Below are positions 1-64,000 of a DNA stretch of 64,000 bases, one piece after another (positions within the stretch are counted from its first letter, which is position 1; every line of letters begins with the position of its first letter). Made by a program: the position numbers and the translations under genes. Source of the stretch: Macrostomum lignano (taxonomy: Eukaryota); NCBI GenBank assembly GCA_002269645.1, contig NIVC01001733.1:1-64000 (forward strand), in the 5' to 3' direction. The notes below the pieces were generated by a model. The model saw only the letters and a list, made by a program, of their open reading frames with translations, made no database searches and was not told the origin of the DNA.

Positions 1-53
1 GCACTTCGAAGGTGCCAGGTCCAGAAGTCCTGGCATGTGACCTGTGACTTTAG

Positions 54-2870
54 AGGATCAACAGGAGACGGCTGAAGGACAACGTGCACCACATACTGCA
101 TTGACTGGGTCACTAACCAGGAAATTACAACCGCGATGCTGGAGCTACGAGAAGTGCAGAACTCGGAAGAAAATGTGTCAAGAACAAAGTGCGAAGCCGG
201 GGAAGAGGGAGGAGACGATGAAGACAAATATGCTGTCAAAGAAGGCAAGGGTATTTCCGCCAGAAAATCTAAGACCTTCCCTTGGTGGGTCAGGATTTTC
301 GCTTGGATAATAATCGTAGTTGGCACTACCGTGTCGGCCTTCTTCACCACCATGTATGGCATTCAGTTCGGCGATGAGACCTGCAAGAAATGGATATCTA
401 GCCTATTTGTGTCCTTCTTCTCGTCGGTGATGCTGTCCCAGCCGCTTAAGGTGGTTTTAATGGCAGTTTTCATGGCGCTGCTGTGTAAGAATAAGAAGGG
501 CAACGAGGAGGAGGACTTTCTGGCTGAAGAGGAGGAGATTCTGAGCGAGCTGGGAGAGAAGCTTGGTATGCGCAGCAGTGAGGAATGGCTGCACGAGCTC
601 AACTCAAACGAGGGTGACGAACAGGTGAGGAGAACCGGTGTGGAACCGCCAACCACTGAGCTGCTTCAGTCCGCAAGGGAGAAACGCTTGAAGGAGAAGA
701 AAATGTACGAAATAATTCGGGAGATTCTTTCTACGTGATTTTTTACATGCTGCTGCTGGCCGTCACATTCAGCTTCCGCGACCCTAACGCCTTCACGATG
801 AAGGAGCAGATGATGCGGCTGTTCATCCCTGCTGAAGACCTGTTGGGAACGGCAAATATTGACGGGATCAGCACTGAAGATCAATTCTGGACTTGGCTGA
901 AGCAGCAAATGATCCCAGCCTTGCGCGCAAGGCCTTGGTACAACGGTGACCCACCCCTCCTACAGCGCGGATTCACCGGTGACCGCGTCGGTCGGCTTGT
1001 TGGTACGCCATCTTGAGGCAGAAGCGGACCCAGCTGGACTCATGCACAGTGCAGCCCAGCATGCGCTTTCTCTACAAGCACTGCGTACATGGTTACAGCC
1101 TTGCCAACGAGGAGACGCGCTCTTTGGGCCCAAATGGGAGCCACTGAATGCCAGCTCTCTGGCAGCGAGCATTAACAGTAGTAAGACGGATTATGCCCAT
1201 GAGGCCTTTCTGTACTCGACTGGCGCAGACCTGAAGAGCCTGCCTTACATGGCCTTGATCAACACGTACTCTGCTGGAGGCTTACGTGTTTCAGATGCGA
1301 GGCTCTGAGAAGATCGTCCAGGCCAACATTGACACGCTGAGGAGCATGCGCTGGCTTGACAGGCAGACGAGAGCCGTTTTTGTTGAGTTTGCTTTCTATA
1401 ACCCCAATATCAATTTATTCGGTGTTGGAACAGTTTACTTTGAGTACCAAGGCACCGGCGGAATGTTTGGAACGTATCGATTCGACGCGGTAAACCTTCT
1501 GAGCTTCATTGGCTCCAGCTCCAAAGTGATGGATATTTTCTGTCAGGTCATGTTCTGCATCACATTGCTGGGTTTCATCATAAAGGAGTTGCGGAATTTG
1601 TACCGAATGAAGCGTGCTACTTTTATAACCTGTGGAACAACCTGGAGGTCTTCATCCTAGTTGGCAGTCTGTTCAGCATTGCTATCTACGCCTATATGCT
1701 GATCGAGACAACTAAACTCACTGGCGAGTTCGCCAAGTACGGAGGAAACGTCTATCTGAACTTTCAATACGTCACATTTCTAAATGAGTACCTGGTGTAC
1801 CTGACTGGTAGCATCATCTTCGCGTCCACTCTCAAGTTCAATCGTCTGCTCCGATTCAACCGGCGCGTCGGCATGCCTCGCGACGTGATCCGCTTCTCCG
1901 CCAGAGACATCCGCCAGTTCTTTTTGATGTTTTCAATCATGTTCTTGGCCTTCATCCAGTTTCCACCTCCTGTTTCTGGACCGCCTGTATGATATATCAT
2001 ACTTTCCTGTACTGCGCTGAGCAGCTGATGCAGATCGCACTGGGCAAGTTCCGGTTCTTGGACCTGTACGTCACGGAGCCTATCATTGGACCTCTCCTGT
2101 TTTGCTGCCTACACATTTTTTATTATTTTCATCCTCCTAAACATGTTTGTTGCAATACTCAACGAGGCATTCGCCCAGGTTAAGGAGGACGTGCAGAAGC
2201 AGCAGAACGAGCATGAGATTATTGACTTCATTGTCGAAAAGTGAGTCGCTCTATTCAGCGTTCTCAATATTAACTCAGTTTTCTGCTCATTAAGAAAACT
2301 ACGTATGATGCAAAATTCAATTTAGGGGTGACTCCAATGTGCAAGCACGATAGCCTCATTTTGATCAGCATGCTTGAAATTTAGTTTATATGTAGATCCC
2401 AGCCAACGCTATGCACCAATGAGGAAAAAGTCAGCTTAAATGTCAAATTTCAGATTCTATAGAAAATTAATCTAGCAAGCGTCAGTTGCCCTCAGTATCT
2501 CAATCCGCCCCGTCACTTCAGGGCGATCATGCTGCTACGCCTTAACAACACTCGTTTCGCCCAACGCTACTTTGGCTCGTCGCTGACGAGGCGGAGTACC
2601 GGCCGCACTCATTCGATGAGCAGTTGAATGTTATCCTGCCTGATCGCATCGACCACCTGCTGAAATACATCGAGAACACCTACTTCGATGACGTCAAGAA
2701 AGAGGTGAATCGGTTGCTAAAGGAGCAGGCAGCCAAGGAGGCCGGACCCGCCCGATATCTCAGGCTGGCGAGGGTGAAAAGTCGAGCAGGCAAAACCAGG
2801 CCGAGGATTATATCGTGCTGCCCGACACGAGGTTTCTGCTCGGCACGAAGGACCAGAACGGCTTTAACTG
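54..2870 (+). CDS. PKD1L2-like: Polycystin-1-like (PKD1L/LOV-1 type) gene, C-terminal TM + TOP + channel region; 5' end outside window; multiple frameshifts (assembly errors or pseudogene)
   Basis: Consecutive ORF pieces 136-738, 735-1016, 946-1308, 1286-1660, 1696-1992, 1989-2183 give PKD1-family motifs: FPWWVRIFAWII...YGIQFG...KW...QPLKV; RLKEKKMYEIIREIL; YSAGG; WLDRQTRAVFVEFAFYNPNINLF; TLKFNRLLRFNRRVG; LNEAFAQVK. GT-AG intron 2241-2521. The last exon probably ends ...LLGTKDQNGFN* near 2870. AATAAA at 2985. Confidence 0.85.
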
Positions 2871-5244
2871 ATGATTCAATTTTAAGCAAACTGCAAACTT
2901 CTTCGTGAAGATAAAACCCTAATTAAAACAACAATTTTTTCTACGAGGATTGTTCCATAAGTACTTATACTTTTGCATGCTGACAATAAACTGTACATCC
3001 TATGATAACAAGTGGGTGACCTTTCGACATTTTAAAAAATGAAAAACCGCTCTCCAGCAAGATCAAACTTGCTACCATAGTATGTTTAGTTCATTTTCAA
3101 CATGAAAAATAATAAGTACTTGCGGAACATGCCTCATAATTGCCTGCCCTCTTTTGTTTGTAGTCCATCGACGTTGTTCCTTCTATCTTGTGATTTTGGT
3201 TCCATTTTCTCGTGCCCGTCTGAAAAAATTATAACTACGCCTTTTTGTTATATTTAAATGGCTAAGCTCGTACTCTTTGGAACAGTAGCTACATGATGCA
3301 GCCTTGAGTAGATTTATAGAAAAAAAATTAAACTCGCCTAAGTGTCAATCTAAATTAATTATAAAAGTGCACTCCTATCCACTTAGTGCCACATGTAAAC
3401 TGCACTCGTAGTAATCTGCTTTTAAATTCTGGATATATAATTCTGCAGTTCTGCAGGTTTTATTTGTAGTGTTTGTGTACCAATAATAGCAAAGTCTAAA
3501 CAGAAATAAAGAACATCTGCTTTCGTAATAGATGAAAAATATTTTTATTATATTTTTTCAAACATCCATTTCGTTAAATAATTTAGAAATATAAACTGAA
3601 TGTTCGTAATTATTCACAGCTATTTTCCGCTTAAAAAGCAGCGTTTGTTATGAATTTGTCTTTTTACTTTTACTGCCTGCCGGTACAATCACAGTGTATA
3701 AGTTGTAAGGTTTTGAATGTCACTTATAATATTTGGTGCGGACGGCACCCTGAATGATAGTCAGAGTCGCGCTGAATGTGAGCAAAAGTGCATCAAATGA
3801 AGCATTGCGCTCCTAAAAGGACAAAAGCGTTCACGTAGGCGTCTCAATCATTATTACCAAAAATCTGGAATCGGAGATTGATGCATTGATGGAGGGAACA
3901 AAGCAGACGCTCAAATCGGTTTCTTTTGTGATAATTTTATTGGTTTATATTGCAAATGCATAAAAATACAGCTTATGGGGTTTATTGCCACAAACAAACT
4001 AGTGGCAGTAGGGTCGCTGTGTACCAGCTTTGCAAATATTACTGTTGAGTTCAAGGTAAAGTAATCACAGGCCTCGAAAAACGTCTTACTTCAGTTGTTT
4101 TTGGCAATTAAAAAAGATAAAGTTGATAAAAGTTGCCTATTTACGCTGGCATTTTCTGATTACAAACCCTCCAAAGACAACTAAAAAACTAGCTACGATC
4201 GACGATCGTACTTTTTAAATCAAAATATTAATGCACTCGCAAACCGCCAAGACCGCTAAAATAACTCGACTTCTTGAATATTTATTACGCTCGTACAAGC
4301 TATGATACGAAGTTATACGTTGTCATTTGTTGCTGTTTCCATAGTGACATTGAAAATTTTCCAATGCGTAAAGATGCTATGAATATTTGCGACAAACAAT
4401 TATCTAAGAAAATAACTTTTTATCAGTTTTAAATGATATACCGACATTTTTACGGTTTAGCTTAAAAATAATTTGTTTAATTTTACAAAATAAGTTCACA
4501 CAAGAATGGCGCAAATTTAACGTTTGAGGAGCACTCACTTTATATTGCATCTTGCACTCTCAGCTTCGTATAGATAAAATAGGCCACTTTCCAATACACG
4601 CATATGTAAGATCGTTCGTTTACTCCTTTAAAAGGAAGACTAACTTTGACAGTAGAAATATCTAGAATTATGAGAATAGTATCTTGTGTGTTTTACTCGT
4701 ATAATTTAATAATGCATTTTTGCTGTTTTATTTCTTTAGGATTTTTTAACGCTTTTTATCTAATGTTTTCAACAGGCAAAAAAGTTGAGGTTTAAAAATA
4801 AAATACTAGTTATAGGGCTCAAAATTATTTTTAAAAACGAAATGAAAAAACACAATCTTTGTCTCTTGTAGTTTACTAAAGAAAATGTCTTAACTATCTC
4901 CAAAATATTTTATATGGCTAAAGCTATAAAGACCATGATTATTTTAGCTCGCATGTAAAATTAGTTTGAACAATTTTCAATCATGGCTATTAATTCTTTG
5001 AACCAAGTCAATAATGAATTCATATTTCTATTTACATAAAAATTACATCGATGCAATTCCTAATGATAACAATACTGTCATATGTATGAAAATAATATGA
5101 ATATTGTTTTATTTAGCTATTGTAAAGTAAATCAGAAATAATTCAGTTCTAATTCACGAGCTACTTTCGCTTTCATTAGCCATGCTCAGCTACGAAATCA
5201 ATTCCTCGACAAAGTGAAAAAGTCCAAATTTGCAACAGCCGACA

Positions 5245-5711
5245 ATGGCAGCCCAGAAAGAGCTGAGCGATCAACGCTCCGCCGAGTCCGTTCTGGTCAA
5301 AATTCACTTCCTAACCGACCAGGAGAAGGAAACCGTGGTCGAAGTGCTTCAGCGAAACGAGAAAATCCGGAAGCATGAAGCGGACAGGAAACGGTGAGTC
5401 GAGGTTGTTACGGTGATTGGTGCGCTGTTTGAAGACTTGAAACTCGATGCATGTAGGCTATGCTTGTTACAAAATTATGATTTCGTCTGCAGACGCCTGC
5501 AACAGGAGCTGGAGCGCTTGGAGTCCAGCTGCGCGGCTTCGCAGTCACCGTTGGCTGCCCTGACGCAGTCGTGTCCGCGCTGCGATGCCGCCCTCGCACT
5601 GCTGGTTCGGGCGCCTGCGACTGCTTCCTCTGCCGGCTGTCCGTCTGCAAGTCCTGCGCGCACCTCTTCCGGGACAGTCCTGTGCCTGTGCTCCGTCTGT
5701 TACCAAAAGCT
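5245..5711 (+). CDS. Slp exons 1-2: Rab-binding domain (SHD1) and FYVE-like zinc finger
   Basis: ATG 5245; donor GTGAGT 5394; acceptor CAG 5490-5492; donor GTGAGT 5712. The Cys pattern is reconstructed across two compensating frameshifts (ORFs 5413-5715 and 5571-5873). Confidence 0.85.
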
Positions 5712-8700
5712 GTGAGTCTATTCACGGCGCTAGGGACGTCGGGCTACGAGGTTGGGAGTATTGGGCTGCTGATTCTAGGACAAGAAGTTCAGGGTGTTCT
5801 CTTCTGGAGAAATAGTTTCTTATATTGTAAACTGTTGCTACCTGCTCGTTTCATTTTCTTCGAAAGTTTTTAATGTACTTTAACGGATTTTCTAGATCCT
5901 TTTTACTTTATAATTAATTCCTTTGACTTAGTCTCTCGGCTGACTCGGCACTGACGGCGTACGCATGGAGCATCTCGTCAAAGCTGTCAATGAGTGCCTA
6001 CAGCTACTCAATTAAAAAGCAGAAGCTGAAGGCGCAAATTTCTTGGATTTGATAATCCATCACGTGGGATTTAATTATTGTAAAAACTGCTGGCTCGAAG
6101 CTATTCCACTTTTCTTCCCATTACCTCCGTGCTGCAGGCTTTACGAAAGCAAAATTGGGAACTGGATGAACTTAAGAGCGTCATGATTGCGGCGGAGTCC
6201 TCGGTAGCAGCTGCTGCTGAAGACCGGACAGCGGACAGCGGCGACCTTCTGAGCGGCCTGATAATTAAACTGTCCGGTACGATTTTTTTTTTTTCATTTA
6301 AGACGCTCAAGTAAAAGGCCGCTGGTATTGAAGAGAAAGCAATACTAAAAAATGTGGAGCTGCTTTTGAATGCCAGTCGATCATCTCGCCTCATTGACCT
6401 TTAATAAGGAAATTGAGCTTCTTTTTCTTCTTTTATTTTCCAGGCACTTCGACCGGCGCAGACAAGGATGCGGCGGCAGGCGATGAGAGTTCGGTCTCCG
6501 TCGGCATGGCTGCCACCCCGCCAGCCCCCACCCCAGTTCGACAGTGGGAGCAGCCGGCGGCCACCTACCGGGTCTATCAGGTGTCGACTCGGCGCTTCGC
6601 TGACAGCCCACCGCCGCGACAGGTTGAAAAAGATGATGAAGAAGCGACTGGCGCTGCTGATGAGGCTGAGAGCGAAGCTGAGGAAGAGCAGGAGCTGTCC
6701 ATCGAAGAGAGAATGCGGCGACACTTAGAAGGCTCGCCCGGTGAGACTTCTTTTTTAGACAGCATTGACCATAGACTAGAACTCATCAAAACTTCTCTTT
6801 TATGCCAAAAACCAGCTACTCAGATGCTACTCAAGAGCTATACCAAATATTTTACTCGTTTTTGAGTGTCTATTGTGCACCGAATCACAGTGATTAGCAA
6901 GTCAGCTGTTTCGAACCTATTTACAGATATTGTGCAAAGACTCTGGGAGCACCAGGCCAAATGCGAGGCCAGTCTCACATCGTCAAACGATACTAAAAAC
7001 GGTGAGTAATAATTGGTTCTTGAGCTGAAAGCGGTGTCTAACAAAAAGTTACACATAGATGCGATCTAATTATGTAACTTTATTAACAGCTTTTTAACAA
7101 ACAAACTTTGAACTACTTAAACAAACTCACTACGAGTACATTTTAACCATCGCTCTTTGCAATCGCTTTTGCTTTCAAGTTTGCATAATTATATAGAGCG
7201 TGCGCCTCACCTTGCGTGTTAAGACGGGCTTTCCTGACACTGATCAGCAGGACTGATAAAGTTGTTGCTTAGTGAGCGCGCTTCGTTTAAACACGCGTTC
7301 CATCATCTTGATAAGGTACGTGTGGCTTGATCTCCAAAATTTTAAAAAGAGCTCCGTTGAACTACCAGTAACTAACTACCTGGAATTCCTATTGCGATCC
7401 ATTCCAGAATCAGCTGCGGTTGAAGAGGAGACCATCGTGTGCGTCACAAGTGAGAGGGCTCACTCAGAGATGCCCAAGAGAAACGAGAATTATTCATCTG
7501 ACGATGAGGTCGAGCTGGATCAGCAGGGTGGCGAGGTTATTCCAGCCGATGCGGACGATTTGACCCTTGTCGATGAACAGGCTGGACAGATTTCTCACCC
7601 GACTGACATGTCTGAAGCGACTGGTTCCCAGTTAGGAGAAGCTGGTGCGTTCTCTAGCGCTGATCAGAATCTCGAAACATCAGAATTAAGTTCCGAGTTG
7701 ACTTTAACCACAAGCGCTGAGCAGAGGCCAACCGTACCAGTTTGTGGCTCGATTCAACTTACGAACAAAGACTTTGATTCCACTGAATTCTTTTCTGACC
7801 AAGCCGAGTCGACCGAACCGTTTGACGCTGAAGCCGATAAAACATTTGCGGTGCGTGATCGTCAAAAGAATTTTGAGACATCAAGCGAAGAGCTGAATTT
7901 CACGGACGCTCCAGTCGAGGTCACCGTCGTGGGTGAACATCGGAAGACACAGATCACTAGTGGAAACTCCGATTATCTCTCGGACATGCTTAGCCAAAGC
8001 AAAAATACTGAGGATATTATTGTTGGCCCTGCTGACAGAGAGTCACTCGCAGCAGGCAAAGATCAGAAAAAAACTACAGTTGAAACTTCACAAGAGACTA
8101 TGGAAGGAGACTACGAGGTATCATTTCAACGTGAGTCATCGGTGACTCTTGTTCAAGACTCAGACGATCGAGCAGAAACAACAGAACAAGTTTCACAAAA
8201 TCTTGTTTCTTACGAGATCGAGCAGGTCTCTGGCTCGGAAGGTCAGCCAGCAGTGGAATTGCTCGTAGTTGACGAAAAGCAAAGTCTATATCCACTGACT
8301 TCAGCTCCTAATGTTGGTTCCACTCCAGGCACTGCTCACAGCATGTTTTTCGACTCTTTCAAAAAAGCAAATCCTCGGCAAGACGCCCAAGAGAACCAAA
8401 CTTTGCTATGCTTGGAGGGTGGCCCATCAAAGCAGCTCCCTGACGCTGAGATTCATGACAAAGTCGAAGAAGTTCGTGTTAGTCAGGAGCCCGTAATTGA
8501 GTTCAATCCGTCAGACTCTGCTGAGAACCTTGCAACACTGGAGCAATCAGATAAGTTTGAAGTTAAAGCTAACCGAAGCGAGCCGACGGAGAAAATTTTA
8601 GTCTCAAGACAGCAGACAAAGTCCTCTAAAACATTAGATCCACAAGACAGACCGCAGCCAGAAGCTATTGATTTTGATATTAAATTAGGTCTCTTGAAAC

Positions 8701-11700
8701 GTAGGCCAGCGGCTGTGGAGTCTCAAACGGAAGCAGAGCTGTGTGCCACCGAGCCCCCCGCTGAGGTAACAGTTGTGGATGCCAACCTGAGGACTCGAAT
8801 TCCTGAAATCAGTTTCAGAGAAGCCAGTGGAAACTCCGATGAACTTTCCAATGTGCTTAACCAATGCGAGAACTCCGAGGAAGTCGTTCGAGGACCTTCT
8901 AATAAACAGAATCTCGCCAAAAATAACAGAAATGGCGCTGGAGCAACTGATGCACTTGACAGCTCGCTGCAGGCCATACAAGGAGACTATGAGCGACCAG
9001 TTCATCGCTTTGCATCAGTTGCTCTTGCTGAAGACCAAGAGGAACGACCAGAGATACTCGACGAAATCTCACATCATCTTGTTCCATCCAGCGAAATCGA
9101 GCAGGTATCAGTTGCTGATTGGCGGCTAAAAATCGAAGATGGAGACCGCGATGACGAGTCGAGACTTGAACAACTGGCCTCGGCTCTGTCAGTAGACAAC
9201 TTCGCAGACACGTCGGTACATGGAAACTGTTGCGACTCTACAGAAAACCACTTGCACTGTTTGGAATGCCTGCTAGACTGTGGCGATCTTCCGAGGCAGC
9301 ATGCTAAAACTGAATATTCAAATGAAGTGCAAGAAGTTCTGGTCTGTCCAGAATCTGTTTCTGAGATCGAACCACCCGATACGGTAACTGGTGGTGAGCA
9401 GCCTGATTTAAGTGCCGAGCAGGATGTCACGTTTGAGAAAGTTCAGTTCAGAGATGAGCCAACAGAACCAAGTACTAGTGAGATGAGAACAGGATTTGTA
9501 ATAGAAGAGCCAACTGACGCCTTAGAAGACACGTCGGTACATGGAAACTGTTGCGACTCTAAAGAAAAAGCCAACCAAGAAGCACTTGAGGATGACCACT
9601 TGCACTGTTTGGAATGCCTGTTAGACTGTGGCGATCTTCCAATTAAGCATGCTAAAACTGAATATTCAAATGAAGTGCAAGAAGTTCTGGTCTGTCCAGA
9701 ATCTGTTTCTGAGATCGAAGTACCCGACACGATAACTGCTGGTAAGCAGCCTGATTTAAGTGCCGAGCAGGATGTCACGTTTGAGAAAGTTCAGTTCAGT
9801 GATGAGCCAACAGAACCAAGTACTAGTGAGGTGAGAACAGGATTCGTAATAGAAGAATCCAATGAACCACTTGACTCTGATGTGGACCTAAAGCTTTTAG
9901 GAGGCCATAGGAATGCTGAGACTCCTGGTGTAGATCAGGATATTGATGAGCCGCAAGTTGAGGTGACTGTTGTAGATGCTAGATTGAAGACGTTGATTCC
10001 TGATAGTGAGTTCCAAGCAGCTAGTGAAAACTCTGTCACGCTCACTGACATGCTCACTCAATGCGAAGACGCCACAGAAGTAGTTCATGGGCCTCGAGAT
10101 AGACAGACTCCGGTCAACGACAAGAAACTTGGTGGCATTGACGCACTGGACAGCTCGCTGCAGGCCATACAAGGAGACTATGAGCGACCAGTTCATCGCG
10201 ATGCATCAGTTGCTCTTGCTAAAGACCAAGAGGAACGACCAGAGATACTCGACGAAATCTCGCATCATCTTGTTCCATCCAACGAGATAGAGCAGGTATC
10301 AGTTGCTAAAGATGAGGGTCAGCTAAAAATCGAAGATGGAGACCGCGATGACGAGTCGAGACTTGAACAACTGGCCTCGGCTCTGTCAGTAGACAACTTC
10401 GCAGACACGTCGGTACATGGAAACTGTTGCAACTCTAAAGAAAAAGCCAACCAAGAAGCACTTGAAGATGACCACTTGCACTGTTTGGAATGCCTGTTAG
10501 ACTGTGGTGATCTTCGGAGTAAGCATGCTAAAATCGAAGATTCAAATGAAGTGCAAGAAGTTCTGGTCTGTCCAGAAACTGTTTCTGAGATCGAACCAGT
10601 TGGTAAGAAGCCTGATTTAAATGCTGAGCAGGATGTCACGTTTGAGAAAGTTCAGTTCAAAGATGAGCCAACGGAACCGAGTACTATTGAGATAAGAACA
10701 GGATTAGTACTAGAAGAGTCAACTGACGCCTTAGAAGACCCGTCGGTGCATGGAAACTTTTGCGATTCTACCGATACAGAAAAAGCCAATCAGGAAGCAC
10801 CTGATGATGAACACCTGCACTGTTTGGAATGCCTGTTAGACTGTGGCGATCTTCCGAGGCAGCATGCTAAAGCAGAAGAATCAAACGAAGTTCAGGAAGT
10901 TCTGGTCTGTCCAGAAACTGTTTCTGAGATCGAACTAGCTGGTGAGCAGCCTGATTTAAGTGCTGAGCAGGATGTCACGTTTGAGAAAGTTCAGTTCAGA
11001 GATAAGCCAACGGAACCGAGTACTAGTGAGGTGAAAACAGAATCCGTTATAGAAGAGACAACTGACACCTTTGCAGACACGTCGGTACATGGAAACTTTT
11101 ACGATTCTAACGGCACAGAAAAAGCCAATCAAGAAGCACCTGATGATGAACACCTGCACTGTTTGGAATGCCTGTTAGACTGTGGCGATCTTCCGAGGCA
11201 GCATGCTAAAGCAGAAGAATCAAACGAAGTTCAGGAAGTTCTGGTCTGTCCAGAATCTGTTTCTGAGATCGAACTAGCTGGTGAGCAGCCTGATTTTAGT
11301 GCTGAGCAGGATGTCACGTTTGAGAAAGTTCAGTTCAGAGATAAGCCAACGGAACCGAGTACTAGTGAGGTGAGAACAGAATCCGTTATAGAAGAGACAA
11401 CTGACACCTTTGCAGACACGTCGGTACATGGAAACTTTTACGATTCTAACGGCACAGAAAAAGCCAATCAAGAAGCACCTGATGATGAACACCTGCACAG
11501 TTTGGAATGCCTGTTAGACTGTGGCGATCTTCCGAGGCAGCATGCTAAAGCAGAAGAATCAAACGAAGTTCAGGAAGTTCTGGTCTGTCCAGAATCTGTT
11601 TCTGAGATCGAACTAGCTGGTGAGCAGCCTGATTTTAGTGCTGAGCAGGATGTCACGTTTGAGAAAGTTCAGTTCAGAGATAAGCCAACGGAACCGAGTA

Positions 11701-14700
11701 CTAGTGAGGTGAGAACAGAATCCGTTATAGAAGAGACAACTGACACCTTTGCAGACACGTCGGTACATGGAAACTTTTACGATTCTAACGGCACAGAAAA
11801 AGCCAATCAAGAAGCACCTGATGATGAACACCTGCACAGTTTGGAATGCCTGTTAGACTGTGGCGATCTTCCGATTAAGCATGCTAAAACTGAAGAATCA
11901 ATAACTGCTGGTGAGCAGCCTGATATTGGTGCCGAGCAGGATCTCACGTTTGAGAAAGTTCAGTTCAGAGATGAGCCAACGCAACCAAGTACTACTTATG
12001 TGAGAACAGGATTCGTAATAGAAGAATCCAATGAACCACTTGACTCTGATGTGGACCTAAAGCTTTTAGGAGGCCATAGGAATGCTGAGACTCCTGATGC
12101 AGATCTGGATATTGATGAGCCGAAAGTTGAGGTGACTGTTGTTGATGCTAGATTGAAGACGTTGATTCCTGATAGTGAGTTCCAAGCAGCTAGTGAAAAC
12201 TCTGTCACGCTCACTGACATGCTCACTCAATGCGAAGACGCCACAGAAGTCGTTCATGGACCTCGAGATAGACAGACTCCGGTCAACGACAAGAAACTTG
12301 GTGGCATCGACGCACTGGACAGCTCGCTGCAGGCCGTACAAGGAGACTATGAGCGACCAGTTCATCGCGATGCATCAGTTGCTCTTGTTGAAAAACAAGG
12401 GGGACGACCAGAGATACTCGACGAAATCTCGCATCATCTTGTTCCATCCAGCGAAATCGAGCAGGTATCAGTTGCTGATTGGCGGCTAAAAATCGAAGAT
12501 GGAGACCGCGATGACGAGTCGAGACTTGAACAACTGGCCTCGGCTCTGTCAGTAGACAACTTCGCAGACACGTCGGTACATGGAAACTGTTGCAACTCTA
12601 AAGAAAAAGCCAACCAAGAAGCACTTGAAGATGACCACTTGCACTGTTTGGAATGCCTGTTAGACTGTGGTGATCTTCGGAGTAAGCATGCTAAAATCGA
12701 AGATTCAAATGAAGTGCAAGAAGTTCTGGTCTGTCCAGAAACTGTTTCTGAGATCGAACCAGTTGGTAAGAAGCCTGATTTAAATGCTGAGCAGGATGTC
12801 ACGTTTGAGAAAGTTCAGTTCAAAGATGAGCCAACGGAACCGAGTACTAGTGAGGTGAGAACAGGATTCGTACTAGAAGAGTCAACTGGCACCTTCGCAG
12901 ACACGTCGGTACGTGAAAACTGTAGCGACTCTAAAGAAAAAGCAAGCCAAGAAGCACTTAAGGATGACCATTTGCACTGTCTGGAATGCCTGTTGGACTG
13001 TGGCGATCTTCCAATTCAATGTCTTCACGATGATCGTAAGACCGAAATTAAGGAAGAGGAATTTAATGACAGAGTCCTAATTAACAATCCAAGAACTTTA
13101 CAGCGGAATGAAGCAGAAAATGAGTTCGGGATTCAGACAGAAGTATCCGTAGAATCAGTCGTCAGCTTTCTTGACGCGGACGATTTCACGATGGAACAGA
13201 GGCGCTCTGCATCGGATAAGGAACACCTGAAAGTTTCAGCAGGCCAAACTGAGGTCACTCCCGAGGCTGAAGAGACACTTGATTCCGTAGTCAGTCTACT
13301 TGCCACTGAAGATCTGTTGCTAGAAAAAGCTGATGATCAACTTCCTGAAGTAGTGGATGGTGTAGAAGTTTCTGTTCCGAAAAAAGAACCTGTCAACAGG
13401 AGCGCAGATGGGAAAGAGTCTTTACAGGTGGATGAAATTGTGTGCCTTCTTGATCACAACGACCTATCTACTCAACACGGTGACGATCAGATCTGCAGCT
13501 TGAAGCACACAACCTTGAAACCTTCAGATTCCGATTTATGATCGAGAAGAGTCTGGATATTGCGCAGCAAACAATTGAGTCTGAAAATTACAAACAGGAA
13601 ATGGTTGAAAGTGTAGAAACGTCGCAGCCACTCAGCGATACAACTGACTCAAAAATCCGCTATTCTGCATCAGTTGATATGGAAGCTAACTTTGTTGCTG
13701 GTAAGAGTGAAGCGGTTAGTGTTCCAACACCGGAGGGTAATGTCTCAGAAGCCAGTTTAAATTTAGGCTCCAGGGCTGACAGACAAGAGTTGATCAAGCT
13801 ATCAAGCAACGACTTGGAGTCACTGTTTGAAATCGCATCGGATTTTGATATCAGACACATTAGATCGCGACTAAGTCCCATTGAAGAATTCGATTCCAGA
13901 GTCGCTGTGGAAGAGGAAAGGGTCGATTGCACTTTTAGCAACGAAAGCAATAATCGTAAAACTTTTGTCGAACTTCCCTGCAACTACACTGGAAGCGCAG
14001 AAGCTCTGACATCAGTGCTTTTGGATACACTTAACTGTGAGCAGGAAGTGGAGCACCCGGAATCAAGCTCATATTCGTCGTCGAGAACTACCGGCCAACA
14101 CGCAGAGACTCTGGCTAAATTAGCTGAGTCGCTTGAAGCAACTGAGACAGTAGATGACACTCCGGTAAATGTTGGCAGTTGTGCAGTCTTTAGTACTAGA
14201 GATGAGACATCAAAAGCACTCGACAAGGTTTTAGACTCGATGCAGAGTCTTCTACCAGAGGAAGACACTGAAGAAGTGGCCGCTCCGGCTGGCTCTTATT
14301 TAGTGGACAATCCAGACCCCGACGCCGCTGCTCAGCTGCTCAGTAACCTGGCTGATGCTATGGATGACTCATCTGAGAAGCCGGTTCCGCCAGATAGGGC
14401 TCTATGCAAATGTGACTCTGGCAGGTTTGTTCTTGAGGAAGCCGCAGCTCAGCTGGAGAGCTTTCTAGACGATAGCGACATCGTGCTGCCATCAAAATCA
14501 AGTGATGCTCTCGTTGACCCGGTTTTCGATGAAGAGCAAGTACAGCCACCACAAGGAGCTGCGGACGGCGCACCCCCAGCGTTTGATCTTGGTCACAGGA
14601 GTCCAGAAGACAGGAGCCCCCCTGAACCAATGGTGTCGTGGGACAGTTTGAACCGCCAAGTCTCACTACCCTGCCAGACTTTGGGCTTGACGAGGACATC

Positions 14701-17700
14701 GAGACCAGAGACGAGTCGAAGGTGAAAGAAGAGGATCAAACTAAAGATCGGCTGCAGGAAGCCGCGGAGCTGCCTGGTGCAGTCCAAGGTTCCAGCGATT
14801 ACGAAGCAGAAAAGGCCGGAGAATCAGGGGCAGCATCACCAGAACAATCTTCTGGCTGCATCGATTTAGCAACAACCGGTCAGGCTTCACCAGCAGTCCC
14901 GCCCGAGTTCGTTATTGTTGCCGATTCTGAGGGGCCATCAACCGCTAAAGGAGAAGCGGCTGCAGTCCAGCTTGGCATGCAGTTAGGCATCGGCGATCCC
15001 GATGCCACGACCAGCGGTAGGCGCTCTCCGATGTGGATGCCACCACAGCCGCCGAGATCGCCGACTGCGATGTCCCGACTTGAGCTAGAGCTTTTGGACC
15101 GGTCCGTGTTTTTCCCACGAGTTCGCAGCGCCGAAGACGTTGGATCTTCGTCTGACAGCGCCGGCCAGCAGGAGGAGGTCAGCAAGGACAGTGACGGGGA
15201 CGACGATGACAGCTGGGTCGATCCGCATGAGTATCGGCCCAGCAAGCGGTCGCACTACAATCCGATTGTGCCTCGGCTCGACCTCGGCGACCTCAGCCGA
15301 TCCTTGTCCTGTGAGGCCAATATTGACAGCGCCGGAAGTGACGAACCAGCAACTCCGATGGCACCGCGAGCTCCACCGGCAGCTGTACGGGAGCTCGCGG
15401 CCGCCGCTGCAGCCGCTGCCGCTGCGAGAACGCCTCGGGTGCCTCCTCAACGACAGGCCTCGCAGCCTCATCCAATTTTGCATCAAAATCCGCGTAATCT
15501 GGAGCAGCAGCAACAGCAGCAGCAACAGCAGAAGCCGCCGATGTCAGCGCCACCTGGGCCCAAGTTTGGTGGCTATGGGGCACCGAACTGGGGCAATGTG
15601 ATCCAAGAGCTAAAAGGAAAGCCACGACCGGAGCCAGTGCGCGCCTATCAACCCACCTGGTCGTCTGGGGAGCCTACAAAGCGAACGTCGGCCTTTGCGT
15701 CACAGGGCAGGCAGCAAATAGAGACAGCCATCAGCCAGCTGCGGCCCCGCCCGAGCTCCTTGCATGTGGCTCAGAGGGTCGGGCAGCCCTTGCAGCAGCA
15801 GCAGCGGACTCTCTCACCCGGTCCGCAGTCTTCACAGTTGCAGGATCTGCTACCGCCGCCAACCCTGCCGAAGCCCAAATGCCCGACCAGGCCGCATCCA
15901 ATGGCGGCTGCCAGTAAAAGGTAAATTTTCTAATTGCACTGGGTCCTAGATATTCCTAGATACCCTCAGTACCCCTAGTGCGAGCATGCTTCTCTTTAGT
16001 GTATGGGAGTTTCCATCACCGCGCGTGACCGCATGCTGTTTCCTGGAAAATCCCAGAATAGGCTTTTGTTTCAACTCGAATAAACTTGGCCCTCCATTCC
16101 GGTCTCCGCATGACTCCGGGTCGGACGAGCTCTGGCCGGGAAATAGGGGGGGGGGGCTAAAAATAGTCTTTGAGGCAGCGAACTCGGCTTCTGCTTCAAG
16201 CTGCGCAAAAACTGAAAGCAATATGAAAGTTTGCTTTTCTGCTTCTTCAAGGCCACGGAGCACTGATCAGAGGCAGCGGGTTATTCCGCAATAAAAAGCG
16301 ACTATGAATTTCCTCGAGTCCTGGCCGCAGAAGCAGCAAGCAGACGGAGTCACGCGCTCACTGAGCACTCTGCCGTAGAAAGACTTCCCTTAGTGGTTTT
16401 TTAAGCTTCAGCTGTAGCTGAATGAGACATCTTAGAAGCATCTTGTCAAATTAATTAAAATGTAGTCTGAGTTCACTGACCCAGAGGTTGAGTCCAGTTA
16501 GAAGCATCAATAGAAAAAATTTCTCCTTTTTGCCTGAGCTGAGTGGCAGCTGCAATATTAAACTATGAACTCAGCCATGAGCTTATAATGGTTCTTTCCA
16601 GCAGACAAGCGCTGCCCGAGGTCATGTCTGAGGCTCCCACCGAGTCAGGCGCCATCGTACAAATGAGACAGCAGCGCTCCGACTCGAGCCGCGATGAGCC
16701 GGACCAAATCGCTGAGAAGCCTGTCGGCGATTCTGAGAACCAGCCAGCCGAGGCTGACCAGCCGCAGCTGCAGGATGTTCAGGAACGCGCTAAAGTACTC
16801 GAAGCTGAACAATCTGGGATCACGGAGAGGGAAGCGTCTCAATCGGATGAAAATAAATCAGCTGTCTCAGCGGGTGAGCTCAGTCTCGTCTCTCAGCCAG
16901 CCACCACTGATGCTGAGCTGGCAGTTATCCAAGCTTCTGCTGTGAGCAACGAGCTGCCATCAATTACAGCTGAGCCAGAAGCAACTGGCAAAATGCAGGA
17001 GCTGGTGTCTGCTGCACCCGCAGCTGAAGTATCTTCAGACTTACCTGTTAGTGTCGCGTTATCGGAGGGCGCAGCAACTTCCACACACGGGATTGAGCCA
17101 CAAGCGGCTGCTGACTGTGCGGCAACAGCAGAGGAAGGGCCGCCAACGGCCGAGGAGGAGCTGCAGGCCCTCGCAGAGCTGCTCTCGGTGGAGCCGCAGG
17201 AGGCCAAAACTATCTCAGACGCGCTGGCCGGCAGAGGGAAGCAGCCGAAATCCGAGGAGGAGAAACTCTTCGAACGGCTGGACAAGACGGAGGGACTGTC
17301 TGAGGAGGAGCTGGTGAAGGTGGCCCAGCTGATGAACATGGACCAGGAGACTGCCAAGGCCGTGGCTCGGTTCCTCATCACTCAGCAACCTGGCGATGAT
17401 GAAGCCGAAGACGAGGAAACCGAAGCGGACACCGAGAACCTGGATGAGACTGACACCACTGTGGACACCGAGTGGGAGCGACTGCAGCAGCGGTACTTCG
17501 ACGACCCGGACGAGTTCCGGTTTGTGCGACCTCTCCGCGACGCTGCCGGTACGCGCGATGGCGCCGAGTCGAACGTCAGCCGAGGCTCCTCCGGTGCCAC
17601 TGGTAGCGACATTCGGCAACGAATGCGCGAATTCGGCGACCTTCTGCTCGGCTTCGACAACCCCATTTCCGACGACGCCTCGGTCGGTGACGACGCCACC

Positions 17701-20700
17701 TCGGAGCGCAGCTTCGACGTTGATTCGATGCGCTTCCGCTTTGAGCGGCTAATGAGCTTCTCCGACAGAGCCTCGGTTGTTTCATCGGACCGGACGAGCC
17801 TCGCGCCCTCATCTGCTAGCGGGACGCACCGACGACGTCGCGTGGGAGCCAGAAGCGTCTCGAGAACATCCTCTCAGGCCAGCAGTCTCGCCCCATCTGC
17901 TGCTGTCGCTGCAGCCAACGCTGCGGTCTCGTCTGGAGAGACGCCCGCACCGGTGCAGGCAGTTGGCCGGCCTGTGCGGCGTGCCCAGTCGGACGCTCTG
18001 CGCAATGCGTCCCAGCTGCAGCAGATCGTCCAGATCAAGCGCATGATCGAGCGCCGTCGCCAGCAGCAGTCTCAGGCAGCGCCGACATCAGCTGCCGACA
18101 GTCAGGAATCGCCGACAGAGCATTCAACCTCTGCCGCCCAACACCGCATTTCAGAAGACAACCGACCGCCAGCGGCCTATCGCCCGGGTTCACCGTCGCC
18201 TCCTTCACTGCCGCCTCCGACTGTGTTTGTTGAAGAGACGCCCTCGGACGATGGCGCGGATGCTGTCGAGGCCTTCAAGAAGCCGACACCAGTCGCTGAG
18301 GATTCTGCAACCAACACTGCGGAAGTTATGCCGAAGGAGGAGCTGGCGACGGAGTCTTCGTCCCAGCAGCCGCCGGCTGGCGAGATTCGCCTGTCGGTGT
18401 CCCCGGCCGCAGGAGGTGCCCTGACGGTACACGTGATTGAGTGCCGCGGCCTCCGAGTTGGTGATGCCAGAAAATCTCGGACCGACAGGTGAGCAAGGAA
18501 CCGGGATGTTTTTTTTCAGAAAAAAATAACTCAGGAAAAAGTTTTGCAGGACAAACAGCTTCGCTGGCGACAGACTAACATAAGAATGACAAATTGCTGC
18601 AGCCGGTGCGGCAGTTTCAGCTGACTGATACTAAGCCCCCCACTCCCTGTCGGACTCAAGCGGATGTGCTCATCGATTTGCCGCTAAGCCCGCAGCTTAT
18701 GCGGAGTCGCTACACGAGCGACTGTCATGATTGACCCGCAGCCACTCTGCCGAATAAATTTATGAGTTCCGGATACCCGCTCGGCCCTGGCAGCGCTCCA
18801 AGTGCGTTTGCGAGCGTCTGCTCCTTGGCTCGCCCATAGGGTTCGCCTGCAGATAAAATAACTTTAATTAATCGAACTCCAAATAACTGAAGCCAACTGC
18901 AGCACCAGGGGCTGGAGAGAGTGCGAGAGAGGACGGGGCCTGTTAGCCGACAATTTCTTTCCGAGTGACAGTTGAAGCAGAAGAGAAGCGCCTGTTTTAG
19001 GCTTCTCATGTGAGCCTGGCCAGGGAGTTTCAGAGAGAGAATATGGCTTCTCATGTGAGCCTGGCCAGGGAGTTTCAGATGGAGAATCTGGCTTCTCATG
19101 TGAGCCTGGCCAGGGAGTTTCAGATGGAGAATCTGGCTTCTCATGTGAGCCTGGCCAGGGAGTTTTAGAGGGAGAATCTGGCTTCTCATGTGAGCCTGGC
19201 CAGGGAGTTTTAGAGGGAGAATCTGGCTTCTCGTGTGAGCCTGGCCAGGGAGTTTTAGAGGGAGAATCTGGCTTCTCGTGTGAGCCTGGCCAGGGAGTTT
19301 CAGATGGAGAATCTGGCTTCTCATGTGAGCCTGGCCAGGGAGTTTTAGAGGGAGAATCTGGCTTCTCGTGTGAGCCTGGCCAGTGAGTTTCAGATGGAGA
19401 ATCTGGCTTCTCATGTGAGCCTGGCCAGGGAGTTTTAGAGGGAGAATCTGGCTTCTCGTGTGAGCCTGGCCAGGGAGTTTTAGAGGGAGAATCTGGCTTC
19501 TCATGTGAGCCTGGCCAGGGAGTTTTAGAGGGAGAATCTGGCTTCTCGTGTGAGCCTGGCCAGGGAGTTTCAGATGGAGAATCTGGCTTCTCATGTGAGC
19601 CTGGCCAGGGAGTTTCAGATGGAGAATCTGGCTTCTCATGTGAGCCTGGCCAGGGAGTTTCAGATGGAGAATCTGGCTTCTCATGTGAGCCTGGCCAGGG
19701 AGTTTTAGAGGGAGAATCTGGCTTCTCGTGTGAGCCTGGCCAGGGAGTTTCAGATGGAGAATCTGGCTTCTCATGTGAGCCTGGCCAGGGAGTTTCAGAT
19801 GGAGAATCTGGCTTCTCATGTGAGCCTGGCCAGGGAGTTTCAGATGGAGAATCTGGCTTCTCATGTGAGCCTGGCCAGGGAGTTTTAGAGGGAGAATCTG
19901 GCTTCTCATGTGAGCCTGGCCAGGGAGTTTTAGAGGGAGAATCTGGCTTCTCGTGTGAGCCTGGCCAGGGAGTTTCAGATGGAGAATCTGGCTTCTCATG
20001 TGAGCCTGGCCAGGGAGTTTCAGATGGAGAATCTGGCTTCTCATGTGAGCCTGGCCAGGGAGTTTCAGATGGAGAATCTGGCTTCTCGTGTGAGCCTGGC
20101 CAGGGAGTTTTAGAGGGAGAATCTGGCTTCTCGTGTGAGCCTGGCCAGGGAGTTTTAGAGGGAGAATCTGGCTTCTCATGTGAGCCTGGCCAGGGAGTTT
20201 CAGATGGAGAATCTGGCTTCTCATGTGAGCCTGGCCAGGGAGTTTCAGATGGAGAATCTGGCTTCTCGTGTGAGCCTGGCCAGGGAGTTTTAGAGGGAGA
20301 ATCTGGCTTCTCGTGTGAGCCTGGCCAGGGAGTTTTAGAGGGAGAATCTGGCTTCTCATGTGAGCCTGGCCAGGGAGTTTCAGATGGAGAATCTGGCTTC
20401 TCATGTGAGCCTGGCCAGGGAGTTTCAGATGGAGAATCTGGCTTCTCGTGTGAGCCTGGCCAGGGAGTTTTAGAGGGAGAATATGGAGCGGAGGGCTCCA
20501 TCGCTTATCCACTTTTTGAGGAGTTCAATACCCAGATTACTGCATAATTCCCCGAGCAAGTGTGCAAGCTAATGAGGGAGAATTATTTTGAAGTTTCTTT
20601 CAAATTCTTCTCTTGAAGGAATTTTTTCAAGTCTACCGTTGTTAAAATGAGAAATGAGTCCCCAGTCCCAGTTGATCTGCTTTCTGTCCAGATTTGCATC

Positions 20701-23700
20701 TCAAGTGTCTTGAGTCGGGCCTGCCTTCCATTAACCGTCTGTAACGGCTCTCTCGCCTGGCTGTCGGGTTGTCTCCCTCTCGTCTCTCAAGCAGAAGGCC
20801 GGGTGTGAGGAGAATCCGCCAGCCGCACCCGCTTGACTCTCGGAGCTGCTCGCGGTCGTAAATCTTCCACGAGTCGTGGAGGATTCTTTGAGCGTTAAGC
20901 AGAAATTGCAGCAAAAGTTGCCGTCTTTGATGGCGAAACACGGAAATTGGGAGCGGAGCTGTTTGGGCCCTTTGCTGCAGTGACCTCGGGTGAACTCTGT
21001 GCCGAAATGATTGTGTGTGACTGCCTGACAGATGGGCGGGCGGCAGCTTCAGGCCCAAGCACTATACATAAGTGTGCGTATTATCAGGTAATTGACTGAG
21101 ATTACACTCCCAGTCATGCATGTTGGCTAGATTAGCAATCCATTTTAGTCCCTTCATGATTGATTGGCTAGATTAGCAATCCACTCTATTCTGTTTATGA
21201 TTGATGGGCTAGATTAGCAATCCACTCTATTCTGTTTATGATTGATTGGCTAGATTAGCAATCCCCTCTATTATGTTTATGATTGATTGGCTAGATTAGC
21301 AATCCCCTCTATTATGTTTATGATTGATTGGCTAGATTAGCAATCCCCTCTATTATGTTTATGATTGATTGGCTAGATTAGCAATCCACTCTATTCTGTT
21401 TATGATTGATTGGCTAGATTAGCAATCCCCTCTATTATGTTTATGATTGATTGCCTAGATTAGCAATCCACTCTATTCTGTTTATGATTGATTGGCTAGA
21501 TTAGCAATCCCCTCTACTATGTTTATGATTGATTGGCTAGATTAGTAATCCACTCTAATTATATTCCTTCATCTGATTTCTACGGCATGTATCACTCACA
21601 GGCGCACGCATCTATCAGAGAGAAGCCCAAGGCGCATCTATCAGAGAGAAGCCCAAGGCGCATCTATCAGAGAAAACCCCAAGGCGCATCTATCAGAGAA
21701 AACCCCAAGGCGCATCTATCAGAGAAAACCCCAAGGCGCATCTATCAGAGAAAACCCCAAGGCGCATCTATCAGAGAAAACCCCAAGGCGCATCTATCAG
21801 AGAAAACCCCAAGGCGCATCTATCAGAGAAAACCCTAAGGCGCATCTATCAGAGAAAACCCCAAGGCGCATCTATCAGAGAAAATCCTAAGGCGCATCTA
21901 TCAGAGAAAACCCCAAGGCGCATCTATCAGAGAAAACCCTAAGGCGCATCTATCAGAGAAAACCCCAAGGCGCATCTATCAGAGAAAACCCTAAGGCGCA
22001 TCTATCAGAGAAAACCCCAAGGCGCATCTATCAGAGAAAACCCCAAGGCGCATCTATCAGAGAAAACCCCAAGGCGCATCTATCAGAGAAAACCCCAAGG
22101 CGCATCTATCAGAGAAAACCCCAAGGCGCATCTATCAGAGAAAACCCCAAGGCGCATCTATCAGAGAAAACCCTAAGGCGCATCTATCAGAGAAAACCCT
22201 AAGGCGCATCTATCAGAGAAAACCCCAAGGCGCATCTATCAGAGAAAACCCCAAGGCGCATCTATCAGAGAAAACCCTAAGGCGCATCTATCAGAGAAAA
22301 CCCTAAGGCGCATCTATCAGAGAAAACCCTAAGGCGCATCTATCAGAGAAAACCCCAAGGCGCATCTATCAGAGAAAACCCTAAGGCGCATCTATCAGAG
22401 AAAACCCCAAGGCGCATCTATCAGAGAAAACCCTAAGGCGCATCTATCAGAGAAAACCCCAAGGCGCATCTATCAGAGAAAACCCTAAGGCGCATCTATC
22501 AGAGAAAACCCTAAGGCGCATCTATCAGAGAAAACCCTAAGGCGCATCTATCAGAGAAAACCCCAAGGCGCATCTATCAGAGAAAACCCCAAGGCGCATC
22601 TATCAGAGAAAATCCTAAGGCGCATCTATCAGAGAAAACCCCAAGGCGCATCTATCAGAGAAAACCCCAAGGCGCATCTATCAGAGAAAACCCCAAGGCG
22701 CATCTATCAGAGAAAACCCCAAGGCGCATCTATCAGAGAAAACCCCAAGGCGCATCTATCAGAGAAAACCCCAAGGCGCATCTATCAGAGAAAACCCCAA
22801 GGCGCATCTATCAGAGAAAACCCTAAGGCGCATCTATCAGAGAAAACTCCAAGGCGCATCTATCAGAGAAAACCCCAAGGCGCATCTATCAGAGAAAACT
22901 CCAAGGCGCATCTATCAGAGAAAACCCCAAGGCGCATCTATCAGAGAAAACCCCAAGGCGCATCTATCAGAGATAAGCCCAAGGCGCATCTATCAGAGAT
23001 AAGCCCAAGGCGCATCTATCAGAGAAAACCCCAAGGCGCATCTATCAGAGAAAACCCCAAGGCGCATCTATCAGAGAAAACCCCAAGGCGCATCGGGCCA
23101 ACCTACGGTCGCCCGAAAGGCCGAATTTCAATTTGTGAAAATTCCAAGCCATGCGAATTCAGACTGGCTGTTTACAAACTCAAAAACAATAAGTTGGAAT
23201 TTTCGGGCGTGTTTCTGGTGGCCAGGTGGGCAATGAATGGCGAGCGCAGTTTCGCGGGTGGGTGCCCAGAACAGCAGGCCGCAGAGCTGAGCCCCTGAAA
23301 ACTTCGCCTGTTGTGCTCTGTAGGGTGGGGCCATTGTGGGGCGCCTCTCCGAGCTGCAGGAGTTGCTGCAGAGTCCATTGACATTCTCCTCTCTCTCTCA
23401 CCCTTCTCTCTCTGTTCTGCTGGAGTTTCCTATTTATAAAACTTGAGCGCTTTGCTTTTGCTTTGATGCCTCGGGCTGGCCTGTCTGTCTGCCCACCTTT
23501 CCGCCTCCCTCTGCGTAGCCAAATTGTGCAAAGCCAAAAATCTCCTGAGCGCCTTGAGGGCTGCTGCTTTTTCTGTGTTGCAGAAATAACCTGCTGCGTC
23601 TTTTTTGGCCAGCTTGCAGCAGAGCACAACCTGTGGGATGTGCGACATTGGCAAATCCGAAAGATGCTTCTAGGGAAAAAAAATTCCAGCAATGGAGTAT

Positions 23701-26700
23701 TAATGAGCTCGCCCTGCTCCGCTACTCCGCTCCCCATCCTCCGTAGACTCCGGAGACTTTTGCTCACTGGAGAAAACATGAGCTGGAGCTGGGGTTTTCT
23801 CGGCCTTATTAATCATTTTTGTTATTACTCTGTCACAAGACTCAAGCCTTCAGATGAGACAGGGGGGGCGAACTCGAGAAGCGAAATCGAATTTACTGAG
23901 TTGCATCGCACGAATGGTTTATTTATTCACAGTTTTATTGAGTGTTTTGCTTAACTATTACTCACAGTAGACACAAAGCAAAATTAATGCGTTTTGCTAA
24001 AACTGTTTTAGCTACGCCAAGCTGCTTTTGCTGCCTGACCGCCTGAAGAAGAAGACTAAAGTGAAAAAGAACACGGCTAATCCTGTGTTCGACGAGTCGT
24101 TTAAGGTGAGTTCCCTGGTTGCAGTGCTCATTCAGGAGTGCCGCATGGAATTCAAGATAGCTTATAAATGGGCATTGAATTCCTGAGCTCGTTCTCATTC
24201 CCTCTGTCCCTCTTCGTTTTATAATCAGTTTTTGTTCTGGCAAACAAGCAGACCCTGCGTTAAAGACATGACGGAAATACGGGGGATCGGGGGATGCTTT
24301 CTATCTGGGGTATGCTTGCTATCTGGGGGATGCTTGCTATCTGGGGATGCTTGCTATCTGGGGATGCTTGCTATCTGGGGGATGCTTGCTATCTGGGGAT
24401 GCTTGCTATCTGGGGGATGCTTGCTATCTGGGGATGCTTGCTATCTGGGGGGTGCTTGCTATCTGGGTGGATGCTTGCTATCTGGGGGATGCTTGCTATC
24501 TGGGTGGATGCTTGCTATCTGGGGGATGCTTGCTATCTGGGTGGATGCTTGCTATCTGGGGATGCTTGCTATCTGGGTGGATGCTTGCTATCTGGGTGGA
24601 TGCTTGCTATCTGGGTGGATGCTTGCTATCTGGGTGGATGCTTGCTATCTGGGTGGATGCTTGCTATCTGGGGGATGCTTGCTATCTGGTGGATGCTTGC
24701 TATCTGGGTGGATGCTTGCTATCTGGGTGGATGCTTGCTATCTGGGGGATGCTTGCTATCTGGGGGATGCTTGCTATCTGGGTGGATGCTTGCTATCTGG
24801 GGGATGCTTGCTATCTGGGGATGCTTGCTATCTGGGGGATGCTTGCTATCTGGGGGATGCTTGCTATCTGGGTGGATGCTTGCTATCTGGGGGATGCTTG
24901 CTATCTGGGTGGATGCCTGTTGCCTTTGTGAAACCTTTATTTTTGTGTACTTTTGTTACTTTTAGAAAAAGAGATTCATAACAAACGCCTTTGTCCATGA
25001 CAATTTTACTCGAATAAGGTGATTTATGAAACCGAAGAAGGAATCGGTTCTTAAGAAAAAGTGCTTTTTAATGGATTTGCTTGAATAATTTTTGCTACTT
25101 GCTTATTGGGCGCCCCAAAGGGGGGCACTAGATTGCTAGCACTGTTTCTCATAGTGAATTGTCCGTCTACCTGGATGGAGTGCATTCGTCTGGAGCAACT
25201 TTGTCTATGGCAAAACTCCATTTAGCCCCATTCCTTATAGCTTTTTCTAAGATATGTTTGCCAAAGTAATGGAGCTTTTGTCTGTGGTATCAAGGCGTAT
25301 CTAACACAGACAAAAAACGTATCTTGCATTAAATTCAATGCGCGTAGGCCCAAATGGGCTGCAAAAAGCTATATTTTATATTGTTATTACTTTCATCCAA
25401 TGCTCTCTGCGGCCTTCCAGTTCCCCGCGCCGACTTCGCCGCGGCCGGCCAGCCGCCAGCTGCTGGTCTCCGTGTGGCAGAGCACCGACTTCCTGCAGTC
25501 GGACCAGCTGCTCGGCGACTGCCGCGTTGACCTCGGCTCGCGGCCGGCTTCGACGCAACCCAGCTGGCACCAGCTGGGCTGCCACTCCAGACGGTCCTCC
25601 AGCAGGAGGCGTCACAGCAGATCAGCGGCGAGCTGGTCGTGGCCGTCAGGCTGGCTGGCGAGGAGCTGCAGGTCCTGGTGAAGGAGGCGCTCGGCTTGGC
25701 GAGCTTCCGGCCAGCGATGGAGCCGTTTGTGAAACTGTAAGAGGAACTGAAACCTGCGCTGCTGAAATACCCGATAATTCCCGGAAATTCTCCCACTCTC
25801 AGCATCTGCAATCTGGGGCCGACCGAGCGCCATCTCCATCGCGAAGGTGTCCGGTGGCCACAGTATTTTTGGACTTGTCGAGCGGTCCATGAGGACCAAT
25901 CCCCTCCATGAGGACCAATCCCCTCCATGAGGACTAACCCCTCCATGAGGACCAATCCCCTCCATGAGGACCAACCCCCTCCATGAAGACCAACCCTCTC
26001 CATGAGGACCAACCACCTCCATGAGGACCAACCCCCTCCATGACCAATTCCCTTACATGAGGACCAACCCCCTCCATGAAGACCAATCCCCTCCATGAGG
26101 ACCAACCCCCTCCATGAGGACCAATCCCCTCCATGAGGACTAATCCCCTACATGAGGACCAACCCTCTCCATGAGGACCATTGACCAACCCCCTCCATGA
26201 AGACCAATCCGCTCCATGACCGATCCCCTCCATGACCAACCACCTCCATGACCAATTCCCTTCCATGAGGACCAACCCCCTCCATGAAGACCAATCCGCT
26301 CCATGACCGATCCCCTCCATGACCAACCACCTCCATGACCAATTCCTTTCCATGAGGACCAATCCCCTCCATGAGGACCAACCCTCTCCATGAGGACCAA
26401 CCACCTCCATGAGGACCAACCCCCTCCATGACCAATTCCCTTACATGAGGACCAACCCCCTCCATGAAGACCAATCCCCTCCATGAGGACCAACCCCCTC
26501 CATGAGGACCAATCCCCTCCATGAGGACCAACCCCCTCCATGAGGACTAACCCCTCCATGAGGACCAACCACCTCCATGAGGACCAACCCCCTCCATGAC
26601 CAATTCCCTTACATGAGGACCAACCCCCTCCATGAAGACCAATCCCCTCCATGAGGACCAACCCCCTCCATGAGGACCAATCCCCTCCATGAGGACTAAT

Positions 26701-28687
26701 CCCCTACATGAGGACCAACCCTCTCCATGAGGACCATTGACCAACCCCCTCCATGAAGACCAATCCGCTCCATGACCAATCCCCTCCATGACCAACCACC
26801 TCCATGACCAATTCCCTTCCATGAGGACCAACCCCCTCCATGAAGACCAATCCGCTCCATGACCGATCCCCTCCATGACCAACCACCTCCATGACCAATT
26901 CCTTTCCATGAGGACCAATCCCCTCCATGAGGACCAATCCCCTCCATGAGGACTAACCCCTCCATGAGGACCAATCCCCTTCATGAGGACCAACCCCCTC
27001 CATGAAGACCAACCCTCTCCATGAGGACCAACCACCTCCATGAGGACTAACCCCTCCATGAGGACCAATCCCCTTCATGAGGACCAACCCCCTCCATGAA
27101 GACCAACCCTCTCCATGAGGACCAACCACCTCCATGAGGACCAAACCCCTCCATGACCAATTCCCTTACATGAGGACCAACCCCCTCCATGAAGACCAAT
27201 CCCCTCCATGAGGACCAACCCCCTCCATGAGGACCAATCCCCTCCATGAGGACCAATCCCCTACATGAGGACCAACCCTCTCCATGAGGACCATTGACCA
27301 ACCCCCTCCATGAAGACCAATCCGCTCCATGACCGATCCCCTCCATGACCAACCACCTCCATGACCAATTCCCTTCCATGAGGACCAATCCCCTCCATGA
27401 GGACCAATCCCCTTCATGAGGACCAATTTCCATTCATGAGGACCAATCCCCTCCATGAGGACCAATTTCCATTCATGAGGACCAATCCCCTCCATGAGGA
27501 CCAATCCCCTCCATGAGGACCAATCCCCTCCATGAGGACTAACCCCTCCATGAGGACCAATCCCCTTCATGAGGACCAACCCCCTCCATGAAGACCAACC
27601 CTCTCCATGAGGACCAACCACCTCCATGAGGACCAAACCCCTCCATGACCAATTCCCTTACATGAGGACCAACCCCCTCCATGAAGACCAATCCCCTCCA
27701 TGAGGACCAACCCCCTCCATGAGGACCAATCCCCTCCATGAGGACCAATCCCCTACATGAGGACCAACCCTCTCCATGAGGACCATTGACCAACCCCCTC
27801 CATGAAGACCAATCCGCTCCATGACCGATCCCCTCCATGACCAACCACCTCCATGACCAATTCCCTTCCATGAGGACCAATCCCCTCCATGAGGACCAAT
27901 CCCCTTCATGAGGACCAATTTCCATTCATGAGGACCAATCCCCTCCATGAGGACCAATTTCCATTCATGAGGACCAATCCCCTCCATGAGGACCAATCCC
28001 CTCCATGAGGACCAATCCCCTCCATGAGGACCAATCCCCTCCATGAGGACCAATCCCCTCCATGAGGACCAATCCCCTCCATGAGGACCAATCCCCTTCA
28101 TGAGGACCAATTTCCATTCATGAGGACCCATCCCCTCCATGAGGACCAACCCCCAGAGCACAGAATTTGAAGGCTCTTGAAGATTAAAAATTCAGGGCCG
28201 CCGCACACCCTGCGTGCCGCCTGTGGGAATTGCAGCATGCGTGCTTTGTGGATTTTGGACAGTGCATGAAGGTCCCCTTGCAAACCAATTGTCCGATTTC
28301 TCCCCTTCCTCTCTTATCCTCGAATCCCCCCAACTCCCTCCCAGCTACCTGCTGCCGGACCGCAGCAAGCGCGGCAAGCGCAAGACCACAACGGCGCCGA
28401 TTCGTGGCGCCGGCGCCGGTGCCAGCGGCGTCTCCGCCAAGTGGAGCGCCGCGCTAAAATTCGATGGGGTCGACGCCGACAGCCTGGCAGCTCGCGGCCT
28501 CGAGTTCAGCGTCTGGGACGGATCGGGACCTGGTAGCCTGGGCCACCTGGGCCACCTGGGCTACCGGCAGTACCTGGGTGGGGCGCTGCTGTCCGAGCTC
28601 GGATCGCTGGTGGCCGGTGGCGGCTGGGCGGAGGCGCGGCTGCAGCTGAGGGACCTTCGGCAGCAGCGAGCGCCGGCTGCGGAGTGA
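5245..28687 (+). CDS. SYTL4/5-like: Synaptotagmin-like protein (Rab27-effector type: SHD + Zn finger, giant acidic linker, C2A, C2B); 10 coding exons 5245-5393, 5493-5711, 6138-6276, 6444-6740, 6927-7001, 7408-15920, 16602-18488, 24012-24105, 25421-25736, 28345-28687
   Basis: All nine introns are GT-AG and phase-compatible at the junctions. SHD1 FLTDQEKETVVEVLQRNEKIRKHEADRKRRLQQEL; Zn finger CPRC...CFLCRLSVCKSC...CLCSVC; SHD2-like LYESKIGNWMN; C2A GEIRLSV...LTVHVIECRGL...YAKLLLLPD...KKTKVKKNTANPVFDE; C2B GELVVAVRL...PFVKLYLLPDRSKRGKRKT. Internal frameshifts in exons 2 (two, compensating), 3, 6 (about 13540 and about 14660) and 9. Confidence 0.88.
7408..15920 (+). CDS. Slp exon 6: 8.5-kb giant exon encoding an acidic, internally repeated linker
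   Basis: Acceptor TTCCAG ends 7407 in phase 1, matching exon 5; ORFs 7272-13541, 13538-14725 and 14638-15924 are joined by two frameshifts; donor AG|GTAAAT at 15921 in phase 2, matching exon 7. Confidence 0.75.
9200..13030 (+). repeat. Coding tandem repeat: 339-bp (113-aa) unit A with HLH(C/S)LECLLDCGDL (9 copies) interleaved with a roughly 560-bp unit B
   Basis: Motif copies near 9249, 9597, 10472, 10812, 11151, 11490, 11829, 12636 and 12969 (exact 339-bp spacing 10812-11829). Unit B (EESNEPLDSDVDLKLLGG...SRLEQLASALSVD) at about 9852 and about 12021, with diverged copies near 8650 and 7770. Confidence 0.95.
16602..18488 (+). CDS. Slp exon 7: low-complexity linker and start of C2A
   Basis: Inside ORF 16543-18492; tandem acceptor CAGCAG 16599-16604; ends GEIRLSVSPAAGGALTVHVIECRGLRVGDARKSRTD; donor GTGAGC 18489. 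Confidence 0.85.
19000..20484. repeat. 45-bp minisatellite, about 33 copies, in Slp intron 7
   Basis: Unit GGCTTCTC(A/G)TGTGAGCCTGGCCAGGGAGTTT(CAGAT/TAGAG)GGAGAATCT; lines 20041, 20221 and 20401 are identical, giving a 180-bp higher-order period. Confidence 0.97.
21113..21566. repeat. 41-bp minisatellite, about 11 copies
   Basis: Unit GGCTAGATTAGCAATCC(C/A)CTCTATT(A/C)TGTTTATGATTGATT. Confidence 0.95.
21600..23093. repeat. 26-bp minisatellite, about 57 copies
   Basis: Unit GGCGCATCTATCAGAGAAAACCC(C/T)AA. Confidence 0.97.
24012..24105 (+). CDS. Slp exon 8: C2A core (absent from the ORF track)
   Basis: TTTTAG|C TAC GCC AAG... translates (S)YAKLLLLPDRLKKKTKVKKNTANPVFDESFK|GTGAGT; phases match both neighbours. 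Confidence 0.9.
24290..24917. repeat. 17-19-bp G-tract minisatellite in Slp intron 8
   Basis: Unit ATGCTTGCTATCT followed by GGGG, GGGGG or GGGTGG. Confidence 0.95.
25421..25736 (+). CDS. Slp exon 9: end of C2A and start of C2B
   Basis: CCTTCCAG|FPAPTS...LLVSVWQSTDFLQSDQLLGDCRVDL...SWHQLG, one frameshift near 25580, then PLQTVLQQEASQQISGELVVAVRLAGEELQVLVKEALGL...PFVK|GTAAGA. Confidence 0.85.
25886..28152. repeat. About 20-bp C-rich minisatellite with higher-order repeats in Slp intron 9
   Basis: Unit about CCATGAGGACCAA(T/C)CCCCT; the landmark variant CCATTGACCAACC recurs at about 26178, 26734, 27291 and 27783. Confidence 0.95.
28345..28687 (+). CDS. Slp exon 10: C2B and stop
   Basis: CCTCCCAG|C TAC CTG CTG CCG GAC: YLLPDRSKRGKRKT...GLEFSVWDG...YLGGALL...* at 28687. 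Confidence 0.9.
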
Positions 28688-29601
28688 CATTGTGGAATTT
28701 TTCAAGTTAATAAGAATGCGCGCTTAGCCTGAGTATTTTACCCTCATTCAGTACTTGAGAGTCGGTACTTCCCAAGGTTGTACAAGTATTACATTGTCTA
28801 CGAGTACTTTTGTTCTTCCTGAGTGGCTGCTGTAATTGCCTGCGGGTTCATGAAAGGTCTTCACCCTCAGTTCCCTAATAGCTCTGCTCACCTGAGTCTT
28901 GATTTTGACATCAGGCATAAATTGACAGCAGCGCATAACTTTGCGTTGCTCATTATAGTTACCTGTCTTTACTGAGCGCTAGAAAATGGACTAAACAATA
29001 CTCGCGATTGCTCACTTTTCATACATAATGAATTTAACCTGGCTGCATGCAACTTGCATGTTTTTAATCTTCCTTCCCCCCCGGCAAAGAATATTTTATT
29101 CTGCATTGGCTTCTCCTAATCATGTCTCTATTATTTTCTCCGGCTAAAGTTTTTGAGACGCTGTCTGACTCAAATACATGACGTTCAACGCCACTCGTAT
29201 TAATTAGCATCTTCATCAAGAGAATTTGAATCTTTTTAGGTCCGAGCTTGCCAGTTAAATCTCTTTTTTTTACTTCAACCTAAGGGATCGGAGATTCCAA
29301 TGAATTCCAATGCATTCAACGCAGTTTAAACTCGGGTCTCAAGCAGCCGCATAGCTCAGCATCCTGGGGTGCCGCACCGGCCGCTTCCTGTGCGCTGTTC
29401 CGCCAACAGCGACAAATCGAGACGCGGTGCCGAGAGGCCAGTGAAAGCCCAAAGGAAGTTTGCTCGAATTTACTTCGCAATGCGAATGCTTTCTGGTTGT
29501 GTTTTTGCTAAAGACCAGAGTTCCAATCCGATATAAAGGGACGCCGGTCAGTCCCGAACCCTTCAAGGGCTGTCCCCCACCCCAGCAGTGTTGGCATCCC
29601 G

Positions 29602-31322
29602 ATGGGCAAAAAGTGGTTCCGCAAGTCCAAGCCCAAGCCCAAGCGGAAGGCCGCCGCCGACGGCATCTCCTCTCCGAAGTCCTACGCCGCTTTCAGTAGC
29701 GTCTTCGACGAGTCGCTGCCTTCGGGCTGCAACGAAGCTGATTCCTTAGCTCTATCAAGTCAGCAGCCCTCGCCGCAGCCTCCACCGCTGCCGCCGCCCA
29801 GGCGATGGTCGCGCAGCGAATCGAACGCATCGACCTGTGAGCAGCTTCGGGAGGCGCTGCACGCCAGGCTCACGACCATCTCGTCGGTGTCCTCCGCCGA
29901 CGAGCAACAGTCTACGGCCTCTTCCTCATCCTCTTCAACGTCATCTTCTTCTAGCAGTTCCTCGTCATCCTCATCATCTTCTTCCAGCAGTTCTTCGACT
30001 TCGTCCAGCAGTTCTTCATCGTCTTCTTCGAGCAGTTCTTCTTCCTCCTCCCGCACGGGCAGTCGTCGCAGCCGCAGCCTGGGCACGATTCACGAGGACA
30101 GCCGGTGCGCCTACTTCACTAACGATGGGTGCCACTCTGCATCAACTGGAGAGCAGCTGGACAGATCGATGGCATCCAGGTCCTGGGAGTTCAGCCACTC
30201 ATTCAGCTCAGGCAGCGGCGCCGACTCGTCAGACTACTGCGCTCCGGTGCAGACCAAGCAGCGCCCCAACGAGAGCAACTGCTCAGAAACTGAAGCCCAT
30301 AGCCCCTGCCTGCACGATGAAACCTGCACAGTTGCCAAACAGAGGACGTCTGGCAGTAAAACGGCCAAGAGCTACAGCAACAACTTGGTGCAGAGCTGCG
30401 CTTCACATCCAGAAGATGCGCAGTGCCCCGCTGCGCAACTGAAATGCAAACCCACTGGCACATGTATGTCACCAATGCAACAAGTTGTGACTTTTTTCAT
30501 ATTTTAAATAGCCAATGAAAGCCAACAAACCACCACTATTCTTTTAGCGCCTTGTACCCAGAAGCCGAAAGCTTTGCATTCAACTTGTCAACAACCGAAA
30601 GTTTGCCGGGAAAAATCTGCTGATCGATATGAAACTGTTCGGTCTTCGGCAACGGACTGCGAAGCTACAAATCCGTGTACTGTTCAACAGTGTGAGCTTT
30701 TGCGCTATCATTTTTTAATGTCCTTGAACTTACAAATTTGCTTCAGGATGAACATGGCATCAGGAATTTTGTAGGCATCGAGAGTGAGTACACCAGACTG
30801 CCGTGTCAGACCTTCAAGTATCGTTCATTCGTCCCAGGAAGTACTTCAAAAGAGATCTCAAGACCGCCATGTCAGACGTTCAGGGATTATCAAACTTTAG
30901 ACGGAAGCACCACTTCAACATCATCTTCATCGGCGGACTGCAGTATCTCCCGCGACAGAACAAAAGATCATCTGCAGTCCACTCGGAAGCCAGCGTCGCT
31001 GAAACGCAGAGACTCCAGCAGGGCTGGCGCCTGCGCAAGCGTGCACAAGAGTCGCCACCGAGGCGCAGCCTGTGCCCGAGTCCGCCAGTGCCAACAGCCG
31101 CACCAGCAAGAGCTGCAGACCTTGCGCAAGGGCCGCCATGCCGGCTGTCAGCACCAGCCGAGCATGGCCTGGAAGCTCAGCCAGGACAAGGCGGGCCGCC
31201 CAACCTTCGTCAGTTGGCACAAGATGCCGGCTGGGAGCGACCTCAGCCGGCACGACCCCATCGCTCTGCACAGGTGCCTCATGCATAGGGAGTTCGGAAG
31301 CAGCTGCAACCTGCGCTGCTGA
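29602..31322 (+). CDS. Uncharacterised protein, about 517 aa, 3 exons (29602-30463, 30548-30691, 30775-31322); MGKKWFRK N-terminus, poly-Ser tract, Cys/His-rich C-terminal half
   Basis: Introns GTATGT...TTTTAG (84 bp) and GTGAGC...TTGTAG (83 bp), both phase 1, join ORFs 29602-30507, 30574-30774 and 30738-31322 into one uninterrupted 1554-nt frame. Confidence 0.7.
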
Positions 31323-31919
31323 AATAATTAACAGTTAGCCACCAATCGGAGCCTCTGATTCCTAGCTTTAAATCCGAGCTCACGGCAACAACCCGTCTAA
31401 AATGACCAGAAATCGTCTTGAATCTTTAATAGAGTTTTTATATTTCAAAAGTACTTGCTTATCCCCGCTCTGCTGTCTTCCAGTACAACTTATTCCAGAG
31501 CAGTTCTGGCCTAAATATTACCAACCAGTCAATAACTACGCGGAACCGATTTCAAACCAGCCACCTCACAATGCACTAAAAATTCAACTGGCTGCTCAAA
31601 CTGGAGCAGCTAGCAACGGCCACGAAAGCGTATTAATCTAGAAATTTAATCCGCATAGTCAATCTAAAGCGCTTCTATTCTTTAGAAATCACGCATTGTA
31701 GCCGATTTAAAAGGCTATTTTTATCTCAATAAATTCGGCACGTTTAAAATATGATTTACAGCGCTTTTTCGAATAGCAATTTCAAACAAAAGCTTAGAAT
31801 TTTTTATTTCTCCAATCCTGTTTCATTATTTGCCCGCAATGTTTTTGAAAACCATTTTAGGAAGCATTTAGCTTGGATAAAAATTGTAAAAACAGTCACG
31901 AAGGCATATAGACACAACG

Positions 31920-32190
31920 AAGTCATAGAAACAGCACCTATAGACACATCAAAGCCATAGAAACAGCACAGCCATAGACAGCACAGCCATAGACACAGAC
32001 ACAGCCATAGACACAGACACAGCCATAGACACATCACAGCCATAGACACATCACAGCCATAGACACAGACACAGCCATAGACACATCACAGCCATAGACA
32101 CAGACACAGCCATAGACACAGCACAATCATAGACACATCACAGCTAAAGACACGAACACAGCCAAAGACACAGCACGGCCATAGACACAG
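31920..32190. repeat. 17-18-bp minisatellite
   Basis: Core ACAGCCATAGACAC with variable spacer. Confidence 0.9.
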
Positions 32191-33227
32191 CAAGACTAAT
32201 TTGACAAAGATTAAAATGGACACCAGAACTTACATGGAGTTGAGCTTCATATAGCTTTTATCTAAGCCTGCAAGCTTCAAGCAAGAAACCAGCTGTTGAA
32301 CTGGGCAGGGAATTTGGGGTTTGAAGTTTTTGTTTTTGCGATAACAAATTTGGTCCATATTTGGACGCTGGTGGGGCATTCGAAGGTTGCGTGAGATTCT
32401 CCCACCCACGCACAGTTGCTTTCATGCAGCAATGCCGATGGCTGTTGGAGTCGACTCGTGACTAAAATTGGTGAGTAATTTGATTATCATACGAGCTCTG
32501 CCAGCTGGCAAACAGTTTCTCAGCCTTTCTGAGTTCAACTCGGCCTAAAAAAGCTGATGACAGTTGCCAGGGTGTCAGGATTTAAGAGTGTCAAGGTGTC
32601 AGGCTTTCAGGGTCAGTTTTTCAAGGTCAAATTGTGAGTCGCTCCGATGCATTTGAGTTTTGGTTCTTGGCCCGATATGGAAATGCAAGACAGCCGGTGT
32701 GCAACTCGTATGTGCAGTATCGAGAGGACCTGATATCGAAAGGGCGACAAGATGATATTTTTCTGCAAAGGAAAACATGTATAAGAGTTTTTACGATACC
32801 AGGAAAGTCTAGCACAATTACCTGGTTCCTGACCATCTGTGTAATGATTTTATAGGATTTTGGGGACAAGCAGAAGATGCAGTGGAAAAAAACATTTTTC
32901 AGGAGAATTAAACAATTTTGTGAGCCTAACAGAAGACAAAAGATGAGCTTTCATAGTCAGTCACAGCAATAAGTAGCTCGGAAAATGACTCTTAATCAAA
33001 TCGAAATTCAGATTGACTGCCTCAACTGATGATTAAAACCTGCGCACTTAACGATGTTTTGTTAATCTCGTTAATTAGAAATATTGCTAGCCCATTTCAA
33101 GGCGAAATAAATTATTCGAATTGTACCGATTCTGAAACTCTATTTTTCTATAATAAACAGAATTAAAGAGAGAATCTACTGGGTTAACAGGAAGCGAAAT
33201 TAGCAAGTGGTTGGCGTTCCTGAAAGG

Positions 33228-33617
33228 AGCTGGATGAATGACCAGGGGGCCTGAAGGGAGCTGGATGAGTGACCAGGGGGCCTGAAGGGAGCTAGATGAG
33301 TGACCAGGGGGCCTGAAGGGAGCTGGATGAGTGACCACGGGCCTGAAGGGAGCTGGATGAGTGACCAGGGGGCATGAAAGGCGCTGGATGAGTGACCAGG
33401 GGCCTGAAGGGAGCTGGATGAGTGACCAAGGTCCCTGAATGAGTGACCAGGATGAGTGACCAGGGGGCATGAAAGGCGCTGGATGAGTGACCAAGGTCCC
33501 TGAAGGGAGCTGGATGAGTGACCAGGGGGCATGAAAGGCGCTGGATGAGTGACCAAGGTCCCTGAAGGGAGCTGGATGAGTGAACAGGGGCCTGAAGGGA
33601 GCTGGACGAGTGACCTG
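33228..33617. repeat. 31-bp minisatellite, about 12 copies
   Basis: Unit GAGTGACCAGGGGGCCTGAAGGGAGCTGGAT. Confidence 0.92.
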
Positions 33618-33922
33618 AAAGATCGAGCTAAATGGGTGCTGAACGAAGTGAAACTGTTCCAGTGAACTGTTCCAGTGAACTGTTGAGTTTAACACGAAGT
33701 CCCAAACGGACTGAAAAGCTGTTCGTATTAATAAAAATAAACTGATGCGAATGAACATTTCTAGGAAATCAATGGCGCTTCTCTTTGCCATCTGCGCCCG
33801 GGACTCCTTAAGCGGTTACACTGGGCAATCTCGAAAACTTGACGATGTAAAGAATTTACAAGCGTACAAAGATTCAGAGTAAGAGCTTAGTCTTAGTCTG
33901 TCCGACTCGAACATTCGAATGC

Positions 33923-36900
33923 TCAGGAGAGTCCAACATCCGGCACCTGGCTGTAGATGCCAGTCATGACGCCCACGCTGATGGCCAGAAAGATCCAGAA
34001 CAGCAGCCGGTCCACCAGCCTGGCCAGCGTCACCCAGGCCTCCGGGCCGCTGCACACGCAGTTCACTAGCTGGTCGGGCCCCGCACTGTCTCGAAGACGC
34101 CGACTGCCCGGTGGCAGCGGCTGCTGACAGCGGCGGAATCGCTGTGGCGACTCGTCGTAGTCCAGCAGCGACAGGTGGCTCGGCAGGCGAGTCAGCGGCA
34201 TCGGCCGTTCCGGCCCTCCGTTGCACCTGGCCTCCTCCTCGCCAGCGCCGCTGCTGACGCCGTTGTCCCCGAGCACTGCCTGTGGGGCCTCTTCAGGAGG
34301 TTGTCTGGACCGCGGCGGCTGGCTGAAGCTGAGCAGCCGGCTGACGTTGCCGCCAACGCCGCAGCGCGAGTCGCCTTGGAAATTGCGCCTCTGACGCCGC
34401 CGCCTCAGCTTCCGGCAGGCCTCGCAGTGCCAGGCGCGAAGGAAGGCGCGAATGAGGCGCGGCGGCAGCTGGCTGGGCGAGCAGGTGAACTTGCGCACGT
34501 GGATGTTGGTGACGATGACGCCCATCACTAGGGCTAGCGAAACCATCACCATGGTAACGCCGAATAGGACGCCTGAAAGTTGGTGATCGGGAGGAGACAG
34601 CTGCCGTTTCAGACTATATCTAGCCCTTTCTAGCTATAATAAAAAAACTAGTGCTATCGATTGCCAGAGCCCGGTCAGCCTTCTGATCATGTGTCTATGC
34701 AAGATTTTATTGAAGACATTTGCTGACGAAAACTGGAAGAATTCGTTTTCAAAAGTGCAGGCCGTGTTTTTCAATTCGAGAGCAGAAAAACACGCGACCG
34801 GCAGAGAGCAACAGGGAGTGACAATTTTGGGGGCGCAGCTGAAGTAAGTTGCCATTTTCTCAAGGACCGCTCAGCCTCCTGGATCGGACAGCTGCCGCTG
34901 ACTTCCGTCCTCTCGACTTCCCCTCCGCCTGCAAGTGGCCCGGGGCCACTGGGGAAGACTGGGCGGCTCTCTGATGAAGCTCCGGTCCTGAGATGAGATT
35001 GTCTCGAGTTACGGGCCGGAACATGCAGAGTGCAGGAAATCAATCAATATTAGTATTTCTCTCAGCTTTTGTTTGTACACAGACACGGGAAAATTAACTG
35101 CCGGGATGAAGGGCCCAGACTCAGATTATAAACAGGCGATTAACAGGCGGAACAAGCCGGCAAATCCGGGATTCGGTGACCGGCGTGCCGCTCGAGAGTC
35201 TGCAGCTGTCAGGTAGGAAGAGAATCGCTCACTTTTTCGCCTGAGTGAATTGCCGACTTTCTTCCCGAGTCGACAGTTTGGAAAAGTCAATTTCGCTTCT
35301 CGTGCTTCGCCAGTCCCGCTGAGCGGCCGAGACAAATCCTCTTAAGTCTGGTAAAGAAGCAACCATGACACGAAGAGCTCCGCCTCTAGCAGAGATTTAA
35401 TCCCCAAAAAAGCTCGGAGATTTCTAAACTGGGATGCACTTTGCGGTTGAGCTTAATTCTCCTTGTCTGTCCGATCCCGCTTTGAAATTAGGAGTGCCAA
35501 GTTTCAAGCCGCTTCACCGCTGGATAAGCAATCCAATCTAGCTGCTCGCAGTTGGCCTGCAGACTCACCAACCAGCGGAATGGCGTCCGGAGTCGGCGGC
35601 AGGGTGTCGCCTACGATGAGCAGGAACACCACCAGGGCCAGCAGGATGGTGAGCTCCAGGTTGACCTTCTCGCCGCTCTCGATCGGCAGAAAGAAGCCCA
35701 GAAAGCTGGCCAGGTACATCAGCAGGCAGGGGAAGATGAGGTTGAACACGTAGAACAGAGACCGCCGGGTCATGTCTACGATGATGGTGACGTCCGGCCA
35801 GGGCTCCGGGCAGCAGGCGTAGAACCCGACGTCTCGCTTGAAGGAGATGCCGGACACGTTCCACTCCTGGTTGTCTTCCACGTAGTAGTTCTTGTTGGCG
35901 TCCACCTCCTCGTCGTGCCAGACGTCCACCTCGTGCAGGTGGTAGGTCCAGCTGATGAAGGTCGTCATGCAGGTCTGCTTGTCGAATGGGAAGTAGCGCA
36001 CATTCAGAGTGCACGTGACCTTCACCACTGCCGGGAACATCCACAGGACGGAGCCGTTGTTCCACACGATCACGTTTGTGGTCATGAACTTCTTGCTGCT
36101 CTCGTCCGCACTGCAGTTGAGAGTTGCAGGTCCGCCGTCACTCACTCACTCACTCACTCACTCATTCACTCACTCACTCACTCACTCACTCACTCACTCA
36201 TTCACTCACTCACTCACTCACTCACTCACTCACTCACTCACTCATTCACTCACTCACTCACTCACTCACTCACTCACTCACTCACTCACTCACTCACTCA
36301 CTCACTCACTCACTCACTCACTCACTTACTTACTCACTCACTCACTCACTTACTCACTTACTCACTCACTCACTCACTCACTCACTCACTCACTCACTCA
36401 CTCACTTACTTACTCACTCACTCACTCACTCACTCACTCACTCACTCACTCACTCACTCACTCACTCACTCACTCACTCACTCACTCATTCACTCACTCA
36501 CTCACTCACACACTCACTCACTCTAATTTTGAGCATAGTTACTAAAACTCTCCATTTTTAAGAATTTAATTTGTTATTCGCTCCTTCGGATTACCCTAAG
36601 CCAGCTGGTAGAAGCTTAAAATCCAGTTGCTTTAAAAAGGAATCATTCCATTTATCAAACAAGCAGCTTTCCCTGCAGCAAAAAAACTAACAAGTGAAGC
36701 ACGAGCCAAGCCAAGAGTCTGCTGGTGCGGCACCGGCCCAGCCAAAAGGCATGCAGAATGAGGCCTCATCAATGATGCTCAAAGGATGGAGGAGGCAGAT
36801 AAGCCCACAGAATTTCTGGGGAGGTGGACTGGTAGCTTATCCCCCACTGCCAGAGAAGTGGGATCATAAAACTGTTTTGGGGATTTTTGCTCATCGGGAC

Positions 36901-39900
36901 ACCCTCCCCTCACAGCCGGACAACGGAAAGGCAGGAAATGATGAGGCAGCGGCACCTGTGAAATAGCAGGGCTTGAGCACGAGAACGGGGCGCATTGGGA
37001 ACAGCGGATGGAGAGTCCGGAAGCAACACAGGGAATTTTAATGACCAGCTGCCCGCCTCCGCCATCCATCGCTTCCCGGCTTCTCTGCCACTTTTTGTTG
37101 CTTGCCACTGAACTGTTGCCACAGCAGGCACCTGACCAATGTCTGCTAGAACTGTTGCCACAGCAGGCACCTGACCAATGTCTGCTAGAACTGTTGCCAC
37201 AGCAGGCACCTGACCAATGTCCGCTAGAACTGTTGCCACAGCAGGCACCTGACCAATGTCCGCTAGAACTGTTGCCACAGCAGGCACCTGACCAATGTCT
37301 GCTAGAACTGTTGCCACAGCAGGCACCTGACCAATGTCCGCTAGAACTGTTGCCACAGCAGGCACCTGACCAATGTCCGCTAGAACTGTTGCCACAGCAG
37401 GCACCCGACCTAGCGGTGTGTTGCATCTTGGTTTAACGGTATTTTCAAGCGGTCATTGCACCAGATACAGAGTTGATAAATAATAGTGCAGTAAATATTT
37501 GCATTCCATTTTGATTAGGCAAAATCCACGTCTAGATTTGGTGATGTTCGAGCGTGTGTATGATATATATATGAAGATGAATTGTTCATTCTTAATAGTA
37601 ATGACTGATTAGCTCTGCGCTTCTTCTATGCAAGATGGTCAAATATCGTCGGTAAATTCATTCTGCCGACTGGAATGCATGAAGTACACATGGAGATATA
37701 CCTACTGGCTGAGCCAGGCTTGCAGTGTAGGGTTTGGGGCCCACTCTCTGGGAATTTGATGCAACACTGAGAGAATTTACCTTGATTGATTAGAACCTGC
37801 AACTAATCTCACTGATAACCCTCACCCACCCACTGCCAGCCCTTACCCACACACTGCCAGCCCTCACCCACACACTGCCAGCCCTCACCCACACACTGCC
37901 AGCCCTCACCCACACACTGCCAGCCCTCACCCACACACTGCCAGCCCTCACCCACACACTGCTAGCCCTCACCCACACACTGCTAGCCCTCACCCACACA
38001 CTGCATTGATAACCCTCACCCACACACTGATAACCCTCACCCACACACTGCCAGCCCTCACCCACACACTGCAAGCCCTCACCTACCCACTGCATTGATA
38101 ACCCTCACCCACACACTGATAACCCTCACCCACACACTGCCAGCCCTCACCCACACACTGCAAGCCCTCACCTACCCACTGCACTGATAACCCTCACCCA
38201 CCCATTGCACTGATAACCCTCACCCACGCACTGATAACCCTCACCCACCCATTGCACTGATAACCCTCACCCACGCACTGATAACCCTCACCCACGCACT
38301 GATAACCCTCACCCACGCACTGATAACCCTCACCCACCCATTGCACTGATAACCCTCACCCACGCACTGATAACCCTCACCCACGCACTGATAACCCTCA
38401 CTACCCACTGATAACCCTCACCCACCCACAGCTAACCCTCACTTTTAGCAGTCGATAAAAATTCAATAAATCACGTGCAGTCGGCATGCTGCGAAATCAA
38501 AAGTTTGAGAGCAAGGCGAAGAGCAATTAATAAAAGTTTCAGGTACTTGAGCACATTTTGTTTAAACAAAAGCTCTCACCTGATGGAATGAGAATGGCTG
38601 AAACAAGCATGGGGGCTCACGTATGTTTTGCGCTCACTTTACAAAATCAGATTTGACTCAAGCATCACACTGTCACGTCATGTCAACCCATGTCATTCAG
38701 GCAAAAAATCACCCAGCTGGGCAATACCTGTTCGATATGACAATATCCGGTGTCCAAATTGCGCTGGAGGGAATATGCAAATTCGTGGTGCCGTTGTAGT
38801 CGGCCGGGTCCCAGTTCAGGTACTCGTCAGTCCAGCGCTGAGGAAAGGGTTAAACCAGCTTGGAATATGTCTATGGCCAATGGGAATAGTTGCCTTCGAC
38901 GGGGAGTTCCAATTTGTGAAAGCGGAACTCCGAAAATTATCCCTAATTTGCTAACAATGGCGGCTCCTTCGGTGTGTTTGGGCCGCTGCTCCCTCGGGTC
39001 CTTTGGTGTGTTTGGGCCGCTGCTCCCTCGGGTCCTTTGGTGTATTTGGACCGCTGTTCCCTCGGGTCCTTCGGTGTGTTTGGGCCGCTGCTCCCTCAGG
39101 TCCTTTGGTGTGTTTGGGCCGCTGCTCCGTCGGGTCCTTTTTGGTGTGTTTGGGCCGCTGCTCCCTCGGGTCCTTTGGTGTATTTGGACCGCTGCTCCCT
39201 TGGGTCCTTTGGTGTATTTGGACCGCTGCTCCCTCGGGTCCTTCGGTGTGTTTGGGCCGCTGCTCCCTCGGGTCCTTCGGTGTGTTTGGGCCGCTGCTCC
39301 CTCGGGTCCTTCGGTGTGTTTGGGCCGCTGCTTCCTCGGGTCCTTCGGTGTCTTTGGGCCGCTGCTCCCTCGGGTCCTTCGGTGTGTTTGGACCGCTGCT
39401 CCCTCGGGTCCTTCGGTGTGTTTGGGCCGCTGCTCCCTCGGGTCCTTCGGTGTGTTTGGGCCGCTGCTCCCTCGGGTTCTTCGGTGTGTTTGGACCGCTG
39501 CTTCCTCGGGTCCTTCGGTGTGTTTGGGCCGCTGCTCCCTCGGGTCCTTTGGTGTGTTTGGGCCGCTGCTCCCTCGGGTCCTTTGGTGTATTTGGACCGC
39601 TGTTCCCTCGGGTCCTTCGGTGTGTTTGGGCCGCTGCTCCCTCAGGTCCTTTGGTGTGTTTGGGCCGCTGCTCCGTCGGGTCCTTTTTGGTGTGTTTGGG
39701 CCGCTGCTCCCTCGGGTCCTTTGGTGTATTTGGACCGCTGCTCCCTTGGGTCCTTTGGTGTATTTGGACCGCTGCTCCCTCGGGTCCTTCGGTGTGTTTG
39801 GGCCGCTGCTCCCTCGGGTCCTTCGGTGTGTTTGGGCCGCTGCTCCCTCGGGTCCTTCGGTGTGTTTGGGCCGCTGCTTCCTCGGGTCCTTCGGTGTCTT

Positions 39901-41438
39901 TGGGCCGCTGCTCCCTCGGGTCCTTCGGTGTGTTTGGACCGCTGCTCCCTCGGGTCCTTCGGTGTGTTTGGGCCGCTGCTCCCTCGGGTCCTTCGGTGTG
40001 TTTGGGCCGCTGCTCCCTCGGGTCCTTCGGTGTTCAGGCCGCTGCTCCCTCGGGTCCTTCGGTGTTTGGGCCGCTGCTCCCTCGGGTCCTTCGGTGTGTT
40101 TGGGCCGCTGCTCCCTCGGGTCCTTCGGTGTGTTTGGGCCGCTGCTCCCTCGGGTTCTTCAGTGTGCTTGGGTCATGTCCTTCAGTGGTCATCGCGTGTC
40201 TTTTTTCTAATAATAATAATAATATTAGTAATAATAATTGATTAAAACAGCTTCAATTGGGCCAGATGTGCAACCGACAGCTCAGCCGCAGCTATTGCGC
40301 GGCGCGTCTGAAGGCTGCGTACGGCTGTTCAGTCCAAGGACTGGGGCACACCCTAAATTACCCCAGCTAATGCTGGCACCCATTTTACAGGTGAGTGAAC
40401 TGAAGTAGAGTTGTGTCTTGTTCAAGGACAACTTGTTCCGATTGGGTCGAGAATCGAACCCCCGACCTTTCATTAGTGATTCCACCGCTCTAATCACTAG
40501 GGGGCTACAAGCCCTTTCTTTTTTGCCATTTCCAAACGTATTTTATATTGAAGAGCATTTTGAAAAGCGAAAACAGCCACAAGAGACCTGGCCCAAATTT
40601 TAAAGTCCTTTCGGAAGATGATAAACATTACAGAAGAAGGATAACTACTGGCTCTATCGTTTCTGTCTGAGATTTTTAGTCTGACTTTGATCTTCAGTGC
40701 TCCAGGCTGTTCTGCCCAGGAACACGTTTGAGTTTGAATAGCGAGTGACCGCCGAGGTAACTGAAATTTAATTGAAAACGAAAGCTGCACAGGCTAAGAA
40801 AGCATTTCTCTCAGCTCAGGTGTCTAATGTCCTGTCTATCCGATATTTTCACCTTTTTCTATACCCCATATGTAATCTTGCTCTCCAACCGACTGTGTGC
40901 TCTTCCCAATGAGCACTGCTCGTCAGCACAACAAAGAGCGAAGCTGCACTCACCAATCTGATTGACATCAGGGCCGAGAAAGTCTGATGTTTTTCATCCT
41001 GCAACCAGTTCAGTGAGGCCGTGTGAAAATGTTTTGTCAGATCAAGGGCTTTGGTAAATTGGCTTGCTAGGATTGAGGATACCAGTGCCCAGTGTTACGC
41101 AATGCACTGACCGTATCCAGGATGTGAAACAGCGCCACAGCGAGATGCACCCGGATTTGGGCGCTGTCGTCCTGCACAGGCCTGGATGTCCTGTCGTAGC
41201 CGCACAGCAGAGCCTCTTTGACTCGCTGCTCATTGGAACAGGTCCGCCGGAGGCAGTGGTCCAGGCACTGGTTGGCCAGGCGGTTGATGGTGTCCGAGCG
41301 GCCGCTGCCGCTGTAGCCGCTGTCCGAGCCCCGGCCTGAGGCGGCCGTGCCCAAGTTGTTCACCTTGGAGGCCCGGATACTTGCGGCAGTTAGCGCAGCC
41401 AGCAGTGCGCAGAGGACTGGCAGCTGCCGGGCTGACAT
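33923..41438 (-). CDS. CHRNA9/10-like: Nicotinic acetylcholine receptor alpha-type subunit (alpha7/9/10-like Cys-loop receptor), about 557 aa; exons 41438-41112, 40998-40954, 38837-38728, 36110-35569, 34572-33923
   Basis: Signal peptide MSARQLPVLCALLAALTAASIRA; NEQRVKEALLCGYDRTSRPV; the classic 45-nt (DEKHQTFSALMSIRL) and 110-nt (RWTDEYLNWDP...IWTPDIVISN) exons; Cys loop CTLNVRYFPFDKQTC; vicinal Cys FYACCPEPWPDV; TM1-TM4 with ESGEKV. All introns GT-AG; 1674 nt in one frame with no frameshift. Confidence 0.95.
36138..36523. repeat. (CACT)n tetranucleotide microsatellite, about 96 units, in nAChR intron 3
   Basis: Direct reading; occasional CATT and TACT/CTTA variants. Confidence 0.98.
37106..37410. 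repeat. 39-bp minisatellite, about 8 copies
   Basis: Unit GTTGCCACAGCAGGCACCTGACCAATGTC(T/C)GCTAGAACT. Confidence 0.95.
37812..38440. repeat. About 21-bp minisatellite
   Basis: Unit CCCTCACCCACACACTG(CCAG/ATAA) with variants. Confidence 0.92.
38962..40172. repeat. 34-bp minisatellite with a roughly 546-bp internal duplication
   Basis: Unit GGTGTGTTTGGGCCGCTGCTCCCTCGGGTCCTT(C/T); the rare CTCAGG variant at 39098 recurs at 39644. Confidence 0.96.
40205..40508 (-). mobile_element. tRNA-derived SINE with CORE-like domain and (TTA)n tail
   Basis: The minus strand reads GTAGCCCCCTAGTGATTAGAGCGG...GGGGTTCGATTCTCG (A/B-box-like), then GTCCTTGAACAAGACAC...CACCTGTAAAATGGG, which resembles the CORE-SINE consensus, and ends in TTA repeats. 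Confidence 0.65.
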
Positions 41439-43290
41439 AGACTGGCTGAACTGCTGCCTACTGTAACGATTCCTGTACAGGCCTGGGAGAGATCGATAGC
41501 CCAAAGCTGTATCGGCAGATTTTAAACCGTTTGGTAGTGAAATCGGCAATATGAGGAGAGTTGGCTGCCGTCAGCCAATCGCATTGAAGCTGCGCTACTG
41601 CATTTTGAGGCTCTCTACGATTGAACAGCGGACTGTCAGCCTGTGGGGAGGACTTTGCCCGGCTGAACTGAGTCCAGCTTGATGCGGTTGATGCTTTTAG
41701 ACTAAAGTTTCCCGCCAGTCAGTCAATCCAATTAGCGGTCAGACTGTTTCATAGCCTGCATGGCAGCGCTGGGGTGATTGTAATTTTTACAAGCTCCACT
41801 GCCCGGCGCACTATGCCTGCTGCAGTGCTGTTCCGGTGGCAAATTGCAATTAAAACAAAGCGCACACACGAAGGCCTGGTTCGTAATTGACTCGAGAAGG
41901 CTGCTTGCACCAGCGATTCATTTATCCCAGCTGATCGAGTGAGGCCGGGTGAGTACACTGGCAAATAAATTTTCTTATCACTAGATAAAAGTTTCTGTGT
42001 CTACTGAAAGTAGCCACCTACATAGCTAAATTCCTATGATCAAATTTTAATTTTCAACTAGTTGGCAGTCAGGTTGGTCGAGCAGGACCAGCCCGGCCAG
42101 GTGAGCCTCCGGTAACGCCGCAGATCCGTGAAAACGTCCGAGACTAGACCATCGAGATAGGGGAGCTTCTGACATCGCCTGAACCGATGTACGAGATACA
42201 TGTCACGTGACTGACAGTCAATTTATCTGCCTGTTATGCATGTAAACTCCATAGATAGCTGCATTTTTGGCATTTCAAAGTTGAGAATCGAAGTACAAGA
42301 GCGAGGATTTTCGCATGTGAGGCTTTCTAGCTAGCTCTGCTCAGCTCACTTTGAGAAGTTTAGATGTACCTTTCCAAAACCCCTGAGCAGAGTTGCGATT
42401 CACAGCCATGAGGACCAAACAGAGAGTGTTATTCATTCATTAAAAAGTCAGGGCACTGTACACCCGGTGTGAGCGTGTGTGCGAGTATCCGCACGCTTGT
42501 TCTGACCTTCACCTGTTACAAGTTGAACACTTAGCCCATACCGGCACCCCTCTGCAGCATAGCTTGTAGATAAATGGTAATTTCGAGTTTACACTTTAAG
42601 ATAATAAATGTACACAAAATCCGGAATAGTACCGGTAATATATATTTACTTTTAATTATATCGGTTAAAATTTGTGTCTATATACTCGCAGAATCAAAGC
42701 AGGGACAAAAAATAGGCGAGCAATCCATACAGGTAGATGGCGGGCTGGTGTTGGGGACTCAAATAGGACTATAATGAGATCAGTAAAGCAATGAGCGGAA
42801 CAAAGCCGTGATTAACAATCAGTCACTCTGAATGCTGTAATCTTGCTCTACTGGAACAAGCTTTGCTGGGGTGCGGCTTTAAAAGGGCGAGTGCAGGTGA
42901 GGCAGCTGATAATTATAGTAGTGCAACAACTGGTAGAAACGCTTTCCATCGGATAGTGCTAGAATAGCGCAATGCACAACAGAAATGAAACGCAAGTGAT
43001 TAAGGATGCTAAAGCAGATTGCTTTTCACTTCGTTCCGAATTCAGTGTACTGTAGAATTTTTTCGCATATTGGGTATTATTGGATATTTTACAGGAAAGT
43101 ATTCGCGCAGGTGCAATCGGTACACGTAAATATTCACCTTAGTGTGCGCCTACAGACGAAAGTGCGCAAACCGTGCCGCCAACGCAGCAATACTCGTACA
43201 AGCAGGTGGTGCATGAACCGCAGTGAAGAGCCATTTCGACTATGCTTGCTGAAGACTTGAGTTAAAGCAATTTTAAGCCTTGCTGTCAAG

Positions 43291-45129
43291 CTACACCACA
43301 ATGTAATTCGAATCGTAGGTGCCACGCGCCGGCTTCGGCGCCTTCACCGCCTGCAGCTCAAGCGACTCCGACGGCGGCGGCGAGGCGGCCGGGGTAGCGG
43401 CAGCTGCAGCTGACTGGCCGGCCGGCTGGCTCCGGTTCGGTGGCGGCAGCACCAGCTGGGCGTAGACCAAGCTGCTGTCGGCCTTGGTAGCCGTTTTGCA
43501 GCCCATCAGCGCCTCGTCGTATGACGGAGGCCCCTGTTGTGGTGAAGGCTTGAGAAGCTCTTTGATTGTGTCCGGCGAAGGCTGGCTGAGCAGCCGTGTG
43601 TAGCTGTCGCGCTGTGGCGAATCAGTCGACTCGGTCTTGGTGTACTCGCCGCTGACGGTGCGACCAGCTTCCGAGGATGGAGGCAGGACGGGATGCTGCC
43701 GAAGGTATTCAACATTGACGAATTCCTCTTCCTCTTCGTCCTCGTCGCAGTTTGCCGACTTCCTGTTGGCGCCAGCACCTTCCTCTTCGTCGTCCTCCAG
43801 GGAGACCTCGGTGAGCCGGTGCAGCACTCGGTTGTTCGTATTCGCTGAGGACCCCTCCGGCTGCTGCTGATGTGACTGACGGTGTGACAGCCTCGGGGGT
43901 GGCGGAGGGGGCGATGACTCTTCGGGGTCGGCGCTCGACTCCTGCTCGTCAAATGTGGGCGCCTCGGAGGGCTTTTCTGTTGCAGGGGTGACCACAACGG
44001 CAGTTGGATAGGAGTAGTAAGTGGCGCCATTTCCACCCCCTTTGTCGCATTCCGGATCTCGAGCAGTTCGGTTGCTGGGCTCGCCGTCGCTTGAAGTGGA
44101 GGACTCTTCGTCTCCAATTTCATCTTCGTCCTCGTTGACTTCCTCATCGCCTTCTAGGCATCCGTGCACCGCATCGCCGTTTCGGTAGGCAGCGGTGTCA
44201 GGGTGATCGGAGCAGCTCAGCTTGTACTCATAGTCATCATCAATATCGAGGTCTCGCCTCTGCGAGCAGATCTTGGCTAAAGCTACGACTAGAACCAGCG
44301 GCACTGCGCCAAGAGCAAACCAGGGCAGGTTGCGCAGAATCCAACCCGTGGTGCGCAGTGAGCTGCCAGCAATAGTCAAGCTTCCATTGATCCACAGAAA
44401 GTCCGAACAACGGCTCGGCTCACTGAACAGATCGAAGCAGTCGTCCTGGAGCGAGCAACTGTTTGGCCCCATGCAGATGCTCGCGAGCGGTTTCGAGCAC
44501 CAGGTGTTCCCGTAGCGATTGCACAAGTCCATTTGCATGGTATTGTTGACAGTATCATTGAACTTGGCGTACGTTGACACCGTGATGTTGACGTGGTTTT
44601 CCTGTCCGCTTACCCTCGCGTCCTCCCAATAGAAGACGACATAGCGGTACTTCATGTACAGGATCGCCGGGTAGGTATGAGAGGTGTCTGACAAGTCGTA
44701 CATCTGATCATTTTCGACTTCCTTTGGGATCTCGCTGGTTTCCGTGTTCACAATGTGAAGCTTCTGGCCTGACAAAAGCTGGGTGATCTTGAGTCGCAGG
44801 TACCAAAAGTTAATCCCGCGCCTGTCTTGCGTGAGCTTGCCAAACGGCACCAGCGGAGTCTTGCAGATTGTCCGCCTCTGAGCCGCTCCAGGCTCTGGAG
44901 CCGTGGTCACTTTGACGTTGCCCTCAATGGTGACCAAGTCCTGCAGGAAGTAGTGATGATCGCACTGATGATTCAGCCGGTTGCCCAGGTGAATCAGTGG
45001 CCTTTCCTCGGGTTCGGACTCGGAGCTGAAGAACTGGCAGTGGCTGGCTTTGATCAGAACAGAAACGATTGCCAAAGCTGTCCAGGTAAAAACAACCTGA
45101 CGATTGAATACGCCAGGCAGGGGTATCAT
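43291..45129 (-). CDS. Single-exon type I membrane protein, 612 aa: signal peptide, CUB-like + LDLa-like ectodomain, one TM, long disordered Tyr-motif tail
   Basis: Uninterrupted ORF; hydrophobic N-terminus ending ...LIKASHC; six-Cys module CNRYGNTWCSKPLASICMGPNSCSLQDDCFDLFSEPSRC; TM LPWFALGAVPLVLVVALAKIC; PPSY, LVYAQL and C-terminal YIVV. Domain names are by resemblance only. Confidence 0.75.
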   Translation of the reverse strand: MIPLPGVFNRQVVFTWTALAIVSVLIKASHCQFFSSESEPEERPLIHLGNRLNHQCDHHYFLQDLVTIEGNVKVTTAPEPGAAQRRTICKTPLVPFGKLTQDRRGINFWYLRLKITQLLSGQKLHIVNTETSEIPKEVENDQMYDLSDTSHTYPAILYMKYRYVVFYWEDARVSGQENHVNITVSTYAKFNDTVNNTMQMDLCNRYGNTWCSKPLASICMGPNSCSLQDDCFDLFSEPSRCSDFLWINGSLTIAGSSLRTTGWILRNLPWFALGAVPLVLVVALAKICSQRRDLDIDDDYEYKLSCSDHPDTAAYRNGDAVHGCLEGDEEVNEDEDEIGDEESSTSSDGEPSNRTARDPECDKGGGNGATYYSYPTAVVVTPATEKPSEAPTFDEQESSADPEESSPPPPPPRLSHRQSHQQQPEGSSANTNNRVLHRLTEVSLEDDEEEGAGANRKSANCDEDEEEEEFVNVEYLRQHPVLPPSSEAGRTVSGEYTKTESTDSPQRDSYTRLLSQPSPDTIKELLKPSPQQGPPSYDEALMGCKTATKADSSLVYAQLVLPPPNRSQPAGQSAAAAATPAASPPPSESLELQAVKAPKPARGTYDSNYIVV

Positions 45130-46880
45130 GGTTCGTCCGTTTCTCAGTCAGAGGCAACAGTCGCGCCGTTCATCTGCAGATGTTGCGGTTTTGTTGATGC
45201 CAGCAAGCTAATTCGACTCGCTTTCTTACTTGGAACGGGTTCCAAGACCCCGTGCAGCAAAAGTATTTAACTATAGCTCGGACTTACGACTGGCGTGGTG
45301 AACTAGCAAGCGCTTGATCTCCCGGGCCCGCGGCAGACGAGACCAAATTCTGATCCGACCAGCAGTAGGGCGGAGGCAGCAACCGGACTCCTGGCCGCTC
45401 TGAAATTCTTTTGCGACTGAAAACCGAGGGATGGGAAGCCTGGAAGCGGAAAGGCTTTGGTCGAATTGGACAGAGTTTCCAGGGGGCTGTGTATGAGAGC
45501 AGGCCGGGAGTGCACACCGCTGCGACTGCAAAAGGGTTGGCGTTCTCTCTTCCCCACCCTTCCCTCCCTTCGCCTCCCTCTCTGGGTGGTCTTTCCTGTT
45601 TCCCTACGCTGCAGATCTGTAGCATGGGAGAGAGAAGAGAGGAATGAACGCGCCATTGGGGAAGGACTGCGAGGCAGAGAGGGGAACAGGGAACGGAGAG
45701 GTTGGCTACAAGTTCAGCCAAGGTCTTCACCCCGCTGCGACCCAACCTAAATCCCAACAACACGCACTGGGCGCCTCTAATAGCCCAGGGCACCGCGTTC
45801 TCTTTGCCGGACTCAAGCCGGGCAAGACGCGGCTGGCACAGTACTGAGACTGAGACGGGGGGGGGGGCGCACAGAGGCAAGCACGGGGGACGGGCTTAGC
45901 GATCGAAGCGATCCATGCCGCCCACCCCCAATGTCTGGCAAGGCTCAGGCAGTTCTCACCGCATCTTCTAACGAACTCACATCTCATTACAGCGTCATCA
46001 CGTTCACGCTAGAAGGGAAAGATTGAGGAAGCAGACGGATGCTGTGTAGCCCCCCCTCCGTATTACGGAAAGCGGGTAACCCCTAATATTTGTGTAATTA
46101 AATTAGTAAGCCTTATTTGGTCGCTACTCGCGCGCTTCACTTCCTTCTAGTTTTTATGGAACGAAAAAATCTCGCTCCAGGCCCTACATGTAGGCCCCGA
46201 GTTTAGCTACGGCTTTTCAAGACCTAACAAGCCGCCTCCGCGCTAAACCAAATTGAGCTCTAAGAGCTCCGAACGAAACTTGAGACGTCAAACTCAATCA
46301 GGACCATTCGAAATTGCTGCTGAGTTCGAGGAGATTTCTCTGCCCGGGAAGATGCTTGTCTGGGACAGACATCTCGACTTCAATCCATGTGCTCAACGGA
46401 GTTCCTTCTTTTTCCCCGCTTCCATGGGCGATGAGCGTCGGCATGGATTTTATGGTGAGGGGATTAGACCTAAGAGCTAATGCTGGATTAGATGTAGTTA
46501 CATGCAACGAATGTTTTCAGTAGAATTATAAGAACCGTCTCGGCGCCGAAAATTATATAACAGAATAAGATTGACGGTATTGTTCAGCAAACAAATCCAC
46601 AGCTCAGTTAGCCTGGTCGGGGGCAGACAGTTAAACCCCCAGCCAATCAAAACGCGTGAATTCCAAGCCGCATAGATAAGAGACAGCACTGCAAGTTCTA
46701 CACAAGCAAGCAAATTTTATTTAAAATATTTTTCGCCGTATATTTAAATGAAGCTTATGAAAATGGCACAGCTACAGAAATAATGACCTGAGCGAATTTA
46801 GCAATTAGATACCGCGATTTCCCTCAAAACAAGTCTGAGTTTTATTTGAGTTCAATATACGCTCGCAAAATATCAGTTGC

Positions 46881-47543
46881 TCATTCGCTTTTAAGTCGCA
46901 TTAGCGGAGCTCTCTCGATGCCGTCGTTGGCAGAGGCTGCCGCGGCCGACCCGCACGGGCAGCTGAGGGTTTTTCGCACCCGCTTCATCCTATTTAGCTG
47001 CGGATGCTGGAGCGGAGTCTCGCGATGAAGCGACTGAATGATGGGCTGCAGCTCGGCGCTCAAAGCCTGCACAGCTTGCTCCAGTTTCTGAGCAGCCTGT
47101 TGAGATCGCTGGTGCGGCTGCACTGCGACTGTCTGGGCGGCTGCAGCTTGAGCAACGTTCCCGCGGGCTGGAGCTGCTGCAACGGATGCGGCCAGGCTGG
47201 CTACATCCTGTGGAACCTCTTCTTGACCGCTGCATGAGCAGCAGCAGCAGCAGCAGTCGATGTGGCTTTCCAGCGCAATGACCAATATAACCATCACGAT
47301 GGCTGACAGAATGCCAATCTCCACCAGGGCTAGCGGCTGCTGGTCATACGATGAGGCAGCTGACGTTGGAGTAGCTGATGCAGCTGAACTGGGCTGCTGA
47401 GAGGTGTGGCTTGAAACAGGATCTGGCTCAGTACTGCTGGGTGCTGCTGCCGGAACTGCGGGCATTGAATTCGCTGCGATGTTGAGGCAAAGTATAACGG
47501 CAACTGAGATAAAGGCTTTCAAGCATCCTGTTGAGGGTTTCAT
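46881..47543 (-). CDS. Small single-pass membrane protein, about 220 aa, with a juxtamembrane poly-Cys cluster
   Basis: In ORF 46881-47603 the likely start is MKPSTG (47543); signal-like AFISVAVILCLNIAANS; S/T/P/A-rich stalk; TM LALVEIGILSAIVMVILVIAL; DCCCCCCSCS. Confidence 0.65.
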   Translation of the reverse strand: MKPSTGCLKAFISVAVILCLNIAANSMPAVPAAAPSSTEPDPVSSHTSQQPSSAASATPTSAASSYDQQPLALVEIGILSAIVMVILVIALESHIDCCCCCCSCSGQEEVPQDVASLAASVAAAPARGNVAQAAAAQTVAVQPHQRSQQAAQKLEQAVQALSAELQPIIQSLHRETPLQHPQLNRMKRVRKTLSCPCGSAAAASANDGIERAPLMRLKSE

Positions 47544-48894
47544 TTCAGTACGGTTGCAGCAGCCCAACCCTCTCAATCTGATCGAGTTGTGTATGCGTCT
47601 CAATACTGAGGTTTATGGATTGCTTGTAAGTGTCAGTGACGACCTCGCTCTCGCCGTAATTATATAGAGGTGGCTGTGCGGCACGGTTCCCTAATTGCAG
47701 CTCTATAAATGCGTCATCTGGAATCCGTTACGCAAAACTTGCGAGCATCTGGAACTGTACAAAGCTTTGAAATGCGTGTGTTTTTAGCAGACTTATTTAT
47801 AGAGCACCTGTTTATATTAGGATGAATAGAGTAATTAAAAAACACAGAACTCGATATTTTGCGCATGTTTTTGGCCCGATGAACAAATTTCGGCTTGCGT
47901 GTTCTGTAGCTCGCTTCGAAATAAAGTATGTAAAGCGGTTGTTTTTTTACCGAGGGAGTGGTCAGATATTCAATTTAGACTACTTCAGAAAAGTAGAACA
48001 CTAAAGATTTGAATTGTAAAATCTCTCACATAGTCCAAAAAGTGGCGTGTGGCTATGGCTAACTAAATAGCTTTTAATCCAGAAACCAGTCTCGGTCAAC
48101 CTGCACGAGGTTCGACTCCCACTTTTAGTGTGTCACGGCTGGGGTCACAGGGGGTCACAGGGGGTCACGAGCCAGTGCCACAACATGAAACCCATCCGCT
48201 CTGGATTTTATTTCGCATATACACACGCTCGCACAGGATGTTATTTGTTTTTTCCGACGAAATCAAGAGTTCCAAAGAGACTCCTTTGGGAGAGGAGGAC
48301 TTTCATAGCGTTGGAAGCAGCAACACTCTGCATAAAAAATATCAATACAGGCATGTACATGTATTCTGCAAATGTACTGTCTCTTCACTTTACTGTGTCT
48401 TTTTCAGCCGTGTCGGAACATATTTCAAAGTGGGGGGGGGGGCTATTAATGGGAGGGCACATTTTGCACATGATTTTTTTTAAATCTAAGGGCACCCAAA
48501 CTCCTGCTGTTATGTCAGTTTGTGACATTAGTTGTGACAACCAGGCCAATATTCAATTCTGTGTTGAAAGTGGCCAAAAGTCTGAAAAATGTTCGAATTC
48601 TCAAACGAATTCAAACATTGCGCAACTGCACTGCACTATCAATTTATTTAGTAAATATCTCAAATGAATAAAAATTGCCAGGGCAAGACCAGTAGTTTTC
48701 TGGATCTCCTGCCTGCCTCCTGCCTGGCTGCCTGCCTCTTGGCGATGTCTCTTTATTCTTTTATCTGACGGCATTTTAGTGATTTTAGCTGCAGTACCCT
48801 GAGGGCCAAATGTGGCCCGCAAAGCCTCTCTATCCAGCCCTTGGGTCCTTTGAATCTTCACAATGGCAATCCGGCCCGCTCGACGTTTGTGTCT

Positions 48895-49385
48895 TCTCAG
48901 CTCTCTTCTCTCACCTCTAACTTCTCATATTCTCCTCTCCTCTCCTCTCCTCTCCTCTCCTCTCCTCTCCTCTCCTCTCCTCTCCTCTCCTCTCCTCTCC
49001 TCTCCTCTCCTCTCCTCTCCTCTCCTCTCCTCTCCTCTCCTCTCCTCTCCTCACCTCTCCTCTCCTCGCCTCTCTCCTCTCTTCTCCCCTCTCCTCTCAT
49101 CTCCTCACCTCTCTCCTTTCCTATTCTCTCCTCTCCTATCTTCTCCTCACCTCTCTACTCTCCTCTCCTCTCCTCTCCTCACCTCTCTCCTTTCCTACTC
49201 TTTCCTCTCCTCTCCTCTCCTCACCTCTCTCCTTTCCTCTCGTCTCCTCAACTCTCCTCATTCTCTCCTCTCCTCTCATTTTCTCACCTCTCTCCTCTCC
49301 TCTCCTCACCTCTCTTCTCTCCTCTCCTCACCTCTCTCCTCTCCTCTCCTCACCTCTCTCCTCTCCTCTCCTCACCTCTCTCCCT
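48895..49385. repeat. (CTCCT)n pentanucleotide microsatellite / polypyrimidine tract
   Basis: Pure CTCCT run about 48930-49050, degenerate on the right. Confidence 0.97.
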
Positions 49386-49725
49386 ATAGCACAGCCAATT
49401 ACATAAAGCGGACAAGACTACATGGCAACGGGAGCAAAACTGGGAGCAGCGACTACATGGAGCGGACAAAATTACATGGTGATAAAAATAAAAAATTTAA
49501 TATTAAATCAAAAGATCTCGGCTAGAAAAAAATTATAAAGTATTTTTTTAAGAAAAATTATCTAAAATTATTCTAATAAATGAACTTTTTAGATTAATTT
49601 TTATAGAACAGGCCTACTAGCTTTATTAGTAGTAAAGACGTACAGAATCGGACAGAATTACCTTCTTGACTTTGCTCCCAACTAGGACAGAATTACCTTG
49701 ACTTTGCTCCCAACTACACAAATTT

Positions 49726-49850
49726 GTGACCCGCACTAATCCAAGTGGCCTTCAGTGACCCGCAATAATCCAAGTGGCCTTCAGTGACCCGCACTAATCC
49801 AAGTGGCCTTCAGTGACCCGCACTAATCTAAGTGAATCTCAGTGACCCGC
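49726..49850. repeat. 29-bp minisatellite, about 4 copies
   Basis: Unit CAGTGACCCGCACTAATCCAAGTGGCCTT. Confidence 0.9.
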
Positions 49851-50499
49851 CATTCCTTCCCCGATACAGAGTCACTCAAACACACAGAGCTCTTGGAACC
49901 GCTATAATCTTCATCTAACTGACTCACCGGCCTCTGTATATCTTAGCAGCCTAGGCTGTCCTACACTTAGAACAAAGAGCCAGGCCCAACTTAGCATTTC
50001 CACTCAAACACAGAGCTCTTGGAACCGCTATAATCTTCATCTTACTGACTCACTCTTTCTGTACCTGCCTCTGTATGTCTGAGCAACAGTTTATATTGTG
50101 TATTTAAAATATAAAGAGCGCATAATGGAAAAGATGCCAGTACGATGGCTGGCACTTGAGCAGGTTGGCTGAACTAGTTTAGAAGGATGCAAATAAAATA
50201 CATTAGAAGGCGAAGGCGCAAGGCCGTAGATCAAATCAAACACAGTTTGATATTTAGATCAAACACAGGACATGCAGTTCGAGGATCGCAAAGATAAAGA
50301 GTAGGGTTTGAGCTGGACGATGAAGAGGTAAAAGTTGCTTGAACCAAGTGTGGCTGTAGTTGAGGAGAAATCGATTAAAAGTGAATATAGTTTTGAGGGA
50401 CTGCTCACCGGCCTCTGTATATCTTAGCAGCCTAGGCTGTGCTATATTTAGAACAAAGAGCCAGGCCTAGCTCTGCAAAATCACTCAAACACACAACGG

Positions 50500-51003
50500 T
50501 CTTGGTCTTGGATCAATCCAACAGAAGTACGATCGTTCCTCGGCCTGGTCACTTTTGTGGCACGCTTCATCAGCAACCTATCGGACAGAGCGAGGCCGTT
50601 GCGAGATCTGACGAGGCAAGCCGCTGAGTGGATTTGGGGCGAACAGCAAGAAGCCGCGTTTAACGACATTAAACTAACCATCGCTTAGCAGCCAGGCACT
50701 GGCATTCTTCGACAGCAAACTGCAGACCCAGCTGATTGTGGATGCCAGCCAACTGGGGTCGGCGCCATCCTAGCTCAAGTCCTGCGTGACGGGTCGACGC
50801 GGCCAGTGGCCTACGCCAGTTGCAGCCTGAGCGCCACGGAGCAGCGTTATTCCCAGACCGAACCAGCCGGGAGCTAATTACCCATCTTGATGTACTGAGC
50901 CGCCAGCCTCTGCCGATGCCACCAAAAAACGTCGGGGATCATGCGGACGCCGTCTACATGGCTTCGGCGGTGGAAGCGGCAACCCCAGTGTCCATTAACT
51001 TAG
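50500..51003 (+). pseudogene. Degraded older Ty3/Gypsy pol (RT connection / RNase H), left part, interrupted by the younger element
   Basis: Translates NPTEVRSFLGLVTFVARFISNLSDRARPLRDLTR...AAFNDIK...LIVDAS...RPVAYAS...RYSQTE with stops, frameshifts and a deletion. Confidence 0.85.
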
Positions 51004-51176
51004 TGTAGTGTGCGTACGCACATTATGGTACGCCCGGGCAGTCTGATTGGCTGCGGAGTGGGGTGGGTGCCGCCACCCCAATTCTAACTCCATAATATAT
51101 AGACGCGTGCCCAGCGCGGCGAGATTTGTAAGAGTTTGGCTACACAGCAAACACGGCCTCTGACTCAGTTACTACA
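51004..51176 (+). repeat. 5' LTR (173 bp)
   Basis: TG...CA termini; CCAAT (CTGATTGG) and TATA-like (TAATATATA) motifs. Confidence 0.97.
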
Positions 51177-51208
51177 ATGGCGTCGCAAGAACTGAACCTT
51201 TAAAAATC

Positions 51209-53401
51209 ATGACTCAGCAAATTTCACTCGCGCCACCCGGGCCGTTTACAATCGATAGCGACTGCCACTCCACAGCACAGCGCTGGACTGCATGGACTCG
51301 TCGTTTCGCCACGTACATCAACGCAGCTGGAATCACCGACAAGACTCGAGGGCAGCAGCTGCTGCTGTACGCCGCAGGAGAGGAGCTGCAGGCTGTAGTC
51401 GAAGAGAACGAGATCGCCTCTGGAGAGGACTACAGCAGCCTCGCGAAAAACATCCAGACGTTCTGGGACGGGAAGAATAACATTGTGTTCCTGCGTTTCA
51501 AGTTTGAGACCTGCAGACAGCAGCCTGGCGAGCCGATCGACCAGTGGTATCAGCGTCTGCGCAAGGCGGCGGAGCCGTGTGAGTTCGGGACCCTCAGAGA
51601 CTCGCTGATCCGTGACAAAATCGTCGCCTACTGCGAATCTGAGAGACTCAGGAGAGACTTCTTGCAGACCAACAATATCTCCCTGGCAGATGTGCTCGAA
51701 AAGGCGAGGGCGAAAGAAGCCGCGGAGCAGCAGGCCACCGCGATGGAGAGCGACAGACCAGGGGAACCGCAGCAGCTCGCAGCAGTCAGAAGAGACCAGA
51801 AGCCACAGATGCCGCAGACACCAACGCAGCACGTATCGTGCGATCGCTGCGGCAGGCCAGGGCACCCCACGTGCACCGCAGCGCAGGGCAAGAGCTGCAG
51901 AAAGTGCGGGAAGCCGGGCCACTTCGCGCGAGCCTGCAGGTCCAAGCAGGGCGCCCCGCAGAGCGGCGCCGACGCCGTCGCAACGCTGCAAGGCGAGACC
52001 AGCTACCAGAAGGTGGACCACCCGGACTCCGGCGTGTTCGAGGTCGATCAGGGTGAGCAGTCGGCCCACACAATAGCCGAGATCAACGGCTCCAGACTGT
52101 CGGTGTTGATCGACAGCGGTGCGGCTCGAAATGTGATCAACCGGGCCACGTTCGAGGGTCTGAGACAGCGGCCGCACCTGCAGACCACCTCGGACAGGCT
52201 GTTCGCGTACGGGTCGGACAGGCCGATGCAGCTGCTGGGCAAGGCGGCGATGGACGTCCGCATTTTCGGCCGGCAGGCAGTCGCCACGTTCCACGTCGTC
52301 GAAGGGAGAGGCATCACCATCATCGGCAGGCAGACGGCCACTCAGATGGATATCCTGCGGGTCGGGCCACCACCGACAGCCGGACAGCAGGTGCTGCAGG
52401 TCGCTGAAGCGGAGGCGGCGGTCGATGGCCTTCTCAGCGGCACGAGATCCAGCGGAGTGCCTCAAGGACACGTCGATGACATCGGCAGGGTACTGCGCAA
52501 GCACGCCAGCGTGTTCAGCGGAATCGGCTGCTTCACCGGGCCGCCTGCCGACATCCACCTCACCGACAGCGCCCGCCCGGTCTGCCATGCGCCTTCGAAG
52601 GTGCCGATCCACCTGGCAGACGCGGTGGACAAGGAACTGCAGTTGTTAGAGCAGCTCGGGATCATTGAGCCCGTCGACGGCCCGGCGCCGTGGGTCGCGC
52701 AGATGGTCGTCGTGCCCAAGAAGGAGCCGGGCGAGGTGCGCATCACGCAGGACCTCCGCGATGTCAACCGCTTTGTCATCCGCGAGCGACACCAGATTCC
52801 GACTTTCGAGGAGGTGACCGGGGACATGGCTGGCAGCACTGTGTTCTCAGAGCTGGACATCGCGAAGGCGTTCTACCAGGTGCCTGTCGCCGAGAAATGC
52901 CGCAACCTGCTAACATTCTCGACGCCTCGCGGGCTTCGCCGTCTCACCCGGCTGTGCATGGGCCTGTCCACCTCCCAGGAGATCCTGCAGAATGTGATGA
53001 GTCGAGTGCTGGCAGGCCTGCCCAACATCAAATGGATCCACGACGGCGTGGTCGTGTTCGGCCGCACGATGGCGGAGCACAACAGCAGCCTCGAGGCATG
53101 TCTGGCCCGCCTGGCGCAGCATGGCATCACGCTGAACGCTCGGAAATGCCGACTAGCGCGCAGCAGCATCGAGTTCATGGGAATGCGGCTCACGGCGGAA
53201 GGGGTCCAGGCCACGGAGAGCAAGGTCGCCGCCGTTCAAGACTTCAAGGAGCCCGAGTCGATTGGGCAGCTTCGCTCATTCCTGGGCCTCGTGAACTACC
53301 TCGCCGTGTTCACGCCACAGCTGGCCAAGGTGGCGGAGCCGCTGCGGCGCCTGACCAGGAAGACCGTCGACTGGCAGCGCCGACCAGGCCAGCGCCTTTG
53401 A
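51209..53401 (+). CDS. gag-pol part 1: Gag with CCHC knuckles, aspartic protease, reverse transcriptase
   Basis: CDRCGRPGHPTC and CRKCGKPGHFARAC; LIDSGA; RT ELDIAKAFYQVP...RLCMGL...WIHDGVV; ends at a frameshift near 53390. Confidence 0.92.
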   Translation: MTQQISLAPPGPFTIDSDCHSTAQRWTAWTRRFATYINAAGITDKTRGQQLLLYAAGEELQAVVEENEIASGEDYSSLAKNIQTFWDGKNNIVFLRFKFETCRQQPGEPIDQWYQRLRKAAEPCEFGTLRDSLIRDKIVAYCESERLRRDFLQTNNISLADVLEKARAKEAAEQQATAMESDRPGEPQQLAAVRRDQKPQMPQTPTQHVSCDRCGRPGHPTCTAAQGKSCRKCGKPGHFARACRSKQGAPQSGADAVATLQGETSYQKVDHPDSGVFEVDQGEQSAHTIAEINGSRLSVLIDSGAARNVINRATFEGLRQRPHLQTTSDRLFAYGSDRPMQLLGKAAMDVRIFGRQAVATFHVVEGRGITIIGRQTATQMDILRVGPPPTAGQQVLQVAEAEAAVDGLLSGTRSSGVPQGHVDDIGRVLRKHASVFSGIGCFTGPPADIHLTDSARPVCHAPSKVPIHLADAVDKELQLLEQLGIIEPVDGPAPWVAQMVVVPKKEPGEVRITQDLRDVNRFVIRERHQIPTFEEVTGDMAGSTVFSELDIAKAFYQVPVAEKCRNLLTFSTPRGLRRLTRLCMGLSTSQEILQNVMSRVLAGLPNIKWIHDGVVVFGRTMAEHNSSLEACLARLAQHGITLNARKCRLARSSIEFMGMRLTAEGVQATESKVAAVQDFKEPESIGQLRSFLGLVNYLAVFTPQLAKVAEPLRRLTRKTVDWQRRPGQRL

Positions 53402-55208
53402 GCAGCTGAAGCGCAGCATCGCGGAGCCGACAACGCTGGCTTTTTACGACAAGCGGCTACACACGCAGCTGATTGTGGACGCGGGGCCGACCGGACTGGG
53501 CGCCATCCTGGCGCAGGTGCAGCGCGACGGCAGCTCAAGGCCGGTTGCATACGCCAGCCGGACCCTCTCCGATGTCGAGCGGCGATATTCGCAGACCGAG
53601 AAAGAGGCACTCGCCGTGAAGTTCGGCTGCCTGAAGTTTGAGTACTACCTGCATGGATCGCCCCAGTTCACAGTGGTCTCTGATCACAAGCCGCTGACGG
53701 CCATTTTCGCGCCTGGGTCGCGGCCGCCTCCACGAGTCGAGCGAATGGCGCTGAGGATCCAGCACCTAGTGTTCAAGGTCGAGTATCAGCCGGGAGCCTC
53801 CAATGCTGCAGATGTACTCAGCAGGCAGCCCCTAAACGAGCACGACGGAAGTTTTGGCGAGCAGCGGAGGGAGGCCTACATCAACGAGGTGGCGCAGGCG
53901 GCTGTGCCGATGGCGCTGACACTCCAAGACATCCGCAAGAGCTCTGCCAGCGACCCAGTCATCCGGGCGGCGATAGCGGCGACGCAAGGCGGTCGGTGGG
54001 ATCGCTCCAACCCCGAGATGCGCTCGCTCCACGCGCTGCGAGAGGAGCTGTCTGCGGTTGACGGGGTCCTCCTTCGACACCACCGAATCGTCGTGCCAGC
54101 TGATCTGCGGCAGCAGATGCTCGAATTAGCGCATCAAGGGCACCAGTGCTCGCAGAAGACGATCGCCAGACTCTGCACGAAGGTCTGGTGGCCGAGGATG
54201 GCAACTCAAGTGGAGGAATTCGTCAGTCGATGCCGCAGCTGCGCCGTCACGTCGCACACGCCAGCCGTCCGGGCCACGCCTCTGCAGCCGACGCCGATCC
54301 CCGCGGGCGCCTGGCTGTCGATCGGCGCCGATTTCGTGGGACCCATCAACAACAACATGCTGCTGGTGTGCGTGGACCGCTACTCAAGGTTTCCGGAGGT
54401 GCAGCTCATGCAGACGACGACGGCCGAGGCATTGATTCCCCGCCTGCGAGAGATGTTCGCCCGCTTCGGGATCCCACAGGAGCTCGTGACAGATAATGGA
54501 CCACCCTTCTCGTCCAAGGAGTTCGGCCGGTTCCTGGCGAGCTACGGGATCAAGCACCGCCTCATCACGCCCTACTACCCAGCGTCCAACGGCATGACAG
54601 AGCGACTGAACCGCTCCATCAACAAAGTCGTGCGAGCAGCCATCCAGGAGCGGCGGGACTGGAGGACCGCTCTGGACGAGTGGCTGCTGGCCTACAGGAA
54701 CACGCCGCACACGGCCACCGGGCGCGCACCAGCCGAGCTGCTGATGGGCCGGCGGCCAAACGACATCATCCCCGCCGCCCGGCCGTCCCAGCGAGTCCAC
54801 ATCAACGAGCAGCGGCTGAGAGAAGCCGACGCTGGCGCCAAGGCGGCGATGAAGCAGCACGCGGACGCAAAAAGGCGACCACGGCGGCACGACATCCAGG
54901 TCGGCGAATCGGTGCTACGACGGCGGGTCGGTGCCAGCAAGACGCAGACGCCATTCGAGAGCGGTGCCTGGACAGTCCAGCGGGTGGCCGGCAACTCGCT
55001 GCTGCTACGCCGGGACGGCACGACCTGCTGGCGGCACTGCACGGCGGTCAAAGTCATCAGCCCCGACTTGGCCGACGCCGGCGCCCAGACGCAAACCGCT
55101 GCACCGAGAGCTTCGGGCGAGGTGGCCCGAGATCCACCCGCCTCCCCCGTGGCGCTGCGCCCGCACCCCCGCGCTGCTCGGGCGGGCGTGAAAATCTACA
55201 AGGACTGA
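53390..55208 (+). CDS. pol part 2: RNase H and integrase
   Basis: AFEQLK...LIVDAGPTGLGAIL...RYSQTEKEALAV; HHCC AHQGH...CRSC; DDE motifs IGADF, VTDNG, MTERL. Confidence 0.92.
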
Positions 55209-55433
55209 ATTTGAAATCCTGCAATGACTGAAATCAACTGACTTTCTTTTCCGTAATATGCGAACTGAAGTTTTTTTACGTTTTTGCTGCATTCAATTCA
55301 AATATTTTATTTCCTCAATATTTTAATCTCCATTTTCAATGCGCATCATCGGTGAATCTTTCGAACTTTGTATTTTCGAGTTACGTTTAGATCGATTTTC
55401 TTCTCTCTCAGTCTCTATTCGAAAGGGGAGAGA

Positions 55434-55606
55434 TGTAGTGTGCGTACGCACATTATGGTACGCCCGGGCAGTCTGATTGGCTACGGAGTGGGGTGGGTGC
55501 CGCCACCCCAATTCTAACTCCATAATATATAGACGCGTGCCCAGCGCGGCGAGATTTGTAAGAGTTTGGCTACACAGCAAACACGGCCTCTGACTCAGTT
55601 ACTACA
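55434..55606 (+). repeat. 3' LTR (173 bp)
   Basis: Identical to the 5' LTR except one G/A difference (GGCTGCGG vs GGCTACGG). Confidence 0.97.
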
Positions 55607-56430
55607 CTTAGCAACCATTAAATCAGCCTCCGACCAAGACACCATCACCAAAGCAGCAATCCACGACATCCGATGCCACCGCTGGGACAAAGGCAACCCG
55701 GACCTCAAAGGGCAGCACGGCGTGGCTCACGAGCTGTCGGAGACAGATGGTCTGCTTCTGCGCAACAGCCAGCTGTACATGCCCTCGGCGCTGCGATACC
55801 GATGTCTGCAGCTAGCGCACCAGGGCCACCAGGGCATGAAAAATACTCTGGAGCGCCTGCAAACGAAAGTCTGGTGGCCAGGCAGGAGGACATCGTTAGA
55901 GGCGCACGTGGCCTCCGGCAGAAGCTGTCAAGTTTGCACCACCGCGACTACACCTAGAGCTACGCCCCTGAAACCGACTGAACTTCCAGACGGGCCCTGG
56001 CTCGAACTCGGGATGGACTTCTTGAGTCGCGGCTAGTGTGCACCGACGAATTCTCAAGGTTCCTAGTGGTGGAGATCATGTCCAGCACCACCGCCTCCGC
56101 CGTCACCCGTACTCCGGAAGTGGTTCAGCACCTTCGAACAACCTGCCAAAGTGACGACGGACAACGGACCGCCCTTCGCATCAGCCGAGTTCAGTAACTT
56201 TTTGTCAGAGCAAGGCGCGTGACACCACAGAATCACATCGCTCTACCCACAAGCTAATGGAGCAACAGAGCGGTGTAACCATGCAGGGACTCAACAAGGC
56301 CATCCGTGCAGCCATGGCCGAAGGCAGGGACTGGACGGTGGCCGTCGATGAGTAACTTGCAGCGACAGGTGTACCCCGCACTGTGGTCACGGGTGTCGCA
56401 CCAGCCAGTCTTCTGTTTGGAAAACATTTG
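55607..56430 (+). pseudogene. Degraded older Gypsy pol (integrase), right part
   Basis: ATIKSASDQD...LAHQGHQG...KVWWPG...GPWLELGMDF...TTDNGPPF...QANGATER with stops and frameshifts; collinear with the young element's integrase. Confidence 0.88.
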
Positions 56431-58423
56431 GCATCCAAAGCCTGTTTCGTTTTATTCCCCAATGATTTTTAATCCGCGCTTGGGGAGGAATGTGACATGT
56501 GACGCCGTCAGCTATTGATTTTAGAGCTTGGGGTGCATGCACATGGCCCTTCTATTTATCTTATTAATGCCTACGCGCGCACTCAGATGCACTTCTCACG
56601 CATGAACGTTGCTCAATATGCAAATCGATGTACATCGCTGCTACAATATAAATGCCAATACGCCCAGTTGAGGGGCTAACATTTTCTTCGATCATCGCAA
56701 GCGCCGACCTAGTTCTTTATAGTCATTTCACTGGCGAAAAAATATATTCCAAATTAAATAATGCTAGCTCGATCCTGCCTGCTAAAAAACAAACAGCTAG
56801 GGGCGGCTAAATGCCAAATAAGATCAAATGTGGCATTTAGAATTAAGAATCGTGTCCACTGCTAAATGTGTATCGCGTTTTAACAAACATTTAGGCTCTA
56901 GTTAGCAAGAAAGAAATACAAGTTTCGTGGGGCCTTTTTAGCCAAGTTGTTTTGCTCGAGCGGGTTACTACTACTTTCTCTACTTTTCGTCAAATTGATT
57001 AACAGTTCACAGTTATAATTATGGTCAATGGTCAGGTCGTCATATTCCATTTCGTCATATCGGAAGACGAAGCACCTATGTTTTCCATAAACATCGGCAA
57101 TATAACATGAAAAACTCCCGATGTCTATCGAGCCGTAACATGTTACCGTGTTATAGAATACGGGTTAGAATTCCGTTTTCTATGAAATAATTTATAATGC
57201 GCAGCGAAGCTTCAAACTAAAAATCCACTACGATCCACGACCACTAGCACCAGTATTATTATTAGTACACTAATCCACTAAAAAGCCTCTATCCACTGTA
57301 CTAAAAAGGTTATCGACTATAAATATAGATGACCCTGTCACTAGCCCCCCTAAGGCTTGGTTTTGATAAGATTTGATGTGATCCACACTAGGGCCTATAG
57401 TATTAAATATGTGATATTTCGATAATATAAATGGCCTTAAAAGCCTGATATGCCATTGTGTTCCTGACCTATGACTGACACTTAACAAAACAAGCATTGC
57501 TTAACATTTAAGCCAATAATGTTGCTTAGTTATCAGTGCTGCAAAATTTCAAATGCTAGATTAAAATTGAAACATAATATATTGATACACATTATAGCCT
57601 ACAATAATGTCTAGGCCTAATGTTCATTTTTATACAAAATATAAAGTTTTTATTTTGTCAATTTTGTAAAGCTTCAACTTCAAGATTGGTCTAGGGCTAG
57701 GCTTGTCTCAATTATAATTATATACGTCGTATTTTAAGCTAGGGCCTAGTGATTAAAAGGCTTAAATTAAATTAGGCTAGGCCCTCACCAAAAATATGTA
57801 ATTAGGCCTAATAGTAATCTTTTCCCATTTCTTTCTTTCTTAGAGGCAGGGGGTTGTATGCACCCTGGTGCACTTTAAGCGACATTGGCACACAACTGGC
57901 GAGAGGCATTGCTGCCTATTCCGCCAACTCCCCTGAGCAGGCATACAAGCGCGCAGTTGCAGATACATACACAGGCACACACTCACACAGGAGTGTACAG
58001 CGGCCCTAACTTTATATTATTGTTAGGCTGTACACTTGGCGCATGACCAAGACCGCCACACACCAAGACCGCCACAGCTCTTACTGGCTACTGGAATTGA
58101 GGGGGAGCTACTAATCTTCCAGCATTGCTATTGGTTGTGATGGGTTGTGGAGTTAGATGAGGAGGAAGCGTCCCAAGATTGGTCACGAATAAGTGGCCCA
58201 AAACGATTGCAAGTCAACCAGACAATTTTAACAATATCTTTAACAAAACCACAATTTGTTACTTTTAGCAGTAGATGAGCATGAATAATGCTTTTGAGAG
58301 CAAAAGCTTGAGTAATTAGATTTAACTTCACTTTCAAAAAAGCGCCTCTCAAAATGCAATTGCAGGTTGCTGTAATTTGAAAATTTTTTTACGAGCTCGC
58401 ACATTCGTATATTCGGCGTCTGG

Positions 58424-58683
58424 GGGCCTTTTCATATTGCTTGCTCTGGTTCCAGAACCAGACCCAATTTGTGAAGTATAACTTTTTGTCTCCATAACTA
58501 GACGAAGATACGTACTATAAAGTTTTTATTATTGAATGACAATCGCCAAGAAGAAAGTGAAAAATTGTGCTAAGTTAGGTTGTTAAGGCAGTCAAATATT
58601 AACAGAGTTTAATAGTTATACTGCTGTTTTTCTTGGAATTCCGAACCGATTCTTGTTCTGGAATTGGTAATATGAAAAGGCCC
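58424..58683. mobile_element. Putative MITE (260 bp) with terminal inverted repeats and a 3-bp TSD
   Basis: GGGCCTTTTCATATT ... AATATGAAAAGGCCC (15-bp perfect IR) plus inner TTCCAGAAC/GTTCTGGAA; TGG flanks both sides. Confidence 0.55.
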
Positions 58684-59024
58684 TGGGTGCGTAGTGCATT
58701 ACGGACAAACAAATCTAAGCGTCTTGATATGTGCTATGGTTTGTGGATTTAGAGGTGTCATTCATTTTGACGAAGGTTTACATGTATTTTGACGAAAGCA
58801 AGTTAACAACTATCGTTCACTCACATAACAGAAAAAGCGCATCTTAGGCCCAATGCCTATGATATGTTACATGTCTGGAAATGTACGAGCACGAGCACTG
58901 TGTGTATTTCATTGTGTACTCAAAGCCGGGAATTTCGGAGAAAGCAAAGGGAGGGGATGAGAGTAAATTTACATGCACATGTAATGAGAGAATAAATGGA
59001 GAGGGGTTAAGAGATCTCGATCTC

Positions 59025-59140
59025 TCTCACTCTCACTCTCTCTGTCTCACTCATTTCACACCCACTCCCACACTGACACACTCTCTCACTCTCACTCTCT
59101 TACTCACTCACTCACTCACTCACTCACTCACTCACTCTCT
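59025..59140. repeat. (CACT)n / CT-rich microsatellite
   Basis: Direct reading. Confidence 0.85.
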
Positions 59141-60939
59141 CGCTTTTAATTCATTTCTGAATTTCAGGCACTATAGGCACTATAATAAATTACAGAATTT
59201 TTCACACATTTGATATTTTGCCTCCGATTTTTAAATGCAAATATCCTTTACTCTCGCGCACTGCGGCAACTTTGCACAGGTACAGTGTGAGCTACATGTA
59301 CATGCATTTTTTCAAAGGGTACTGATCGATAAATACTGATTTTGACAATTCTGACATCTCTTCAAAATATACCAAACTTCTTGATACATTTAATGTAATA
59401 AATGTAATACAGAGATGCACGTATGTGCATATGAGTGCAAGGTACATGTACATGTACACGTTTTCCAATCTATCTGTGACGTTTTTTCTAGCCGATCAGG
59501 AATTATCAATAGCAGTCAAATTTTTGCAGCTGAAATCACATTCAGCGTTATGCAAAAAGGAAATATTTGCGAAATCAAAAAGCCGTTTTTAAAGCACTGC
59601 AAACTGTGATCTGAGCCTTGCCGCTCGCAAATAAGTATTGCGGTGTGATGCGCTCCGTTTATATTTCGGGAGTCCATGCGGTGGAGATGCTTGAATTAGG
59701 TGAAAAATCTGCAAACTTGAAGATATCAGTGGATAGGGCAGATCGAAGGGAGATTTGCGAACAAATTGTTAGAAAACAATGGTTGCATACTTTTGCAAAA
59801 TGCTTGCATTCATCTGTTAGAACAGTTGTAGCTAGTATCGGACATGCGAAATATGCAAAATACCATAAGATCGGACCAATGGCACAATCATTTTTTATTT
59901 TAGATAGACTTCTTTTAGTCCCATCAAAGTTTGCATGTACTTCTGAGGTCATGACCTCATGCTCATGCTGTACTTGGCAGATCCAGGTTTTCGCTCCGGG
60001 GACCTCGCTTGGTTGCACTATTACACATGGGAACACCAACTGCAATATAGATGCCACACCCACATACGCTCGTACGTTGCTCAGAATTTAATTGAATTCA
60101 ATCTGATCACACTATATTGAATACCCGCAGCTATTTTGGAATATTTGATAGCTATATCTCTAACGCCGGCCCCTCGTAAAAAATCCGTTACTATCCAAAT
60201 CTTTTTTGTGCCCTCCTTTTGAACTCAGTACATTAATTGGAACTCACAGTTATATATACAAACAGTTTTTTTAAGCTCGACTCGAGTCCATGCAGTTCAG
60301 GGGTTGCACCCAGAGGGGGAGGGGTCAAGGGAGGAAAATTCCGGGGTCTGCCCCCTCTTGCCAGTGCCACCTCTCTCCGTAACACCCCCCCCCCTAAAAT
60401 TTTTTGAGTGCGCCCCTCGTTCCGTTTAAGATTTATGGCTTGGTATTTTAAAAATGCACGGCCGTTGCATGTAGCCTATAAGCGATGAATTTCAGAACCT
60501 ATAAGAGATAACAAGTTAAGTACAGCTGTTTTTGTTACTATACGATCTATTCGCGGTAACTGGGTGGAGAGTATTTGCTTCCTGTCTTGATTTAATAAGA
60601 ACCCTGAGACAGTTGGCTAACCAAGCAAGCTGTCAATGCATTCATTCTAAAAAAGTGATAAATTTTTGTTACCTTGCCTGACAATATGCTATTGCTGGAG
60701 TAGCTAATTTATGATAGTGTTATGCAAAGCTGGAAAAGAAGTCGCTTTGATTTAAACTATCAGAAGGAGAGACAAAGATGTAGTAGAGAGGGATCACAAA
60801 CAGAGATGGGGTCGTGTATTGAAATTAAATTTGAACTTTTTTGCGCAAGCTATTCTGTGCGCAGTTTAAACAGTGATTATGCAATCTAGTAGTTCTACCT
60901 CATTAGTACATGCAGGTATAGTAATTTTAGCATATTATT

Positions 60940-61160
60940 AGAGATTTAGTATTTTTAGACCAGAGCGCTATGGACAAGCAAACATACAAATCTTAGAGAT
61001 TTAGTATATTTAGATTATGGACAAACATACAAATATTAGAGATTTAGTATATTTGGATTTTAAGAAAATCGGTCAAGGACAGTGAGCTCTAGAGCTTTAT
61101 GGACAAGCAAGCAAGCAAGCAAACAAACCTTAGAGATTTAGCATATTTGGATTAGAGATT
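60940..61160. repeat. Imperfect tandem repeat (AGAGATTTAGTATATT...TATGGACAA core)
   Basis: AGAGATTTAG recurs four times with variable spacing. Confidence 0.65.
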
Positions 61161-61385
61161 AAGTATAAATAAGTGCCACATGGAGTTCGGGCTCGAGATG
61201 ACCTATGGAGCTGGCAGCACATTTCGCTTTAAGCACGGTGTAAAAGTTTAAGATCTTGTTATTCGCGCTCACAAGCCAAATGTGCCCCCGCCTCCACAAT
61301 CCAGCAGGGGGTGCAGTGAAATAAAACTGGAGGGGCAGTGGATAAGATGCAAGCAAATTTAGCGAATACGCAGATTTTTTCTTTT

Positions 61386-61722
61386 TTACCTGTGGGCCGC
61401 ATATGGACTGAAATAAAAGTGCAGAATGTAATGGCATGCGAAAAATGATGGCATTTAGAAGGTAATAATTAATAGCTTTACCTGTGCGCCGCATATGGAC
61501 TGAAATAAAAGTGCAGAATGTAATGGCATGCGAAAAATGATGGCATTTAGAAGGTAATAATTAATAGCTTTACCTGTGCGCCGCATATGGACTGAAATAA
61601 AAGTGCAGAATGTAATGGCATGCGAAAAATGATGGCATTTAGGTAATAATTAATAGCTTTACCTGTGCGCCGCAGATGGACTGAAATAAAAGTGCAGAAT
61701 ATAATGGTGTGCGAAAAATGAT
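61386..61722. repeat. 92-bp tandem repeat, about 3.6 copies
   Basis: GCA(T/G)ATGGAC at 61399, 61491, 61583 and 61672. Confidence 0.93.
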
Positions 61723-61837
61723 AATGAGGGAGCTATTTGCTAAGCAAGCAATGAATTGAGATTTATAACTCGATTTAAGTAAAATGGTTAATTATTAAAA
61801 GTTTCCACTTGAATCAGGCAAAACGGAGAGATCGCGA

Positions 61838-63328
61838 TCAATTCTGCTGCGCATCATCCTCGCCCTCTTGCTGCCATCCAGGTTGCGCATGAATATGGCT
61901 GCAGGCCCGGAGAAATGCAGCAATCGACATAGTGCCCTCTCTCAGGTGTCGGCAGAATGTCTCAAAGCAGACATTCACTCGCGCGTACCTAGCATGTACT
62001 TGCTGGTGGTGCGTGACAGCTTGGCCTTGATGAACTTGCTGCAGCAGACGTTGCACCCGCTCTGCATCACGCTGAAGCAGGGTCAGCAGAAGATAGAAAT
62101 TAAGCGCTTTCTCTCCACGCTTGTTGAGCTGCGCGTGCCAAGCCTCCACGGCATTGTTCGTCCTTGTGAACCGCTCAAAGACGCAAATGGCATCCCGGTC
62201 CCACACAGGGTGCTGTAGCCAGGTTGCACGCACGTATTCCGTTTGCTCTAGAAGGCGCTGATTCTCTCCTGCCATTGCAGTGCAGGCTGCAAGGCCATCT
62301 AGCATGCAAGGAGCCGGCAGACAAGGAATCGAAAGCAGCATGCGTACTAATAACTTTACCGCAGGGGAAGTCGCATACTGCACCTGCAATCCAAGAGACT
62401 GGACTCGCCTGAAAACAGCCTGGCAGTAATGAAAAAAGCAGCCACGAACTTGGGCTGCTGGATAAACTAGCCGAATGGCTTGCCAGGCGGCCGACTCAAA
62501 GTCGCAGATAAATTGGACAGGTGCATTACCAGTCAACTCCCATACCTGCCGGAAGCAGGCTTGGTAGTCAGCCTGAGCCTTACCTGACATCAGAAAGAAT
62601 GCCAGTGGTACCAGACGCTCTTGATTGTCGCAGCGAATGGCTCCATGAAGGCTGTACAGCTGCATGAAAGGCGCCTTGACAATGCCGAATGTGCCATCGC
62701 AGTGCAGAATGCGTCGTGTGGACAGGATCTCCCGTTGTATCGCAGACATGAAGACAAAGTGCCGTCCATTTGTCTCTGGCACAGTAACGTCCTGCAAATG
62801 GAACTCTGGGGGCACGTGCTCGGGATCAACCTGAAAATGGATGTTAGCTGGCTCCGCGGGGCGGCTTTTTTTACGAGAATAATTAGCATTGCGACTTAAG
62901 GAATCTATATTAATCACTGCCTGCACTTCTTGGGGGAGATCTCTTACTTTCTCCTCAGCGATGATGCGAGCAGATTTGAATGGCGCTCGCTTTGCTTCCG
63001 CTTTTACCTGAGCTGCAATACGTCGTTTTTTAACTGGCTGATCGACTGGATCGCAGGTGTGCTCTTTCAAGGCTTCAATGGTTCCGTCTTGTCGCTTGAC
63101 GGCTGAGCCCAGGCATTTCGGTGCAGTTTTGTTGCAACGGTAGTAAGTGTTGCCGTTTCGCCGGCTCTTGACATGCATCAAGCGGCCAAGATCACGCCTG
63201 ACGTACTGCACCAGCAAGTCTTTGCCGTGGCTGAATCCAGCACCTGGAAAATGCTCAAAAGCCTGCGGAGGTGGGCTACGAGGCGGCGCCAACTCTGCTG
63301 GAGGCTCGTGAATTGATTCTTCGAGCAC
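61838..63328 (-). mobile_element. Mutator-like (MULE) DDE transposase ORF, about 496 codons, with an N-terminal FLYWCH/WRKY-GCM1-like zinc finger
   Basis: YYRC...C...EHTC; CDGTF (D1), LYSLHG, PLAFFLM, CDFE (D2), GCFFHYCQAV (CxxH), TNNAVEAWH (E); no stops; begins at GTG with no nearby upstream ATG. No TIR identified in the window. Confidence 0.9.
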
Positions 63329-63360
63329 AGGTTCAGCGTCAGCGAAATCGGGATACTGAA

Positions 63361-63960
63361 ATCTCCTCTCCTCTCCTCTCCTCTCCTCTCCTCTCCTCTC
63401 CTCTCCTCTCCTCTCCTCTCCTCTCCTCTCCTCTCCTCACCTATCTCCTCTCCTCTCCTCTCCTCTCCTCACCTCTCCTCTCCTCTCCTCTCCTCTCCTC
63501 TCCTCACCTATCTCCTCTCCTCTCCTCTCCTCTCCTCTCCTCTCCTCTCCTCTCCTCTCCTCTCCTCTCCTCTCCTCTCCTCTCCTCTCCTCACCTATCT
63601 CCTCTCCTCTCCTCTCCTCTCCTCTCCTCTCCTCTCCTCTCCTCACCTATCTCCTCTCCTCTCCTCTCCTCTCCTCTCCTCTCCTCTCCACTCTTCTCTG
63701 TTCTCTCCTCTCATCTCTCCTTTCTTATCATCTCCTCTCCTCTCTTAGCTCGTATCAGCTCTCATCTCCCTTTTCCTCTCCATTCTCTTCTCCCTTCCCT
63801 CGTTCTCTCCTCTCTCTTATATCTCGACTCTCCTCATTCATCTCCCCTCTCCTATTTTATCTCTTTTCTCGTCTACTCTCTTCTCCTTTATTCCTTAGCC
63901 TCTCCTTTCTCCTACGATCGTACTCGTATAGTTCTCTTCTCTATTCCCTATCCTCTCCCT
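63361..63960. repeat. (CTCCT)n microsatellite grading into a degenerate polypyrimidine tract
   Basis: Direct reading. Confidence 0.96.
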
Positions 63961-64000
63961 TCTCTTGCCTGCAATCATCAGGGACTCCTGGGCACGTTTC

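What the first reader, a model, noticed from the sequence alone, without database searches (positions are those of the whole stretch)
9200..13030. Unrecognised 113-aa Cys/His repeat (HGNCC...HLHCLECLLDCGDL...VLVCPE), a candidate metal-binding module inside a Rab effector
Seen: nine copies of H-L-H-(C/S)-L-E-C-L-L-D-C, most preceded by HGN(CC/FC/FY)(D/N)S and followed by VCPE, in an otherwise Glu/Asp/Ser/Thr-rich sequence. I do not recognise it as a named domain. Clustered His/Cys in a cytosolic protein suggests Zn or other metal coordination, or S-acylation (inference). Two adjacent copies share a C-to-S change.
Basis: partly seen in the sequence, partly recalled or inferred. Interest (0 to 1): 0.7.

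Follow-up and report, generated by a model that had tools for sequence, protein, structure and literature searches.

The report
Repeated Cys/His peptide in flatworm Rab-effector linker
A flatworm (Macrostomum lignano) synaptotagmin-like Rab effector has, in its long disordered acidic linker, a recently amplified 113-residue repeat in which only a 14-residue peptide (HLHCLECLLDCGDL) is held constant, so it looks like a species-specific array of short docking (or possibly metal-binding) peptides and not a new folded domain.

Summary
Nine copies of H-L-H-(C/S)-L-E-C-L-L-D-C lie in one open frame at window 9249-13010, with a 339-nt (113-aa) period.

The gene is a Macrostomum lignano Slp/rabphilin-type Rab effector: an N-terminal RabBD (PF02318), one giant acidic exon (window 7408-15920, about 2,839 codons), and two C-terminal C2 domains. 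The repeat lies in the linker.

It is not a domain by any test available:
- No Pfam or PDB match.
- No homologue in 1.84 billion representative proteins or in the word-indexed collection.
- AlphaFold2 predicts disorder (pLDDT 59 and 41), with only a low-confidence helix over each core in the super-repeat model.

The array is young and varies in copy number: units are up to 99.7% identical, and gene copies carry 9 or 4 cores.

Constraint is confined to the 14-residue core, which has 1 non-synonymous and 6 synonymous changes (ratio about 0.04). The rest of the unit has 72 and 21 (about 0.94). The flanking "CC" and "VCPE" vary or are lost. Older, degenerate motif copies keep the Leu/Asp pattern but not the His/Cys.

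Best reading: a multivalent array of a short helical peptide motif in a disordered linker, partner unknown. Metal binding or S-acylation by the core is neither supported nor excluded. Interest is modest.

The parts
5245..6180 (+). RabBD (SHD1, Zn finger, SHD2) exons of the gene, starting at ATG 5245. Exons lie at about 5245-5393, 5493-5712 and 6139-6281. The window copy has 1-2-base gaps at 5608, 5679 and 6173 relative to contig C3937.
   Evidence: tblastn of public model P0001 onto the window. Pfam FYVE_2/PF02318 E=9.7e-16, 58.5 bits, cut-off 27.2. PDB melanophilin 2ZET E=3.9e-12 and rabphilin-3A 1ZBD E=6.7e-7. Indels.
7408..15920 (+). Giant linker exon of about 2,839 codons, acidic (pI 4.3, D+E 21%). 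It is one continuous frame on sister contigs C3937 and C2297. In the window it is broken by single missing bases at 13534 and 14631.
   Evidence: ORF lists. Indels. Canonical AG/GT splice sites at both ends. Composition. dN/dS about 0.5 between gene copies.
7857..8666 (+). Oldest super-repeat copy (36% identical to the younger ones). It holds a spacer module plus the decayed 'unit 0' at 8334-8594, whose core reads TLLCLE-----GG.
   Evidence: HMM of the unit finds it at exon aa 359-445, conditional E=9.9e-6. Super-repeat alignment A2.
9192..9857 (+). Units 1 and 2 (107 and about 115 aa). Cores at 9249-9290 and 9597-9638.
9858..10388 (+). Spacer module, copy 3 (EVTVVDA...GDYERPVHR...EILDEISHHLVPS.EIEQVS...RDDESRLEQLASALS). 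Copy 2 is at about 8760-9191 and copy 4 at about 12027-12551.
10389..12026 (+). Units 3-7. Cores at 10473-10514, 10812-10853, 11151-11192, 11490-11531 and 11829-11870. Units 6 and 7 carry Cys->Ser at the fourth core residue. Unit 7 lacks the VCPE segment.
12552..13064 (+). Units 8 and 9. Cores at 12636-12677 and 12969-13010. Unit 9 is the most divergent (72-80% nt identity) and is truncated after the core, yet its core is 14/14 identical to the consensus.
13158..13466 (+). Three degenerate motif copies just after the array: VVSFLDADDF (13158-13187), VVSLLATEDL (13287-13316) and IVCLLDHNDL (13437-13466). A fourth, LESFLDDSDI, lies at 14453-14482.
   Evidence: Regex scan: 4 observed against 0.009 in shuffles, but the pattern was defined post hoc. 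Weak HMM match for the third, E=0.015. Coordinates.
16602..18488 (+). Next exon (linker continues). Its end begins C2A (..LTVHVIECRGLRVGDARKSRTD).
24007..28687 (+). Remaining C2A and C2B exons: about 24007-24105, 25460-25737 and 28346-28684, then stop TGA at 28685-28687. The frame changes between 25579 and 25630; this was not resolved.
   Evidence: Pfam C2 E=7.3e-18. PDB synaptotagmin-3/-1, Slp4, rabphilin and RIM2 C2 domains. Coordinates.

Best explanation
The region is a young tandem amplification that varies in copy number. It lies inside the intrinsically disordered, highly acidic linker of a Macrostomum lignano synaptotagmin-like/rabphilin-type Rab effector (RabBD, linker, C2A-C2B).

The functional element is not the 113-aa unit but a 14-residue peptide, H-L-H-C-L-E-C-L-L-D-C-G-D-L. 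It probably forms a short amphipathic helix with three faces: Leu (L2, L5, L8, L9), Cys (C4, C7, C11) and acidic (E6, D10, D13).

Nine near-identical copies, plus up to four older degenerate ones, would make the linker a multivalent docking platform for an unknown partner. That partner would sit between the Rab-bearing vesicle (bound through the RabBD) and the target membrane (bound through the C2 domains). This parallels other family members, whose central regions carry partner-binding sites.

Shown: the gene architecture, the repeat anatomy, its youth and copy-number variation, predicted disorder, and peptide-level constraint confined to the core.

Inferred: helix formation, docking function and multivalency. 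The partner is unknown.
For: Architecture:
- RabBD matches PF02318 above the cut-off; best solved relatives are melanophilin and rabphilin.
- C2A and C2B are present.
- Public records name the protein 'RabBD domain-containing protein', M. lignano.

Disorder:
- AF2 of the unit gives pLDDT 59, pTM 0.12 and no secondary structure.
- AF2 of the super-repeat gives pLDDT 40.6, with isolated helices at residues 201-214 and 317-329, over the cores at 205-218 and 318-331.
- The exon has pI 4.3 and GRAVY -0.7.

Constraint limited to the core:
- The core has 1 non-synonymous and 6 synonymous changes; the rest of the unit has 72 and 21. Ratios are 0.04 and 0.94, Fisher p=0.0014.
- The core is the most extreme of all 14-column windows.
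- Unit 9 matches the consensus at 14/14 core positions and 25/46 flanking positions, p=0.001.
- Poisson P(<=1 | 9.9 expected) = 5.7e-4.
- All non-ligand residues of the core (L, E, L, L, D, G, D, L) are as invariant as the His/Cys.

Older copies:
- The downstream degenerate copies share phi-x-[CS]-phi-L-D-x-x-D-phi but not the His/Cys.

Youth and copy number:
- Units are up to 99.7% identical.
- Gene copies carry 9 cores (C1733, C3937) or 4 (C2297), differing by exactly one super-repeat.

Family precedent:
- The Slp4 linker binds SNARE proteins (PMC7857503, abstract).
- Drosophila Bitesize carries a Moesin-binding exon between its ends (PMC10153138).
Against: - No partner is known, and the peptide matches no catalogued linear motif that I could verify.
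- The motif occurs in no other gene of the genome, so there is no independent recurrence.
- No orthologue from another species could be examined, so conservation rests on paralogous repeats within one species.
- The core was chosen because it is invariant, so part of the statistics is post hoc. The invariant-run test alone gives P=0.087.
- The single-unit AF2 model shows no helix, and the helices in the super-repeat model have pLDDT below 50.
- Homology of the degenerate downstream motifs to the core is weak (E=0.015; the regex was defined after seeing them).
- No transcript evidence was available that all units are in the mature mRNA; public gene models drop some or all of them.
Confidence: 0.45

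Rival explanations
1. Metal-binding peptide array. H-x-H-C-x2-C-x3-C would bind Zn2+, or Cu+/Cd2+, either within one core or by bridging two cores or two molecules. This would give metal-dependent compaction or clustering of the linker.
For: - H31, H33, C37 and C41 are invariant in all 9 window units and in the 4 units of the C2297 copy, despite synonymous divergence.
- 45 of the exon's 63 Cys and 45 of its 67 His lie in the repeat region.
- C-x2-C and C-x3-C spacings are used by known metal sites (general knowledge).
Against: - The non-ligand residues of the core are equally invariant, which is unusual for a pure ligand motif.
- The other Cys/His of the unit vary (CC->FC/FY/CS, H10->R, C34->S, H48->C, VCPE lost).
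- The decayed unit 0 and the four degenerate downstream motifs lack the His and most Cys.
- No Zn-binding family in Pfam or PDB matches.
- No compact fold is predicted.
- If helical, H3, C7 and C11 lie along one face at i, i+4 and i+8, too far apart to share one metal ion within a single helix (geometry, inference).
Confidence: 0.2
2. The repeat is a neutral by-product of unequal crossing-over in a tolerant disordered linker. The core looks conserved only because of gene conversion or the youth of the copies, and it has no specific function.
For: - Units are very similar (84-99.7% nt), and copy number differs between gene copies.
- The non-core part evolves at a ratio of about 0.94.
- The repeat is confined to one species in all the data searched.
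- The invariant-run test alone gives P=0.087.
Against: - The core carries the highest density of synonymous differences in the unit (6 in 14 codons) and only one amino-acid change. Youth or gene conversion would remove synonymous differences as well.
- Unit 9 has diverged to 54% amino-acid identity in the flanks while keeping 14/14 in the core.
Confidence: 0.17
3. S-acylation (palmitoylation) cluster. The three cysteines per core (27 in all) would be lipidated and pin the linker to the vesicle membrane, in the manner of cysteine-string protein.
For: - The cysteines are clustered and flanked by leucines in a protein that works at membranes.
- Precedent from memory: cysteine-string protein, SNAP-25 and the synaptotagmin juxtamembrane cysteines in the exocytic machinery.
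Against: - The context is strongly acidic (E, D, D within the core; unit pI 4.1). Known acylated clusters usually sit in hydrophobic or basic contexts (general knowledge).
- C34 is replaced by Ser in two units.
- This does not explain the invariance of His, Glu, Asp and Gly.
- Nothing here tests it directly.
Confidence: 0.1
4. Assembly artefact or non-coding sequence. The array would be a mis-assembled satellite, or would lie in an intron.
For: - Both contigs carry 1-base indel errors.
- Public gene models treat part or all of the array as intron.
Against: - The array lies in an 8.5-kb frame with no stop on three contigs.
- The copy-number difference is exactly in frame.
- dN/dS is below 1 along the exon.
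- Codon-level constraint on the core is protein-level.
Confidence: 0.03

Closest known systems
Synaptotagmin-like proteins / rabphilin (Slp1-5, granuphilin, rabphilin-3A; the exophilin family of Rab27/Rab3 effectors)
   Same: Same domain order: an N-terminal RabBD with a Zn finger (PF02318; best PDB matches melanophilin and rabphilin), a central non-conserved linker, and C-terminal C2A-C2B. In Slp4 the linker is the partner-binding part (PMC7857503, abstract).
   Different: The linker is more than 3,000 residues, most of it in one 8.5-kb exon. It holds a nested tandem repeat with a Cys/His/Leu/acidic 14-mer that was not found in any other protein searched.
Drosophila Bitesize (Btsz), the fly Slp-family protein
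   Same: It is an invertebrate Slp-family protein with long central exons between its ends and the C2 domains. One of those exons is a partner-binding module, the Moesin-binding domain in exon 8 (PMC10153138; PMC3945880, abstract).
   Different: No sequence similarity of the linker was detected. No orthologue was recovered by the RabBD search among long proteins. Btsz is not reported to have a Cys/His repeat (my reading of those papers only).
Arrays of short linear motifs in disordered regions of endocytic adaptors (e.g. the DLL/DLF clathrin-binding repeats of AP180 and epsin; from memory)
   Same: It would work alike: many copies of a short Leu/Asp-containing peptide are embedded in an acidic, unstructured, fast-evolving scaffold and give multivalent weak binding.
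   Different: The peptide is different and longer, is rich in Cys and His, and is restricted to one gene. No partner is known, and membership was not tested.
FFAT / FFAT-like motifs (E-F-F-D-A-x-E in an acidic tract, binding VAP; from memory)
   Same: One degenerate downstream copy, S-F-L-D-A-D-D (window 13164-13184), fits the FFAT-like pattern. All copies have phi-L-D-x-x-D in an acidic tract.
   Different: The nine cores have Cys at position 1 and Leu instead of Phe/Tyr at position 2, and other copies have His, Thr or Asp at position 5. No scoring matrix was available, so this is only a lead.
Cysteine-string protein and other S-acylated Cys clusters of the exocytic machinery (from memory)
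   Same: Clustered cysteines occur in a cytosolic protein attached to secretory vesicles.
   Different: There are only 3 Cys per 14 residues, the context is acidic, and there is no J-domain. Acylation was not tested.

Membership tests
Slp/rabphilin-type Rab effectors (exophilins) | N-terminal Rab-binding domain (SHD1, Zn finger, SHD2; Pfam PF02318) | tested here: met
   Pfam FYVE_2 E=9.7e-16, 58.5 bits against a cut-off of 27.2, covering profile positions 3-114 of 118. PDB melanophilin RabBD E=3.9e-12 and rabphilin-3A RabBD E=6.7e-7. The domain maps to window 5245-6180.
Slp/rabphilin-type Rab effectors (exophilins) | Two C-terminal C2 domains | tested here: met
   C2A: Pfam C2 E=7.3e-18 and PDB synaptotagmin-3/-1 E about 1e-15. 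C2B: PDB Slp4 C2 E=2.9e-6 and RIM2 E=1e-4; this is weaker, and Pfam reported only one stretch.
Slp/rabphilin-type Rab effectors (exophilins) | Binds GTP-bound Rab27/Rab3/Rab8 | not testable with these tools
   This needs a binding assay.
Structural Zn-binding domain (zinc finger, knuckle or ribbon) | Four Cys/His ligands conserved in every copy | tested here: inconclusive
   H31, H33, C37 and C41 are invariant in the 9 + 4 young units. They are lost in unit 0 (core TLLCLE-----GG) and in the degenerate downstream motifs.
Structural Zn-binding domain (zinc finger, knuckle or ribbon) | Match to a described Zn-binding family or solved structure | tested here: not met
   Pfam on the whole ORF gives only sub-threshold junk such as DUF3139 and DUF6299. 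The PDB profile search has a best E of 0.09, to a halophilic L7Ae.
Structural Zn-binding domain (zinc finger, knuckle or ribbon) | Compact fold around the ligands | tested here: not met
   AF2 gives pLDDT 59 with pTM 0.12, and pLDDT 40.6 with pTM 0.14. No tertiary structure is predicted. Caveats: the alignments are shallow, and AF2 does not model metals.
Structural Zn-binding domain (zinc finger, knuckle or ribbon) | Stoichiometric metal binding | not testable with these tools
   This needs ICP-MS, a PAR assay or Co2+ titration.
Short linear motif / molecular recognition feature in a disordered region | Island of constraint of about 15 residues or fewer in fast-evolving flanks | tested here: met
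   The dN/dS-like ratio is 0.04 in the core and 0.94 in the rest. The core is the most extreme 14-column window, and unit 9 matches at 14/14 against 25/46. Poisson P=5.7e-4. The core was defined post hoc.
Short linear motif / molecular recognition feature in a disordered region | Disordered sequence context | tested here: met
   AF2 models. Composition: pI 4.1-4.3, D+E 21-26%, GRAVY about -0.7 to -0.8.
Short linear motif / molecular recognition feature in a disordered region | A defined partner domain, or recurrence of the motif in unrelated proteins | tested here: not met
   The motif is found only in this gene's four copies in the genome and in no other protein. The partner cannot be tested here.
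FFAT-like motif | Seven-residue core E-[FY]-[FY..]-D-[AC]-x-[ED] with an acidic flank | tested here: inconclusive
   By inspection only. SFLDADD (13164-13184) fits. The nine cores (CLLDCGD) have Leu at position 2, and other copies fail at position 4 or 5. No scoring matrix was available.

The most novel reading that the evidence does not exclude
The 14-residue core is a previously undescribed metal- or redox-responsive helical clasp. Pairs of cores, within or between molecules, would be bridged by Zn2+ (or oxidised to disulfides) through the His/Cys stripe. The giant linker of this Rab effector would then compact or cluster on secretory granules in response to cytosolic Zn or redox state. That would be a new way of regulating vesicle tethering length or effector condensation.
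Probability: 0.1. Interest if true: 0.6.

Novelty: new variant of a known kind. Interest (0 to 1): 0.3.

Why it matters
If the core is a real binding peptide, this protein is a natural example of evolution tuning the valency of a Rab effector's linker by unequal crossing-over: copies in the same genome carry 9 or 4 cores. The 14-mer would also be a compact handle for fishing out an unknown partner in regulated secretion. The worm can be studied experimentally; from memory, RNAi, transgenesis and prominent secretory/adhesive glands are available in M. lignano.

If the core binds metal instead, it would be an unusual cytosolic Cys/His peptide array on a vesicle tether.

As it stands it is a lineage-specific repeat in a disordered linker. 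Such repeats are common, so the general significance is limited. A practical point is that public gene models of this locus are wrong: they drop repeat units and carry frameshifts from assembly indels.

Tried and rejected
1. Known-domain match. Pfam on the whole ORF and a PDB profile search gave only sub-threshold, composition-driven hits.

2. Homologues of the unit:
- The exhaustive HMM search gave three marginal hits (E about 5e-4 to 1e-3). All are unrelated repetitive proteins without the motif.
- M. lignano's own protein was not recovered in that search either, probably because its cluster representative is a model without the repeats. This negative is therefore weaker than it looks.
- A word-indexed search with two units found nothing. 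A search with ORF residues 500-900 found only the two M. lignano models.

3. Orthologous giant Slp proteins, sought through the RabBD among proteins of 1,581-5,031 aa: only the query itself was found.

4. Other RabBD genes in the genome. Two further families exist, each in three copies, but they are different genes and I did not follow them up.

5. Self-BLASTP for repeat architecture returned only the identity hit. I replaced it with anchor-based splitting and MAFFT.

6. Hydrophobic moment of the core as a helix is 0.89, against 0.78 for shuffles, which is not significant. The amphipathic-helix idea rests on the residue pattern and the low-confidence AF2 helices only.

7. A test on the longest invariant run alone gave P=0.087, so I do not rely on it.

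8. Literature. No paper mentions Mlig029417. No M. lignano paper on Slp or rabphilin was found.

9. Motifs I considered by eye and rejected as poor fits: clathrin box (L-phi-x-phi-[DE]), arrestin-type [LI][LI]GxL, LIR, SIM, the paxillin LD motif, acidic dileucine, and CDGSH. KVQF in each unit fits the PP1 RVxF pattern, but I cannot distinguish that from chance.

Full report
**1. Observation**

The + strand frame 7260..13541 is open for 2,093 codons and contains H-L-H-(C/S)-L-E-C-L-L-D-C nine times. The copies start at nt 9249, 9597, 10473, 10812, 11151, 11490, 11829, 12636 and 12969.
- Eight copies are preceded by HGN(CC/FC/FY)(D/N)S; the ninth has RENCSDS.
- Seven are followed by VCPE.
- Units 6 and 7 share a TGT->AGT Cys->Ser change.
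- Tandem Repeats Finder gives a 339-nt period at 10392-11901 (4.5 copies, 94% matches).
- The region is acidic and rich in Ser/Thr (D+E 24.6%, S+T 14.3%). It holds 45 of the exon's 63 Cys and 45 of its 67 His.

A ~170-aa spacer module (EVTVVDA..GDYERPVHR..EILDEISHHLVPS.EIEQVS..RDDESRLEQLASALS) alternates with runs of 2, 5 and 2 units of 107-113 aa. An older fourth copy of the whole super-repeat, 36% identical, lies upstream at 7857-8666.

**2. Organism and gene**

The window is contig C1733 of a 764-Mb, 5,269-contig assembly. The word-indexed protein search identifies the product as Macrostomum lignano BOX15_Mlig029417g1, a 'RabBD domain-containing protein'.

The public model's N-terminus maps to window 5245-6180. 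It scores above Pfam's cut-off for PF02318, the rabphilin/Slp Rab-binding domain (E=9.7e-16). Its best solved relatives are the RabBDs of melanophilin (2ZET, E=3.9e-12) and rabphilin-3A (1ZBD, E=6.7e-7).

Downstream exons encode C2A and C2B.
- C2A: Pfam C2 E=7.3e-18, and PDB synaptotagmin-3/-1.
- C2B: PDB Slp4 C2 E=2.9e-6, and RIM2.
- The stop codon is at 28685.

Splice sites are canonical. The repeat sits in one giant exon, 7408-15920, followed by exon 16602-18488. So the gene has the Slp/rabphilin architecture and the repeat lies in the central linker. 'Rab effector' is supported by architecture; Rab binding itself was not tested.

**3. Gene copies and assembly state**

The unit is found on four contigs only.
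- C3937 is 99.85% identical to the window. There the exon is one continuous 2,888-codon stop-to-stop frame (about 2,839 of those codons lie within the spliced exon).
- The window's frame breaks come from single missing bases at 13534 and 14631. More missing bases lie in the RabBD exons (5608, 5679, 6173).
- C3937 in turn lacks a base at window position 17137. This explains the garbled C-terminus of the public model.
- Indels in both contigs, mostly in short homopolymers, point to long-read assembly errors and not to pseudogenes.
- C2297 is about 98% identical. It has an intact 2,163-codon exon with only four cores and lacks exactly one super-repeat of 723 residues. The array therefore changes by in-frame unequal crossing-over.
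- dN/dS between C3937 and C2297 is about 0.5 all along the exon (0.43 before the repeats, 0.56 in them, 0.61 after them). This is weak purifying selection, as expected for a disordered linker.

**4. Is the unit a domain?**

No test supports a domain.
- Pfam gives only sub-threshold noise on the ORF.
- A PDB profile search has a best E of 0.09, to an acidic archaeal L7Ae.
- An HMM of the nine units, run against 1.84 billion representative proteins, gives three hits at E about 5e-4 to 1e-3. All are unrelated repetitive proteins without the motif.
- Word-indexed searches find only the two M. lignano models.
- Caveat: the exhaustive library did not return the M. lignano protein itself. Close relatives could be hidden behind representatives that lack the repeats.
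- AlphaFold2 gives pLDDT 59 and pTM 0.12 for the unit, with no secondary structure.
- For the 400-residue super-repeat it gives pLDDT 40.6 and pTM 0.14. That model has only isolated helices. Two of them (residues 201-214 and 317-329) lie over the two cores (205-218 and 318-331).

**5. What is constrained**

In a codon alignment of the nine units, the 14-codon core has at least 6 synonymous changes and 1 non-synonymous change (C34S). The remaining columns have 21 synonymous and 72 non-synonymous changes. Per site the ratios are 0.04 and 0.94, Fisher p=0.0014.

The core was noticed because it is invariant, so I also ran less biased checks.
- A scan of all 14-column windows ranks the core first, with the fewest non-synonymous and the most synonymous changes.
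- The most divergent unit, u9, matches the consensus at 14/14 core positions and 25/46 flanking positions (p=0.001).
- The longest-invariant-run test alone is not significant (P=0.087).
- At the rate seen in the rest of the unit, 9.9 non-synonymous changes are expected in the core and 1 is seen (Poisson 5.7e-4).

Synonymous differences are concentrated in the core, so neither youth nor gene conversion explains the invariance. Selection acts on the peptide.

**6. Older copies**

- The unit HMM finds a decayed 'unit 0' at exon residues 359-445 (window 8334-8594, conditional E=9.9e-6). It keeps L-x-C-L-E but has lost both His, and a 5-residue deletion removes C-L-L-D-C.
- Just after the array are VVSFLDADDF, VVSLLATEDL and IVCLLDHNDL(STQH). 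LESFLDDSDI lies further on (window 13158-13466 and 14453-14482).
- These share phi-x-[CS]-phi-L-D-x-x-D-phi with the core, but not H31, H33 or C41.
- The loose pattern occurs 4 times in the non-repeat part, against 0.009 in shuffles. The pattern was written after seeing those instances, so this is suggestive only.

**7. Mechanism**

The best-supported reading is an array of short peptide motifs in a disordered linker, each probably a short amphipathic helix. Plotted as a helix, the residues fall on three faces (angles):
- L2, L5, L8 and L9 form one face.
- C4, C7 and C11 form an adjacent stripe.
- E6, D10 and D13 form the opposite, acidic face.

Nine to thirteen copies would give multivalent binding of an unknown partner between the Rab-bound vesicle and the membrane bound by the C2 domains. 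This fits family precedent: the Slp4 linker binds SNARE proteins (PMC7857503, abstract), and Bitesize carries a Moesin-binding exon (PMC10153138).

I put this at 0.45. The rivals are:
- Metal binding by the core, 0.2. The four candidate ligands are invariant in the young copies. Against it, the non-ligand residues are equally invariant, older copies lose the ligands, no fold is predicted and no known family matches.
- Neutral expansion, 0.17. The synonymous/non-synonymous contrast argues against it.
- S-acylation, 0.1. The acidic context is atypical, and it was not tested.
- Artefact or intron, 0.03. The frame is open on three contigs, and the constraint is at codon level.

**8. Comparison and novelty**

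The gene is a new member of the Slp/rabphilin family. The repeat is an undescribed feature of its linker that appears to be species-specific. The core peptide occurs in no other gene of the genome (23 hits, all in this gene's four copies, control 0) and in no other protein found.

I class it as a new variant of a known kind. Lineage-specific repeats in disordered linkers are common and no cross-species evidence exists, so interest is modest (0.3). The sharply delimited, Cys/His-rich constrained 14-mer is a clean target for the experiments listed under next steps.

Noticed in passing
window 5608, 5679, 6173, 13534, 14631 (missing bases); window 17137 (base missing in C3937): Two 99.85%-identical contigs of the same gene each carry isolated 1-2-base deletions inside coding exons, mostly in short homopolymers. 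They are probably long-read assembly errors. They break the RabBD and the giant exon in the window, and they give the public protein model a frameshifted C-terminus.
   Followed up: partly
window 25579-25630: The reading frame changes between the end of C2A (..SWHQL) and the start of C2B (..SGELVVAV) with no obvious intron. This is either a further indel or a very short intron. No sister contig covering this stretch was fetched.
   Followed up: no
public models P0001 (2,875 aa) and P0002 (1,255 aa) compared with window 9192-13064: Public gene models drop repeat units as if they were introns. P0001 keeps 6 of the 9 cores and P0002 keeps none. The repeat is therefore under-represented in protein databases. 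This probably explains why the exhaustive search did not even recover the species' own protein.
   Followed up: partly
G000:C2297:14005-20493 compared with window 7260-15921: A third copy of the gene, about 98% identical, lacks exactly one super-repeat (723 residues) and has 4 cores instead of 9. This is an in-frame copy-number difference between homeologues or alleles.
   Followed up: yes
window 19000-20486, 21123-21562, 21607-23094, 24289-24916, 25886-28154: The introns between the linker exon and the C2 exons are packed with large minisatellites: 45 nt x33, 41 nt x11, 26 nt x57, 18 nt x35 and 19 nt x121. Several give long spurious open frames.
   Followed up: partly
window 51164-55208 (+): Two long ORFs of a Ty3/gypsy-type LTR retroelement, with CCHC zinc knuckle, reverse transcriptase, RNase H and integrase domains. 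A second, degraded integrase-like stretch follows at about 55.5-56.7 kb.
   Followed up: partly
window 76-1992 (+): The upstream neighbouring gene encodes a polycystin-type cation channel (PF08016, E=1.2e-20).
   Followed up: no
each unit, e.g. window 11337-11348 (KVQF): Every complete unit contains F-E-K-V-Q-F, which fits the PP1-docking RVxF pattern [RK]-[VI]-x-[FW]. The segment has few changes of any kind, so constraint cannot be told apart from youth.
   Followed up: no
G000 contigs C1659, C151, C297 and C3641, C37, C2900: Two other RabBD (PF02318) gene families are present, each in three copies. This fits the partly triplicated genome of this species.
   Followed up: no
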